DNA of 61,664 nt, counting the filler, from Dugesia japonica (lineage: Eukaryota), in assembly GCA_001938525.1 (NCBI GenBank). It is 6 parts of 6 records of this genome, joined end to end, with 100 filler letters (N's around TTAATTAATTAA, not from the genome) between each part and the next. Parts side by side here need not be neighbours in the genome. Positions count along the whole stretch, not along the records: positions 9,662 to 21,031 come from MQRL01584820.1; 5 more parts are not named here. The stretch is one strand, 5' to 3'. The notes under the pieces are model-generated. The model saw only the letters and a list, made by a program, of their open reading frames with translations, had not been told where the DNA came from and made no database searches. Shown piece after piece: positions 1 to 61,664 of the stretch (positions within the stretch are counted from its first letter, which is position 1; each line of letters opens with the position of its first letter). Position numbers and translations under genes: made by a program.

Positions 1-2
1 TC

Positions 3-638
3 CTTGACTGTTATCATATCTACATATACTATTAATTGTTCTATATCAATTTCTGTTAAGATTGCGTATTTGAGAAATGATGTATGGTTAATCAGATCTA
101 TATAATTTACTGCACAATGCCCTTTTATAATAGTGTATGTAGGGAAAGGTACAGGAATATGATCATGATAAAATAACTCTACACAAAGAACGGCTGGAAT
201 ATCCTGTATTGCAACTTTTATTTGGTTTACTCCTGGATCTATTTTNCCCTCTAATATTAGTGTGTTGTTTGCCAGCATATGTATATCTATTTTTTTGTAT
301 GAGAATCTAATAGGAGTTTTTGTAACATGTAATCTAATTTCTTTAAGTACTCGTTTGTCATTTAATAGTGCTTCTTGTGGATCTTCCTCTATTTCTATGT
401 ACCCTATCAATTGTTGTAGTGAGTATCTCTGAGCTTTCTGAAATCGTATCACAATGATATCTTTATCAAAAGTGTTGTTTTTTAAGACATTCAGGATTGT
501 ATTCACACCATTAAAAACTTCTATCCTAGGTTCACTGTCTTTATCTTTGAATGCAAAACTTTGGATATGGTTAAAAAATGCGCGACATCTTTTGTGACTA
601 AGGATGAGGATGAAGGAATGTTTGCCGATTGTGTAGAT
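3..638 (-). CDS. Open frame of at least 212 codons running off the window edge; second part of the Gypsy accessory region, unknown product
   Basis: Manual translation IYTIGKHSFILILSHKRCRAFF...VELFYHDHIPVPFPTYTIIKGHCAVNY...MITVK has no stop before base 1, which is probably why it is absent from the ORF track. Confidence 0.6.
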   Translation of the reverse strand, partial: MYTIGKHSFILILSHKRCRAFFNHIQSFAFKDKDSEPRIEVFNGVNTILNVLKNNTFDKDIIVIRFQKAQRYSLQQLIGYIEIEEDPQEALLNDKRVLKEIRLHVTKTPIRFSYKKIDIHMLANNTLILEXKIDPGVNQIKVAIQDIPAVLCVELFYHDHIPVPFPTYTIIKGHCAVNYIDLINHTSFLKYAILTEIDIEQLIVYVDMITVK

Positions 639-1112
639 TTATTGTGCATTGACTGTATTACTTCGCTATTTTTGTTATCTTCTCTTTTTATGTTATGTTC
701 TGCTTGCTTGTATTGATGTGTTCTCTGTATATTATTGTTTGATTGTTGAATGTGTATGACGTGTTGTTTTGACTGCATTGTGTAATATGTAAAGGAATGG
801 TATTTTCTGATTTATCTGTTATATATTATAATGTATTTATTGACCTGGCTTGTTTCTGATATCTTTTTTTTAAGTGTTATTTCTAAAAAAATGTAATAAT
901 TAATTTTTGATTTTAAGGACTAACTAGTCCTATATACTGCCACATGTATAAGTAGCTTATAATATAAATAAAAATATATATAAATAATGAAATAGAATTT
1001 TAACAAATTTTGTATAGGGTGTTCAGACCAATGTCCACTGGACATAATTCGGAATTTGTGTGGTATTGCGACGCCGATAACGCTGCCTCTTCCACCTGTA
1101 TTGCTTATGTAT

Positions 1113-2096
1113 TTATACTAATGTAATTATGAAAGCGAGGAGGAAGAGTAATGCAATTATTCCCAATATCGAAAATGGATGATATAATATTTTCATGTCA
1201 AATGGTTTTATTGTGGTTGTAATCCATATCTGTAGAATTTTATGTCGCAATTGTTGATGATCTACATTTATGTTATTGATCAAAGTCTGTTTATTTCTTC
1301 TTGGATTTTTGTTTGTTATCGCACTCGTTGTCGTTTTTTCTGTAAAATTATTATATATTATTGTATCATGGGGAATAGTTGTTTCTATTTTCTGTCTGGT
1401 TGTAATTAACTTCGTTTGGCTGGTAACAAATTTTTTCTTTATTTGTGGTTTGGTTGTACTCAACTCTTTTTGTTGTATAGGAATAGTCATAAATCGCGTT
1501 TTGATTTGTAGTTCGGTTGTACTCAACTTTCTTTGTGTTGCAGTACTAGTCACTAACGGTTTTAGTGGTATCATTCGTTTCTTTTGTAGTGTAGTGACTA
1601 TATATTGTTTAATTGAGTTGATTCCCTTTATCTGATAATGTATCCAAATTCTATGTTTTGTGTTGGCCTTTAATCCTTTTATCTCTATTTGGCCTATCCC
1701 TTTGTACACTTTCCATGGTAAGAAAACATATTTCTTTTTCTTGATGTATTCACTCGATATACCTCTATCGTATGTGATTGGTCTTTCTTTTATTGCTGCA
1801 GCGATCGCCATATTATTAGCTGTCCTGAGTATAATTCTATTGGAATAGATGATCCTTTTTATATATCCAGAACTCTCTTCCTTTTTTAGTCGAGTTGCAC
1901 CTACTGTTAATAATGTCAATAAAGTTAGTGCGAATAATAGTAATGCATTTTGTGATCCTGATCGAAGGTTATATTTGTGTTGTTTTTCCTGTTCAATTTC
2001 TGCTTCTGCCATTTTGCATCGGTTAACTGCCACAATCACGGAGTTGTCTTTTTTGTTTTTTATTATGTGTAAATTTGTAGGAGTTGTTTTTACCAC
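1113..2096 (-). CDS. Integrase C-terminus fused to an env-like membrane protein (signal peptide, possible FN3-like segment, Thr-rich stalk, TM helix)
   Basis: Frame continues KGPYEVVKTTPTN..VAVNRCK..KYNLRS, then NALLLFALTLLTLLTVGA, IEIKGLKANTKHRIWIHY, a Thr-rich tract and ILGIIALLFLLAFIITLV. Confidence 0.7.
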   Translation of the reverse strand: MVKTTPTNLHIIKNKKDNSVIVAVNRCKMAEAEIEQEKQHKYNLRSGSQNALLLFALTLLTLLTVGATRLKKEESSGYIKRIIYSNRIILRTANNMAIAAAIKERPITYDRGISSEYIKKKKYVFLPWKVYKGIGQIEIKGLKANTKHRIWIHYQIKGINSIKQYIVTTLQKKRMIPLKPLVTSTATQRKLSTTELQIKTRFMTIPIQQKELSTTKPQIKKKFVTSQTKLITTRQKIETTIPHDTIIYNNFTEKTTTSAITNKNPRRNKQTLINNINVDHQQLRHKILQIWITTTIKPFDMKILYHPFSILGIIALLFLLAFIITLV

Positions 2097-3499
2097 TTCA
2101 TATGGACCTTTATAAGGTCTTGCTAATTTATTTGTTTACCCTTTCTGTGTAACTGGTGCTTTTATCTTCACCTTATCTCCCACTTTAAAATTATGTTCTC
2201 TAGCTTTTCTGTCATGATAATCTTTGTATTGTTCCTATTTGAATTTTACTTTTAGATTGGCTTGTTTATAGTCTTTCTTGTATTGTTGTAAAGTAATCTG
2301 GATTATCCATGTATTGTGACACAATTGGCTCAAATATTATATCTATTGGCATATGATTTTGTCTGAGGTACATAAGATAAAATGGTGAATATCCCGTGGC
2401 CTCGTTTTCAGTTGTATTATGTATGAATAATGCTGGCTTAATAAATAGATCCCAATCATTTTGATGTTTATTTACGAAAACTGCCAATCTATTACATAAT
2501 TTACTGTTGAATCTTTCAACTAACTCATCAGTTTGTGGGTGATATACCGTCGTATTTATTTTTTTAATATTAAACATATTTGTCACCCTTTGTGTGACTT
2601 CATTGAGGAAATTCTTTCCCCTATTGGATAGCAGCTTTCTTGGCGCTCCATATTTGTATATTATTTTTTCAATTAATAACTTTGCTACTGTATCTGCTGT
2701 TTCATCTTTTGTAGGAAATGCCTCTGNCCACTTTGTAAAATAGTCATTGAATACTAATATATGTTTATTGCCTTTTATAGTTGTTGGTAATTTGCACAAA
2801 AATTCCATTGCACATGTTTCCATTGGTTAGCTGGGTATTGACATTGGTTGTAATGGAACTTTGATTTTTGTTCCTGCGTTCTTTCTTGTGGCACAGATAC
2901 TACACGCTTGACACTATTTCTTCAGATCCTCTTTGATATTATCCCAATAGTATTTTTGTAGCAACCTTAACGTGGTTTTTCTACTAGATAGGTGTCCTCC
3001 GAGTGCTCCATCATGATATTGTAATAATAACAACTGTTTTAGAGAATCTGGTACAACCATCAGATTTTTCCCTAAATTATTGTACATAAGTAAATTCTTA
3101 TACATTTTATATTTAGTATTCTTTTCTTGCAGCATCATCTTTTTAATCTCTTTTATTTGTTTATCTTTATTTTGTTCCTCTAGAAAAGTTTTTGGGTTTG
3201 CTCTTGTCATCACAATTGACATCATTACTAATATATTCACTTCTGGAATTCTTGATAATGCATCGGCGTTTTTGTTTGCTCTACCTGGCTTTTATATAAT
3301 ACGTATGATCATATCTTGAATTTTATTGTCCACTTCAGTATTCTACTGGATGCATTATTATTTTTCCATAGACCCTCTAAGGATTTATGATCTGTTCGGA
3401 TGACATTTTCTGTTCCATATATAAATGGTCTAAATTGTTTTTTACGCGAATATGATAGCTAAACATTCTTTTTCAATTGTTGAATACCTATTTCTAGTT

Positions 3500-4730
3500 T
3501 AATAGATCATTAGGTTCTGAAATATTAATTATTTTATTGAGAATAGACAGTCTTTTAGAAATATAAAACTATATTATTTCATAACCTACTTAAGAAAATT
3601 CATTTACATAAAAACTTAATTAAACCAAAATAAATTTCACTATAAAATTCAACATGCAAAAGTAAATTATTTTATTCTTTAATCGAGCTCCCAGCTATTC
3701 CATAAAAATTTAATGACTTTTGAATATCATTTTCTCACAAATTCGACTTTCAATTTTCCTCATGTCTCTGCCATAAATTACTAACTGCTAGATATCATTT
3801 TCTCACAAATTTGACTTTCATTTTTTACTCACATTGCTGCAATAAATTACTGATTTTTGGAGCTCAATCATCGTACAATATATGGAACACTCAGATCATA
3901 AAACGGTTAAGAGTTTAATAACATTAGCACAATAGAACAAAGATTTTCTTCTCACTATTATCTTCGATATCCAAAAGCTTTCTAAGAATTTCTTCACTGT
4001 CCGGAATTTATTTCGATGAAAACTAAAAATATAGTATCAAAAATTATGTTCAATGATTGTAATAATAATAAAAAATTAAAGTGTGAATCTGATTATTTTT
4101 TCAGTGCAAACGAGTTTTATTCATTGTTTGCACCACAACTTCCAACTCATCATTCGTCCACCAATCAGCTTCGATTTTTGCCCAATTTGGGTTTTATGAT
4201 AGGTTGCTACATTGCTCTCCTTTGGTGTGCACCTCTTTATTTTCGGTTTGGTGAGAGGTTCGCGCACACCAACTCACCGATAATCTCCTGTCATCAGTCA
4301 CCTTGTATGACCTCTGATGGCGGATTTTAGTTACCACCGATTTTCTTTGTCTGGTTAAGGGTGATTCATGAAGTTTGTTATTAAATTTGGACTTAATTCA
4401 CCTTTACCAGACGATGACTGGACCAAATATTTCTTTAATTAAGAAATAATTAATAATATAAAACGCTGAATAGCGTTATTATAGTAATGAAATAGGGTCG
4501 TAGAGGACCCTTTAATAATTTATTATATAGTATATTATTTTTATTATTTAATACATCATTTTCTTTTATCTCATATACTTTTCGCTACCATGCAACGAAA
4601 TTTGGGTCATCTACGCCCGATTTCGGATTTTCGAGATTTCCAAAATTAATTCATTATAATTATATTAATAATTACATAATAATAATGATAATTCTGTATA
4701 TAATAAGCAATTTTTTGGTTCAGCCCATCA
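3500..4730 (-). repeat. Probable LTR fragment (start TGATGGGCTGAACC at 4730 on minus strand)
   Basis: Terminus resembles TGTTGGGGTGAAAC at 9978(+), 9970(-) and 39814(-); contains an internal ~70-bp tandem duplication near 3724-3855. Confidence 0.45.
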
Positions 4731-4847
4731 ACTTTGTGTTCACTCTTCACTATTTTTGGAAACTTTTACCACTCGTTATACTATTATTGCTTCAACAATT
4801 TTTCTGTTCTAGCACAGCAAATTTAATTAATAATTAGTTTTTTTAAC

Positions 4848-4892
4848 TGCATCAATTTGAAACACGCATCAATTTGAAACACGCATCAATTT
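4848..4892. repeat. 17-bp tandem repeat GCATCAATTTGAAACAC, about 2.5 copies
   Basis: Read directly. Confidence 0.85.
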
Positions 4893-5389
4893 TATATATA
4901 AATACATTATCTATATACTATTAATATACTTTAATTTCATGCAAATATACATAGATTTCATTAAAACATATAAATGCATACATATTTCATTATTACATAT
5001 AAAAAGAATCCAATAAATATACATTTAATTCATAAATTAATTTCATCAAATCATTGAAATACAATAATATATACTTTAAGAAAAATTATAAATTATTTAT
5101 TAAATTTAGATAATTTTTATAAGAACTTTGCATGTGTATCTTCTATTGAATTTGATAAAGTACTTATTATTAGCATTTTTATCGAAATGAATAATTGATT
5201 TGATATATCGGTAAAATTGTATAGAAATTAATCAACCTATTGAAATATAATATATCCAGTAAATTTCCTCCAATTAATCAGGAAATCAGGAATGGATATA
5301 TAACTAAGCAAAATTTGAAATAATCTTTCAGTATTTATTTATTTTGAAAATGACACAGGTATTAAATATTTCAACAGTAGTGGGATAGT

Positions 5390-6165
5390 AGCGCACGGGC
5401 ACAATAAAATGCCATTTGGCATTGCGGCGACACCAGAAACATTTCATGAAATTAATCCAGAAAAGTGTCAGTTTTTAAAAGCACAATCAAATTTCTGGGA
5501 CACATAATTAGCAGGCATGGTGTCAGAACTGATCCGTCTAAAATAGAAGCAATAAGAACATTTGGCAAACCTAACTGTATGAAGAATTGACGAAATTTCT
5601 TAGGAATATGTAAATTTTACAGAAACTATAGAAAATTATGCCAGAAAATCAAGAATCTTAGAACAGTTGTGTATGGGACCCATCAACAAGAAATCAAAAT
5701 GAATAGATGAAATAAACAATACTTTTAAGGATCTGAAGAAAACGCTAATGACTGCACCTAGATTATGTTTTCCAGACATCAACAGATAACTTATATTAGA
5801 CGCAGATGTCAGTTTCGATACAATTGGTACAGTATTGTTACAGAGAGATAAAGAAGGAAGAGAAAGAGTTGTTGTCTATGGATCACACTCAACGACGAGT
5901 CATGAAAAGATATATTGCATGATACGAAAGGAGTTATTGGCTGTTTATTTTTTCTGTATGCATTTAAAACATTACTTGTACGGTAAAAGATTTACTCTTA
6001 GAATAGATCATAACTTTCATGATGACGACAAAGAAATCAATTACGTCATAATTTCAGACATAGATTAATTATATGAGCAGTTTAGGCATGGTTTTGGAAT
6101 ATAGAAAAGGAATTCAACATAGTAATGCAGATATGTTATCTAAACCAAGATGTGAGGTATGGGTA
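5390..6165 (+). mobile_element. Gypsy pol fragment (RT with internal deletion, RNase H)
   Basis: MPFGIAAT, INPEKCQFL, FLGHIIS, RKELLAVYFFCMHLKHYLYGKRFTLRIDH, NADMLSKPRC; same family as 59320-61600. Confidence 0.9.
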
Positions 6166-6295
6166 AGTAGTGGTAAAATGACGGTTTCCCGACAAGGTTC
6201 TACCCTTCGTTTACCTTACAACCTGTCATAGGATAAAATAATGTATTGTAAATATAAAAAAACACTTGTCGGGAAACGGTCATTTTACCACTACT
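6166..6295. repeat. 31-bp inverted repeat with Maverick-type AGTAGT...ACTACT termini, 130 bp overall
   Basis: 6166-6196 AGTAGTGGTAAAATGACGGTTTCCCGACAAG vs 6265-6295 reverse complement, 1 mismatch. Confidence 0.85.
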
Positions 6296-6410
6296 ACGGT
6301 AATTGGTTGATATTTGAAAAATAAATATAAAATTAAAATAAAATAAAAAAATAAACATGGTTAATTAAAATTTTAACATAAACAGAAATACAACACCTAA
6401 AACCACAACT

Positions 6411-6462
6411 GTAAGTAAAAACACAAGTAAAAACACAAGTAAAAATACAAGTAAAAATACAA
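6411..6462 (+). repeat. 12-bp tandem repeat (ACAAGTAAAAAY), reading as TSKN repeats
   Basis: Read directly; lies in a small frame 6357-6518. Confidence 0.8.
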
Positions 6463-6538
6463 ATGGAAATAAAAATATATTAACTAATAAAATTCAATTA
6501 CAAGTAAAATTTAAATAAAAATTTTTTATTATTAGAAA

Positions 6539-7858
6539 ATGGAGTTACATAATATAATAGAAACAAATATTAATCTTGATAATAATATTAATTTCCAACA
6601 TTTATTTTTGAAAAATGATGTTTTAAGAAGTACACCTTCATCTTGTTCAATTAGTCATTTAATGTCTTCTGGAAATATAGTTTTTCAATCTTTACAATCA
6701 TCAAATCCATTAGACATTTCTAATTCAATGTTATAGTAGAGATAACTGTTTCAGATAAAGATAAAATAACTTTAGAAAATAATTGGTTTCCTAGTTTATT
6801 CAAAACGATGAGATTAACTTTAGGATCTTCAGATGTAGAAAAAATTCATGATCCTAGAATAATTTCAACAATGTTAAATTTTATAACAACTACTTCAACT
6901 TATAAAAATATTTATGGTAAATCATCTGGATGGATTCCAGACACAAATAAAGGACATTTAGATGTTAATGGATTGGGTAAAAATTTAGGTTTTTATAAAA
7001 GAAATAAACTTTATTCGAAAAATAAATTTGAAGGTGGTTTTTCTTTAGAAAATTTATTTGGATTTATGCAATGTTATAATAGATTATTATATAATACAAA
7101 GATTGAATTTACTTGTAATCGANNNNNNNNNNNNNNNNNNNNNNNNNNNNNNNNNNNNNNNNNNNNNNNNNNNNNNNNNNNNNNNNNNNNNNNNNNNNNN
7201 NNNNNNNNNNNNNNNNNNNNNNNNNNNNNNNNNNNNNNNNTTTTAGAAAGAATTTATACAAATAAATCTATTCAAGTTTGTTTTTTAAATAGAATTACTT
7301 CAAGTACAACTTTAGTTTCTTGAAATAAATATTCACTTAAATTGATTAATTTAGTTTATAAACCAAGATATATATTTATTGTAATAAAAGATGATGATAT
7401 TTCTTATCAAAAGAATAACANNNNNNNNNNNNNNNNNNNNNNNNNNNNNNNNNNNNNNNNNNNNNNNNNNNNNNNNNNNNNNNNNNNNNNNNNNNNNNNN
7501 NNNNNNNNNNNNNNNNNNNNNNNNNNNNNNNNNNNNNNNNNNNNNNNNNNNNNNNNNNNNNNNNNNNNNNNNNNNNNNNNNNNNNNNNNNNNNNNNNNNN
7601 NNNNNNNNNNNNNNNNNNNNNNNNNNNNNNNNNNNNNNNNNNNNNNNNNNNNNNNNNNNNNNNNNNNNNNNNNNNNNNNNNNNNNNNNNNNNNNNNNNNN
7701 NNNNNATTAATACTGTGAATGTAACTTTACATTTAACTAAAGATCCTGGTTTTAAAGGAAGTTTGTATTGGTGTATTTTAGAGGAAAAACATATAGAAAT
7801 GAAATTATCAGATAGTAAAATTGTTATGATTGAAAATGTTCGAGGAGAAAAATTCTAA
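6539..7858 (+). pseudogene. Polinton/adintovirus major capsid protein (double jelly-roll, PY-type)
   Basis: Motifs LENNWFPSLFKTMRL, GW.PD, GFYKR, LENLFGFMQCYNRL, KPRYIFI; in-frame stops at 6734 and 7321; N gaps. Confidence 0.8.
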
Positions 7859-7877
7859 TTAGATTTTAAATTTAAGT

Positions 7878-7903
7878 TGTCGTCTACAGACGACACTTTT
7901 TAT
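7878..7903 (+). terminator. GC-rich hairpin TGTCGTCT-AC-AGACGACA followed by TTTTTAT after the capsid stop
   Basis: Perfect 8-bp stem about 20 nt after the TAA; terminator role is inferred only. Confidence 0.4.
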
Positions 7904-7920
7904 TTAGAGTTTAAGTTTAA

Positions 7921-8202
7921 AAAATCATTGATCCAGATAAAATAAAAAAAATAATCGAAGATCATAACTATGAAAATGATAACTTTAGTTTTAAACAGAA
8001 ATTTAAAATTGGAGATATAGTTAGAATCTTTAAATATAAATATAAATTTGAAAAAAGATTTACAGCTAAATGGACAAATGAAATATTTATTGTAACAAAA
8101 GTATATAAAACAAAACCTTTTACTTGTGGAATTACAAACTTAGAAAATGAAAAAATTCTAGGTAGATTTTATGATTATGAACTTCAGAAAACAGTTTTAT
8201 AA
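7921..8202 (+). pseudogene. Maverick c-integrase C-terminal domain (catalytic core absent)
   Basis: KFKIGDIVRIFKYKYKFEKRFTAKWTNEIFIVTKVYKTKPFT...GRFYDYELQK matches the Polinton integrase tail pattern; no start codon in frame. Confidence 0.85.
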
Positions 8203-8632
8203 ATTTAAAATTAATAAATTAATTTTTAAATTTATTTTAAAAGGTTGTTTAGAAAAAGAATTTATTACAATTGATAAAATTGATAAACAAGAGTTAAAAG
8301 AAGAAATTAAACAAGAATTAAAAGAAATTATAACAAGTGAGTTATTAATTCTAAAAGATATTATTAAAACTGATAAACAAATTCAAATGAAACAAATAGA
8401 TAAAAGAAAAAATTTCAGAAATCCACCAGAATTATTTTGGAAGTGGTTGACTTTAGATATGCCCGAAACTTTTAAACCATTTGAAGAAATACAAGAAGAT
8501 TATAAAATAAACAACTACTTCGAAAATTTTGATTTTACTAATATGGATAAATATAGTATGCGTTTATTAAAATTAATAATAAATAGATTAAAAGGAAAGG
8601 AAACAGATAGATTTTACGGCATTCTGAAATAA
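8171..8632 (+). CDS. Maverick hypothetical protein A
   Basis: Open frame between integrase tail and ATPase; true start uncertain; shares a motif block with the next ORF. Confidence 0.6.
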   Translation: MIMNFRKQFYKFKINKLIFKFILKGCLEKEFITIDKIDKQELKEEIKQELKEIITSELLILKDIIKTDKQIQMKQIDKRKNFRNPPELFWKWLTLDMPETFKPFEEIQEDYKINNYFENFDFTNMDKYSMRLLKLIINRLKGKETDRFYGILK

Positions 8633-8711
8633 AAATCTTTTTTGATGAAAAAATAACTTCTGATTATAAATCTTAATTTTTAAAAAATTTTAAATTAATA
8701 AAAATATAAAA

Positions 8712-9068
8712 ATGGGGAATACACAAAATTCTAAAAAATCAAAAAAAAATAATGAAGAACTCACTAACATTCATGACCAGAAGGAACTCAATAACGCTTG
8801 TGACCAAAAAGAACTACAAGAAAATAATATTGAAAAAGAAGAGCAAAAAGAAGAAAAAGAAGAGCTAACACAAACAGAAGGTGATAAAAAACCTAAAACA
8901 TTTTGGAAACAGTTAATTAATGATATATCAATAGAAAAAATAGATGAAATTCCATTTTACAATAACTTAAATTTTATAAATATGGGTATGCCAAATTTAC
9001 CTTTATTAAATATGAGTGCTAGTAAATTAACTAATGATTACATAAAAGAAAAAAGTAATAAATATTAA
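8712..9068 (+). CDS. Maverick hypothetical protein B (MGN N-terminus, acidic tract)
   Basis: Intact 118-aa ORF with AAAATG context; probable paralogue of ORF A. Confidence 0.7.
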   Translation: MGNTQNSKKSKKNNEELTNIHDQKELNNACDQKELQENNIEKEEQKEEKEELTQTEGDKKPKTFWKQLINDISIEKIDEIPFYNNLNFINMGMPNLPLLNMSASKLTNDYIKEKSNKY

Positions 9069-9085
9069 TTTTTTATTTAATAAAA

Positions 9086-9561
9086 ATGACACAGCTAATC
9101 TGGAATAAAAATAAAACCATATTTAATAATAAAATCTTTCCATTTCATTTTAGATTATTAATAATTGGTTCTTCAGGATCTGGTAAAAATGTTTTATTAA
9201 TGAAAATGTTATTAACTCCTAAGTTTTTAGATTATGATACTTTAATAATTTATTCTACTACAATAAATCAATTTGAATTACAATTACTTTATCGTGGTTT
9301 TGAAAATGGATTATCAAAAGAAGATATTATTTTTATTTTTGAACATCAAAATATAATTCCTGATTCCTTGATAACACCATTAGAAGTAATTCAATGGGAT
9401 ATTAAAAAATATTCAGTCCCATAAAAAACCAAAGAATGGTAAATGTAATTTTAAGTAATAAACCAAATGAAATTATTCCTTGTGATTAATTATCGAAAGA
9501 TAAAAAGAATTTAATAGTTTTTGATGATGTTGTTAATGAAAAAAATCAAGAAGTACAAAAA
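9086..9561 (+). pseudogene. A32/FtsK-like DNA packaging ATPase
   Basis: Walker A GSSGSGKN after FRLLII; Walker B NLIVFDD near 9510-9530 beyond stops. Confidence 0.88.
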
Positions 9562-9661
9562 NNNNNNNNNNNNNNNNNNNNNNNNNNNNNNNNNNNNNNN
9601 NNNNNTTAATTAATTAANNNNNNNNNNNNNNNNNNNNNNNNNNNNNNNNNNNNNNNNNNNN
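9562..9661. other. Artificial contig spacer (N44-TTAATTAATTAA-N44)
   Basis: Same six-frame-stop linker also at 21076, 29997, 39134 and 53269. Confidence 0.97.
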
Positions 9662-9956
9662 TCGAAAATTTGAACTTTTTTTACAAATAAATTTTGTTTT
9701 GTTTTGATCGAAGCCTTATCTTATTTTAATAATTTGGTATCGTTTTATTTTAAAATTAATTAATTTGTTGCATTAATTAATTATTTTCCATATTATTTTT
9801 TTCTGGTTATTTCTTTTTAATTATTAAAATTTTCTTAATTAACGATCATAAATAGCTTCCCTTTCTTCCCACCTTCTTCATTTTAATTTCATTTCCTTTT
9901 ATTGTTGCTTTTTGTGCTTTATTTCCTCCCTTGATTTATTCTATACTTTAATGGGT

Positions 9957-9991
9957 GTTTCACCCCAACACTAATAATGTTGGGGTGAAAC
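9957..9991. repeat. Back-to-back LTR-like termini: GTTTCACCCCAACA-7nt-TGTTGGGGTGAAAC
   Basis: Perfect 14-bp inverted repeat with TG/CA ends; flanks 9720-9850 and 10250-10350 are also weakly inverted-similar. Confidence 0.7.
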
Positions 9992-11183
9992 CCCCGGTCT
10001 GTAGAGAAAAAACAAAGCCAAGGGCCCAGGACGAAGTAATGATGGAGACAGGGGGGTCGAAAAGAAAGTCAATCAAAAACCACATAGTTACGACGGAAGA
10101 GTTATAAAAACTACATCGAAGCCAGAAGGAAAATAATTAAGAAAAATTATAAAATTATAAGCTAAATTATAAGGAATAAAAGATCAAAATATAAAGAACA
10201 TGGATATGAAGACCTTGAGTCAACAAATCTGGCCCACATCAATTACAATAATCAAAAGAAATTATAAAATTAGTAATAAAAGGCAAGAAAAGTATTACGG
10301 AGAAATAATTAATTATCGGNAAAATATTAATTAATTTTGAAATAAAATAAATTTAAATTAGCCGAAAATCAGTTTTCTATGAATATCTCTGCTCAGAATA
10401 ACCGCAGAAACCGTAGCAAGAAAATCTAGAAAGAAAAAGATCTGGGACAATAGGATTTGGTAACCTGAAAATCGTGGCATCATCAGGGAAGCCCCTACAA
10501 GGGTTTGGAAAATGGGCCAATGAGGGGTCAGAAAAGAAAAATAGAACAAAGGCAAGAAAGTCACATGGTGCTCCAAAATAAGCACCAATAGAGTAACAGA
10601 AAACGATGAAAAATTCTTGGAAATTCAGATCAACACCAATGAAATCACAGAAATTTGAAATAAAAATAGCCGACCAATGGAGATTATGCTGGGTTGCATT
10701 TGGAAAGCTATAAAAAGGCTTCAAATTTCAGACAAAAACTATAATAAAACATCAGTCAATTAATAAACTTGCGTACGTATACCTATTATCTAAAATTTGA
10801 TTATTATTATTTATCCCGGGTAAAGATCGGTCACTCTATTGTCGTTTATTATTACTCATTTATTATTAAAATCGTTTATTATTGATATTTCCATTTTTAA
10901 TAATAATAATATAATTAACCTGTTAACGATATAACAGCATGGCCAGATCGGTTCATTAGTATTATCATCAGTAATCCTCCTATACTCAGCAGGTTACCGG
11001 GTTGCACATAAATGATATACACCTCCCAATTAAAATTATATAACAAGCGGTTTATTATTTTGACTTACTAATTATTATGCAAACACCGGCTGTTCACGCA
11101 TTGTATCTTTTTGCCGATATTGCTTCTCACGCTGAGTAATCCTGAAATTAGGTAGGCTTTAATCTATACCTTAATTCTAGAAT

Positions 11184-12485
11184 ATGTCAACCAAGTTACG
11201 AGATACCCTCAAACTGATTCGGAGGAAACGTAGAACAGCCTATTTAAGACAATTAGTGGCTCACATCTTATTTCGTGGTAAGGTTGAACATCCGGACAAA
11301 ACAGACTTACAATGTTTCGCCGAGTTGTTTCCGTAAAGTTTGACGTGGATCTGGATAAAGAAACCGAACCAACTTAATTAAAAACATCTGATTTACGTGT
11401 TTATTTAAATAAAAAGTTAAAGGCTTCTGCGTGTTCATGTTGATAAGGGTCACATTAAACAAATACTTCTTTTTCTTAATGATATTTTATATTTGATAAT
11501 ATTACATGACTGTGAGATGGACTATAAATGGGAAACCCTTTATGATCGGCGTACCGGCCGGTTGATTTTTAGAAGATATAAGAACCTCCCCATGACCGTA
11601 ACGCTGGAATGTTCACAGACTACACTAACTTGTCATAGGAAGACGCGCAGAATGAAAGAGAATGGGACGCGGCCGAGCGGCGAGCCTATTATGAATGGAC
11701 AGGGCCAGATCGGTCCTGGGAAGTACTCCACACAGTACTCCAATTCAAAAGGAGGAGTTTGATACTATCAGTGATTGGAGGGAAGGCCCATTAATGATTC
11801 CAGTATCAGCGGCTCACCTTCTACCCTTCTTGGTATTGAGCGCATCCATTGGTGACACGTTATGGGAACTGCGTAATGCAGTACGGGATGCTCATAATGA
11901 AAATGCTGATGTTGTAGGAAACACTAACTCTTGATTGTCGAAGATGGTTGGTGTCGTCAAATTTTTTGTTAATACAAATTAGGGATCGTTATTGTTTATA
12001 AATACTTCTTAGTCTGATTTTTCGCACGAGTTAATTTACATAACATTCGTTATGTGTTTTATATGAAACTCTTTTAAAACGATTTTCCACTATCTATCAA
12101 TAATTAAATAATATCTTTCCTTTCAGTGCATTCTTCACTAAATAGAATCTCTGCACTAACTAAGAAAGTACGTGAGACTAGCGAGAACCAGGAGATGACC
12201 TGGGACCTTTATCGCCCTGCCAAGCGATGGTGGGAGGCCGATACTGCTTCGGCGGAGGCAAAAGTAAAGCGATATCAGACCAAATGCGCCGCATTTCGGA
12301 AGAAGGCTGAAGCATCACATACCCAGGAGAGAGTATGAAAGGCGCAGATAGAGTCTTTCACCGAGGTCATCTAGTCCTAACAAGACCAAGAGGATAAAAT
12401 GGTCCACGATATTTTAAAACTGAAAGCAGCGATGCCCCTCGAACCTTTAATGGTCGATAAGGGTATTCAGACATCACGACGTTAA
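11184..12485 (+). pseudogene. Decayed, possibly spliced coding region with coiled-coil C-terminus, unknown family
   Basis: GC-richer blocks separated by AT-rich spacers; acceptor-like TTTCCTTTCAG at 12126; helical charged peptide SAEAKVKRYQTKCAAFRKKAEA. Confidence 0.45.
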
Positions 12486-13396
12486 TAACTGTTGGTTTCA
12501 TAAATAAATGGTGTTCTTTTCTTAACTAAATTCTTCCTTCCGATTCAATCCCTGTACGTATCTGACTTACATATTGTATTCAATGCTTCCATGTATTTTA
12601 ATCTAATCGTTCAAGTTAATCAATACAGTCATTTAANNNNNNNNNNNNNNNNNNNNNNNNNNNNNNNNNNNNNNNNNNNNNNNNNNNNNNNNNNNNNNNN
12701 NNNNNNNNNNNNNNNNNNNNNNNNNNNNNNNNNNNNNNNNATTCTAATGTTTACTGAGGGTTAACATGATTATATAGTTATAATCCATTTTATCTTACAA
12801 CTAATAGTACAGTTGATATACTTAATCCAATAAAATCAATTTATATAATTATTTATTATGTTAAAGATTCAAATTATTTCATTCATTTCAATAAATATAC
12901 ACTAGGTTCCATAAATTTCCTTGGTTTTCATTAAACTTTCACTAACCATTCAATTGAACCAATTAATAACATAAATTAATCTCCTGATTTTATGAAAGAT
13001 GATAATATGATGAACAATGACACAAATTATTCGAATAATTCAAAATTGAAAGACTTTGTTACTTTAATAATTTATTTTAATATTATTATTTAAGCGGTCA
13101 AATGTCATACAGAAAAATCACTAGACCATAGAATAATATGTGATTGAATTAAATAAACTTTTGTTTTATAGATGTTTTGATTTATAAAAAAGTAATATAA
13201 CAAAGTAGAAATCAATAAAATAAGTCATTAAATTATACTAATATTTATTCAATAAATTTTCATTCAATCTTTTGAGTTGATTTAACTTTTCATATTGGTT
13301 TTACTATTTCTTCCAATTTCTTGNNNNNNNNNNNNNNNNNNNNNNNNNNNNNNNNNNNNNNNNNNNNNNNNNNNNNNNNNNNNNNNNNNNNNNNNN

Positions 13397-13735
13397 CATC
13401 TTCAATTTTCATACGTTCATTGATTCTTACAAATAGTTCATTAAGAGTCTTTTGATCATTGTCACTGATTTCATATTTGTATAAATCATAAACTCAAGGT
13501 TTCACTTTAACAGGATCCTAAATAAAAATGTATTAATAAAGTAACTAGAAAATCAAATATTACTTGAAAAGTATAATTGATTATTCTCTTAAAGAAAACC
13601 ATCTCATGCTTGAAGTAATTTCTTGGTTTTTCACACTCGAATATAATTTTCCTTGGTAAGAGTTTCAATTATCTTCATTTTGAAATAATGCATAATGAAT
13701 AAAAGATTCACTTTATTTAGGTTTAAGAACAATTG
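13397..13735 (-). pseudogene. Decayed exons of an unknown gene with a 46-nt GT-AG intron (13518-13563)
   Basis: GTAATA...TTTATTTAG intron between coding-like blocks (DPVKVKP*VYDLYKYEISDNDQKTLNELFVRINERMKIED). Confidence 0.4.
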
Positions 13736-14599
13736 TGTATTAATTAAATACATTGTTAAGTTTAAACAATTGTTTTTAGAACATTCTTATTAAAATTATN
13801 NNNNNNNNNNNNNNNNNNNNNNNNNNNNNNNNNNNNNNNNNNNNNNNNNNNNNNNNNNNNNNNNNNNNNNNNNNNNNNNNNNNNNNNNNNNNNNNNNNNN
13901 NNNNNNNNNNNNNNNNNNNNNNNNNNNNNNNNNNNNNNNNNNNNNNNNNNNNNNNNNNNNNNNNNNNNNNNNNNNNNNNNNNNNNNNNNNNNNNNNNNNN
14001 NNNNNNNNNNNNNNNNNNNNNNNNNNNNATATTCAATGCAATAGATCTTTGTTACTAAATTCTTTAAATTTTATCAAAATTTTATTGGTTTATTGTTTTT
14101 TAGTATTTGTTTTTCTATAACTTTTTTTGTATAAGGATTGTTGATTTATAACCTTGTTATTCTTACTTACAGTAAATTTTCCTATCGAATACTATTAATT
14201 TCGATAAATTCTGAGTTACTTTTGATATTTTCGAAAAATGTCACAAAATCTGGTAGGGCGGCTGTACATATTCGTTAAGAAGCATTTTTTACCGAGACGA
14301 TATTTTAACTTTGTACAGTCACTTTTACTTACTGAGTAAAATAATACCAAATTTGAGTCGATAGCTGTTATCTGCGCACAGAGCTTTGAGCGCTAAACTC
14401 TGAGTTTTGAGATTTTTCCCCACAAGACCTTATTTATATCATCGGGGATTAAATTTGACTAATTTAAGTTTATATATTTGGAATCAGCAAAACATTCTCT
14501 ATCAAAGAGACATTTTCTTAACCTATTTTGAGAAGATGTACACCCTAATTCCTATAAAAAGTTTAATATTTTGAATCATTTAAACAATTCGTCTACTTC

Positions 14600-15215
14600 C
14601 CATGAATTTCCGTAAAGAATTCTACCTAAACAGACCAACCCGAAGGTTTGATCAAAAATCATAGAAAATTGACCCTTGTGAGTAAATTATCAACCAAGTT
14701 TACCCATACAAAGTACATAATTGACCTTAATGATCCAAACCGAGTAAATAATTGACGAGATCTTCCAAACATTAACTATGGTAACCATTCCTGAAGAAAT
14801 ATTTTACCAAATTACCCAAATATTACCATTCCCGTGGATACTTTCAACCAAATCACCCAAAAAATTAACCAAGTTAACCAAATCTTAGGAAATTTTCAAC
14901 AAATTTTATTTAAATAACCCAAAAATCATCAATCCAGAAATAATAATGGACCTAATTTATCCGAACCAGCCAAAATTGATCAAAATAACGATTTCCGAGG
15001 AAACATTTGACCAAATCACCCAAAAATTACTTAAAACCGACTATGTTTGCCCAAACTGATCAACCCCGAGGAAATAATTGCATAAAATCATACAAAAATT
15101 AAACTTATCGAAGAATCTCCGTAGCAAATCATCCAAAAATTTGAAAATTTGAACAATTCGGTAAACTAGTCATTTAATTCGGTAAACCTTTCAAATAATT
15201 CGGTAAACTATTCAA
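14600..15215. repeat. Degenerate ~40-bp minisatellite (CCGAGGAAATATTTGACCAAATCACCCAAAAATT-like) plus three AATTCGGTAAAC
   Basis: Read directly. Confidence 0.7.
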
Positions 15216-17489
15216 AAATACGAGCAAAAGTTTCCAGAGCCTAAAGATGTCAAAGCAATACAAGAATTTCTTGGATTATGCGGATATTACAGGAAATTTA
15301 TTAAAGTTTATGCATTGATCGCAAAACCCATGCAAGATCTTGTAAAGCAAGATACAGCCTTTATATGGGCAGATGAACAACAAAAATCATTCGAATCTCT
15401 CAGAAATCCGATTACTAAAAGCACCAATTTTAGCTCATCCAAATTTTGAATAATTATTCTTACTTTCAACTGATACAAGCGGATACGCAGCAGGAGCTGT
15501 ATTAGGCCAGTATGATGATCAAGGGCGAGAACACGTTATAGCGTATTTCAGCAAAACATTNNNNNNNNNNNNNNAAAAATTACAGTACAACAGAAAAAGA
15601 AGCTCTCGCGATAGTAAAAGCAATTAAACATTTTAGACATCTACTTCTCGGACATGAAGTCATTATATTCTCAGATCATCAACTATGATTGGTCAGAAAC
15701 CATTACGAACTCTCAGACTTGCAAAATGGGCAATGAGTTTACAAGAATACATGTTGAAAATAAAATTCAGGCGCGGCAAAGCAAATTCTAATGAAGATTG
15801 TCGATCACGGGAAATATTTCCAGAACTTGTAAACAAACAAACGGAAGATATCTGTTTCTAATTATCAGAAGACATAGATAACAATTCAAGGAGGATCAAA
15901 AGAAAGACTCGGAAGTAAAAATTATTCAGGAATATCTAATGGCAACGCAAAGTGATGCACTAAAATGCAACACAGAAATGAGAGAACACTTACTGAAAAA
16001 TGGATGTCGTTACACAATAGAAAAAGGATGGTTAATGGCACAGAATNNNNNNNNNNNNNNNNNNNNNNNNNNNNNNNNNNNNNNNNNNNNNNNNNNNNNN
16101 NNNNNNNNNNNNNNNNNNNNNNNNNNNNNNNNNNNNNNNNNNNNNNNNNNNNNNNNNNNNNNNNNNNNNNNNNNNNNNNNNNNNNNNNNNNNNNNNNNNN
16201 NNNNNNNNNNNNNNNNNNNNNNNNNNNNNNNNNNNNNNNNNNNNNNAGGAAAAGCACCATTAAAACCAATGCCAATACCAACTAAACCAATGGAGATCAT
16301 GGCAATGGACGTAGTCGGACGAATTTTCGAAACTGTAGATGGAATATCATACATTCTGGTATGTATGGATTATCTGTCTAAATATCCTGAAGCATTCCCG
16401 ATTAAAATCAAAAAGCCACAACGATAGCAGAAATATTTGTAAAGGAAATTTGCAGCACCAAAGAAGATCCTAAATGATGAAGGCAGAAATTCTATGAACG
16501 ACATTTTTACAGAAGTCACTAGATACTTCCAAATATTGAAGTTAAGAACATCACCGTACCATCCACAGACAGACGGACTAGTAGAAAGGTTTGACAGAAC
16601 CTTAATTAATATGATATTTTGTTATGTTGATAGAAAAAAAAGACTGGCATCAATTTATACATTTAGTACTATTTGCATATCGATCACAAGTACAACCAGC
16701 CACTAATTATACTCCATTTTTTTCATGTATGTCAGAGAATGTAATTTACCAATAGATTTGGAATACCAACCTCCAATATTACAATATATGGAACAGGAAG
16801 AAGAATTGCAAGAGATCTGGAATAAAGCACGATTAAATATCAAATATTATTGAGAAAGTGTCAAAGATTATCATGACAAGAAAGGAGATAGAGTATTGGT
16901 TAATACTCTAGAAATAGAAATCGGAACGATAGCAAAGTTAAAGAGACTAGGCAAAGGGCCTTACGAAGTATTAGAGTCACAGAAACGAATGTAAAATTCA
17001 GATTAGCTGGTAAAATACTTCAGAAACCACTATGGATTCATGTGAATAAATGTAAAAAGGCAGCTTTAACTAAAGTGACAGATGAACAAATCATCACGGA
17101 AACCCAAGAAACAGAAGTACAAGAATTGGAGGGAACAGAACCAACTCAAGAAGTATCGAGTGACTCGGAGGATTAACAAAAATTGCCATACAAAGGATTA
17201 AAACGTGGACGAAAACCACTAGAAATACGAATTCAACCACCAGCAGAAGTTAAAGATGATCATGTCAGATCTCAGCCAGAACAAATTTGTATGTTGCAAG
17301 TCAGCAAAAAATCAAAAACTAACTCTTGTAAAAAATGAGGTGTCACACAAAGAAACACAATACCAATAGATCAAATAACAGCACGATTTGACTGTTACCA
17401 ATATAATATTGTTTTTCAAAATGAATTAATGGTATCAGAGGCCAGAATAGCCCTGAAATTGAGACAATTGTTCCGTACACAGGATAAAA

Positions 17490-17957
17490 ACAGACACCAA
17501 TGCAAAGACAGTAAATGTTTTAGATACGGACTTCTTAGCAAAATAAGCTATAGGAAGATCATATCCAGATGAAGAAGATGGATGATATACCAGCCCACCA
17601 TTTTATTTATTTAAAGAAGGTTATCTCGCGTCTTTAAGAATTTACCCTAATTGAGATGGGTTAGGAAGAGGAAGCCATTTAAATATTTTCTTTATAATCA
17701 GGAAATGAAAATATGACTACCAGTTAAAATGGACCATGTCGAAAAAATTTAGTATGAGAATAATCCCAGGATACGACAGATGGTTAGAAGGACATGGCGA
17801 AATATATAAAGGCAAACCAAGCGAGATCTACTATCATAAACCTACATCCGATATGAACTTAGGATCAGGATCCCAAACGTTTATATCGATTAAAAAAGTG
17901 CTATCAAACTTCGTAAAAGATGGTAGCATATTTATAGAGATAAGGAATGTTGGTTAG
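17490..17957 (+). pseudogene. TRAF-type MATH (TRAF-C) domain
   Basis: One frame: YTSPPFYLFKEGYLASLRIYPN*DGLGRGSHLNIFFIIRK*KYDYQLKW...HKPTSDMNLGSGSQTFI...FVKDGSIFIEI, colinear with TRAF2/3/5 MATH motifs (SPPFY, GYK.CLR.YLNGDG.G.GTHLS, RP..EMNIASG, YV.DD.IFI). Confidence 0.9.
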
Positions 17958-18128
17958 GAAAGTGAAGCAAATGTGTAATAATCGACTTATCGTTAAATTT
18001 TGATAACAATTATTAGGCGAATTAATAATCTTAACAAATATTAATCTATGTTCATGTCTTTTATAATTATTAATCGATTTAATAAATGATAAATAATTGC
18101 AACTGATAATAATCGTTTTATCATTTAG

Positions 18129-19075
18129 ATGCAAGAATTACCAGAAAATACAGAAGCCTTACGGAAACAGGCCAGAAAGTTAAGAGATCAACTTTACTTA
18201 GGAGAGCCAGCCAGAGACGAAGCTCTGAAGAAAATTGATTGTGGGAAAACATGTCATCAATGGGCATCAACGGTAAGACAAGCCTAGAAATGGAAGCTGG
18301 AGGCAATTACTCAAAAATTGCGAAATCAAGTATTAACGCGAATAAGCGAGGATCATAAAAATTGATTGGACGATGAAAGATCAAAGAGAAAGAGTGCTGA
18401 AGTAGCAGTCTCCTGTCTGAAGAGGAAGGTATCTGAGCTAAGATGCGAGAAACATGCTAATCGAAATATTATACGAGAAGCTCAACATTGGAAGCAGATG
18501 GATATGCTCCGGGGTTACAAGAAAAACAAAGTTGTAACTACCGATCAAAGAAAAGATCAAAAGAAGAAAAGTTAAAAGCGCTCCAGGAAAAACTAAGCCG
18601 GCTAAAATCTAATAAATATAAATTAACCTACGCAAAAATTGAAATGGTAGAGATGCAGGCCGAAATAAACGTTCAAAATAGAGTAATAATTGCGAATCAA
18701 GAGAACAAAAGGCTAGAAGAAGTTTTCACTCGTCAAATTATTCAGAGGTCCTTTTAAAACGCAAGAGAAAATTTTAACCTAAAGAAGCAACTAGAAGAAG
18801 CTAAAGAATAGAGCAGTAAACGAGAATTAGACATTCAGAAGCGCAACAAAAAGATTAAGGAGCTATCACAGAAAGAAGTAAATTTAACGAGAGGCTTTAA
18901 AGAGAAAGAAGAGAAAATACGATATCTCGAATACCTCCATGATTCATTATACCAAACAGTCAAACAACCTCCAGACAGTGAAATAACTTCTCACAAGGAT
19001 TCCGTTCAATCCAATCCATTTATCCATCAAACAACCTCCGATCAATCCAAATACTATCAAGAGACAGTTGTTTAA
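18129..19075 (+). pseudogene. Long coiled-coil accessory protein (frameshifted)
   Basis: MQELPENTEALRKQARKLRDQL...EEKLKALQEKLSRLK...LKKQLEEAKE; ATG immediately follows acceptor-like CATTTAG. Confidence 0.65.
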
Positions 19076-19718
19076 AATATTTGAATAACAAACTAATTAA
19101 AATTGTGTTGATAACTAAGTACATTAATTATTATAGATGTGCATATATTTACATGTCTCGTAACCTTATCTTGCTTAATCATAACTTACTTTATCTTGAT
19201 GCATGTCATTCTCATCTTTATTTATTATGTTATATAAAATATGTATACATTTGAATATTACCTTTTTATTTTTTATTTCTGTGTGGTTGATGACTATGAG
19301 CAAAGAACAAACAGATCCAATCCAGTCCCAAAACCGATTTCCAAATAAATAATCATGAACTGGATTCGGGGGAACGAATCTAAGCGACCTTGGGAGTAAT
19401 CTGTTGGGACAGAACCCAACTATATCCTCAAACAATAAATGATAAAATAAACTGGATAACTAATTCCAGATAATATAATTTATTATTCAACAAATAAAGT
19501 TATTATTATTAAAAATCACTATTATATCTCAACGAAAACTTCCACATTGTTAAAAATAAATAAGAAAAATCTAAATTGTCAATCATATTGAAGAAAATAA
19601 GGAAACATTAATCGGGAAAAGTAATAGATTTCAAATAATATATAAAACAAATATCAAAAATTAATTTGGTTAATCGCAATAATCCACCAATCAGGATAGG
19701 ACGATGCTTGGAAAAGGG

Positions 19719-20569
19719 TATAATAAGACCCGCAAAAATTCATAAAACACCCTTAAACTAGTTAATTAATAACTAGAAAAACATTTTGCAATCTAAAAAT
19801 TTCAAAGAAAATTTCAAAATCCATCTATTACAGTGTTTCAAATTAGATCAAATTATCTCAACAATTATAACTGAGACTTCTTGTATTTCTCGCAGTAGCA
19901 ATTATCTTGTCAATCCATAATTGTCAGAGTGATATACCAAATTTCCTCAGAAGATTAAATCAGATCCGATAGGTAATTGTCGACCAACATTTAATAGTGG
20001 AAATCAAACAACTACTGAGCATCTTTCATTCAGAAAATATAATCCTCGATCAATTATCTCGTAACAAACACTTATACTCAGATAATTTTCCAATCGAATC
20101 ATCCGACAGTTTATTCAACAACGATTAAAATTTTGACAAGCAGAGGCTCGAATTATTTCTATCAAGGAGACTAAATAAAGCAGTGTTAGAAAACTACAAC
20201 ACACTTGATTACTCTAAGTAGAAAAGGAAAAAACTTATTGTTCTTAATTTAAAGGAAAACCAGCCACTAACAAGTTGATATCTAAATTTCGCTCAAGAAA
20301 GAATCAATCATCTCGTATAGCCGAATTGTTTTCCAACCCAACACCAATCCATTCCAGGAACAGATCCGTCAAGTTCATCTCGAGCATCCATCCTATAATC
20401 AATTATCTACTTTGTCTCATAGTCATCTCGAGCACATCGTTTACGACAGTATGTAATATTTTATTTTTATTACATCATTAAATATTAATTATGTAAAGGT
20501 CTTAATCTTATATTATTTTTTTTATTTTCATGTTTAACTAATACACATAGTACGAAATTTATTATCACA
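19719..20569 (+). repeat. 3' LTR of the MATH-carrying Gypsy
   Basis: Starts TATAATAA right after the PPT, ends TTATCACA (inverted TGTGATAA-type ends). Confidence 0.65.
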
Positions 20570-20689
20570 TTAAAACTTATAACCTGTTATGCTTATTATA
20601 TCACTTACGAAGCCTTGTTGTTTATTTTATTATGATTAATATTAGGATATTTTTAGCACTAGCATTTTTAAGTTTGATTATTAGTTTTT

Positions 20690-20957
20690 TAACAATATCA
20701 TTATCATTAGTACTATTTTTTCTACTATTATTAGCCTCACGTCTATTATCATTATTAGTGTTATTATTATTACCATTATTATTATTATTCGTATGATTAT
20801 CGTCCTTTTTATTATCAGCATTATTATCGTTTTACCATTACGGTTATCATTTCTATTATTACTATTATTATTATTATTATTATAATTATTAGTAATTCCT
20901 CTTATGTCAATTATCTATTATTCATACTGATGATTATATTATTATTATTATTTTTAA

Positions 20958-20997
<40 letters not shown>

Positions 20998-21031
20998 GTT
21001 ATTATTATTATTGTTATTATTATTATTATTA
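20690..21031. repeat. (ATT)n microsatellite, degenerate on the left
   Basis: Read directly. Confidence 0.95.
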
Positions 21032-21131
21032 NNNNNNNNNNNNNNNNNNNNNNNNNNNNNNNNNNNNNNNNNNNNTTAATTAATTAANNNNNNNNNNNNN
21101 NNNNNNNNNNNNNNNNNNNNNNNNNNNNNNN

Positions 21132-22085
21132 AAATGAATCCACCGTAAAAAGAATTCTATTAAGCTACGGGATTTAAAAAATTTGGAAAAACCGCAGAAA
21201 ATCGAGTCAAGTATTCGAAGGGAAATTATTAAGCTTAATATTTCATGGATTTTTAAGTCTCCCTATGAACATAAATCTAAGGGATTAGCAGAACGCTCAA
21301 TCGGAACAGTTTGAGACCTGATAGTGACTTCAATGAGACGGACAGAAGGAAAAACTTTGGGATGAGCTTCTATCTAGAATAGAGATTGCATTCAATTGTA
21401 CAGTATCAAAGCCCACGGAATTCTCACCAATAGAAATCATTTACAAGGGGAAGATAAATATTCACACAAATAAGGAACGCGACGTTGAAAAGGATGACAT
21501 TATAAATAAAGCTTACAATAATAATAAACGAGCATCGCAGACCATGATAAAACAAGGAAACCCGCGTTAGTCAAAAATTTGAAGTAGTTCACAACGTCTT
21601 ATTACGAAAAGACCCTCAAAAACGGAAGATGAATGATTTACTGTACGAAGATGCTTATAAAATTGATGAATTTCCAATAGCTCATGTAGTTTGGTTAGAA
21701 ACTCTACAAAGTTCGGAATTTAGAAGAATCGAATGGTTAAAGAAATGCAAATTATAGAAAAAGGGAGAGCGTTGGATACTTAAAAAACTAAAGATTTGTT
21801 TAAATATTGTGTTTTAAGTGTCCTATTAAATATTTGTACATTAAATAAATTTTTTGGAATTCAAGACTTTTGATTTAATGATTTATTTAAAAATTATTTA
21901 ATGACTTCATGAGGTCCATGTTTGCTATTAATTTATAATTTATTTTAAATACTAAAAATAATCTGTATTGAGTACATCATCTGATTGACTATTATTTATC
22001 TATCGTTTGTATCGACTTTGTAATTGTATTTCAAAGTGATTACAATCAATAAAACTTAATATATTCATTCAAAGAATTCGTTACA
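21132..22085 (+). mobile_element. Gypsy integrase 3' end, PPT and ~316-bp 3' LTR (21770-22085)
   Basis: SPYEHKSKGLAERSI; PPT GAAAAAGGGAGAG at 21757-21769; LTR CGTTGG...AATAAA...GTTACA. Confidence 0.8.
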
Positions 22086-22429
22086 GATATAATTTTAACA
22101 AATATCAGAAATAAAATGATGAATTTAACGAAAGAACATAATAAATCAGTGTTTCAAAATCTGGGCGATTTATGGGCGATGACTAGTGAATGCAGAGCTA
22201 CTGGGCGATGTTATGCGATAAAAGGTTAGTTTTTATAACTTGTATGCATCATGAGAGTAGGACACCTGAGTATTAATTTGACAGCATAAAATTTATAACT
22301 TTCTGTTTGCAAAGACATTCGGTCAAAAATTGCAAGTTTTTGTATTTTCGTTCACATATTTCATTAAAAAAGAGGTCTCATTATATCTTTGCTTTTTATA
22401 ACTATTTTATTAAGCATGTAAGGAAAAAT

Positions 22430-25400
22430 TCTCAAACAAACTATATACAAACTGTATAATAGTTTTCCATGTCTAAAAAGGAAAATAATTTAGTGCATTT
22501 TAGTATTTCTGCTTTTTGAATTTCTAAGGTTTTCTATGAATTAGGCCTAAATCCGTCTTTGGTAACTATATGGCTCCAAAATAATAAATCATTTTGATAT
22601 AGTTTACATTTATTTTGTTTGATTTTGAGACTAGATGTCTGAATTCTTTGAAATATAGTTTTGAGTATTTTATCATGTTCTGATCAACGTTTTGCAAATA
22701 TTAAAATGTTGTCAATATATACCAGTACACCTTTAAATAAAATCCCATCCAAAATTGTATGCATCAATTTCAGAATTGTAACTGGAGCAGTTGATAACCC
22801 AAATGGCATACGATTATAACAATATTTGCCCTTCTTTGTTAAAAATACTGTTTTAATTTTGTACAATATCCTTTCAATAGACTTTATCTAAATTGATGGA
22901 ATATTTCTAAATATGCTGTTCACTCTCTGCTGTTTTTAGAATCATTGAATTCTTCAGCAATTAGAACTGCTTTATCTATTTCATTATTCCTTAGTTTTTA
23001 ACAGTTTGAAATAAATTTTTTGTAACTTGCAGATGGCACTTCTGAGTAAATCAATTAATTTTTTGTGATACACCAAAATTTACATCGTTCTACCCAGAAT
23101 TTTCAGCCACTTTCCGATTTTCATTGGGCTTAATTTATGGTTTTAAAGCAAGTGATTTTCTTACCTCTTCGAAACTAAGTCTTTTCTTTATTATTTGTGG
23201 AGCAATTTCCACCACAGTTAATCCTGATTTAAATATTTTTTCAAATGATCTTAAAACTCCACATTCAAAATTTTCAAAACGTTCATTTTATTTTTGTCTA
23301 CTTCCACTACATTCTTCAATAATTCGGAGAAAAGACGTTTCTTTTGTAAAATTTTCCTTAAAATCCTTCACTAGTCATTCATCGTTGACATTATGCCGAC
23401 TTTTAAATGCTTGTCATAGGCAATATTCCCTCTAATTTTTTGAAGGGTGTGCGCGCAACTTTCATTGACAGTGCAATTTTTAAAACCAATAAAAATTTTG
23501 TGCGCTATATACCATATCGAAAACCACACAAAAAATTAACTTTTATTAATAACAAATTTAACAAAACAATAGCAATTAATTTATTACATACAACATATAA
23601 ATTATAAATATTATACATAATTAGCATACAGTTTTCTTTTTCAATGCTTTAATAATATCTTTTAAATTTACCCAGTCTGAATAAATATTATTAATATCAA
23701 TTNTTCCTCCGTCTTGAAGGTAGATTTTAATCCGCATCAGCATTTCCAAATGGTCTTGTAGACGATTCCTTAATTTAGTTTTCAAATTATTCATCAGTCT
23801 GAAACCACGTTTACAATCTGCATTGGAAGCTAAAAATATTTCCCCAATATCCATCACTTTTGCCAACTCTGTAAATTGATTATTCTGAAATGCTAAAATC
23901 ACCATTTCAGAAAACCTGTTTATTAATTTGCCTTTGACTTTTTTCGAAACTAAGAATTTAAAGTAATTTTACTGTTGAATAACGACTTCTTCCTCCTGAA
24001 GAAATTGGTTGTATTTTTTAACAAAGTGAACGTATGTGTTCAACCCCAAATTCATAATCACAATGTGTTATTTCGATCAAGTCAAATGCAGCCCATTCTT
24101 CCATTTCATTGTCAGGGAATCTTTCCTCCAAGTGCAAACACAGTATATTAATATAGGTGTATATCTAATCTGCATTCACTAAAATCTTTTCAGAGGTTTT
24201 GCCAAGGAGACTTTTAGCTTTTTCACTGCATTTAATTGTGCTGTCAAAATACTGCTTTCGATTTTTTTTCATTTTACTGTGTCCTAAACGACATGCCCCC
24301 AGTGGTGTCAATTCTTGCTTTTGAAATACCATTGTTAAAAAAGCCAGTTCAAATAATCGATTATTGAGTTTTCTATAACAAATCATTGAAATAGGATCAT
24401 TAATATCATTTTCACTCTCTTTCGTAAAGTATTTAAATAAAATTTCATAATTGTGAANNNNNNNTTGAAGTGCAAAATTTTTAGCTAACCAACTCACCTC
24501 ATTTTAAGGTTTAAAAGCAACTGATTCGCATTCTGAAATCTTTGCCAATTTATTGAATTGTGCTCTTTTAGTGCAAGATCGACTAAATATTGTATAGACT
24601 GTTCTCACGAAAGTTTCAATTTCTTTCACCAACTTGACTTCTTTCCATGATTCAGCAATCTCTAAATCTTCACGATGGGCAACACAATGTTGCATCTTTC
24701 TTCAACAGAGCTGCAACACCATTTAATTAGCCCAACGTAACAGAAACACCGCCTGAAGCAAACATAACCATTTTATTGAGATACAAATTATGTTTTTTTG
24801 TAAAATCCTTTAATGTCATAGACTATTGATGTAACATCACATGCATCTAATTTGATCATTTCACCAAAGGAAGTTTTATACTGAAATGAATTTGCATGTC
24901 TACATTTGAAATAAAGTATCAAATATTTATTAACAGAAATATCTGTGCTTCATTCAATAGTTAATGTATTGCTGATGCAATTCTTACCATAAGATCATAT
25001 TGAATATTGGTGTTCATTATTTCTAGAAATTCAAATGCTTGATTTTTGCTTCTTCAGCTGTTGCTTGTAGTCTCGTATTTAGCCATGTGTTCAGTAATAT
25101 CCTTTAGAGAATGCAGGGAAATATTTATTTTTATAGCTAGCAAGGCACAATCTATTATAATTTTAATTTCCTCGGGTGTAGAATGCTTTCGTTCATTGAT
25201 AATCTTGCTTTTTTGCTTTTTGGTGGAGATTTCAAGAAATATATTAACCAATACACCTTTAAAGTTTGGATTCTTACTCCTAAGTTTGATAACGCTTTCC
25301 AAATGAGACTTGTTAGATAAATGGCATTTCAAAAAATCAAGTTTCCATACACCATTCCAAAATTTTCCTATAGTTTTTGCATCTCTGCAGTAAAAACAAA

Positions 25401-26490
25401 CTAGTTTATTATCTTCACAATTAAATATTTCTGATAGTGGAACAAGTAATTGGTTTTGAGACTTTGGGGTTTCCGTTTCTTTAATTCCATTAAGCCATTC
25501 AGGATTAAAAGCTGTCCCTGTTCTTCTGAGTATTGTATCATTCATAAATATTGCTTTTTGGTTTTCCATGGCTTAAAAATAGTTAAAATTTATAAAAGTT
25601 TATTTAAAATTATACATTGAAAAAATATATACACATAATTACACATTAAAAAGTAAAATTTTGATATAAAATTATTACAAATTATGAATTCAAATATTTA
25701 TTTACCGATTTATTCTTATTTAGCAATATTATATTTATTGATATATCAAATTAACCCAATTATTCACTTGGTTTTCTTTGCTGTTCATTTTGAATCTTAA
25801 ACATTCGAATGAAAATATTATGAATCCAACTACATAATGGAACAGATGAAGTCTTAAAACATTTTTATCTGTATCAAAAAATATGTATGAAATCTTTAAA
25901 TTTTGTTTTAAATGTTTATATTGAAGTAAACTATAATAATCAAGAAACTAAACTTTTTTAAAATAATCATAAAACAATGTATTAAACCAAATTTAAACAT
26001 TTCAATTTAAAATTACAAATTGCTTTGAAGTTTGGAAAAATTAAAATATAGATTTTATAGTTTTATGCGGTCTGTTGAAATAATGTTTGTGTTATCTCAA
26101 CGAGTTGTGTGAGCGCACACATTATATGGAACACCGGTTACAGGTCTTTTGCATCACCACCTAATAGGAAATCAAAAGTTGATAAAAAAATCAAAACTGT
26201 TTGATTCTGCAATGATTTCAATTTCACTAAACCATTTTGCTGGATCTTCCTCATAACTCCCAGAGAATTTCATAATTTTAGTGGTTAGTAATTCTCTAGA
26301 CTCGTTATGCAAAGCTTCATAGATCCTTTTTGCTTTGGTTTCTAGTTTTGAGTAATTGGGTTCAGCTGGGCTGGATCACTAGGTTAATCAAAAATCTTAA
26401 ATTTCATTAAAATCTTTTAAAGTTCTAATATTAAAAATGACACTTAAAACACAATATTCAAACAAATATATAGATTTTAAAATATGCAAC
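22430..26490 (-). mobile_element. Gypsy element (LTR fragment 26385-26490, gag, RT) interrupted by a hAT insertion
   Basis: LTR piece homologous to 21771-21880; gag FSGSYEEDPAKWFSEIE..LGGDAKDL continues across the hAT; RT MPFGLSTAP, VYIDN. Confidence 0.8.
23421..26136 (-). mobile_element. hAT transposon (ZNF862/Tip100-like), full-length but pseudogenised
   Basis: TIRs CAATATTCCCTCTAA / CGGTGTTCCATATAA; TSD GTCATAGG vs GTTACAGG; transposase CFYC..WKLDFLKCHL, HCVAHR, SNADCKRGF. Confidence 0.85.
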
Positions 26491-26889
26491 TGACAGAATT
26501 AGAAGTGCGTATATTAATATGAATGTAAAATGTACTAATTAATGTACATATTATTTTAACTCTCGAGTACGGTCGCTTTGGTATTAAACATTTGGAGTGT
26601 TTTATATCTGTTATATCCCACTCAATATTAGCTGCATTTTTAGGTATTTATTTTATATTGAATGTAATTTGGGTATGATTTAATTTATTCCGTTGGGGAA
26701 GGAAGTACAATTGGTGAAGCATTCCTATTGCCAAAATAAGGAAAAATGGGATCTTCTAAAAACTACGCTCCGGGCCGTAATTTTAAATAGTGTAATTTAA
26801 GAATATAAATTTTTTTTACCGAAAATGAAAGAGGCACCAATGATGCAATTCGTCCCCGGGTACGCAATGTCCTTCGAACGCCACTGTAT

Positions 26890-26985
26890 TAGAATAAGAA
26901 TAAAATAAGATGCAAAAAAATAACGGGAGTTAAAAAATAATCACCTTCAAAGCTATTTAAACGAATTTATGTGGAGAGATAATTT
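26890..26985 (+). mobile_element. Merlin transposase C-terminal scrap
   Basis: HLQSYLNEFMWR motif. Confidence 0.65.
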
Positions 26986-27779
26986 AGATGTGGATAACTT
27001 GATTAATCTCTACGTTGATAAACGATTATTGGAAACTTAGTTAAATTTTATGTTTATGTTTTCGAATTTTTTACTTTATTTTTTCGCTTGTTTTAGTTTT
27101 ATACTTAATTTAATATTCTTTTATTAAAATACTTGTTTTTTAGTTTTATTAGGTATTTTCAGAAAAGCGTAACTTTTTTAATAATTAGAAATTTAATTAA
27201 TTAAGTTTTTTTTTATTTTAAATGATCAAATGTAATTCATTAGATTATTTAATTAAATAAAATTAATTTATTTTAAAAATTCCTAAGAGTAATTAAACAG
27301 GCACCGAAACGAAATAACAGTTTCGATTTGGCTCATGTCTTCATCTCTTTCAAAGCCAATCCTTTAAGTTATTATTAAAAGTAGTTATAATATCAATTTT
27401 TTATCAAATTATTTTTTAAGTTTATTTATTTTCATTTTTTTAAAATTAAATTTTAGATCAGTCGAATAAAAACGATATCTTAAGAGAAGAATTAGGAAGA
27501 ATAGATAACACAATAAAGGAACACATTCGGAAAGCGCAATTTAGTGATACTTTAAGAAACATGGGAGTTAAACAAAATGTTGCCAGAAAATGATATTTGT
27601 CAAAAGAATTTGCTTTTTGTATTAAATAAAAAACTATTTATTACAAGTTGTAGAGATTTATTTTTATTAAATTGGATTTGGTAGATTTTATGAAATAATA
27701 TTTTAATTTAATTATGTTATGAATTTGTGTTATGAATTTCTGGCTAAATATATTGGCATTGTTATTATTTTGCATTTAC

Positions 27780-29880
27780 GATAAAGGTAGAAGTAAAATT
27801 CGAGAATAAAAGCGAAACAGTTTAATTCATTGTGTCGAAACAGATACATCCAGATCTAACAGGTGGAATAGAATTACAGAAACAGTATGGATTCCAAGTA
27901 CTGAGAGAGATTAAATGTGAGGATGATTTAATGTATATTTGTAATATAGAAGCAAAGTATAGACGCAATACAACAGATGAAGAGAGAGTACAGAGAGCAA
28001 TAAAAATATTGATTAACNNNNNNNNNNNNNNNNNNNNNNNNNNNNNNNNNNNNNNNNNNNNNNNNNNGAGATTTATTTTTATTAAATTGGATTTGGTAGA
28101 TTTTATGAAATAATATTTTAATTTAATTATGTTATGAATTTGTGTTATGAATTTCTGGCTAAATATATTGGCATTGTTATTATTTTGCATTTACGATAAA
28201 GGTAGAAGTAAAATTCGAGAATNAANGCGAAACAGTTTAATTCATTGTGTCGAAACAGATACATCCAGATCTAACAGGTGGAATAGAATTACAGAAACAG
28301 TATGGATTCCAAGTACTGAGAGAGATTAAATGTGAGGATGATTTAATGTATATTTGTAATATAGAAGCAAAGTATAGACGCAATACAACAGATGAAGAGA
28401 GAGTACAGAGAGCAATAAAAATATTGATTAACAACCCAAATGAGAACTTAGAGAAAGTTATAATGATTTATAAAGGAGTATTCGTGGTATACAACTGGTA
28501 TATCGGTACAACAACTATGCCAGAACATCAAATAATCACAAATGGAGAACCAATAAATACCAAATTATTGAGACAACCAATGGATTTAAAGAATAAGATG
28601 GACGAAGCTATTAAGAATTTGTTTAGCAATGGCATTTTTAGGAAGTGTAATTTTCAATCGAACGCTCCGTTAATATTTGTTTGGAAAAAAGAAAAGAAAG
28701 ACGTTAGATTATGTTTAGATTTTAGAAAACTTAATGCAATCACAGAAAGATTGGCATTTCCGATGCCCAATGTAGAGGAAATACTAGATAATTTTGGTGG
28801 TGCAAGATAATTTAGTGCTATTGATTTGGATAATGCATACCATCAAGTTCCGTTACATAAAGATTCAAAAGAGAAAATAGCATTTTCTATGAAAAATGGA
28901 CTGTATTGTTTCACAAGAATGCCTTTTTGTATAGCTGCAGCACCTGCAACGTTTCAAGAATTAATGACAAAAGTATTAGGAAGATTAAGAGGAACGTCGG
29001 TATACATGGATGATATATTACTATTTTCAGAAAATTTAGAGCAGCACTATGGAATTTTAGACCAGGTTTTTAAAGGAATTCAAGAATCAGAATTGAGAAT
29101 TAATCCGGAAAAATGTCATTTATTGCGAGCAGAAGTCGAATTTTTCATAGACAAGAATAGAGTTCGAACTGATCCAATAAAATTGCAGAGATAGAAAATT
29201 TCGGAAGACCTAAATGTGTGAAGAATTTGAGAAGCTATTGATAAGAAAATATAAGCTTTTTGGGAATTTGCAATTATTATAGACGGTTTTTCAAAATTAC
29301 TCAAAGAAAACTAGAAGCTTGGAAGAGTTATGTGGAAGTAATAATACAATACTGGTGTGGTCTGAAAATTGTGATAAATCTTTTAATGAAATGAAAGAGG
29401 CATTAACAAAAGAACCGATATTGAGTTTTCCAGATATCATAAAGATGTTTGTACTAGATACAGATGCGAGTTTTGATGCCATTGGAACAGTTTTATCGCA
29501 AATAGATGAAAAAGGTTTAGAACAAGTCATTGCATATAAGTCACATGCAATATCAGCTCATGAAAAAGAATATTGTTTAACAAGAAAAGAATTTATGGAT
29601 ATTTACTATTTTTGTAACCATTTTAAACATGATTTGTATGGAAAAATATTTTTGGTGAGAACAGATCACAAGGCGATAGCATTTACGAAAAAGACAAACA
29701 AGCCAATTACTCTGCAATTTCAGACTTAGATGAATTTTCTTAGTAGCCTAGATATGATATTAGAATTTAGACAAGGTGCGAAACACAGGAATGCAGATAT
29801 GGGGTCGAGAATGAATTGTGGTACGTGTGTACTATGCTTAACAGATCATGAGAATCCAAAGGAAGGTAAAATAAAGAAAA
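27780..29880 (+). mobile_element. Gypsy pol (protease end, RT, RNase H), degenerate
   Basis: RLCLDFRKLN, YMDDILL, LDTDASFDAIG, RTDHKA, NADMGSR. Confidence 0.95.
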
Positions 29881-31918
29881 GAACAACTAATTCTACATCT
29901 TATATTATGCAAAATTTCGAAATTATAAAAATTATTTTGTAAACTTATAATANNNNNNNNNNNNNNNNNNNNNNNNNNNNNNNNNNNNNNNNNNNNTTAA
30001 TTAATTAANNNNNNNNNNNNNNNNNNNNNNNNNNNNNNNNNNNNNNNNNNNNCAGTATTTTTTTTATCAAAAATTAACTGTACGTAAACCTTTGAATCGT
30101 AATGTAAATTTTGATATGGTAACCAATTTTTTTTTTTTCTAATTTTTCTTACAAATTTTTCAAAATTATTCAAGTATATACAAAACTTGGTAACATTTGC
30201 ATTACAAGAAATACAACAAAACAAGAATTATATGGTAGTATATGCACATGAATTGAATCAATTTGATCTAGTAATCTAACAGTTATAACTTATAAACTAG
30301 AAAATTAACAATAATAAAATAAAATCATGAAACATTGAGCAGGATAACTTCAATATAAACGCAATTATTTAGTGTAGTGAATGCTTTTGAAAATTAATAT
30401 TTAAATCTGTTTAAGGATATTTAGATATTTAGTCGTTTTAACGCACAATTTGTAAACATATTGTTAAAAGTTTTTAAATATCGCACTGGTGATATATTAT
30501 AAATTATGTAGAATAAAATTCAAGGATTTACTTTGGTTCATAGAATTTGGATTAAACTTTACAAATAAATTGTTCGCAAATACATAATAAATATTGAAAA
30601 ATTAAATGAATAAAATNNNNNNNNNNNNNNNNNNNNNNNNNNNNNNNNNNNNNNNNNNNNNNNNNNNNNNNNNNNNNNNNNNNNNNNNNNNNNNNNNNNN
30701 NNNNNNNNNNNNNNNNNNNNNNNNNNNNNNNNNNNNNNNNNNNNNNNNNNNNNNNNNNNNNNNNNNNNNNNNNNNNNNNNNNNNNNNNNNNNNNNNNNNN
30801 NNNNNNNNNNNNNCTCAACGTAAATATTAATTATGAACATATATTAAAATTTTAATTTAAATAAATTTTAATTAATAACACTATTAGTTACTATCCAAGT
30901 TTTGCGTAAACATTAATGAAGGGAGGGGGCTGTTTGAAATTAAGCGTATTGGTGCATACAAAGGGGAAATGAATAATTTATCTTAGTTTTAGTATTTTTT
31001 TTTTACATTTACATTTAGATTTACATTTTTACCTGTTTCTACTTTTCAAAAATTACCAAATTTTTCATGGTGTTCTCGAAACTGTTTAATACAAATAGAA
31101 AAAATTCCGCAAAGTAAATTTTAAATGCATGAATAAACCTTTTAAACAAATGATTGTTGGGTGTTGAAATCCTCATTTATACGTCGCATGGTAGGTTAAA
31201 AAAATGTACGAGATGCAACAAGAAAAATGAAAATTACTTTTTAGATAAGCAATACATGAACTACTTTTGGAGATCTACGAATTGAAATTTTATCTTCTAA
31301 ACACTACATTTGTAGAAATCTAATAAAAGTTTCAACAAGAACATAGATCCGATTTCTTACAGTTAAGTTCAGTAAAACATTTTCGGTAAAATACTCTAAA
31401 CTTCAGGTCAAATGTAAAGTCCTATAATTTGAAAATACCTAGCAGAAATAATTAAGAGAAAAATCTAGATTTTTAGGAGAAATTAAAATTCTGCATGGCA
31501 CTATTTAACTTACAAGTGTCATGAAGTTAGGAATTTCGTCAATTTGTTATAATCGCCCTGATGTATTACTTTGTGAGAAGATTCTAATATTATTAAAAAT
31601 GGATTACATCACAATAAAAAATTAAATCAAAAATTATTGTACGCCAAACTATTTAAGAAACTAATTTGTGAGGGAAGAAACAGGGCATATGTAGCGTTCA
31701 ATTTGTCATTACTAACTAATATTATATAAGAATTTAATTAATTCTTTAAATTGTATGTATTTTGCGATTTTTAAATTCAATTATTTCATTAAATAATAAT
31801 TATAAGTTTAACAATTTTTAAACAATTTCCTAACATAATATAACAGTAGTTCTCAACCTTTTTAGATAACGCACACTAATAATGAAAATAGGAAATGAAG
31901 TAATTTTTTAAATCTTAA

Positions 31919-34315
31919 CCCTTTCATTACTCTCAAATCGAGTTTGCTAAAACCTGACTTTTTAAAGCCCGATGGTTTTCTCGGGTTTTCGGGCTTGATA
32001 AAAAAATAAAATCTTTTTACAATATATATAATTATTATATCATATTATATGAAAATTTTTATTCAAATTTTTTGTTAAGGAAATAGTATTTTAAGAATAT
32101 GCAAAGATTTATCTGACAATCTGGAAGGCAATTGTGTAAAGAAGTTATTAGCAAAAGAAAATGATTTTTCTGCGTTGAATGATGATGTTTTGATCATGTT
32201 AATATTAGGGTGTCCCAAAAGTTTATTTTCATTTTTTTGAAAGTGTAATATTTAAAGTGAAATTGCTTAAATAGTTTAATAAATTAAACTTATTTAGTCT
32301 TATTTTTAAACGACATATAAAAAGTAAAATGCTATAAATAAAAAATATTGATTTAATATTTTTTTGTTAGTATTCCAGAATAATATGAAAATTGGTCAAA
32401 AATATACTATTCGTATACTATTACTCCATTATTGGAAAAGGGATTCAGTGCCAGAGCCGCAGCAGTTGACATATGTGAAGTTGAAGGAGCCAAATTCGTG
32501 AGTAAAAGCGCAGCCATCAAATGATTTAAAATTTTCAATTCTGGTAATACAGATCTTAATGATGAGCCACGTTATGGAGGACCCTCAACAGAATTCTACG
32601 GGGGGATCCCTGTACCAGTGTCCGAAGGCTTTCAGATAAACTTCAAATTCCGAAATTTTCAGTACACCGCAAACTTCTATCTCATAACAAGAAAAATAGG
32701 AGATGCAAAATTGTACCTCATGATCTGACTCCCGAACAAGTGGAAAAACGTGTGAAAATATGTGAACTCCTTCTCTACACAAATGATCAACTATTTATGA
32801 AAACCATAGTTACTTGCGTGAGAAATGGGTGTACTTCCAGAATCCAGACTTGCGAAATCAGTGGTTAAGCCCTTCTTATACCAGTTGCTAAGCACTACCA
32901 ATTTGAACACAAGGTTTTGTTGTGTATTTGGTGGAATTACGAGGGCCCCATACACTTTGAGTTGGTTCCAAATGGACGTGCAATAACATCCCAGTTTTAT
33001 GTTGAGCAGCTGCAACGTATGTATGAAATCCCTGTAACCAAATACCCAGCTCTAATAAACAGAAAACGTGTTTTGTTACAACAGGGCAATGCTCGTCGAC
33101 ATGTTGCTTGGCAAACCAAAAATAAGATAGCGAAACTAGAAAGGATTGAGCTGCTATCACACCCAGCATATATTCCGGACCTTGCACCCTCAGAATATTA
33201 CCTCTTTCGTCCCATGGCTCATTACTTGCAAGGGAAAAGTTTACAGAATGTGTAAGACGTGAGAACCGGTNTCACNGAATTTTTTGCATCAAAGTCCANA
33301 AAGTGGTACATGAATGGTATCAAAGAATTAAGTGGGAGATGGTTAAAGACAATTCAACATTAATTGCTTTAATAATATCTTTTAATAATCGATTCAAATT
33401 TTAAGTCATTGTTTTTGCTTAAATAAAATTCTTGTCGCAATTTTATATAACTATCAACTTTAGAGAAATATTGAGAACAATATGCTTTTAAACGAGTTTC
33501 TAATTCCCTTCAAATGAAAGATTTTCGTTGATGTCCGTCACTGTATTTTCAATATAAATTTTATAAAATATATAAATAAAGTCAAATAAAAAATAGCAAT
33601 AAATATATAATTAAAGTCATTCTAATAACTTGAATAAATCAAAAAGTAAATCTCCGAAGAAGATTATCGTCGAAAATTAAAATTACTAACTAAAGAAACA
33701 AAAAAACAAATTTTTGATCTAAGTTTTAATTAATTGAAACTTTCTAAAATGCGATCAATGGTTAAGTCCAACAATTATTTGGACAATAATTATAATTGTA
33801 AAAATTGCTTTTAACTACTTTTATATTTACAAATTAAAAAATTGGAAAACATTAGCAAACTACCGTACCGCAGCACGTGTTGCCTGACACTGATTTATAC
33901 GATAGTTTTAGCAAAAATTATTAGAATAAATTGTTCGTAGCTAAAAACCATAATGTTAAAACCATTAAATTTAACCAAAGAGTTTTAAAATATAAACTAG
34001 AGCCCATCGAGCTTTAATTTCATGTTTCAGTTACCCTAAAATCATATAAACTCGTTGGGCTGGAGTCTTTTCTGTTTCAAACACTACACTCCATGCCAAA
34101 TGGTGTCAGTGAATATTTTTTTGTTTTTGTTCAAGAATTCAAAATAATATGCTCATTATTTTGTTTGCGCAATTGGTAAAGTCAAGACAAACACACAACA
34201 TGAATAAAACCTGATGTTTTATTTATTTAAGGTGATATTTCCGGTTCAAAAACTATAACTTTGTTTATAATAAAGTAATTTTTCCCCAATAGAATTTAAT
34301 TTGGTAATGAAAGGG
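31919..34315. mobile_element. piggyBac-type element, internally deleted
   Basis: TIR CCCTTTCATTAC / GTAATGAAAGGG, both flanked by TTAA. Confidence 0.88.
32204..33363 (+). mobile_element. mariner transposase pseudogene
   Basis: Left end TATTAGGGTGTCCC; LCIWWN, QQGNARRH, HPAYIPDLAPSEYYLF, FFASK, RW motifs. Confidence 0.93.
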
Positions 34316-34439
34316 TTAATAGTATTGTCGGTAATGATTTAGTATTGGTTTGCAATATTTTCCCCTGAAGATGTAAAAAAATACAAGTTTTGTAGTTCAA
34401 TACAATTATTTAATAACAAAAAGACTTTATTAATAATCC

Positions 34440-34712
34440 ATTAATTCCCATAATTCTGTCAACTCATTAAAACGTGATTTCGTAAAAGTATGGAACGAAA
34501 TCGACGAGGAAACAGTGTGCACCGAGATAGACCAATTTCCTAGAAGCCTTTAAACCTGTATCGAAGCAAAAGGAGGAAGTTTTGAAAATGAGTTTGATTA
34601 AATAAAATTTTACTCATTTTTTTATGTTTATACTATTTTAGTTTTCTATTCCCAGTTATTATTCACCTTTAAATATGTAATTACAAAGTGCAATGACTTT
34701 TTGCGCACCCTG
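34440..34712 (+). mobile_element. Tc1-like 3' fragment
   Basis: VWNEIDEETV..CIEAKGGSFE and right TIR ending CACCCTG-TA. Confidence 0.8.
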
Positions 34713-36369
34713 TAACAAAAAACAACAAAAATTTATTATGAAAAAAAATAAAAAATATATATGAAAATCAATGTGAGATTGATGTTGGCTTGATATTTTT
34801 TACATATTTCTGCAATATAAGATCGAGTACTTGAAATATATACTCTCAACTCATTTTCAAACGACATAGATATTTCCTTTTCTTTGTTCTACTATTGATG
34901 AACACAAAGAATCTTGACTCGCACAAAAATAAGAAGTAAAAAAACTAATAAAATTTTTATATTCCTTTCTTATTGGTATTATAAACGTTTTAATTTCGAT
35001 GTATGATCATTAATAATACTCATTAATTATTTTTGGTCTGTAAGACTAATTATTTTATCATGTGTACATTCAATTTCTTGTCTAATCATAGGGTCCAGTC
35101 GATATTTCTGAGAAATAATAATTTATAATAATAATTCATTCTTCTAAAAGCGCCAGGTTATCACAAAAAAACCGAAAATGAAAGTAGTAAAATGTCAGAA
35201 GCTTTCATATACCGGAAAATCAGTTTCATTTTATGAAATACTTAAATTTTTTTCAAAAAATATTTTAAAATGGGTAGAGTAGATAAATAAAAAAAATTAA
35301 TTTATAATGATTTCAAAAATTAAAAAGTGGAATTTGTGTATTTTTGTTTAGGCTGAAAAAATATTTAAATCAAAATTCTAAACGTTTTTTAAAATAATAA
35401 TAAAAAATCAAATAAAAATTTCAATATTTAATATGAAATTAGGAAAAGAATCAAAAGCTCGCGGCAGTCTGGTTGAGAATCACTGTAATATAACATAATA
35501 ATTACATTTAGTTTTCCAATTCTAACGTATAAGTGAAAAATATAAATAAATTTTGCAATTAACATTGATCAAGAAATTTATTGTACACATCAAAATTATA
35601 AAAATTAATAATTTAAATAAGCAAAGCAAACTTGAATGTTTTAACATTTTAATAGGATCTGAGACTCACATGTAAAATATTTAAATACATAAGCAATCAA
35701 AACAAAAGTAAAAATAAATCAAAATTACCCAGATTGAAATAGAATAGAATAAAAGTGATATTTAATAAATTTTCTTATTTGAAAAAATTGTATTGTCAAG
35801 AAATGCGTACCATTATCATAATTTATAAACCAATTCATTACAACATACCTAGGTTTAGCTTTCGTTATAACCGAAAACATATTTTCAGACTTTACGTATT
35901 TAACATTTTTCGGTCTAAAAGTGTTTTATTTATAGTTGACAGATTGAAGGATATTACAATGTTGAGATAACAAATTAAATTTATATAAACTGTGAATTGA
36001 AGTAAAGTGCATTATTTCATTTAGATCATTATCACGAGTCTAACACGTGATTGATTCACAAGGTATTTTTTGCATTATACGAGCCACACAAACCAAATTT
36101 AATTTTACACGAGACAGACTCGTGATTATTACACAAAGGGTTCACGATTCTATGACAAAATTGAAATGATAAAGACATAATTCATCGCATACTTTTATTA
36201 CTGGGCTAGTGGCATAGAAAATCAACTTTGTTTTCAATCAACTTTATGATAAATTATCTATATAAATAATTAGAAATTTTTGTTGTTGAATGCCAGCCAA
36301 AATATGTTAAGTTTATCATAATCAATCTAATTCCATTTTTATAGAAAAAATCTATCTGAAAATAGACCA

Positions 36370-36635
36370 ATAATTCTATATAAACTGATTAAATTTGTCT
36401 TCCATTTGTGCACTTTCTTGCACAGAAGTTATAATAAAGTGATGATATTCATTATATTTCTTTTTTTAGGCGTCTGATCGACCTGTTCTGGCCATAAAAA
36501 TGTTATTATGTGGTAAACTAGATTCCTCTGAAGTCTGTTGAGTAGAAATCAAACACTTGGATGACTGCAGTGAAATAAGGAATTAAGTGCATCTTGAAAT
36601 CCTTCACAACTATATATAGTATCAGACAATCGTTG
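36370..36635 (-). mobile_element. MULE transposase C-terminal remnant
   Basis: SCEGFQDALNSLFHCSHPSV*FLL resembles the MULE TNN..EG.H..LN...HP.IW motif. Confidence 0.6.
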
Positions 36636-37933
36636 AAAATTAAAATTGTATAATTATTACATATGTTGTTTAAAAGAAGTTAATGAACACCTCATTATGG
36701 TAGTCTATAATTGAAAAGATGGCAATAAAGTCATTAAAAGTGTAATGTAATTTTTAATAAAATTTCAGAAAAATTCAAATAAGAAAATTATATTAAAAAT
36801 TATTTTGAAAATATTAATTTTTAAAAAAGATGTAATGAAAACTATTCGATTATTCTGGGATTTCAGTCGTGTAAGCCTTTAATCGACATGGACTTTTATT
36901 CGTGTGAACATTTATGATTGTGGATATTTGTCTAGTCACCGTTATAAACAAGATTTCAGAAAAAAAACAGCTCAATTTTTGTTTTGGTTTTATTAGACTT
37001 CACAATTGTTATCCTTCGTCATGTGAGTCGCATTCCATTCTTAAAGTATTTTAAAGCAATTATTTAATATTATATGGTAATTTAAAAGCGAATCAATTTT
37101 AATAACTACAATTGTAAAATGAATCCATGAAAATAAGCAAGTTATGCAAGCCGAGCAATCGAAAAAAAACAAAAATTCTATTTACTGTATTATTTACCTA
37201 AAATAGCTAGCAAATGCTTAACTTACATTGACGAATTTTGATTTTTAGATATGAATTTAGGAATTCGAGTAGTGGTAGAATTTGTATCTCTAAGTTTGTG
37301 TTTTAAATAGGATTTTTATTTAAACTATACAGTAATTCATAAGGCAAAAAAATAAATTCACTAAATGGATAGAACATGATTAAAGAAGTGTACTTTCTTG
37401 AAAAACATTCATAACTATTAAAAACCCTTTGTTATACTATAATGGTACATACCTTAAATACAATTATATTTGATTTACATCATTAACTAACACTGAAGCA
37501 AAGTAAAATTAATTTTTAGTATTTAAAGAAATTTAATTTTTAACAAGCCACTCTGACTTCACCAAAATAAATTAAATCCAAATTGGTTGTATAATTAAGA
37601 CTGTTTTTGAATTGGAGTCTAAAAATTCAGAAAACATGATTTAAAACGAAAGGTATTATTTTTAGGACAAAATTCAAAGAGCAATGATAATATGTTCATA
37701 GTTTTGGGATTTGACGACTAATACAGAAATTTAGTTTTCGAGTACTCAAACTTACTACAAGAAATATGAATAACAAATGAAAATGAAACTGATTTGTAAA
37801 ATATTGATATGGAAGCATTTCTAAAAATAATGTAACTGATACAAAAATAAAATACAATTACACATACAAAACCTGGCTAAATTTTATTGTACAATATAAA
37901 AAAAACACGTTCAAATGTCTTCCAGAAAATAAA

Positions 37934-37996
37934 TTTTAATAGGTTGACCGCATAATCGTTATACAATTATAATTGCTGGCAGTCAACCTATTAAAA
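37934..37996. repeat. Short inverted repeat TTTTAATAGGTTGAC...GTCAACCTATTAAAA
   Basis: Perfect 15-bp stem, 18 bp with one mismatch. Confidence 0.8.
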
Positions 37997-38339
37997 AGTT
38001 TTTATTTATTATCAACAATTTTTAAAATAAAAATTAAAAAAATTGCAAAAATAAATTAAATTTAACTTTAATAAATAATGTCGTTTTTAAAGCCTTATTA
38101 CTTAACTCAAATAAGTCATCCAAAGATATTTATTAATTGATATAACACCCATTACAATCGACACATAATTGCCAATCGAAAATATGCTGATTTATTCCGG
38201 TGTCCCAGATTCAATAAACTGTCGGAAGGCATTTATAGCAGTACATTAGTTGTTAAAAATTTTAGCCAAAATTTTTAAAAATGATATTTGAAAGGTGATA
38301 AGTCTGATGAGTATAGTAAATGCTACAAAATTTCGTAAC

Positions 38340-38985
38340 CTAACGCATCCAACTTTCTTAGTCATTTGTGCAACGTGTGGCCTGGCATTGTCATGAAGAA
38401 TACTAGAACCTACTCAGTTGACCAATGCCGAACGAAGGATTTGCATGCTTTGTAATTGTTTCTCCAGGAATAAGAATGAATAATGCCTCCAATATACCAC
38501 TAAACAGTCAGAATAATATTCTTTTGTACCTTAGTCGCGGTCCTATCACTTTACATAACACTTGCAATTGTCATATAAAATCGATTTTCCATCGCACATC
38601 ACAATACAATTGAGAAATGGATCATTTATGTTCCGCAAAAGAAACACTTCAAAACGCTGATTTTTTTGTTTCTCATTTAAATCATGCAGTATCCATTTTT
38701 AAGTTTCTTGACTTCGCCCAGTTGTTTCAGATAGTCCAGAACTGTTGGATGACATGCATTTGACATTTTAGCGTTGATCTGCGTAATCAAGTTGTTCAAT
38801 TTATTATTGTCCACTGCAGATGGACTTTACGACCTTCTTTATCTGTTAGGCTTCCAGCTTCGTCTGTAAATCTTTTAAACCATCGTTGCATAGTGTATTT
38901 ATTTACGGACATCTGCCCGAATGAGCTGTTGACATTACGAGTGGCGTCTACAGATCAATGGCCTAGTTTGAACTCGTAAAGAATT
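38340..38985 (-). mobile_element. mariner transposase pseudogene, internally deleted
   Basis: DPFLNCIVMCDGKSILYDN, LLHDNARPHVA. Confidence 0.88.
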
Positions 38986-39189
38986 CGTAATAAAAATGGA
39001 GACTTATCAATTAATATTAAAACAGAGACCACATAAATATAATTTTATACAAGATTATTTTATTTAAATTATTTAATTATATATATATANNNNNNNNNNN
39101 NNNNNNNNNNNNNNNNNNNNNNNNNNNNNNNNNTTAATTAATTAANNNNNNNNNNNNNNNNNNNNNNNNNNNNNNNNNNNNNNNNNNNN

Positions 39190-39264
<75 letters not shown>

Positions 39265-39382
39265 GTAAAAAAAAAAGATAAAAAAAAGATAAAAAAAAAG
39301 ATAAAAAATTTTTTTTATAAAAATCTATTTTTAGTAACAGGGGGGAGGGGGTGGAGGTTCAGTGTGGACATGTCTCACTACT
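39190..39382. mobile_element. Right terminus of a Maverick-type element (...GGACATGTCTCACTACT)
   Basis: 17-bp reverse-complement identity with 52051-52067; similar A/T-tract subterminal region. Confidence 0.6.
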
Positions 39383-39814
39383 ATTATTCGTTTTGAGCAT
39401 TTTATCTGGATTTATTTATTTTCTGCCTTTGATATTTCTTGTACGACTATTCATTAATTAATGTATCGCATTACTATTCTTTTTATTTCTCATTGTTCGC
39501 TATTATTCTTATATCTCCGAATTGATTGTTTGAGCACTCTTATAATTCACCATCTTCTTGAGCACTTTCATTGATTGATTCTCTTTANNNNNNNNNNNNN
39601 NNNNNNNNNNNNNNNNNNNNNNNNNNNNNNNNNNNNNNNNNNNNNNNNNNNNNNNNNNNNNNNNAAATTGTTGCTTTCTTTTATTCTTTATTGTCTCCTT
39701 TAATTCTACTATTTATATTTATTACTTCGATTACGCTTGGGCAACTTTATCTCTTCTCTTTGATAGTTCATTTTTAGTTAACCTTTGTTTTAACTGGCCT
39801 GTTTCAGCCCAACA
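39383..39814 (-). repeat. LTR start fragment (TGTTGGGCTGAAAC)
   Basis: 13/14 match to the termini at 9957-9991. Confidence 0.5.
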
Positions 39815-40008
39815 TAATTATGATAACAATAATAATATTTACTAATCAAATGATCTAATAAATTAAATTACTAATTGTTTATGTGGGTAAAATTATCCTT
39901 ATTTCAATTGCTGGGATAATATTAATGATTATGCTGATCAATATGACAATAAAACTGAACAATATTTATAAATTGTAGAACACGGTTATCTATTACTCAA
40001 GGAAATAG

Positions 40009-40626
40009 TTAAGCATCATCTCAACAGCTGTGGCTAATCCGGTTGATCGGGAAGAAGTGATTAAATATGGACACAAGATCACTTCTTACAATGGAGTGGT
40101 TGCTCCTAATTATTAGGTGGTGGGGGATAAACGCAGATCTTTTCCAACTGAGGAAAATATTCGCAATGGTTATTTGGGAATGGTAGACAGTGTTACTGGA
40201 GAATGGAATCCTAGTCTTGTCGATTATGTAGCTAATCAAGAATATCAACTTATAGTTTCATTTGGACTTTCCCAGCTACTGCCACTGAAGAACGGAGGTA
40301 TTCAGCCTATTCCGTCACCTTTGCAATCACCAAGAGTTGCAAATAGACAGCCGCCTCCTCCACAAATCATTGAATCTGTTGTTTATTCATAAAGTGCTTC
40401 TTCATTGACTCAATTGTCTCCTGGAGTCAATGTTGTAAGTTCTCCAACCTCTGCTATAAACAGAGGAATCCTGATGGCTGGAGGAAGCGCATTTGGAACT
40501 TCCACTGATCATAGAAATATGAATCAAACACGACCACTTCTAGAATCCAGCAGCATATTATCCTTACTATTGATTATTATTATTGATTGTTTTTATTTTA
40601 TTAATTATTATTTTTATTCCAACTAA
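40009..40626 (+). pseudogene. Unknown Pro/Ser-rich coding remnant
   Basis: About 205 codons in one frame with two internal stops (40114, 40390); GC-richer than flanks. Confidence 0.4.
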
Positions 40627-41226
40627 ATGTTAATAAAACAAAAAATCATATTTTATAGTATTTTGCTGTTCAATTTTTCATTCGCCATTTATAATTATTT
40701 TTAGGAATTTTTTGATCGTGTTTTTCATTCGATTTCTTAACCTTCAATTAGTAAAATTCTTAATTTTGAATTTCATTTTTTTCGTTTCTCACAAATTATC
40801 TGATATTACCATGTTTTGATAGTGTTTATTTCAATACAAAATCAAGATTTTGTTTTCTTAATCAGATAAATTATTCATCTATGTTCAAGTTAAAATTGTT
40901 TTTATTACCTCAATTCAATAATTTAATCTCTCTGTATTAATCCGAAGTTTCGTAACTTCGTCAAATAAGATAAAATATATTTGGGATGCATTATTAATTT
41001 TCAATTTACATATTTTGTAATTCAAATGATCATATTTAATTACTAGGTGAACAAATTACACCGTGACGATTTGTGATTATGATCGAGAAATCTTGTCACG
41101 GGATTAGTAGTGGTCAATTGTTTTTCAATTTAAAATTTTTTAGTGAGTAATGAGATAAAATTTATTTAACAATAATTACAGAATGCTTAATCAATAACTT
41201 ATATATTTAATAACAGTTATCTACTA

Positions 41227-41565
41227 CAGTGATTTCCAAAGCGGGCGCACGGACTTTTTCGATGGATGGCGGGATATTTATAAAAGAAATGCAATTTTCA
41301 TAACACTTATAAATAAAAAATATGTGCATCTACAAATATGTGCAATTATATATAAGTATTTACCGGCATGAATAGTCATACATAAATATTAATCATATTA
41401 CTATTAATTTATTTGTTTGCATTACGTTTTTTTTGTACTTCTTTTAGTAATAAATTTTTCACCATTTAAAAACATGCATTATTTAATAAAATAAAAAAGT
41501 GAAGGAGCCAAAATTGGATTCATTTTTAATTGGAGGCGTAGTGACATAAAGTTTGGAAACTACTG
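41227..41565. mobile_element. hAT-type MITE
   Basis: TIRs CAGTGATTTCCAAA / CAGTAGTTTCCAAA; partial TSD ATCTA, right copy cut by a Harbinger-like end (AGGGGTTGTCCATTAATTA). Confidence 0.7.
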
Positions 41566-41960
41566 ATCTAAGGGGTTGTCCATTAATTATGTCTACCATA
41601 TTGAGGGAGGGTTTTGAAGAAGTTTGACAATTTTTGACAAGGGACGAGGAGAGTATTCAAAATAAATAAATAATAATAATCAAATAATAATAATTAAGTT
41701 TTCAAATTAAATTGTTCATGCCGCTCAACATCACTGCCTGAATGAATATCAAAATAATAATATTTTAAAATGTATACATTACTCCGTATTATTGTATGTA
41801 AGAGAATTGTAGTGATGCCATGTCGAAAAAGAAGGATGTTTACATATTTCTCAAATAGACATCGAACGTATACTACGTCTCATCTTTTGTGGCGTCCATT
41901 ATTATTGTGTAGTTGATACCGTACGAAGAAAAGATAATAAGATAAAACTTATGTTATCAA

Positions 41961-43463
41961 TAGGAAATACAATACCGGGATACCGGTCAATTTTTACGGT
42001 ATTAAATACCGGTATTCAAAGGTTAAATACCAGAATTTAATTTTTTTTAATGAATATTTTCATTATTTTTATCATTTATCTTTTTTTCTCACGTTTGATT
42101 GCTTTCTTAAATAGTGATAATGATTGATTAATTAACATTTGTAACTTACAAATTTATTGTGTAATTTTTTTTGTGAAAATATTTAATAAGCGCAACTTTG
42201 GTAAGTTTATTTAAATTAAATTTACATATTAAAATTTTTATTAGTCATATATAATTTTAATTTAGCCCCGGGAGAGTCCGAGTATGAGATAAAAATTAAA
42301 AATGAGATAAAAGATAAAACCTGAGATAAAAATTCGGTCTGTTTTTTTTTCTCAAAAAAGCAAATGAGGTTACGCAAAATTTAAGAAGTGTGTAAATATT
42401 AAAGAAACAAAAGTGGTTTGATAAGCGGCCTTCATACACATTTTAAGACCAAACATGAAGTAATATCACGAAAACGAGTTGCTGTTGAACATGAAGTTGG
42501 ATCTAGTTCAAAATTTGATAAGCCTTCTCCAAAAATTGCAAAATAATTTAGAAATACCAGGGATGACTCACTAGCAGCGATCCTAGCTAAAATGAAACCA
42601 CGTGATGGGTTTCCATTCAGAATTTTTATAATATTCGATAATCTTCGGAAATCATTGAAAACCTTAAATTTCAGTAATAAACTTCCAAAATTAGCCCCAC
42701 CATACAGAAAATCGTCATTAATTATAGCGATTATTAATTACTGAAATATCGTCGATACATAAATATGATTCTTCATTCGGAATCAAAATTTTAAAATGTA
42801 GGACTTCTCCCTATCCATGGAAGTTTACCTGCAGTAAAATGTGTTTCAGTTTTAAATGACAAATTGAATCAGTAATTTTTGTCCTTGGAGAAGAATATCG
42901 TTTTTTTAACAAATGACGGTGCTGCAGTTATGCAGAGAGGAGATAAATTAGTACCAACTGCTCAGCAATTTTGTTTGGCCCATGCAATACAACTTGTGGT
43001 CGTAGATGTTCTTGATTAAAAATATACAACTGAAGATAGAAACAGCAGTCCGAATGAGTCAATTTGCATTGATTCAGATTCCGAAACCAAAGAACCCAAT
43101 AGTTATGATCCATTTGAAGGAGATGTATATGCATATGATAATGGATTAGTAATGGATTACGAAATAGAGTGACTTGGTACAGCCATAACACATAATCGAC
43201 TTGGTCCACTTATACAAAAAGTCAGAAAAATTGTGAAAATATTTAAACGTTCACCAACAAAACATGAGACACTACAAAATTATATAAATCCCGAATTTGA
43301 CAATGAATATTGCTTAATCTTAGATTCCAAGACTAGATGGAATACTCTACTAACAAAAATATGAATAATTTTTAAAAATAGTGTGATTCAATTACTTTCT
43401 TTAAATACTGGTTTTAATACCGAAATATCGGTATTGATTTTTCGTCCGATATTGGATTCCCTA
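41961..43463 (+). mobile_element. hAT transposon, internally deleted
   Basis: TIRs TAGGAAATACAATACCGG / TAGGGAATCCAATATCGG; TSD GTTATCAA vs GTCATCAA; TNDGAAVM, CLAHAIQL, KVRKIVKIFKRSP, DSKTRWN. Confidence 0.88.
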
Positions 43464-45405
43464 GTCATCAATGATGAATTTAGTTTTAATAAGGTGAAGA
43501 TTTTCATTGCGATTAAAAGTAAATTCATGTGATTAAGTGCGAAGATGGGCTTTACTGAAGAAATGATCAAGGTTGTGATTAGAATGAAATTTATGTAAAT
43601 TGGGTATCAATAATTAGAAGATCCAAAAAGGAAATGGAATATGTAGCATAAAATCGTCGAGATAATCAACGTGAGATTGTACGTAAGAACAAGAACATCG
43701 CATTGTTTCCCAAAAATTGACGAAATAGTATGCCTGAAGTTATTTTAGAATATTTTCCAATAGAAACACGACAAATTATTATTGATTTCAGATATGAAAA
43801 GAGTGTTTCTTATTTGTAATGGAGGAATCTATTTAATTTACGAAGAATTTGATTGAGAGATAAATTATTAGATTTCAAAAATTACTAAAGTCAATCAAGC
43901 AGAGTTCGAGTTTTATTTCCTCTCGACTGACTCTTACTTGATCATTCTAGTCAGTTGAATTGTTTAGTTTAAGTAAAGATACTTATTAAGAGATATTTTG
44001 GTATACCCCACCAATTGCAAAAACTATTTATAAATATAGTTCAAATATTAAGAAGAAATCTCACATTAACATCATATTTCCTGCTGAAATATTTATATTT
44101 CCTTCAAGATAATTCATCAAAGAAAACATATATTGTATGACTATGAAATGATAAAAATTAAATGAAAATTTATTCTCATTTAAAACAAGTTTGGAAAAAT
44201 AATTAAAAATTTGTTTTAAAGATTTAAAATTTTAAAAGACATTTTTGTCAATAATTAAATTATTTTTTAATTAATAAATAATTCATTTTTAATGTTTATT
44301 AGTTTTAATTTAAATGTTTGCATAAATAAATTTTAAAAATTGATAAAAATATTTTAACAAGTTGTATTTCCTGTTCTTATTTCTTCATTCCGATGTAGTT
44401 TATATTTATCCGTGATCTGCTGATAATAAATTTCCTAATATATTTCCACGTTAATTTGTTCTATTTTTAGTGTTTCATAATTTTAACTCATCAAGTATCC
44501 AGTTATAAAACACAATATAAATTCTATCATGAAATTCTACAATTCTTTATTTCAACAGTTCACACTTAAATATTTCCCACTACGAGCAAATCACTTATTT
44601 ATAACTGAANNNNNNNNNNNNNNNNNNNNNNNNNNNNNNNNNNNNNNNNNNNNNNNNNNNNNNNNNNNNNNNNNNNTTTTCTTCTTTCCTATATTCTATC
44701 TGTTTATTTTCTCATTGTCAATTCACCTTCATTCATACATGAATATGGGTTCTAATTAAATGTTAAGTAAAATTAAAGAAATGTTAAGGTTTCTAGTAGT
44801 AAATTTAAAGTTAAAATAATGAGTGTATAGTAAAATTAGTAAATGTTAAGTAATTAAAAAAATTTGTTTAGCTAATAATAAAATATTTAAGTTCATTGAT
44901 TTAAATAATTAAGTAAAGTAGTTTAATTGTTCAAGTATAAATATACGAAATTTAAATTTAAAGTTTAAAATTTGATTATTTAAAATTACTTATAAAAATG
45001 ATACAGTAACCAAGATACGAATCAAGCGACGACTTAGATCGATTTTGTATCAACTGAGAATGTAAGAAATAAGAGTGGAAAAGTGAGACATGAGTAGATT
45101 TTATGCAATAAACATAACAATGCAAATGAAGCTACAGCGTTTATCAAAAGTGAAAAATATGGTCTTATTTCTATACAAATAAAACAACAGATGGAGATAA
45201 AGTTATTTATAGATGCAATAAAGTAAAAAACACGTGAAACACAATGCAAAGCTTAACTATAATTATTATATCATGCTGAAGAAGATGTTTCAGTTTATAA
45301 AGCTAAATGTAATCGTAGTCATTCTTTTGAAATTCGAGAATGTTCTGAAAATATTCTTACTTTCTATTTATAAAAACTCTGAAAGCCCATTTAAATATAT
45401 ATTTT

Positions 45406-45448
45406 CGTATAACATGTTTCGACAGAATATCTGACATCTTCAAATACA
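45406..45448 (-). ncRNA. Hammerhead ribozyme variant (C3U core)
   Basis: UGUAU-UUGAAGA-U-GUCAGA(UAU)UCUGUC-GAAA-CAUG-UU^-AUACG. Confidence 0.65.
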
Positions 45449-45898
45449 ATAATTTAATTCATTTTTTAAAATTCTTTATTGCAACTGTTAGACGAGTTTG
45501 AAGTACTCATCGGATCATCAACATCAAAATTCAACTTCATAGAATAATTTATTTCCAACAAAAAATATTACATAATTATTTGTTTATTCCAATAAATTAA
45601 AACTTCATGCTCTAATTGAAAACTATTTTTAATAGATTTAAAATTTAGGATTTCATTCAAAACTAATTTGAAGATTTTTAAAAAAATAATTTCAAGAACA
45701 AAAGCAAAATTTTAGATCAAACTTCCATTCAAAATAATTATTTTAACTTGTTAATTAGTTTTGTGATTTTTAATTTTTTTTAAAAATATTTTAAGAGAAA
45801 CAGTTTCCAATCAAAGCACAAATATTTCAACTCGTTTTTCAAAACATACCTACAAAAAATATTTAAAAAATAAATAACGCCATTTGAAATAAAACTTT

Positions 45899-45942
45899 AT
45901 TGTTATATATTTCGACGGATCAATTGTCATCATCAGACAAAT
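45899..45942 (-). ncRNA. Minimal type I hammerhead ribozyme
   Basis: UUGU-CUGAUGA-U-GAC(9nt)GUC-GAAA-UAUA-UA^-ACAA: intact core, stems I and II, palindromic stem III. Confidence 0.8.
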
Positions 45943-46657
45943 TCGTATCAGATGTTTCGTATGTTGTGTTTTCTATTCTATGTAACTATCATTTGAGACT
46001 GTAAATTGAAGCTGCAATCATTGCAATATTGTAAGAGTCAGAGGCTCTTGAATTTGTAGGATTAAGGGTTGGTCTTTTATTTAATAATTCAATTTGTCTA
46101 TCAGTAAATGTATATTCTGTTAAATTTTGGAAAGGAAGAACATTTGTGTTGTTTATAACATCTGAGTGTAGATTTATTTTCATTTTGATTTTATCTTCTG
46201 TTTTAGTTTTTTCAGAAAGTAGAGTTCTCAATTTCTTTTGTTTGTTGAAATCATTAATGTTTTTAAATTTTCTATATGCTTCTTCATTTTCTTGTTTTAG
46301 AGGAAATGGTAGTGGTTTATTTTTTATCAGATAATTAAGTTCGCTATAGAGCATTTTACGAAGACGAGTTATCCATTGAGTTATCCACTTTCTGAGAAAA
46401 CTAAAACAGAAGACTTTTTATCGTTACAAGGAAACTTGTTTTTCACTTCACAGAATATCAGATTAAGGAATTTTTAAAAATATTATTTTTCTTTGTCCAA
46501 TGTTTTAAAACTGGATATTCTTTGATTTCTGAAAAGTATTTTTCAGTTATTAATATTAAAGTTCTCAAAGTCATTCTTTTGAAATTCGAGAATGTTCTGA
46601 AAATATTCTTACTTTCTATTTATAAAAACTCTGAAAGCCCATTTAAATATATATTTT

Positions 46658-46700
46658 CGTATAACATGTTTCGACAGAATATCTGACATCTTCAAATACA
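46658..46700 (-). ncRNA. Second copy of the hammerhead variant
   Basis: Identical to 45406-45448. Confidence 0.65.
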
Positions 46701-47245
46701 ATANNNNNNNNNNNNNNNNNNNNNNNNNNNNNNNNNNNNNNNNNNNNNNNNNNNNNNNNNNNNNNNNNNNNNNNNNNNNNNNNNNNNNNNNNNNNNNNNN
46801 NNNNNNNNNNNNNNNNNNNNNNNNNNNNNNNNNNNNNNNNNNNNNNNNNNNNNNNNNNNNNNNNNNNNNNNNNNNNNNNNNNNNNNNNNNNNNNNNNNNN
46901 NNNNNNNNNNNNNNNNNNNNNNNNNNNNNNNNNNNNNNNNNNNNNNNNNNNNNNNNNNNNNNNNNNNNNNNNNNNNNNNNNNNNNNNNNNNNNNNNNNNN
47001 NNNNNNNNNNNNNNNNNNNNNNNNNNNNNNNNNNNNNNNNNNNNNNNNNNNNNNNNNNNNNNNNNNNNNNNNNNNNNNNNNNNNNNNNNNNNNNNNNNNN
47101 NNNNNNNNNNNNNNNNNNNNNNNNNNNNNNNNNNNNNNNNNNNNNNNNNNNNNNNNNNNNNNNNNNNNNNNNNNNNNNNNNNNNNNNNNNNNNNNNNNNN
47201 NNNNNNNNNNNNNNNNNNNNNNNNNNNNNNNNNNNNNNNNNNNNN

Positions 47246-48410
47246 TGTCGTGTTTTTGTTCATCAATTAAGAGTTCTTTGGAAATTTGCAAAATTTCGTG
47301 TTATTGTCATCTTCCTTTTTCCTTGACAAAAAATCTGTGACTACATTATCGCTTCCTTTCAGGTATCGTTTTTCAAGATGAATTGATTGATGTATTCGAT
47401 CCATTGCGATTGTTTGTTTGATGGATCTATCATTGTTTTCATGTAAGTTAATGGTTTGTGTTCTGTGCGCAATTCGCACTGATTGCCTTCTATTAAATGT
47501 TTGAAAGGTTTGGTTGCTAGATATATTGCTAAAGGTTCACAATAAAATGTTGCATACCTCTGTTCTGTCTTGCTCAATTCTTTTGAAAAGAATGAGATTG
47601 GCTGTAACTTACGGTTACTGTCATGATTGAGACTGGCTTCCACTCCAGTGTTGGATGCATCGGTACATAAAATAAACTTTTTTTAGGATCTGGAGGAATC
47701 ATCGTTGTTATCTGATGCAAGTTGGATTTAGCGCTTTGAAATGCCATTTCTTGAGTTTCTTTCCACTTGAACATTTTATTATTTTTGCTGGCTCTAGCAA
47801 CTAAATCATGTAAGGGAATTAAAATATCCGATAAATTTGGAATCATCCATTGATAGAAGGTCAATGTCCCAATAAATCGTCTCAGAGCTTTCACATTCTG
47901 TGGTGTCCGCAAACTTATTATATTCGTTATTATATTATATTTGAAAACCAAGGAATTTTATACTTGATTGATAGTACACACATTTTTATTGTTGATTCTA
48001 AGTTTGGCATTCATGAGCGTTTCTAAAACCAGTTTTAAATGCTTCTCGTGTTCTTTNNNNNNNNNNNNNNNNNNNNNNATATCATCAATGTATGCTATTG
48101 CGTATTCTCGGTGCTGACTCATCAATTGATCCATGTATCTTTGAAAAGTTTGGGATACATCTTTTAACCCAAATGGCATTTTAGGTATGCGTAAATTCCA
48201 AACCGTGTGATTACTGTTGTTTTGTGTGTGTCTTCCGGCACGATTGCTATTTGGTGATATGCCTTTTCAAGATCTATCGATGAAAAGATTGTGCTAGATG
48301 AAACTTGATCTGAAATATCCGATATCCGAGGAATTGGATATCTATTGGGCTTTGTTGCTTCATTGAGTAGTTGAAAATTCCCACATGGACGATAAGAGTT
48401 ATCTTTCTTA
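47246..48410 (-). mobile_element. Gypsy RT-RNase H fragment (different family)
   Basis: DLEKAYHQI, MPFGLKD, AYIDD, QPISFFSKEL, RTEHKPL. Confidence 0.93.
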
Positions 48411-48464
48411 TCTATCTAAATTTCTAAACATGTTTAGATTGAACAACACCTTGGATTTTATCTA

Positions 48465-49275
48465 AACTTTTTTGTCAAAAGATTTATCAAAAATTTTATG
48501 CCGAAAAAGTATTGTCACAAAACCTTTGTCAAAAACAATTTATGTCAAAAATATTTTATGTCAAATGTCTGTGGATTCTTTATTTTGGTAAACGTAAGTT
48601 TTGGAAATGTAATTTAAGACTGCAAGAGATCAGCAAGTGGAACAACTTAGAAAAGACAAATGGTATGAGGGAAGAATTGTAAATTCCATTTTGTTCAGCT
48701 TTGAGATTAATATATACTGCTGGTGCGAGGAGGAGTCGACGTCGGTTAAATTTTGTGAAAAGCAACTTGATTTATCGGATAAAACTGTTATAGTGGATTG
48801 GAACAATTACATGCGAAAAGTATGTGTCTTGGATATGGAGAATAAACCAAACAAGAAGGTAAGTGGAGCAAATTGGCAGATTGTGGGAATTAATGAAAGT
48901 TTATTTACTGTACGTAAAAATAATTGTGGTCTATTATTACCCGAACAGTGAATGGTGTTTGGTGGTATATGTACAGAAACAAAAAATTCGTTTGTTGTGA
49001 CTGTTCCTAATAAAACTGGCTCCACCCTTCTTGATAAAATTATTGAAAAGATTGCAGATAATAGCACAATTTATTCTAACAGTTGGAAAGGTTACCAAGC
49101 AAATAGAATAGAAAAAGAAGGATTCCTACATGCTAAAGTTAATCATAAATACAATTTTATTGATCCTGATAAAGGAGTTCATACGCAAACAGTTGAGAGA
49201 ATGTGGGGCAGTGCTAAATATAAGAACAAGAGACATCATTTAGAATCTTATTTATCAGAGTTCATATGGCGATAG
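48465..49275 (+). mobile_element. Merlin (IS1595/ISXO2-like) transposase pseudogene
   Basis: VDWNNYMR, IVGINES, VFGGIC, YSNSWKGY, VNHKYNFIDP, HTQTVERMW, YLSEFIWR; upstream TTTTGTCAAAA repeats. Confidence 0.92.
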
Positions 49276-50155
49276 CATCAGGTGAAAGGAAATAGAGAAG
49301 GAAAATAGGGGGACGGCGAGACATCTGAGAAATTTGCTGGTTTATCTTTTGACCACGTGTATATAGCCTGGTGAAGTAAAAACGTCATGATTACTAATGC
49401 TCTGCCTTTTGTAATTCCATCACACAATAATTCGTATACAACGCTTTCATCTTCATGGAAAACTTGCATTATTCTGGTCAGGGTGGGTGTTCTTGTTCTT
49501 CAAATTTTTGTTCTTCAAATTTTTTGTTCTTCAAATTTTTAGTAGCTGGAGATATTGGAAATAATTTTTTGTAGTTTTAAAGATTTAGTTGTGGTTAGAC
49601 AAAAATTTGGTCTATATATTGTCTAAAGGACTTGAGTTTGAATGGAGGATTTTCGCTACAAGGGTAGCGGCACACGGACACAATCGTATGATTTATCGTG
49701 GGTTGTTTTTAGGGAGGCTGTAGGTTTGTATGTGGTAGATGGAATTTGTTGATTGATAGGTTGTTGGAAAGGTAATGTGATGTTGTGGTGGTTGTCGAAT
49801 GTGCTTTGATTTTTTATTTAAAGGGCTTGAATTTGATTGGTTTATTTTGTAAGTAGTATAAGTGTGTTAAAAAAATATTTCGGGAGGTGGAGGTTGGTAT
49901 GTGTGGAAATAGAATAAATTATCAGATTTTATAAGATTTATTTATACATGGTATGGGCAGACTTTATATTTCGTAAGATATTATGACAAGATATCGGACA
50001 GTCTTGATTGAAGCATTATTGATTATTTCTTCATATTTTACTTTAGATGGATCAGTCTTGATATTTTTTGTAAGAGATTGAGGCATTATTGATTTTTTTA
50101 AAAATAATTTTACTTTAGATGAGATAGTCTTGTTATTTGCAAGGAATGGACAGTC

Positions 50156-51225
50156 TAAAATTCATAGGCACGTGATTTTCAGTGTATCTGTGTTGCATCT
50201 GAGTTGAAAACCTATTGCATTTATTTAAAAAATTTGAAATGGCGGCTATATTAAGTTTTCAAAAATCAAAAAGGCGGCTATTTTGAGTTGAAAAAAAATT
50301 CTCAGCATTGTGATTTTCAGTGTAAGTGTGTTGCATCTGAGTTGCATACCTATTGCATTTATTAATAAAAATTCCCAGGCACGTGATTTTCAGTGTATGT
50401 GTGTTGCATTCTTGTGGCATTTGACTTGCATTCCTATTGCATTATAAAAAATCAGTAAAAATTCCCAGGCACGTGTTGCTGTATTGCCTTCATGTTGCAC
50501 TCAGTATTAAAATATGGAGGTGGTCTTGATATTTTTTTATATTATTGCAAGATATTGGACTGTCTATAATACGTCTAACAAAAAACTTCAAAAAGGGGAG
50601 TCTTTATGATATTTACATGATATAAATATATCTAGCAAAAAAACCTCAAAAAGGGGAGTCTTTGTAATATTTCCATGATACAATATTCAAATTAAAACTT
50701 TTCGTTAAAAAATGATAAAAAAAACATAAGTCATGCAATTTTTCTATAAAAAACATGCAATTTTTAATAAAAAGTCTCATTAGTGTTGCAATTTTTAATA
50801 AAAATTCTCATTGACGATGCAATTTTAAATAAAATACCACATAACCGTTGCAATTTTTAATAAAAAATTATACTACCTATGTAATTTTTAATACAAATCC
50901 CAATACCAATGTAATTTTTAATAAAAAATCTCATTACTTATGCAATTTTTATTAAATAATCTCATTACCGATGCAATTTTTAATGAAAAATCTCATTGAC
51001 AATGCAATTTTAAATAATAAACCACATCAGTTTTACGATTTTTAATAAAAGATCTCATTAGCGATGCAATTTTCCATTAAAAAACATAATGACAATGCAA
51101 TTTTCCAAAATAAAACATATTGGTGATGCATTGTTCTTATAAAAAACATATTAGTGATACAATTTGACCATAAAAACATATTACTAGTGACAATGTTTCT
51201 ATAAAAAATATATTACTAGTGACAA
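50156..51225. repeat. Three adjacent repeat arrays (~70-bp unit x4, ~60-bp unit x2, ~31-bp unit over about 500 bp)
   Basis: GGCACGTGATTTTCAGTGTA..GTTGCAT; AAAAAGGGGAGTCTTT; TGCAATTTTTAATAAAAA.CTCATTA. Confidence 0.85.
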
Positions 51226-51239
51226 TCAATTCCAGGTTG

Positions 51240-52050
51240 TGTTACGCAATTAAGATTTTTTTGGGACTAATTAATATCGTCGATTTATCAAGCAACTATT
51301 ACTACGCCACTATATGCAATGATATCAGGAAATTAAAAATTGATGCAGTTTTCCGAAGAGACTGAAAGTAGTTTCCAAAAGCTAAAGCATGAATTAACTA
51401 CAGCACCAATATTAGCATTTCCTGATCCATGAAAAGAAATGATTCTAGAGACTGATGCAAAATTTAGAGCTATTGGAGCTGTTTGAACCAAAAGGATACC
51501 AAAGTTGATGAAAAAGTTATTGGTTTGACGTCGAGTTTTAAATTCTCATGAGAATTATTGTAACCAGAAAAAAACTTTTGGCTATTCATGAATTTTTTAT
51601 GCATTTAAGTTTAAAATAAGAACTGACCATAAATATTTGACTTATATGAAAAAACAAATAAACCAATTAGTCCACAGTTTCAGACTTGGTTTGCTAATCT
51701 TTCTGGATTTATATTTGATTTAGAATATCGAAAAGAAACTGATCACAGTAATGCTGACGGGCTTTTCAGATTAAATGAAACTCTGTGTACTCAATGCTTA
51801 ACAAAACACCATGATAGTAAAGTGACTAAATAGAAAATTTGATTTATAAACCGTTTAAACGAAAATGTATTTTATGACAAAAATATTGAAGAGTTGCCAA
51901 ACCAATGTGGAATACTAACATCAATATCACGATGGTTACAAGGTTTGGATAATAATGTTACTTCAAAGCAAATATTTTATAAGTTTAGATAAATTCAAAT
52001 TATTTGGGAACATTGTCATTAAAGATGAACAAGAAAAGAAACTAACCGTT
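51240..52050 (+). mobile_element. Gypsy RNase H fragment
   Basis: TAPILAFPD, LETDA, RTDHKYL, NADGLFRL; cut at 52050 by an AGTAGT terminus. Confidence 0.88.
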
Positions 52051-52200
52051 AGTAGTGAGACATGTCCGCATGACCCCATGGTGCAGAGTGTGTAAACCCA
52101 CCCCTTTTATTCGAGAATTTTTTTTTCGATTTTTTATTAATTTTTTTTCAATTTTTTTTTCAATTTTTTTTTCGTTATTTTTTTGATTTTTTTTCCTGAG
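52051..52200. mobile_element. Left terminus of a Maverick-type element (AGTAGTGAGACATGTCC)
   Basis: Starts exactly where Gypsy coding ends; matches 39366-39382. Confidence 0.6.
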
Positions 52201-53324
52201 TAGCACTATCAGGTAGAGAATTATAAAGTAAGATAGGAATGTTTAATAAACTTGTATCGTAAAATAATTCCTTCTTCATTAAAAACGCATTCAAAAAACT
52301 TAATTGTTTTGATTACGTAATAGATTACGTAATCAATTTTTGAAAAATTTGCAGTTTTTTGTTCGTATTGTCAATAATATCTATCGGTCAATCGCAAATT
52401 TAGTATCAGTAGACTCTTCAAAAGTTATTGAATATTTAAATTTAAAACCACCGCCATTTTGAAAGATATTGACTCGAAATTTGTGGCAATTTTCCTAAAG
52501 TTAAAAACTACCTATACATCACCTAAAGTAACTGTATCGAAAGCTGCTTCAATTCAGAATAAAAGGTATGTCAGCATGACCCCACCCCCCCACCCGACGA
52601 CAGCTGATTATGTTAGTAAGATAAAAATGTCTTATGAACCTGTATCCTAAAATGCTTCCTTCCGATCGAAAAACGGGAACAAAGGAAGTTTGTTTTTTCG
52701 GCATAGGGTCAAATAGAAACATGATATCGCGTCCAACTTCATTTTATACTACGCGTAATTTCATGTCCGTCAATTTGGTATATGAAATATTTTTATGTCA
52801 CATCATCATAAAAATTATTAAACAAAGAAATTTCATAAAGCAAGATTAATGCAGCCATTTTTAACTTTTTAAATTTTATTCTTGTGTTGGGTTTTTAGGA
52901 TTTTTATTTTTAACTTAAAAATTCTTTTCATTCTCATTCACTTTTAATAAATTATCACCTGGTCTAGGGGCAACCTAAAAACCTCAAGCGTTTGCATCAC
53001 CTCTGTGATGTGCCCCTCTCTTTTCTCTGGTTCAGCGCGACTTTGCGGTATCGCGTCTTATTTGCAGGATTACTGAACCCCATAGTAATAAATCTCTGTT
53101 TGCTCAGTGTTAGATTATCTTTTGTCTATAATTTCATCCTTATCAAATATCATTTAGTGAACACACAACAAAAAAAATTGAGAACAATCCATTTTCAATT
53201 AACCACATTTATTTAAATTGATACNNNNNNNNNNNNNNNNNNNNNNNNNNNNNNNNNNNNNNNNNNNNTTAATTAATTAANNNNNNNNNNNNNNNNNNNN
53301 NNNNNNNNNNNNNNNNNNNNNNNN

Positions 53325-53820
53325 TCATCGTTATTCCAGTCATAACATTTAATTCGTTCAACAAACTCATAACTATTTTTCAAATGTGCTGGAAAAAAAT
53401 TCTATAATGGTCTCAAATAATCTGCCATAAGTTTGTATAATGATGTTGATGGAGTATCAGAAGCATTGACAATAGGTGTTCCTTTCATTGTTGTTTTATG
53501 ATCTTTATGAACACAGTACATAGAGGATGGAACTGGTTCATGACATTTAACTGCTAAAAATAACAATTTTATTCGGTCTTCATATTTCTCTCTGCAATTT
53601 TAGTGAATTCTTTATTAAATTTAATCTCTTCAGTAATTGGTAGTCTTTTATGGATGATGGTCTCATAATTATTCAGATGTTTAGAGAAAATGATTATAGA
53701 AAATTTAAAAATATTAGCAATCTCAACAAAAAAAAGAAATTTAGAACTCTACTTTCTGAAAAAACTAAAACAGAAGAAAAAATTTAAATGTAAACAATTC
53801 TACACTCAGATGTTAGTGAA
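53325..53820 (-). mobile_element. Penelope-like RT fragment with an inverted N-terminal piece (53680-53820, plus strand)
   Basis: PVPSSMYCVHKDHKTTMKGTPIVNASDTP..HLKNSYEF; inverted piece RTLLSEKTKTE matches ORF 45989-46354. Confidence 0.8.
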
Positions 53821-55264
53821 AACCTTTGCTCGAAGGTGATTAAATGCTCATAGATTAAATAGATACTCGAAAATAAATTAACGAAATATGTTAAATTAAA
53901 GCTTTCTCTCGTCTCAAATGAATCCAAGTGGCTAGTTGGAATCGTTAAACGAGGAAATGCAAAAGAGAAAACGATTTTCTCTCTAATGCAGCCTAATAAT
54001 GATCTTGAACAGTAATTCACTTGTACCACAAATCGGAGGAAGCTGATCATGCACTATTAGGTGTTAAAGTGTGAGTTAGTCCCTAAATGTTTATGTATCT
54101 TCCTTCCTATTTAAAGGTATGAAATGCAACACCGAGATTATCAAGTTGCACTCGAATTAATTTCAATTGAAAACATGAATCTACAGGTTCAATCGTTATA
54201 CATTTTTCTATCAATCAGACCATAGGTGTTTATTTGGATACAAGACTGGATTATCGACAATCTTTGTATTATATCTATGGTCACCAATAAATATTTCAAA
54301 CATTATTTAATTTTTTTAAATTTTCGACATGCATAAGAAAAATGCGACTATTGTGGGAAAATATTGATCAATTCCATAGCTTCTATCCCTCTATAGTTAA
54401 TAAACCTTAAGTAAATCGGTGCGCGCTTGCATTGCTTGAGAAAGTCACCGATGCTGCCGAGAAAATCAGTCTATGGACGACCAGGTAATGATACATTCCA
54501 GCACAGTTAGAAGGATCAAGAGTTAAATCGAAAATAACAACTAACTATACCCAAACAATAATAAAAAATAATAATAATAATAATTAAATTAATAAATAAA
54601 TGAAAAAATAAAGTAAATAAAAATTTATAAACTAATAATTAAAACAAATATAAATAAATATAAAGCCCACTGAAATGAAAAAAGGTCCAGTGCCCTACTA
54701 TCTATCTACTTCTCAGTTAATAGTCAAAATAATCAACTTTTAGTAGTTTATGTAGATATGGGCATATTTTGTTTGAATTCATCCTAAAAGTATGAAATTG
54801 ATTTGCATATATAATATTTGATAAATAAGATCTTTTAATTCTTTATTCAGTAATTCTGAATTTCAATATGTACATTATTTACTAAAGGGGATGGTATTAT
54901 TTCAATAATGCGTGTCTGCGAAAATTTAGGAATGTTGTGTTTGTATAAAATTAAATCATCAACTACCTACGACAATAATTGTATTCACAAAATATTTCTT
55001 TCACCCCAGAAAAAATAAATCAAGCCATAAATCAATGGTATATTGTGCGATGGCCTCAGCCTTAAACATCTCAAGATAAAATATCCGATCGTTTCCAAAG
55101 CGAAGTGGCCTCTTTTACATGGGTATTCGAATGTTTACAAATGACTCAAAACAGCTCGTAATTTATTTTACCTATTAAATAGTACATAAGAAGTTAAAAT
55201 AAAACGAGCTCATTTATTTTCATATTTATTTATTTTTTAAAAATGATTTTTTTTAGAAATAATA

Positions 55265-56040
55265 ACGCATTAAACGTTTCAAATTATAGATTATTTACAT
55301 TACAAATTACATTGATGCAAACACTACATTAAGAGCAGAATGTAATAAAAAGCTTAAGAAAAAATATTACAAACTACATAACAACAGTTTGTATGGTAAA
55401 TCAGTTGAGCACTTGAAGAAATTGATGGATTTATGATTATGCAATACAAGCCAAAAGCTGTTAACATATACAATGAATAAGAGTCAGTTTGTTTAGATCG
55501 CCCAAGCTATATTGGTAAAAATTGTACTGGGGTTGATCAAATTACAGTTGTACCAGCTAAAGTACATCGAGCTCTAGAAGTACTGAGCTTTTATAAGAAA
55601 ACTACAAAATTAATATTCTAGCTGCCAATACTAACAGCTTTTTTCTAGAATTGATAGATATAAGCCTAGAAAATCTTACCGGATTAATAAAGAACGATGG
55701 ATTACTAGATACATCTAATTACAGTAAAGATCATTTTCTCTACAGTAATCACATGAATTCCGTAATTGGAAAGTTCACAGATAAGAATAAAGGAAACAAG
55801 TATCTAGAATGGATATTTTTAAGATCAAAGTGTTACAGTCTGCTGAACGAGAAAAAATATTGAAAGCAAAAGGTGTAATACTGAAAAATAGCAACATCAA
55901 CCATCAGATATATGTTGACTGCTATAATAAGAATGAAAAAATATCAGTCAAACAATTCAAAATTGTTTCGAAAAATCACCAACTGTTTAGTACAAGATCA
56001 TAGTAAATAGCATTAAGTAACAGTGATGATAAGGTGTACT
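55265..56040 (+). pseudogene. Protein-primed DNA polymerase B (Maverick), C-terminal part
   Basis: NYIDANTTLR, KLHNNSLYGKS, DTSNYSKDHFLYS, GKFTD, LRSKCYS, KAKGV, ALSNSDDK. Confidence 0.9.
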
Positions 56041-56924
56041 GAATCAAAGCATTAAATTACATATATAACAAAATTTTGTAACATGATTACATCAATCATG
56101 TTACACATAAAGACTGCCCGAACTAAAATATCAAGACTGTCTGAACTTTTATATATAAGAATCTCGCCCCTCTTCCGTCATCATTTTTAAAAATTCATAA
56201 ATGCGCATCCACACCTCAGAAAAATTGAAAACGTACTTTTTCATATCATGCAAAATTTTTTCGCGTACCCATACTACTTACAAACCAAAATATTTTATCC
56301 TCCAAAAAACAAATTAATAATCCACCAGAACACCTTTAAACCGGTATCGTCACATGTTTCAACATCTCTCTTTCCGACAACATCAAATTATTTTAAATCC
56401 GACACATAATCACAACACCAGTCCGATTTTAAGTGAAGTGCGCGATAACTAATCGCTCTGGTGTCATGCTGAAATAATGTCTGTAATCCTCAGGCGCATT
56501 TTATACTTTAAGTCCTTTAGGCAATGTCGAATTCGAGAGCTTGATCAAATCCATATTCAAAATACACACACGCAGAAAATTTTAGTCAAATTTCAAATTT
56601 TTATATCTTTACTCATACGCAACACATACACAAAAAATATGATAACACACACACACTTTCTGCGTACACACATACGCAATACCCTTTTTAAAAAATCTTT
56701 CTGAAAAAGAAACAATGAATTTAGAAAAATTAAAAAAAATTCTCCTATGAATTAAAACAAAAAAATAAAAATTAAAAGAAATTAAAATTTAAAAAAAATA
56801 AAAATTCTTGATTCAATCAAAAATCTTAAAATCAAAATCAGCTCAAACCAAGTTAGACACCACATATAATTTATTTTCACTAGGGAAGAGGGGGGTGGTC
56901 TCATGCTGACACATCTACCTACAC

Positions 56925-57530
56925 TTCTCGATATTTTCGATAAAAACAATGACCTAAATCTTCAGCTATACGAGTTTAATTCAAACATTTTAAAAACACG
57001 TGAGAAAGTAAATGCATTCAATAAGAAAATACTGTTTTAGAAGAAAAATGTCTTATGCGGAAATTTTGCATCACTTAGACAGCTTATTAATTTTGTTCAA
57101 GAAAACGAAATTACTTTAAGTGAAAGTTTTAAAACCACAATAGTTACACATTTGAAAAATTTGGAATCAAACTTCGAACCATATTTTTCTAGTTTGTATG
57201 AAGATGAATACAAGCTTTGGATTTTAGATCCATTCAATGATAATTTTATTGAACAAGCCGGAATTTCAGATGTTATGAAAGAAAAACTAATTGAGCTTTC
57301 TGTCTATACCACAGTAAAGCTGGAAGAAAATGTTTCAGCGTTTTGGAAGAAACCAAAAATGAATATCATGATTTAAGAAATATTTCTCTAATAGAACTTT
57401 TGCCATTTCCCAGTATATATTTTTGTGAAGTTAGGTTTTTCTGTGTTAACTGAATTACGAAACAAAAAAGAAATAGATTGTGTCCCGAAAAAAATAATCT
57501 TTGCATGCAGCAACATCAAGCCAAGGATAG
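56925..57530 (+). mobile_element. hAT (Buster/Charlie) transposase C-terminal remnant
   Basis: DIF.K.NDLNLQL, WILDPF, LIELS, FW, LLPFPSIYFCEV. Confidence 0.85.
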
Positions 57531-57638
57531 ACATTTTTAGTTATAAATCAAAAAAATAAATAAAGGGTACTGTACCCAAAAAAGTCGATGATTTACTTAA
57601 AGCTTTGTTAACAAGTATCGTGTTGTTTCTAAAGAGAA

Positions 57639-57836
57639 TATATACTTGAGGTTGAAATTGAAACTCCTATTGAATTACATGATATTTTGAGTGATCATCC
57701 TGTAGCTGCTGAACACCAAAATTCAAAGGTGAAAAACTTGCTGCTAATAAATCACACTAAGAATAATTATGTCGTATATTGAAGATTGTTAAAAATATAC
57801 TTACAATTAGATGTTAAAATTAATAAAGTTCATATT
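57639..57836 (+). pseudogene. Protein-primed DNA polymerase B fragment (middle part)
   Basis: YILEVEIETPIELHDILSDHPVAAE..KNNYVVY*RLLKIYLQLDVKINKVH. Confidence 0.85.
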
Positions 57837-58329
57837 TTCTACCAAATTTCCGTGAAAAAATTGAATTATTTTTAAAAAACTTGAAAATTTAAACTTTTCT
57901 GATGGATTTTCGTAAAAATTTGACCAATTCCGTAAAAACTGTATGAAAAAAACCCAAGTCTTTTATTCCCATTACACAATAGTTACAAAATCCTATCGCC
58001 ACCTAAAATGCCTGAAAACTCATGCTACATTATACAATTATGTAATAATTCACAAAAATTATTCCCAACTAAAGAGCCTAGAACAGTTAATCCTCTAATG
58101 TAATCCTGAGTGGAAGTGGCCTGGTGCGCCACTATCTAACTACTAATACTAAAAACAGATTTTATTAAAATAGACGCATGATTTATAATTTAAGAAAAGT
58201 ATTTGTATGGAAGGTGGAATTATTTCTGTTGGTTATTTTAAACATCATATCAGAAATATAATATGAAATATTGTATCAATGTTTTTATATACTAAATGTT
58301 AAAAATGTTTTATTAATATTATTTATTTA

Positions 58330-58652
58330 ATTTTATTTTACCAATGCAAAAATAAGGGACAAACCTTTTTATTATTAGTAGAACATTTTTATTCAAAGTT
58401 AACTTTAAATATTCAAATAAACAGAAAAACGAATTATATACTTATTTTAAACACCTGTGTTAAAATTTTTTTGACATTGATATTTAAAAGTGCTGTTCAC
58501 AATAAAAAAAATTGCATAGTCGCTACACTTACTGGGACTTTAAGGGAAGTATGGCGAGAACAAGGGACAAATTGTGTTCCTTTAAAAAATTTAATTAATG
58601 CCATACTCAAATAAAGGACTGTCCCTTAAAAAAGGGACGGATGGGTAGCGTG
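58330..58652. mobile_element. hAT-Blackjack-like MITE end
   Basis: Repeated GGGAC subterminal motifs ending GGGACGGATGGGTAGCGTG. Confidence 0.5.
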
Positions 58653-59319
58653 TGCATAATACAACATTAAATATCTTGTTTTAATTTTTGTATAGCAAAA
58701 AATTATGGCTATTATTAATTGTAATAAAATATAATTAGGAATATGCTATATAACTGCTGAGGATCTCAGTTTTTGCTTAAAATTAAATTCAATTGTAATA
58801 AGAGAATAAAATCTCTAATTGCTTAATTAATTAATGATATTAAAAAGTTTTATGTCATTCATATGGTCATACAGTGGCTTTTACGGATTACTCGATCACT
58901 GAAATTAACAATAATTATTTTACATCAAACAAACAATTTTTTTAATGAGAGAAATAACTAAATTCAATTCATCATTGGGAAATATTTAAAATAAATATGA
59001 TAATATCGATTTTACTGTATGTAATTTACAATCAATTCAGAATACACAATCAATTATTAATTATTGCAACATTATTTATTATTGTGGGTTTTAATTTAAA
59101 TCTTCTAGGAGTACGTACATCGAAGCCGGCAAAATTTTGACAGTACATCGTATACTGTTTCCATCCATCCCATGTTACTGTGGATCTTTGTGGTAATCCG
59201 TCTTTATAAATTCTTATGTGAGCTCAGATTTATCGTTCCTTCGTCAAGGAAAAATACAACTTTAATGATACGTTATTCATTTATTTTATTACAAATTTGA
59301 TCAAAGTTTAAATAAATAA

Positions 59320-61600
59320 AGTTGAATGTCTTTTAGATAAAAGCGTTCGAATTAACGTTATGAGTTTGAGCTGTTTGAATAAATGACGAGATCTGCATTT
59401 AGGAATGAACGATGAAAAATAGCCTGTGCAAACGATAGTGCACTTGAAATTGTTGGGAAAGTTAGAACTGGAGTAACAATAGATTACGTTTCCAAAGAGT
59501 TTACTTTCTTAGTTGCAGAAAGAGTGACACCAGATCTGATTAGAGGAATAGATATGCAGAAGACCTTTGAATACCAGCTTGTACAGAAAGTGAAGAGTAG
59601 AACTAATGAAAAAGTCAAAAATTACATTTGTAATATTGAAGCAAAACTTTGGAGACAAATTGAAAAGATAGAGCGATTGACAAGAGCTTTAGGTATTCTG
59701 ATTACAGACAATGAACAGTTATTGAAGATAATTGGTAATAAAGAAGATGTTATAATGACAGGAAATGGGATTTAGTACGCACACATCTGATAAAACACAA
59801 ATTAACTTCAAATGGTCAACCAATCAACGTTAAACCGTTTAGACAACCAATGAACGTAAAAGCTAAAATTGAAGGAGCTATCTAGAACCTGTTTCAGAAT
59901 AATATTATACAAAAAGGCAACTCGCCATTGAATACTCCACTGATTTGTGTTTAGAAGAAAAAAAAGAAAGACATAAGATTATGTTTGGATTTCAGTTGAT
60001 TGAATGGAGTAACAAAAAGACAAGCCTTTCCGATGCTTAACATTGATAAAATGCTGGACAGGGTAAATTGAGCAAAATATTTCAGTTCAATAAATTTGAG
60101 AAATGCGTATTATCAGGTAGAACTCGAAGAAAAATCTCAAAAAACGGCATTTTCAGCAAAGCACGGACCATATTGTTTTAATAGAATGCCTTTCGGGATC
60201 GCAGTGGCACCGGGAACATTTCAGCAGATGACAGTAGCAGATCAAGCAACAAGAAGCTAGAATGAACAGCTGAAATAAACGATAATTTTGAGGATTTGAA
60301 CAAATCTCTAATGACTGCACTAATATTGTGTTTTCCAGATGTAAACAGAGAATTTATATTAGATACAGATGCCAGTTCCAATACAATTAGAGCAGTATTG
60401 TCACAGGAAGATAAAAAAATGTAGAGAAAGAGTTGTTGCCTATAGATTACACTCAATAACAGGTCATTAAAAGTGATATTGCATCACGCAAAAATAGCTA
60501 TTATATCTGCATGCATTTCAAACATTACTTGTACGGTAGAAGATTTACTCTAAGAATAGATCCTAAAGCCTTAATTTTTATGATGACGACAAAGAAAACA
60601 ATTACGTCACAATTCCAGACTTGGATTAATTATCTGAGTAGTCTAGACATGATGTTGAAATATAGAAATGGAATTCATCATGGCAATGCAGATATGTTAT
60701 CTAAACCAAGATGTGAAATATGTGTACAATGCCAAATTTTACATGAAAATGCCAAGAGAAGGAAAATTCAAACAAGAGTAATGAACGCAATTGAAAAGGA
60801 ATAGAAGGATCTATTAAACATAATCAAGAAAATTTAAATTTCGGATGACAAAATACGTGGAACAATAGAAGCAATACACAATTTATTATATCATGCAGAA
60901 GTTAAGAAGGTGTACGAATATAATGGAGACAAATACATTGCAAAGAATTTGTGTAGTCAAATACAGAAGATAGTTCGTAGTTGTGAAATTTTTCAAAAGC
61001 CCCAAGTAGTGATAACCAAAACTTAAGAGAATACAAAGAGACTGGAAGCTAGCAATTTGTTTGAGATCATATTCACAGATATATTTGGGTCATTGCGGGA
61101 AACAAGTGGACGGAAAAAATACATACTCGGAACAATATACCAGTTCAGTAGATATCTGGGTCTTATAGCACTACCTAAACAAGACGAAGAAACAATACGA
61201 AAAGTTATTTTTGAGCAGTGGATTTTGAGATTTAGATGTCCTAGAAATATAAAGATAGATTGTGGGAAGTCCTTTGAATCGAGAGTTGAGAAAGTTTACA
61301 CAGAAGTTAGACATGAAACAGTGCTTTTTGACTCCTTATTATCACATTGCAAACGGACAAATTGAGAGACAGTTCAGAACAATTCGTGATTTAATTATTG
61401 TAGCACTTTAGGAGAAAAAGACAACCGATTGGGCAGATCGATAATTTAAAGTGCGTGATTTTGTACTCATCAAGATAGAAACAAGAAGTAAAAGCTAAGA
61501 CAGCTTTGAAGCCCTTTTTCGAATAATTGAGAAAATTCGCAAAAGGCGGTAGGCAATACAAGGAGAAAATGTAAAGAGGTTAGAGAGAAATGTGGAAAAC
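59320..61600 (+). mobile_element. Gypsy pol (protease, partly deleted RT, RNase H, integrase), degenerate
   Basis: CLLDKS, RLCLDF, MPFGIAVAPGTFQ, LDTDAS, NADMLSKPRC, FTDIFG, DCGKSFES, ANGQIERQF. Confidence 0.93.
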
Positions 61601-61664
61601 TTAGAAAGTTCTTAAAAACCTGGATATAAGGAAAAATTAAAAAATGATTAAAAAATTTCAACCA

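Follow-up and report, generated by a model that had tools for sequence, protein, structure and literature searches.

A predicted type I membrane protein fused to the integrase of a decayed Gypsy element in Dugesia japonica

Introduction

Giant Burro-like elements are abundant in planarian genomes and have recently been linked to stem-cell survival, as cited in the accessible part of PMC13465017. According to the accessible text of PMC6431247, Burro carries env between gag and pol together with ubiquitin-like and ankyrin domains; it is also mentioned, in what is accessible of PMC8532177, PMC13238120 and PMC13465017, without domain maps. For errantiviruses, the accessible sections of PMC13524379 cover only F and gB types of env, report a GAG-ENV-POL order in Platyhelminthes, Nematoda and Bryozoa, and call the way in which env-bearing retrotransposons transmit elusive; the screen described there dropped regions over 10 kb, and the main text of that paper, as accessible, has 0 occurrences of the word "fibronectin". 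The same holds for the accessible main text of PMC5408684, which deals with LTR elements of bdelloid rotifers.

The window analysed here, i.e. the whole stretch of 61,664 nucleotides from Dugesia japonica (GCA_001938525.1, filler included), contains a Gypsy copy whose integrase runs in frame into a membrane-protein-like module. Two relatives of this copy, the loci L005 and L006, resemble Burro/GYPSM1 as described in the accessible text of PMC6431247 in that a mononegavirus-like glycoprotein precedes pol within a single polyprotein of >3400-3700 aa, and L006 further in its CCHC knuckles and ubiquitin-like domain; L002 and L004 resemble Burro in their ankyrins, and accessory ORFs and a high copy number in an AT-rich host are common to both groups. 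In contrast, an FN3 domain, an integrase-fused TM protein and a PDZ-type end go unnamed in that account of Burro, the comparison being one of descriptions only, and the BIR and MATH domains of Burro were not found in the clade loci examined. With errantiviruses bearing F-type or HSV/gB-type env, the elements share a Ty3/gypsy pol and a membrane glycoprotein; the errantivirus ectodomains, in the accessible text of PMC13524379, are however large cysteine-bridged fusogens, whereas the module here is a small FN3-like one that lacks cysteines in the window and comes in addition to the fusogen. The rotifer elements, going by the accessible part of PMC5408684, are similar in that an exonuclease accessory ORF follows pol in a Gypsy element and that TM ORFs other than fusogens occur, but there the DEDDy exonuclease and the small TM ORF3s stand separate, in elements of ordinary size.

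The Gypsy copy and its relatives

The copy is located on the minus strand in AT-rich, repeat-filled surroundings of ~30% GC, is decayed and 5'-truncated, and breaks off near 3500, just above an RNase H remnant. The pol-derived features are:

3315-3501, minus strand: RNase H remnant (Pfam RT_RNaseH across two frames; tblastn with the giant relatives starts at 3486)
2224-3054, minus strand: integrase zinc finger and core with in-frame stops (PF17921, E 2.8e-17; PF00665, E 1.4e-6)
1959-2300, minus strand: integrase C-terminal (GPY/F) region, up to YNLRS (40-58% identity to P0001-P0009 and P0011)

RNase H followed by an H2C2 and rve integrase with GPY/F tail is the arrangement of Ty3/gypsy elements (Metaviridae). 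In a tblastn search of the window with the giant relatives, the gag, fusogen, protease and RT of this element were all absent. The zinc finger and core are 47-53% identical to the clade loci L001-L009. The C-terminal region is disrupted by a stop at 2138-2136 and by a further stop and frame change near 2230-2300; the stop at 2136-2138 is absent from about 100% of the family depth in runs X1, X2 and X8. No long direct repeat was found within the window, where the copy lacks everything above about 3500 and extends past the window start, and no flanking LTRs were found in the 14 clade loci examined, all of them partial contigs.

Searches with the integrase yielded 55 proteins, and alignment of ten of the closest led to 46 loci. 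A quick tree with 91 rows placed the integrase of the window in a clade of 21 rows (SH-aLRT 99), on a long, early branch. With L032 omitted as a duplicate of P0001, and P0005 being the same as L002, the clade provides 19 distinct relatives; the counts given below for these kin are not independent of each other. L032 is a eukaryote-type retroelement contig that is filed under a Turicibacter MAG, most likely owing to binning contamination.

Parts of the stretch are present in 11 of 24 listed runs. Contigs of X1 and X2 (organism A) and X8 (organism B) were aligned at 80% identity over 247-2726, and all 30 bins of this interval were covered in the three runs, so that this is a multi-copy family. 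Summed depth, which is a measure of relative conservation and not of copy number, was 8,000-78,000 for the integrase and 15,000-68,000 for the TM segment and tail (994-1242), which are among the deepest parts, about 7,600-8,000 for the bin joining YNLRS and signal, and 200-1,100 for ectodomain and stalk (X1, X2). In the host family, the outside of the protein is thus variable and the inside conserved. Of the 17 listed variable places in 1023-2135, nine fall on third positions of the pol frame (about 6 expected), a weak excess that was counted with six clustered single-contig rows at 1707-1720 omitted. Of the 103 reads aligned from RNA run X13, none reached at least 99% identity, 84 were below 90% and none lay over 1326-1906; they stem from diverged relatives and are uninformative on this copy.

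Several other elements were observed in the window. A second decayed Gypsy RT-RH-IN remnant (15225-17173, plus strand), the sequence 3' of which is heavily broken, has an integrase 43% identical to P0001 and possibly belongs to the same clade. An ORF resembling double-jelly-roll capsid proteins and an A32-like packaging ATPase (6724-7323 and 9062-9424, plus strand; PF21738, E 0.001, and PF04665, E 0.003) probably represent a decayed Polinton or Polinton-like virus. A Mariner-type transposase remnant is found at 32566-33255 (plus strand; PF01359, E 3e-12), and a MITE-like inverted repeat of 31 nt, with arms 97% complementary and 68 nt between them, at 6166-6295. The long hairpin at 4342-4419 (z -3.7) is probably not a mir-133 microRNA, its Rfam score of 29 being below the threshold of 55.5 bits.

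A membrane module follows the integrase in frame

The longest ORF in the window, 2135-1113 (minus strand; 340 stop-free codons), starts with the integrase tail (aa 1-59, with the YNLRS end at 1973-1959) and runs through YNLRS into the module, so that the in-frame fusion proposed in the initial annotation was borne out. The features of the module are:

about 1887-1946, minus strand: signal-peptide-like stretch in the frame shared with the integrase (Kyte-Doolittle 1.95)
1596-1895, minus strand: ectodomain of ~100 residues, placed by its position in the module
1200-1595, minus strand: Thr-rich basic stalk, assigned by composition
1116-1172, minus strand: TM helix (Kyte-Doolittle 2.99; relatives 2.45-3.45)
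1113-1115, minus strand: TAA between TM helix and tail
1023-1112, minus strand: cytoplasmic tail of 29 aa with a basic cluster, three Tyr and a final WTLV, then TGA (1023-1025)

The hydrophobic stretch comes with a V-G-A↓T site that, judged by eye only, is signal-peptidase-like. Inspection by eye also revealed no conserved initiator Met ahead of the signal, as would fit either splicing or the processing of a polyprotein. The stalk (aa 179-312) is composed of 20% Thr and 24% Ser+Thr, yet 18% Lys+Arg, with a single NxT, and contains a 63-nt tandem duplication (1423-1548). No cysteine occurs in aa 60-340 of the ORF. Searches for direct homologs of the window module among longer proteins, 1.84 billion representatives, viral contigs, PDB sequences, phage records and Pfam returned none.

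A signal-ectodomain-TM module after the integrase was found in 16 of the 19 distinct relatives, in unbroken frame in 14 and broken by a stop or frame change in P0001/L032 and L008; P0010 stops inside the integrase, and P0009 and P0011 terminate without the module. A conserved stop directly after YNLRS, looked for across the clade, is not the pattern, and the layout of signal, ectodomain, stalk, TM and basic tail that had been read from the window is upheld. Outside the clade, a hydrophobic extension occurred in 0/44 proteins and 1/27 classed loci (5 more loci were not classable). The sole outgroup case, L014 (4867-7041), joins an unrelated Gypsy integrase and, by eye, a chromodomain-like region in frame to a signal-like stretch and a Cys-rich domain.

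That the frame stayed open by chance in decayed AT-rich DNA is, in our estimate, hardly credible. The copy is indeed decayed, its DNA has about 30% GC, and this does account for the second hydrophobic stretch discussed below; a chance frame is opposed by 340 open codons, by the same layout in 16 relatives and by the coverage of 30 bins in three runs. For 1116-2135, a chance origin is refuted by the intact relatives: with 14 intact and two broken modules among 19 relatives, the layout is above chance.

Fold of the ectodomain

Iterated profiles showed that the ectodomains of the relatives consist of 1-3 repeats of about 90 residues. A profile built from an alignment of 19 units matched fibronectin (E 5e-5), IL-2R beta, CD45 and tenascin, and found the held-out P0002, P0003, P0004, P0007 and P0008 and no outgroup sequence. 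The AlphaFold (AF2) model of an L001 unit is a beta sandwich (pLDDT 74.6), with fibronectin FN3-6 as top Foldseek match (TM 0.69, E 5e-4) and a Z of 9.6 and rmsd of 3.4 over 88 residues in the VIA comparison; viral fold matches to the clade unit were weaker (best E 0.006). The Atlas score to fn3 was 0.94 for P0002 aa 445-725. Profile, AlphaFold model and fold search concur, and the ectodomain of the relatives thus has the FN3 fold, a seven-stranded sandwich with a Leu..Tyr signature.

In signal, FN3 domain, stalk, TM and short tail, as well as in fold matches, the module is like single-pass FN3 proteins of hosts (FNDC4/5, cytokine receptor chains, receptor phosphatases). Unlike these, it is part of a retroelement polyprotein, identity is just 10-20%, and no donor gene was found.

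The impression that the segment IEIKGLKANTKHRIWIHY, located at 1688-1635 (minus strand), is reminiscent of FN3 therefore held for the relatives, by profile, AlphaFold and fold search, and is suggestive for this copy, whose own match is not significant. Aligned to the clade profile, the window ectodomain gave an hhalign E of 0.56, which is not significant; with two broad profiles, its score was equalled in 170 and 70 of 500 shuffles, with a third in 12/500, although that match fell in the stalk, and in a gap-tolerant test 31-36 of 300 shuffles scored equally. Its single-sequence AlphaFold model was poor (pLDDT 43.6) and was kept out of the fold search. The best alignment coincides with the FN3 L..t.Y motif, with His in place of the relatives' signature Tyr, and Atlas features (0.83-0.85) place it nearest to single-pass FN3 proteins, which we use as a lead only. 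From its position in the module, the window ectodomain is probably one divergent FN3 domain.

It is conceivable, although we regard it as the least probable of the readings that accept the module as real, that the lineage of the window retained signal, TM and tail and had its ectodomain replaced by an unrelated, non-FN3 one. L009, with its short Cys-rich ectodomain lacking the unit, seemingly took this course, and the insignificant profile match and the long, early branch of the window would agree with it. Against such a replacement stand the best alignment falling at the position of the FN3 signature and the Atlas neighbours among single-pass FN3 proteins. Moreover, some held-out units of the clade are equally weak (L007 unit 1, 8/100 shuffles; L008, 2-14/100); L008 has no significant unit match.

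Cytoplasmic tail and termination

Past the TAA at 1115-1113, the basic segment IHKQYRWKRQRYRRR continues in frame; with X read at the TAA, the tail has eight basic residues within its first 20 and ends in WTLV, followed by the stop. Since in the relatives the TM helix continues into a tail of 24-122 aa, the TAA probably interrupts the frame of this copy or of its subfamily. It does not appear among the 40 variants listed of 572. For the sequence downstream of the TAA, folding z-scores of -0.45 and -0.79 and the lack of an Rfam match led us to reject an RNA readthrough signal. In view of the relatives' tails, we also abandoned the proposal that ORF 920-1117 gives the coding frame of the conserved block 994-1242.

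Tail ends were compared in 16 relatives, of which L032 runs off its contig. In 13 of the remaining 15 the protein closes with S/T-x-V/L/I, which as a free C-terminus we take to be a class I PDZ-binding type end; the exceptions are L008 (SLF) and L009 (EVV). The motif was found in 0/44 outgroup proteins and at 4.3% of internal tail positions as background. Although these elements are kin, their tails are largely dissimilar and yet carry the same C-terminal motif, which suggests selection on the free C-terminus. By this motif, the tail is predicted to bind PDZ domains. As the window frame ends in WTLV like the PDZ-type ends of the relatives, TGA 1023-1025 is probably the true end of the protein.

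The region downstream

Beyond the TGA lie:

641-1022, minus strand: AT-rich spacer (75% AT), which includes the "second signal" of the initial annotation
3-638, minus strand: accessory ORF running off the window (profile of 9 clade downstream ORFs, E 4.6e-5)

The second signal, and with it a precursor of several glycoproteins, did not survive closer analysis. The relatives stop 24-122 residues past the TM at their PDZ-type end, and the window's own PDZ-type end precedes the second hydrophobic stretch. The string ILFHYLYIFIYII reported for this stretch mixes two frames; the in-frame reading is ILFHYLYIFLFIL, followed by a stop. The interval 935-1008 is hydrophobic in all three minus frames (1.66, 1.76 and 1.66), as is accounted for by AT-rich low-complexity DNA. 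On the minus strand, 920-1045 holds a short hydrophobic frame, the ATG of which overlaps the last codons of the tail and the stop of which (920-922) is absent from about 99% of the family depth; this frame may represent a small ORF, or else no more than AT-rich spacer that is conserved.

In the relatives, the polyprotein stop is followed by a spacer of 166-513 nt (63-82% AT) and then by accessory ORFs, PF00929 being present in 5 of 9 clade downstream ORFs. In L001-L006 and L009, these are one or two ORFs of the DEDD-exonuclease family with a common unannotated N-terminal domain; further downstream ORFs encode a RING domain in L001 and a ubiquitin-like domain in L002. ORF 3-638 shows weak homology to the clade's DEDD-exonuclease accessory ORFs, over their N-terminal half: against the profile it scored 8.7, as compared to 7.5 for the best of 500 shuffles (0/500 as high). 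It was detected by profile search alone, with no longer homolog and no blastp match to ORFs of the loci. Through this weak profile match, the window shows accessory ORFs downstream of the polyprotein as Burro-like elements do, and with the 75% AT spacer in front of ORF 3-638 its gene order is shared with the relatives.

Fusion glycoprotein and giant polyproteins

L005 and L006 are the only loci that extend far upstream, as single ORFs of 3426 and 3703 residues. In both, the viral fusion glycoprotein PF24664 is encoded upstream of the protease (E 5e-94 and 1e-83, respectively); L006 additionally has CCHC knuckles and a ubiquitin-like domain. As the L005 fusogen has no match among PDB sequences, its class rests on Pfam. 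In 2/2 relatives reaching that far, gag, env and pol thus form a single giant polyprotein in which env lies between gag and protease, while the corresponding region is missing from the window. L005 and L006 belong to a subclade apart from the branch of the window, and by analogy with them the window's own family may likewise have an upstream fusogen.

An additional signal-FN3-TM cassette was found in L005 (aa 1585-1770, between fusogen and pol protease) and P0008 (aa 50-235, upstream of the protease), so that such elements can carry three membrane proteins; these upstream cassettes have no free C-terminus. An extra protease-like domain lies between integrase and signal in P0003, L002, L004 and L009. 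The polyproteins of L005, L006, P0006, P0011, L002, L004 and L009 each contain two to three aspartic-protease-like domains, frequently next to membrane cassettes; in L002 and L004, ankyrin repeats follow the integrase. Across the elements, the cargo comprises ubiquitin-like, ankyrin, RING and exonuclease domains.

The module had been suggested to be an independently acquired envelope, and an independently acquired fusogenic precursor of two glycoproteins processed by signal peptidase would explain its type I topology adjoining pol, the lack of homologs in protein searches, a fold left unsettled by the window's own model, and the possible short hydrophobic ORF in another frame past the TGA. We consider this improbable, if a shade less so than the replaced ectodomain. 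The segment shows no large Cys-bridged ectodomain with furin site and fusion peptide; its globular ectodomain has about 100 aa and zero cysteines, no Pfam env or fusion family matched at E up to 10, including PF24664 (the Cys-rich fusion ectodomain of about 600 aa of gB-type/chuvirus-like env), and viral fold matches of the clade unit lay at E above 0.006. The clade polyprotein ends at a PDZ-type motif, and the real fusogen of L005 and L006 is encoded elsewhere, upstream of pol. The initial annotation was therefore right in not recognising an F-type env and in placing the module in a polyprotein that would be processed, whereas its independently acquired envelope, if a fusogen is meant, is unsupported for this FN3-like, here cysteine-free module; "envelope" is probably the wrong label for it.

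Discussion

Most likely, the segment is the decayed C-terminal module of a Burro-like Gypsy giant polyprotein, a type I membrane protein and not the fusogen. Our best explanation, to which we give about even odds and which we prefer over all rivals, includes the FN3 protein as a putative attachment or targeting partner of the fusogen.

In such a scheme, one polyprotein would cross the ER membrane more than once. The internal signal would start translocation after the integrase, and signal peptidase would free the type I ectodomain protein, leaving the integrase tethered via the signal; the protease of the element would then release the integrase from the leftover anchor. The four relatives with an extra protease-like domain exactly at the junction of integrase and signal are counted with this release step, and the capsid of flaviviruses is freed from its anchor in a similar manner. 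As a partner in attachment or adhesion, the FN3 protein would assist the fusogen, and its C-terminal tail, docked on PDZ scaffolds of the host, would place budding or transfer at cell junctions and so aid cell-to-cell spread. Spelled out in full, this would be a two-component envelope from one polyprotein in a clade of giant animal LTR retroelements: a fusion glycoprotein captured from an RNA virus would precede pol, and a captured, host-like FN3 protein for attachment would follow the integrase, the variable ectodomain setting cell tropism and the PDZ-binding tail targeting release to cell junctions; in this complete form the proposal is tentative and on balance unlikely. Paramyxoviruses split the labour between attachment and fusion proteins, and the two-component envelope, if true, would place such a split inside a retrotransposon.

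Alternatively, the same protein with the same fold may have its role at the host cell instead of the particle: as a mimic or decoy resembling cytokine receptors or adhesion molecules, it may change signalling, survival or polarity, or prevent re-entry. We consider this possible, though less likely than the partner of the fusogen. Besides their PDZ-type end, the tails of the relatives bear Tyr and Pro-rich motifs, the structural neighbours of the clade unit are cytokine receptors and adhesion proteins, and the ubiquitin-like, ankyrin, RING and exonuclease cargo of the elements would suit such a role, as would the apoptosis and ubiquitin regulators reported for Burro in the accessible text of PMC6431247. 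However, co-translation with gag, fusogen and pol fixes the stoichiometry with particle parts, and second FN3-TM cassettes lie between fusogen and protease (L005) or upstream of the protease (P0008), both of which weigh against a host-cell decoy and are compatible with it.

A full-text literature search, judged by titles and the start of abstracts, returned no paper in which a Gypsy element is described with an FN3 or PDZ-tailed module; the main Burro papers (Grohme 2018, Lee 2026) and Repbase may mark TM or FN3 domains. On our best reading, the partner-of-the-fusogen explanation describes a non-fusogenic accessory FN3 surface protein of Burro-like giant elements that is not found in the accessible literature, and an existing annotation in Burro would lower its novelty.

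For annotators, the relatives show that a signal and TM after the integrase do not necessarily make a fusogen. For the question of how env-bearing retrotransposons outside insects choose and enter target cells, an FN3 surface protein with a PDZ-type tail would be a small, concrete candidate for attachment or for manipulation of the host cell.

Follow-up and report, generated by a model that had tools for sequence, protein, structure and literature searches.

The Gypsy Element and Its MATH Domain

The window, i.e., the whole stretch of 61,664 nucleotides of Dugesia japonica DNA that was analysed, contains on one of its scaffolds (9662-21031) the last 5.4 kb of a Ty3/Gypsy retrotransposon, and a TRAF-C/MATH domain is encoded behind its integrase (Table 1). 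Reverse transcriptase (RT), RNase H, and integrase follow each other in the Ty3/Gypsy order, which crosses two scaffold N gaps, and they are situated upstream of the domain on the same strand, as the original prediction had stated for the integrase. On its 5′ side the element breaks off at about 15216, and the 5′ LTR, gag, protease, and most of the RT are missing from the scaffold. At this truncated 5′ end of pol a 21-nt tandem repeat stops at 15216; the repeat-rich region of 14600-15216 (45-nt and 21-nt units), which abuts the cut, is probably another inserted repeat. The RT remnant has no match in Pfam, and the Pfam rve match of the integrase (4.1e-4) is under the cut-off of that profile. 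The GPY and H-x-N-x-C-K motifs are readable in the integrase region, the GPY/F motif being described as a hallmark of Gypsy integrases in the available text of PMC2836005. The integrase contains several stops and frameshifts, and a 200-N gap lies ahead of it, where a zinc finger would be expected. From the integrase core to the putative polypurine tract (PPT) and LTR (16247-20680), the sequence is free of N and of assembly gaps.

Table 1. Features of the MATH-bearing Gypsy element, with positions counted along the window
Feature	Position	Strand	Basis and remarks
Reverse transcriptase, C-terminal part	15222..15440	+	PDB (phmmer) 4ol8, RT/RNase H, 2.5e-8; Ty3-G Gag-Pol 7q5b, 1.6e-7
Ty3/Gypsy-type RNase H	15409..15780	+	RT_RNaseH_2 1.6e-14, RT_RNaseH 2.7e-12; frameshifted, 14-N gap
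Integrase core and C-terminal GPY/F module	16248..17059	+	PDB foamy-virus integrase 1.2e-7, Ty3-G 9.4e-5
Coding linker in the integrase-tail frame	17060..17515	+	acidic stretch, KRGRKP, spacer
TRAF-C/MATH domain	17526..17957	+	Pfam and PDB matches; 4 in-frame stops; first strand broken at about 17516-17530
ORF3, broken, about 310 codons, coiled-coil-like	18129..19075	+	stop counts below expectation; between MATH and PPT
3′ untranslated stretch with two possible hairpins	19355..19440	+	shared by more copies than its flanks
Putative polypurine tract GGAAAAGGG	19710..19718	+	one of 4 purine runs of at least 9 in 19076-20700
Putative 3′ LTR, 0.85 kb	19719..20569	+	TA...CA ends, imperfect terminal inverted repeat

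The frame of the integrase tail (16985-17572) contains 3 stops, one of them terminal, in 196 codons, compared to 14.7 expected (P=0.001). Within the linker, KRGRKP is a motif which we take to be AT-hook-like, and no Pfam match, RING, zinc finger, or clear coiled coil was found there. Linker and MATH are separated by one frame change, of which the integrase of this copy has several, and no ATG is encountered in the MATH frame between the upstream stop at 17460 and the domain.

For the MATH frame (17490-17954, with X at stops) the match to Pfam PF21355 (TRAF-mep_MATH) has an E-value of 6.1e-20 (72.3 bits, cut-off 27.4) and spans positions 4-124 of the 125 of the profile, and the match to MATH_2 has an E-value of 2.2e-15. 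Among PDB structures, TRAF3 (2.2e-20), TRAF2 (1.3e-18), and TRAF6 (2e-7) are matched, so that the HMMER comparison with Pfam and that with PDB both bear out the TRAF-C/MATH assignment of the original prediction. The first β-strand lies outside this frame, and recognisable MATH begins at about 17526. TRAF-C core motifs are present, and in the alignment the hot-spot-3 residues R50 and Y52 are retained; the serine triad sites read E-I-Y (0 of 3 matching) and the hot-spot-1 Cys is replaced by Ser. The domain had been predicted to be intronless, and residues 13-153 are indeed uninterrupted and colinear with its relative P0152. Stops break the frame, as had been claimed; they number four (codons 19, 32, 55, and 73), and one is TAA and only three are TGA; shuffled sequences would lead one to expect 12.8 in 155 codons (P=0.003). 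Also, the place behind the integrase holds, whereas the distance, predicted as about 400 bp, is about 465 bp (integrase end at about 17059). The description of the domain as RING-less applies to this copy and to nothing beyond it: in 16985-17600 no RING or zinc finger was matched, the best E being 0.11 to a TRAF N-terminal profile. In the 77 codons ahead of MATH the crude heptad score is 1.15, the lowest of six segments; the pre-MATH helix of the relative P0010 scores 1.20, and the junction is degenerate. No second MATH domain was found within the window.

ORF3, to which the original prediction made no reference, contains 2 stops in 148 codons and 2 in 170, compared to 10.5 and 12.5 expected. 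Its crude heptad score is 1.40-1.45, its hydropathy maximum is 0.47 without a transmembrane segment, and no Pfam match under E 0.9 was obtained. A pyrimidine-rich tract ending in AG directly before its ATG is a candidate splice acceptor. The fold of the untranslated stretch further downstream has a z of -2.2, with 7 of 200 shuffles equally good, and Rfam returned only one match at chance level (E 1). The tract GGAAAAGGG is found where the original prediction had noted it and is a putative PPT. The predicted 3′ LTR fared less well, since it starts with TA instead of TG, though ending with CA, and has no twin within the window, the 5′ half of the element being absent from the scaffold. The claim that MATH lies inside the LTR boundary thus retains the PPT-like tract and one contig joint described below, but not a pair of LTRs; a 3′ LTR boundary is plausible and remains putative.

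Copies in the Genome and in RNA

Two DNA contig sets (X1, X4) and two RNA read sets (X10, X13), i.e., four of the 24 sequencing runs, were compared with 16247-20680 at 80% likeness. Matching contigs for this stretch of 4434 nt number 3715 in X1 and 3214 in X4. Contigs with variant letters number 33-53 at three MATH positions, compared to 19-52 at integrase and tail positions, and the putative LTR is repetitive as well, variant contigs numbering 11-28 at those of its positions that are listed, which reach as far as 20392. Summed contig depth, which is not a copy number and varies hundredfold between single places, amounts to 59-129k over the integrase core, 61-104k over its tail, 8-14k at the linker-MATH junction, 31-46k over the MATH core, 2-10k over ORF3 (2-3k directly behind MATH), and 0.2-1.1k over the LTR; the MATH core is therefore covered far deeper than its flanks on either side. 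Single listed contigs have depths of 5-38. Over the untranslated stretch (19355-19440) the summed depth is 9.5k/7.7k, compared to 1.0k/0.5k just upstream, and it drops about 14- to 18-fold behind the bin holding the putative PPT. At single points of the junction depth is low (783/509 at 17445, 30/57 at 17574), and none of the contigs listed bridges it. In X1 and X4, one contig each joins integrase to MATH (16920 to 17885), and MATH is joined to the purine tract (17978 to 19712) by a single X1 contig, in all cases without the intervening sequence being seen. In other copies MATH is thus connected both to the integrase and to the purine tract, and loose ends behind 17956 and 17978 represent copies which diverge after the MATH stop into other 3′ regions.

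In nearly all matching contigs the codon-55 stop of MATH and both internal stops of the linker are replaced (38,947 of 38,966, 15,409 of 15,444, and 2,977 of 2,977 in X1), and these three stops are therefore private to the copy in the window. The remaining three stops of MATH do not occur among the 40 variants listed, with 516 more beyond the listing. With 364 listed places in X1 over the 4434 nt, the divergence of this copy is about 8%, so that single residues may reflect decay. That no indels are listed at the two frame changes is uninformative, since the evident frameshifts of the integrase are unlisted as well. No poly(A) is found at MATH, the longest A run being 5, and no target-site duplication is convincing, the longest flanking direct repeat having 9 nt and lying inside ORF3. 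Of the outcomes which would have spoken against the original prediction, neither the lack of a MATH match nor, as signs of a one-off insertion, an own target-site duplication or poly(A) was obtained. MATH is plainly repeated far beyond the scale of a gene family and, with multi-copy contigs and linkage on both sides in other copies, it is borne by a repeated Gypsy family, of which it is likely a standard part.

About a quarter of each RNA run was read. In X10, 234 reads matched, 173 of them less than 90% alike and 4 at least 99%, and in X13 none of the 27 matching reads was at least 99% alike. X10 coverage is maximal over MATH, reaching 17-28x at 17579-17874 and no more than 11.5x anywhere else, and its first mates map to both strands. 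RNA reads mostly agree at 17837 with this copy, as opposed to most DNA contigs, and long loose ends of RNA reads are found before 17529 (12 reads) and 17586 (11 reads). Low-level transcription is thus attributable to diverged relatives, whether these are elements or a host gene.

Relatives and Origin of the Domain

Relatives were sought among 1.84 billion protein representatives. The best single-domain relatives are P0010 (46-47% identity) and P0068/P0152 (49-50% identity). P0010 and P0152 are full-length unnamed TRAFs with weak RING and zinc-finger matches, and the region which they have in common with the element is MATH only. In a tree of 26 hand-picked rows the window MATH forms a clade with P0010 and P0152 (support 99/98), in agreement with the predicted derivation from the TRAF family; a quick tree comprised 122 rows, 48 of the 170 MATH-matching proteins having been excluded as multi-domain or short.

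P0062 (882 residues) possesses coiled-coil-like and ubiquitin-like-looking regions (by eye, without Pfam match) and one MATH domain. We label it Burro-like from this architecture, which resembles the published layout of the planarian Gypsy element Burro. It is 38% identical to the window MATH and has no match beyond MATH. Although a P-G...W loop is common to the window MATH, P0010, P0152, and P0062, a sister position of the window MATH to P0062 is rejected (p-AU 0.029), whereas a four-member clade including P0062 is not (p-AU 0.29), both tests being weakened by long branches. According to these sequence comparisons, the nearest relatives are the full-length RING-TRAFs P0010/P0152 and not the Burro-like MATH, and the best fit is a capture that was independent but drew on the same fast-evolving group of TRAFs.

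In P0064 an integrase GPY/F tail is in frame with a whole TRAF. The tail resembles that of the second Gypsy element of the window (E 3e-7), and the protein groups with TRAF2A of D. japonica, to which it is 48% identical, and TRAF-4 of Dendrocoelum lacteum (support 96/96). P0064 may be another true fusion of integrase and TRAF, or else the gene model is a chimera involving a host gene similar to TRAF2A. Three word-seeded protein searches, which are weak evidence, yielded no Pol-MATH polyprotein: with MATH 0 of 112 and 0 of 19 candidates passed, and with P0064 1 of 5010, a protein with MATH-family Pfam matches only. None of the best 150 representatives matches RT or integrase core of the elements in the window, and no intact family member was found among the proteins searched. 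In viral contigs 0 of 8, 0 of 1, and 0 of 109 stretches matched, and in metagenome contigs 1 of 244, a distant and uninformative 30% match (L001).

Other Features of the Window

The window has about 28% GC and is full of broken transposons. Artificial linkers (N run, TTAATTAATTAA, N run) at 9562-9661, 21032-21131, 29953-30052, 39090-39189, and 53225-53324 join unrelated scaffolds, and neighbourhood across them is therefore meaningless. A second Gypsy element is situated at 1113-3550 on the minus strand, its integrase being 38% identical to that of the first; its GPY/F tail continues in frame into an ORF of 340 codons, which comprises a hydrophobic stretch, a stalk rich in Thr, and, at the C-terminus, a membrane helix. 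This extension is env-like and has no Pfam match. Further broken Gypsy pol fragments are found at 5550-6165, 28241-29870, 59416-61664, and 47359-48400, the first three being 66-79% alike at the DNA level. Weak matches to a double jelly-roll (4e-4) and an A32-type ATPase (3e-3) at 6724-9424 suggest a Polinton-like fragment. Remnants of a mariner-type transposase (32566-33255, Transposase_1 2.9e-12) and of an ISXO2/IS1595-like transposase (48613-49275, 4.1e-12) are also encoded. The region 11000-12500 is GC-richer and shows broken coding-like frames (no Pfam match under E 0.09 in the one frame compared), and 50724-51175 is a tandem array of a 31-nt unit.

Possible Functions of the MATH Domain

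The domain itself, its place behind the integrase, the fact that it is repeated in the genome, and the proteins closest to it are matters of observation. Going beyond them, we tentatively favour, at slightly less than even confidence, the reading that the window contains an old, broken copy of a repeated Ty3/Gypsy element in which a MATH domain from a divergent TRAF gene follows the integrase, forms the end of Pol in intact copies, and docks on a host protein. The last part of a spliced TRAF mRNA might have been copied into the element during reverse transcription, which would account for a domain that is intronless and consists of TRAF-C alone. It would then have spread with the element and been kept across subfamilies with differing 3′ ORFs. 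Translated as the end of Pol after the acidic linker, MATH would stay on the integrase or be cleaved off by the element protease, integrase multimers could supply the avidity normally given by the missing TRAF-N coiled coil, and the peptide groove might serve as a link between the integration complex or particle and a host partner that is not a classic TNF-receptor tail. As judged from the frames, a fusion of Pol and MATH is likely, since the frame of the integrase tail continues open as far as 17572, i.e., up to the domain; that the linker stops and the codon-55 stop are private and that the MATH frame lacks an ATG of its own also support it. For the function we prefer to infer a docking role on the integrase, by analogy, since GPY/F is followed by binding or ubiquitin-related modules in Ginger1 and by chromodomains in chromoviruses. 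In the second Gypsy element of the window the same slot holds a membrane-protein extension, and P0064, in which the GPY/F tail leads in frame into a whole TRAF, is a further parallel.

The original prediction had proposed a decoy, i.e., a free RING-less TRAF-C which competes with host TRAFs for receptor or adaptor tails and dampens innate-immune or death signalling in cells with an active element. The retained R50 and Y52 of hot spot 3 and the X10 reads of diverged relatives, which peak over MATH, are in line with it. Moreover, Burro carries MATH together with BIR and BCL2-like domains, and the available text of a review suggests that MATH and other domains of Burro meddle with apoptosis and ubiquitination (PMC6431247); planarian TRAF-like proteins are reported, in the literature as far as accessible, as cell-survival regulators. 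However, TRAF-C binds peptides via three hot spots and TRAFs engage receptors in the form of trimers, for which the TRAF-N coiled coil is the basis (available text of PMC6125299), whereas the segment before MATH has the lowest heptad score of those compared; the serine triad is absent, hot spot 1 has Ser in place of Cys, and this copy offers no start codon for a separate MATH ORF. As the full triad is missing from named planarian TRAFs, too, and about 8% of this copy is decayed, mammalian TNFR-type specificity cannot be assumed, but nothing more follows from these residues. With no clear TRAF-N coiled coil and no serine triad, the case for a decoy seems weaker than proposed, and we consider this function rather unlikely. 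Instead, intact elements might carry a whole TRAF as accessory gene (RING, zinc fingers, coiled coil, and MATH) acting as ubiquitin ligase, the front part of which was lost here, and P0010/P0152 may then themselves be element-borne. That the nearest relatives are full-length RING-TRAFs, that P0064 combines an integrase tail with a whole TRAF, and that coverage dips at the junction, where RNA reads have their loose ends before 17529 and 17586, would be explained in this way. Among the best-supported rows there is, however, no DNA loose end in 17430-17580, and 16985-17600 holds no trace of RING or zinc finger, so that a whole TRAF appears improbable.

No function is demonstrated for MATH here, and the TRAF fragment might be a neutral passenger, gained once and amplified with a successful element; the scarcity of RNA reads at least 99% alike in X10 and X13 would agree with this. 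Nevertheless, MATH is better conserved among copies than its flanks, and despite a divergence of about 50% from its nearest relatives it has kept the TRAF-C core motifs, which implies long coding selection, either in the element or in an unseen donor; we regard a passenger as quite improbable. A one-off TRAF pseudogene in this copy, or a rearranged piece of Burro, is very improbable. The scaffold is fragmented, the element is cut at its 5′ side, and the loop common with P0062 as well as the four-member clade that survives the test would allow for a Burro piece. Against this, MATH is multi-copy and linked on both sides elsewhere, poly(A) and target-site duplication are lacking, and identity to P0062 is low, with the sister pairing rejected and no match outside MATH; in addition, MATH of Burro is situated upstream of pol in the available text of PMC6431247. 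A processed pseudogene as such is rejected in view of the missing poly(A), the lack of a convincing target-site duplication, and the many copies.

A wider version of the docking reading, which we think unlikely, would be that Gypsy lineages of this animal group captured TRAF more than once (Burro upstream of pol, the present family behind the integrase, and possibly P0064), that the integrase-linked MATH is a new docking or targeting domain, and that part of the planarian TRAF/MATH expansion is retroelement-borne. A second, differently placed capture would mean that TRAF-C is repeatedly useful to Gypsy elements, which would make it a testable pattern instead of a Burro curiosity. Although the copy in the window is dead, its MATH is small and would be easier to test than the Burro polyprotein of 4,873 residues. 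MATH expansions are described for Schmidtea mediterranea transcriptomes (121 and 282 transcripts; available texts of PMC6109357 and PMC7586133), and the main text of PMC7586133, as far as available, contains no word beginning with "transpos". In a planarian host, gene counts of host TRAFs based on MATH, and RNAi directed against them, may be confounded by element-borne copies.

Comparison With Known Systems

The original prediction had cautioned that Burro might diminish the novelty of the finding, and rightly so, since MATH_TRAF_C in GYPSM1/Burro is published (PMC6431247, available text). In the literature listings and abstracts searched, this was the only relevant report of TRAF or MATH in an LTR element, and the position behind the integrase was unreported; this position and the separate origin appear new. 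"TRAF" is absent from the main text of PMC2836005, "TRAF" and "MATH" from that of PMC5408684, and "TRAF" from PMC8532177, in each case as far as the text is available.

The window MATH resembles the TRAF-C of TRAF2/3 type (PDB 1kzz and 1ca4; PF21355) in its core motifs and in the Arg and Tyr of hot spot 3. Unlike TRAF2/3 and RING-TRAFs, this copy is without RING, zinc fingers, clear TRAF-N, and serine triad, and it is borne by a retroelement. Chromoviruses are Gypsy elements with a chromodomain at the C-terminus of the integrase. As in these, a host-type binding module is situated behind GPY/F, though fold and ligand differ and targeting by MATH is only putative.

The Ginger1 transposases carry C-terminal OTU, Ulp1, or PHD domains, so that, similarly to the window element, a Gypsy-type integrase with GPY/F is followed by a host-like, ubiquitin-linked domain (PMC2836005, available text). 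In contrast, the Ginger1 elements are DNA transposons, which possess terminal inverted repeats but lack RT, whereas RT and RNase H are encoded in the window element; with both upstream in order, an identity with Ginger1 is ruled out. Non-env ORF3s are common (available texts of PMC5718144 and PMC5408684), and those of bdelloid rotifer LTR elements comprise GDSL, DEDDy, and transmembrane or coiled-coil ORFs, typically expressed from spliced RNA (PMC5408684, as available). The window element is similar to the rotifer elements in that family-specific captured modules, including coiled-coil ORFs, are located downstream of pol.

According to the available text of PMC6431247, which cites Jurka 2007 and Grohme 2018 for GYPSM1/Burro, MATH_TRAF_C occurs in ORF1 of GYPSM1/Burro1 and also in Burro-2 to -4; in an element from Dugesia tigrina it is contained in an ORF located upstream. 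Like Burro of S. mediterranea and D. tigrina, the window element is a Gypsy element with MATH_TRAF_C, a coiled coil (Smc-like in Burro), and many copies. Unlike in Burro, no BIR, BCL2, ankyrin, or ubiquitin-like domain was found in its last 5.4 kb, and its MATH is not sister to that of the Burro-like P0062. Burro elements are more than 30 kb long, with an internal part of up to 25 kb, whereas the putative LTR of the window element measures 0.85 kb (Burro sizes from the available text). Burro as defined is ruled out as an identity by the place of MATH: in Burro1 it is contained in ORF1 ahead of the env-like region and the protease, upstream of pol, whereas in the window element it is situated 3′ of the integrase.
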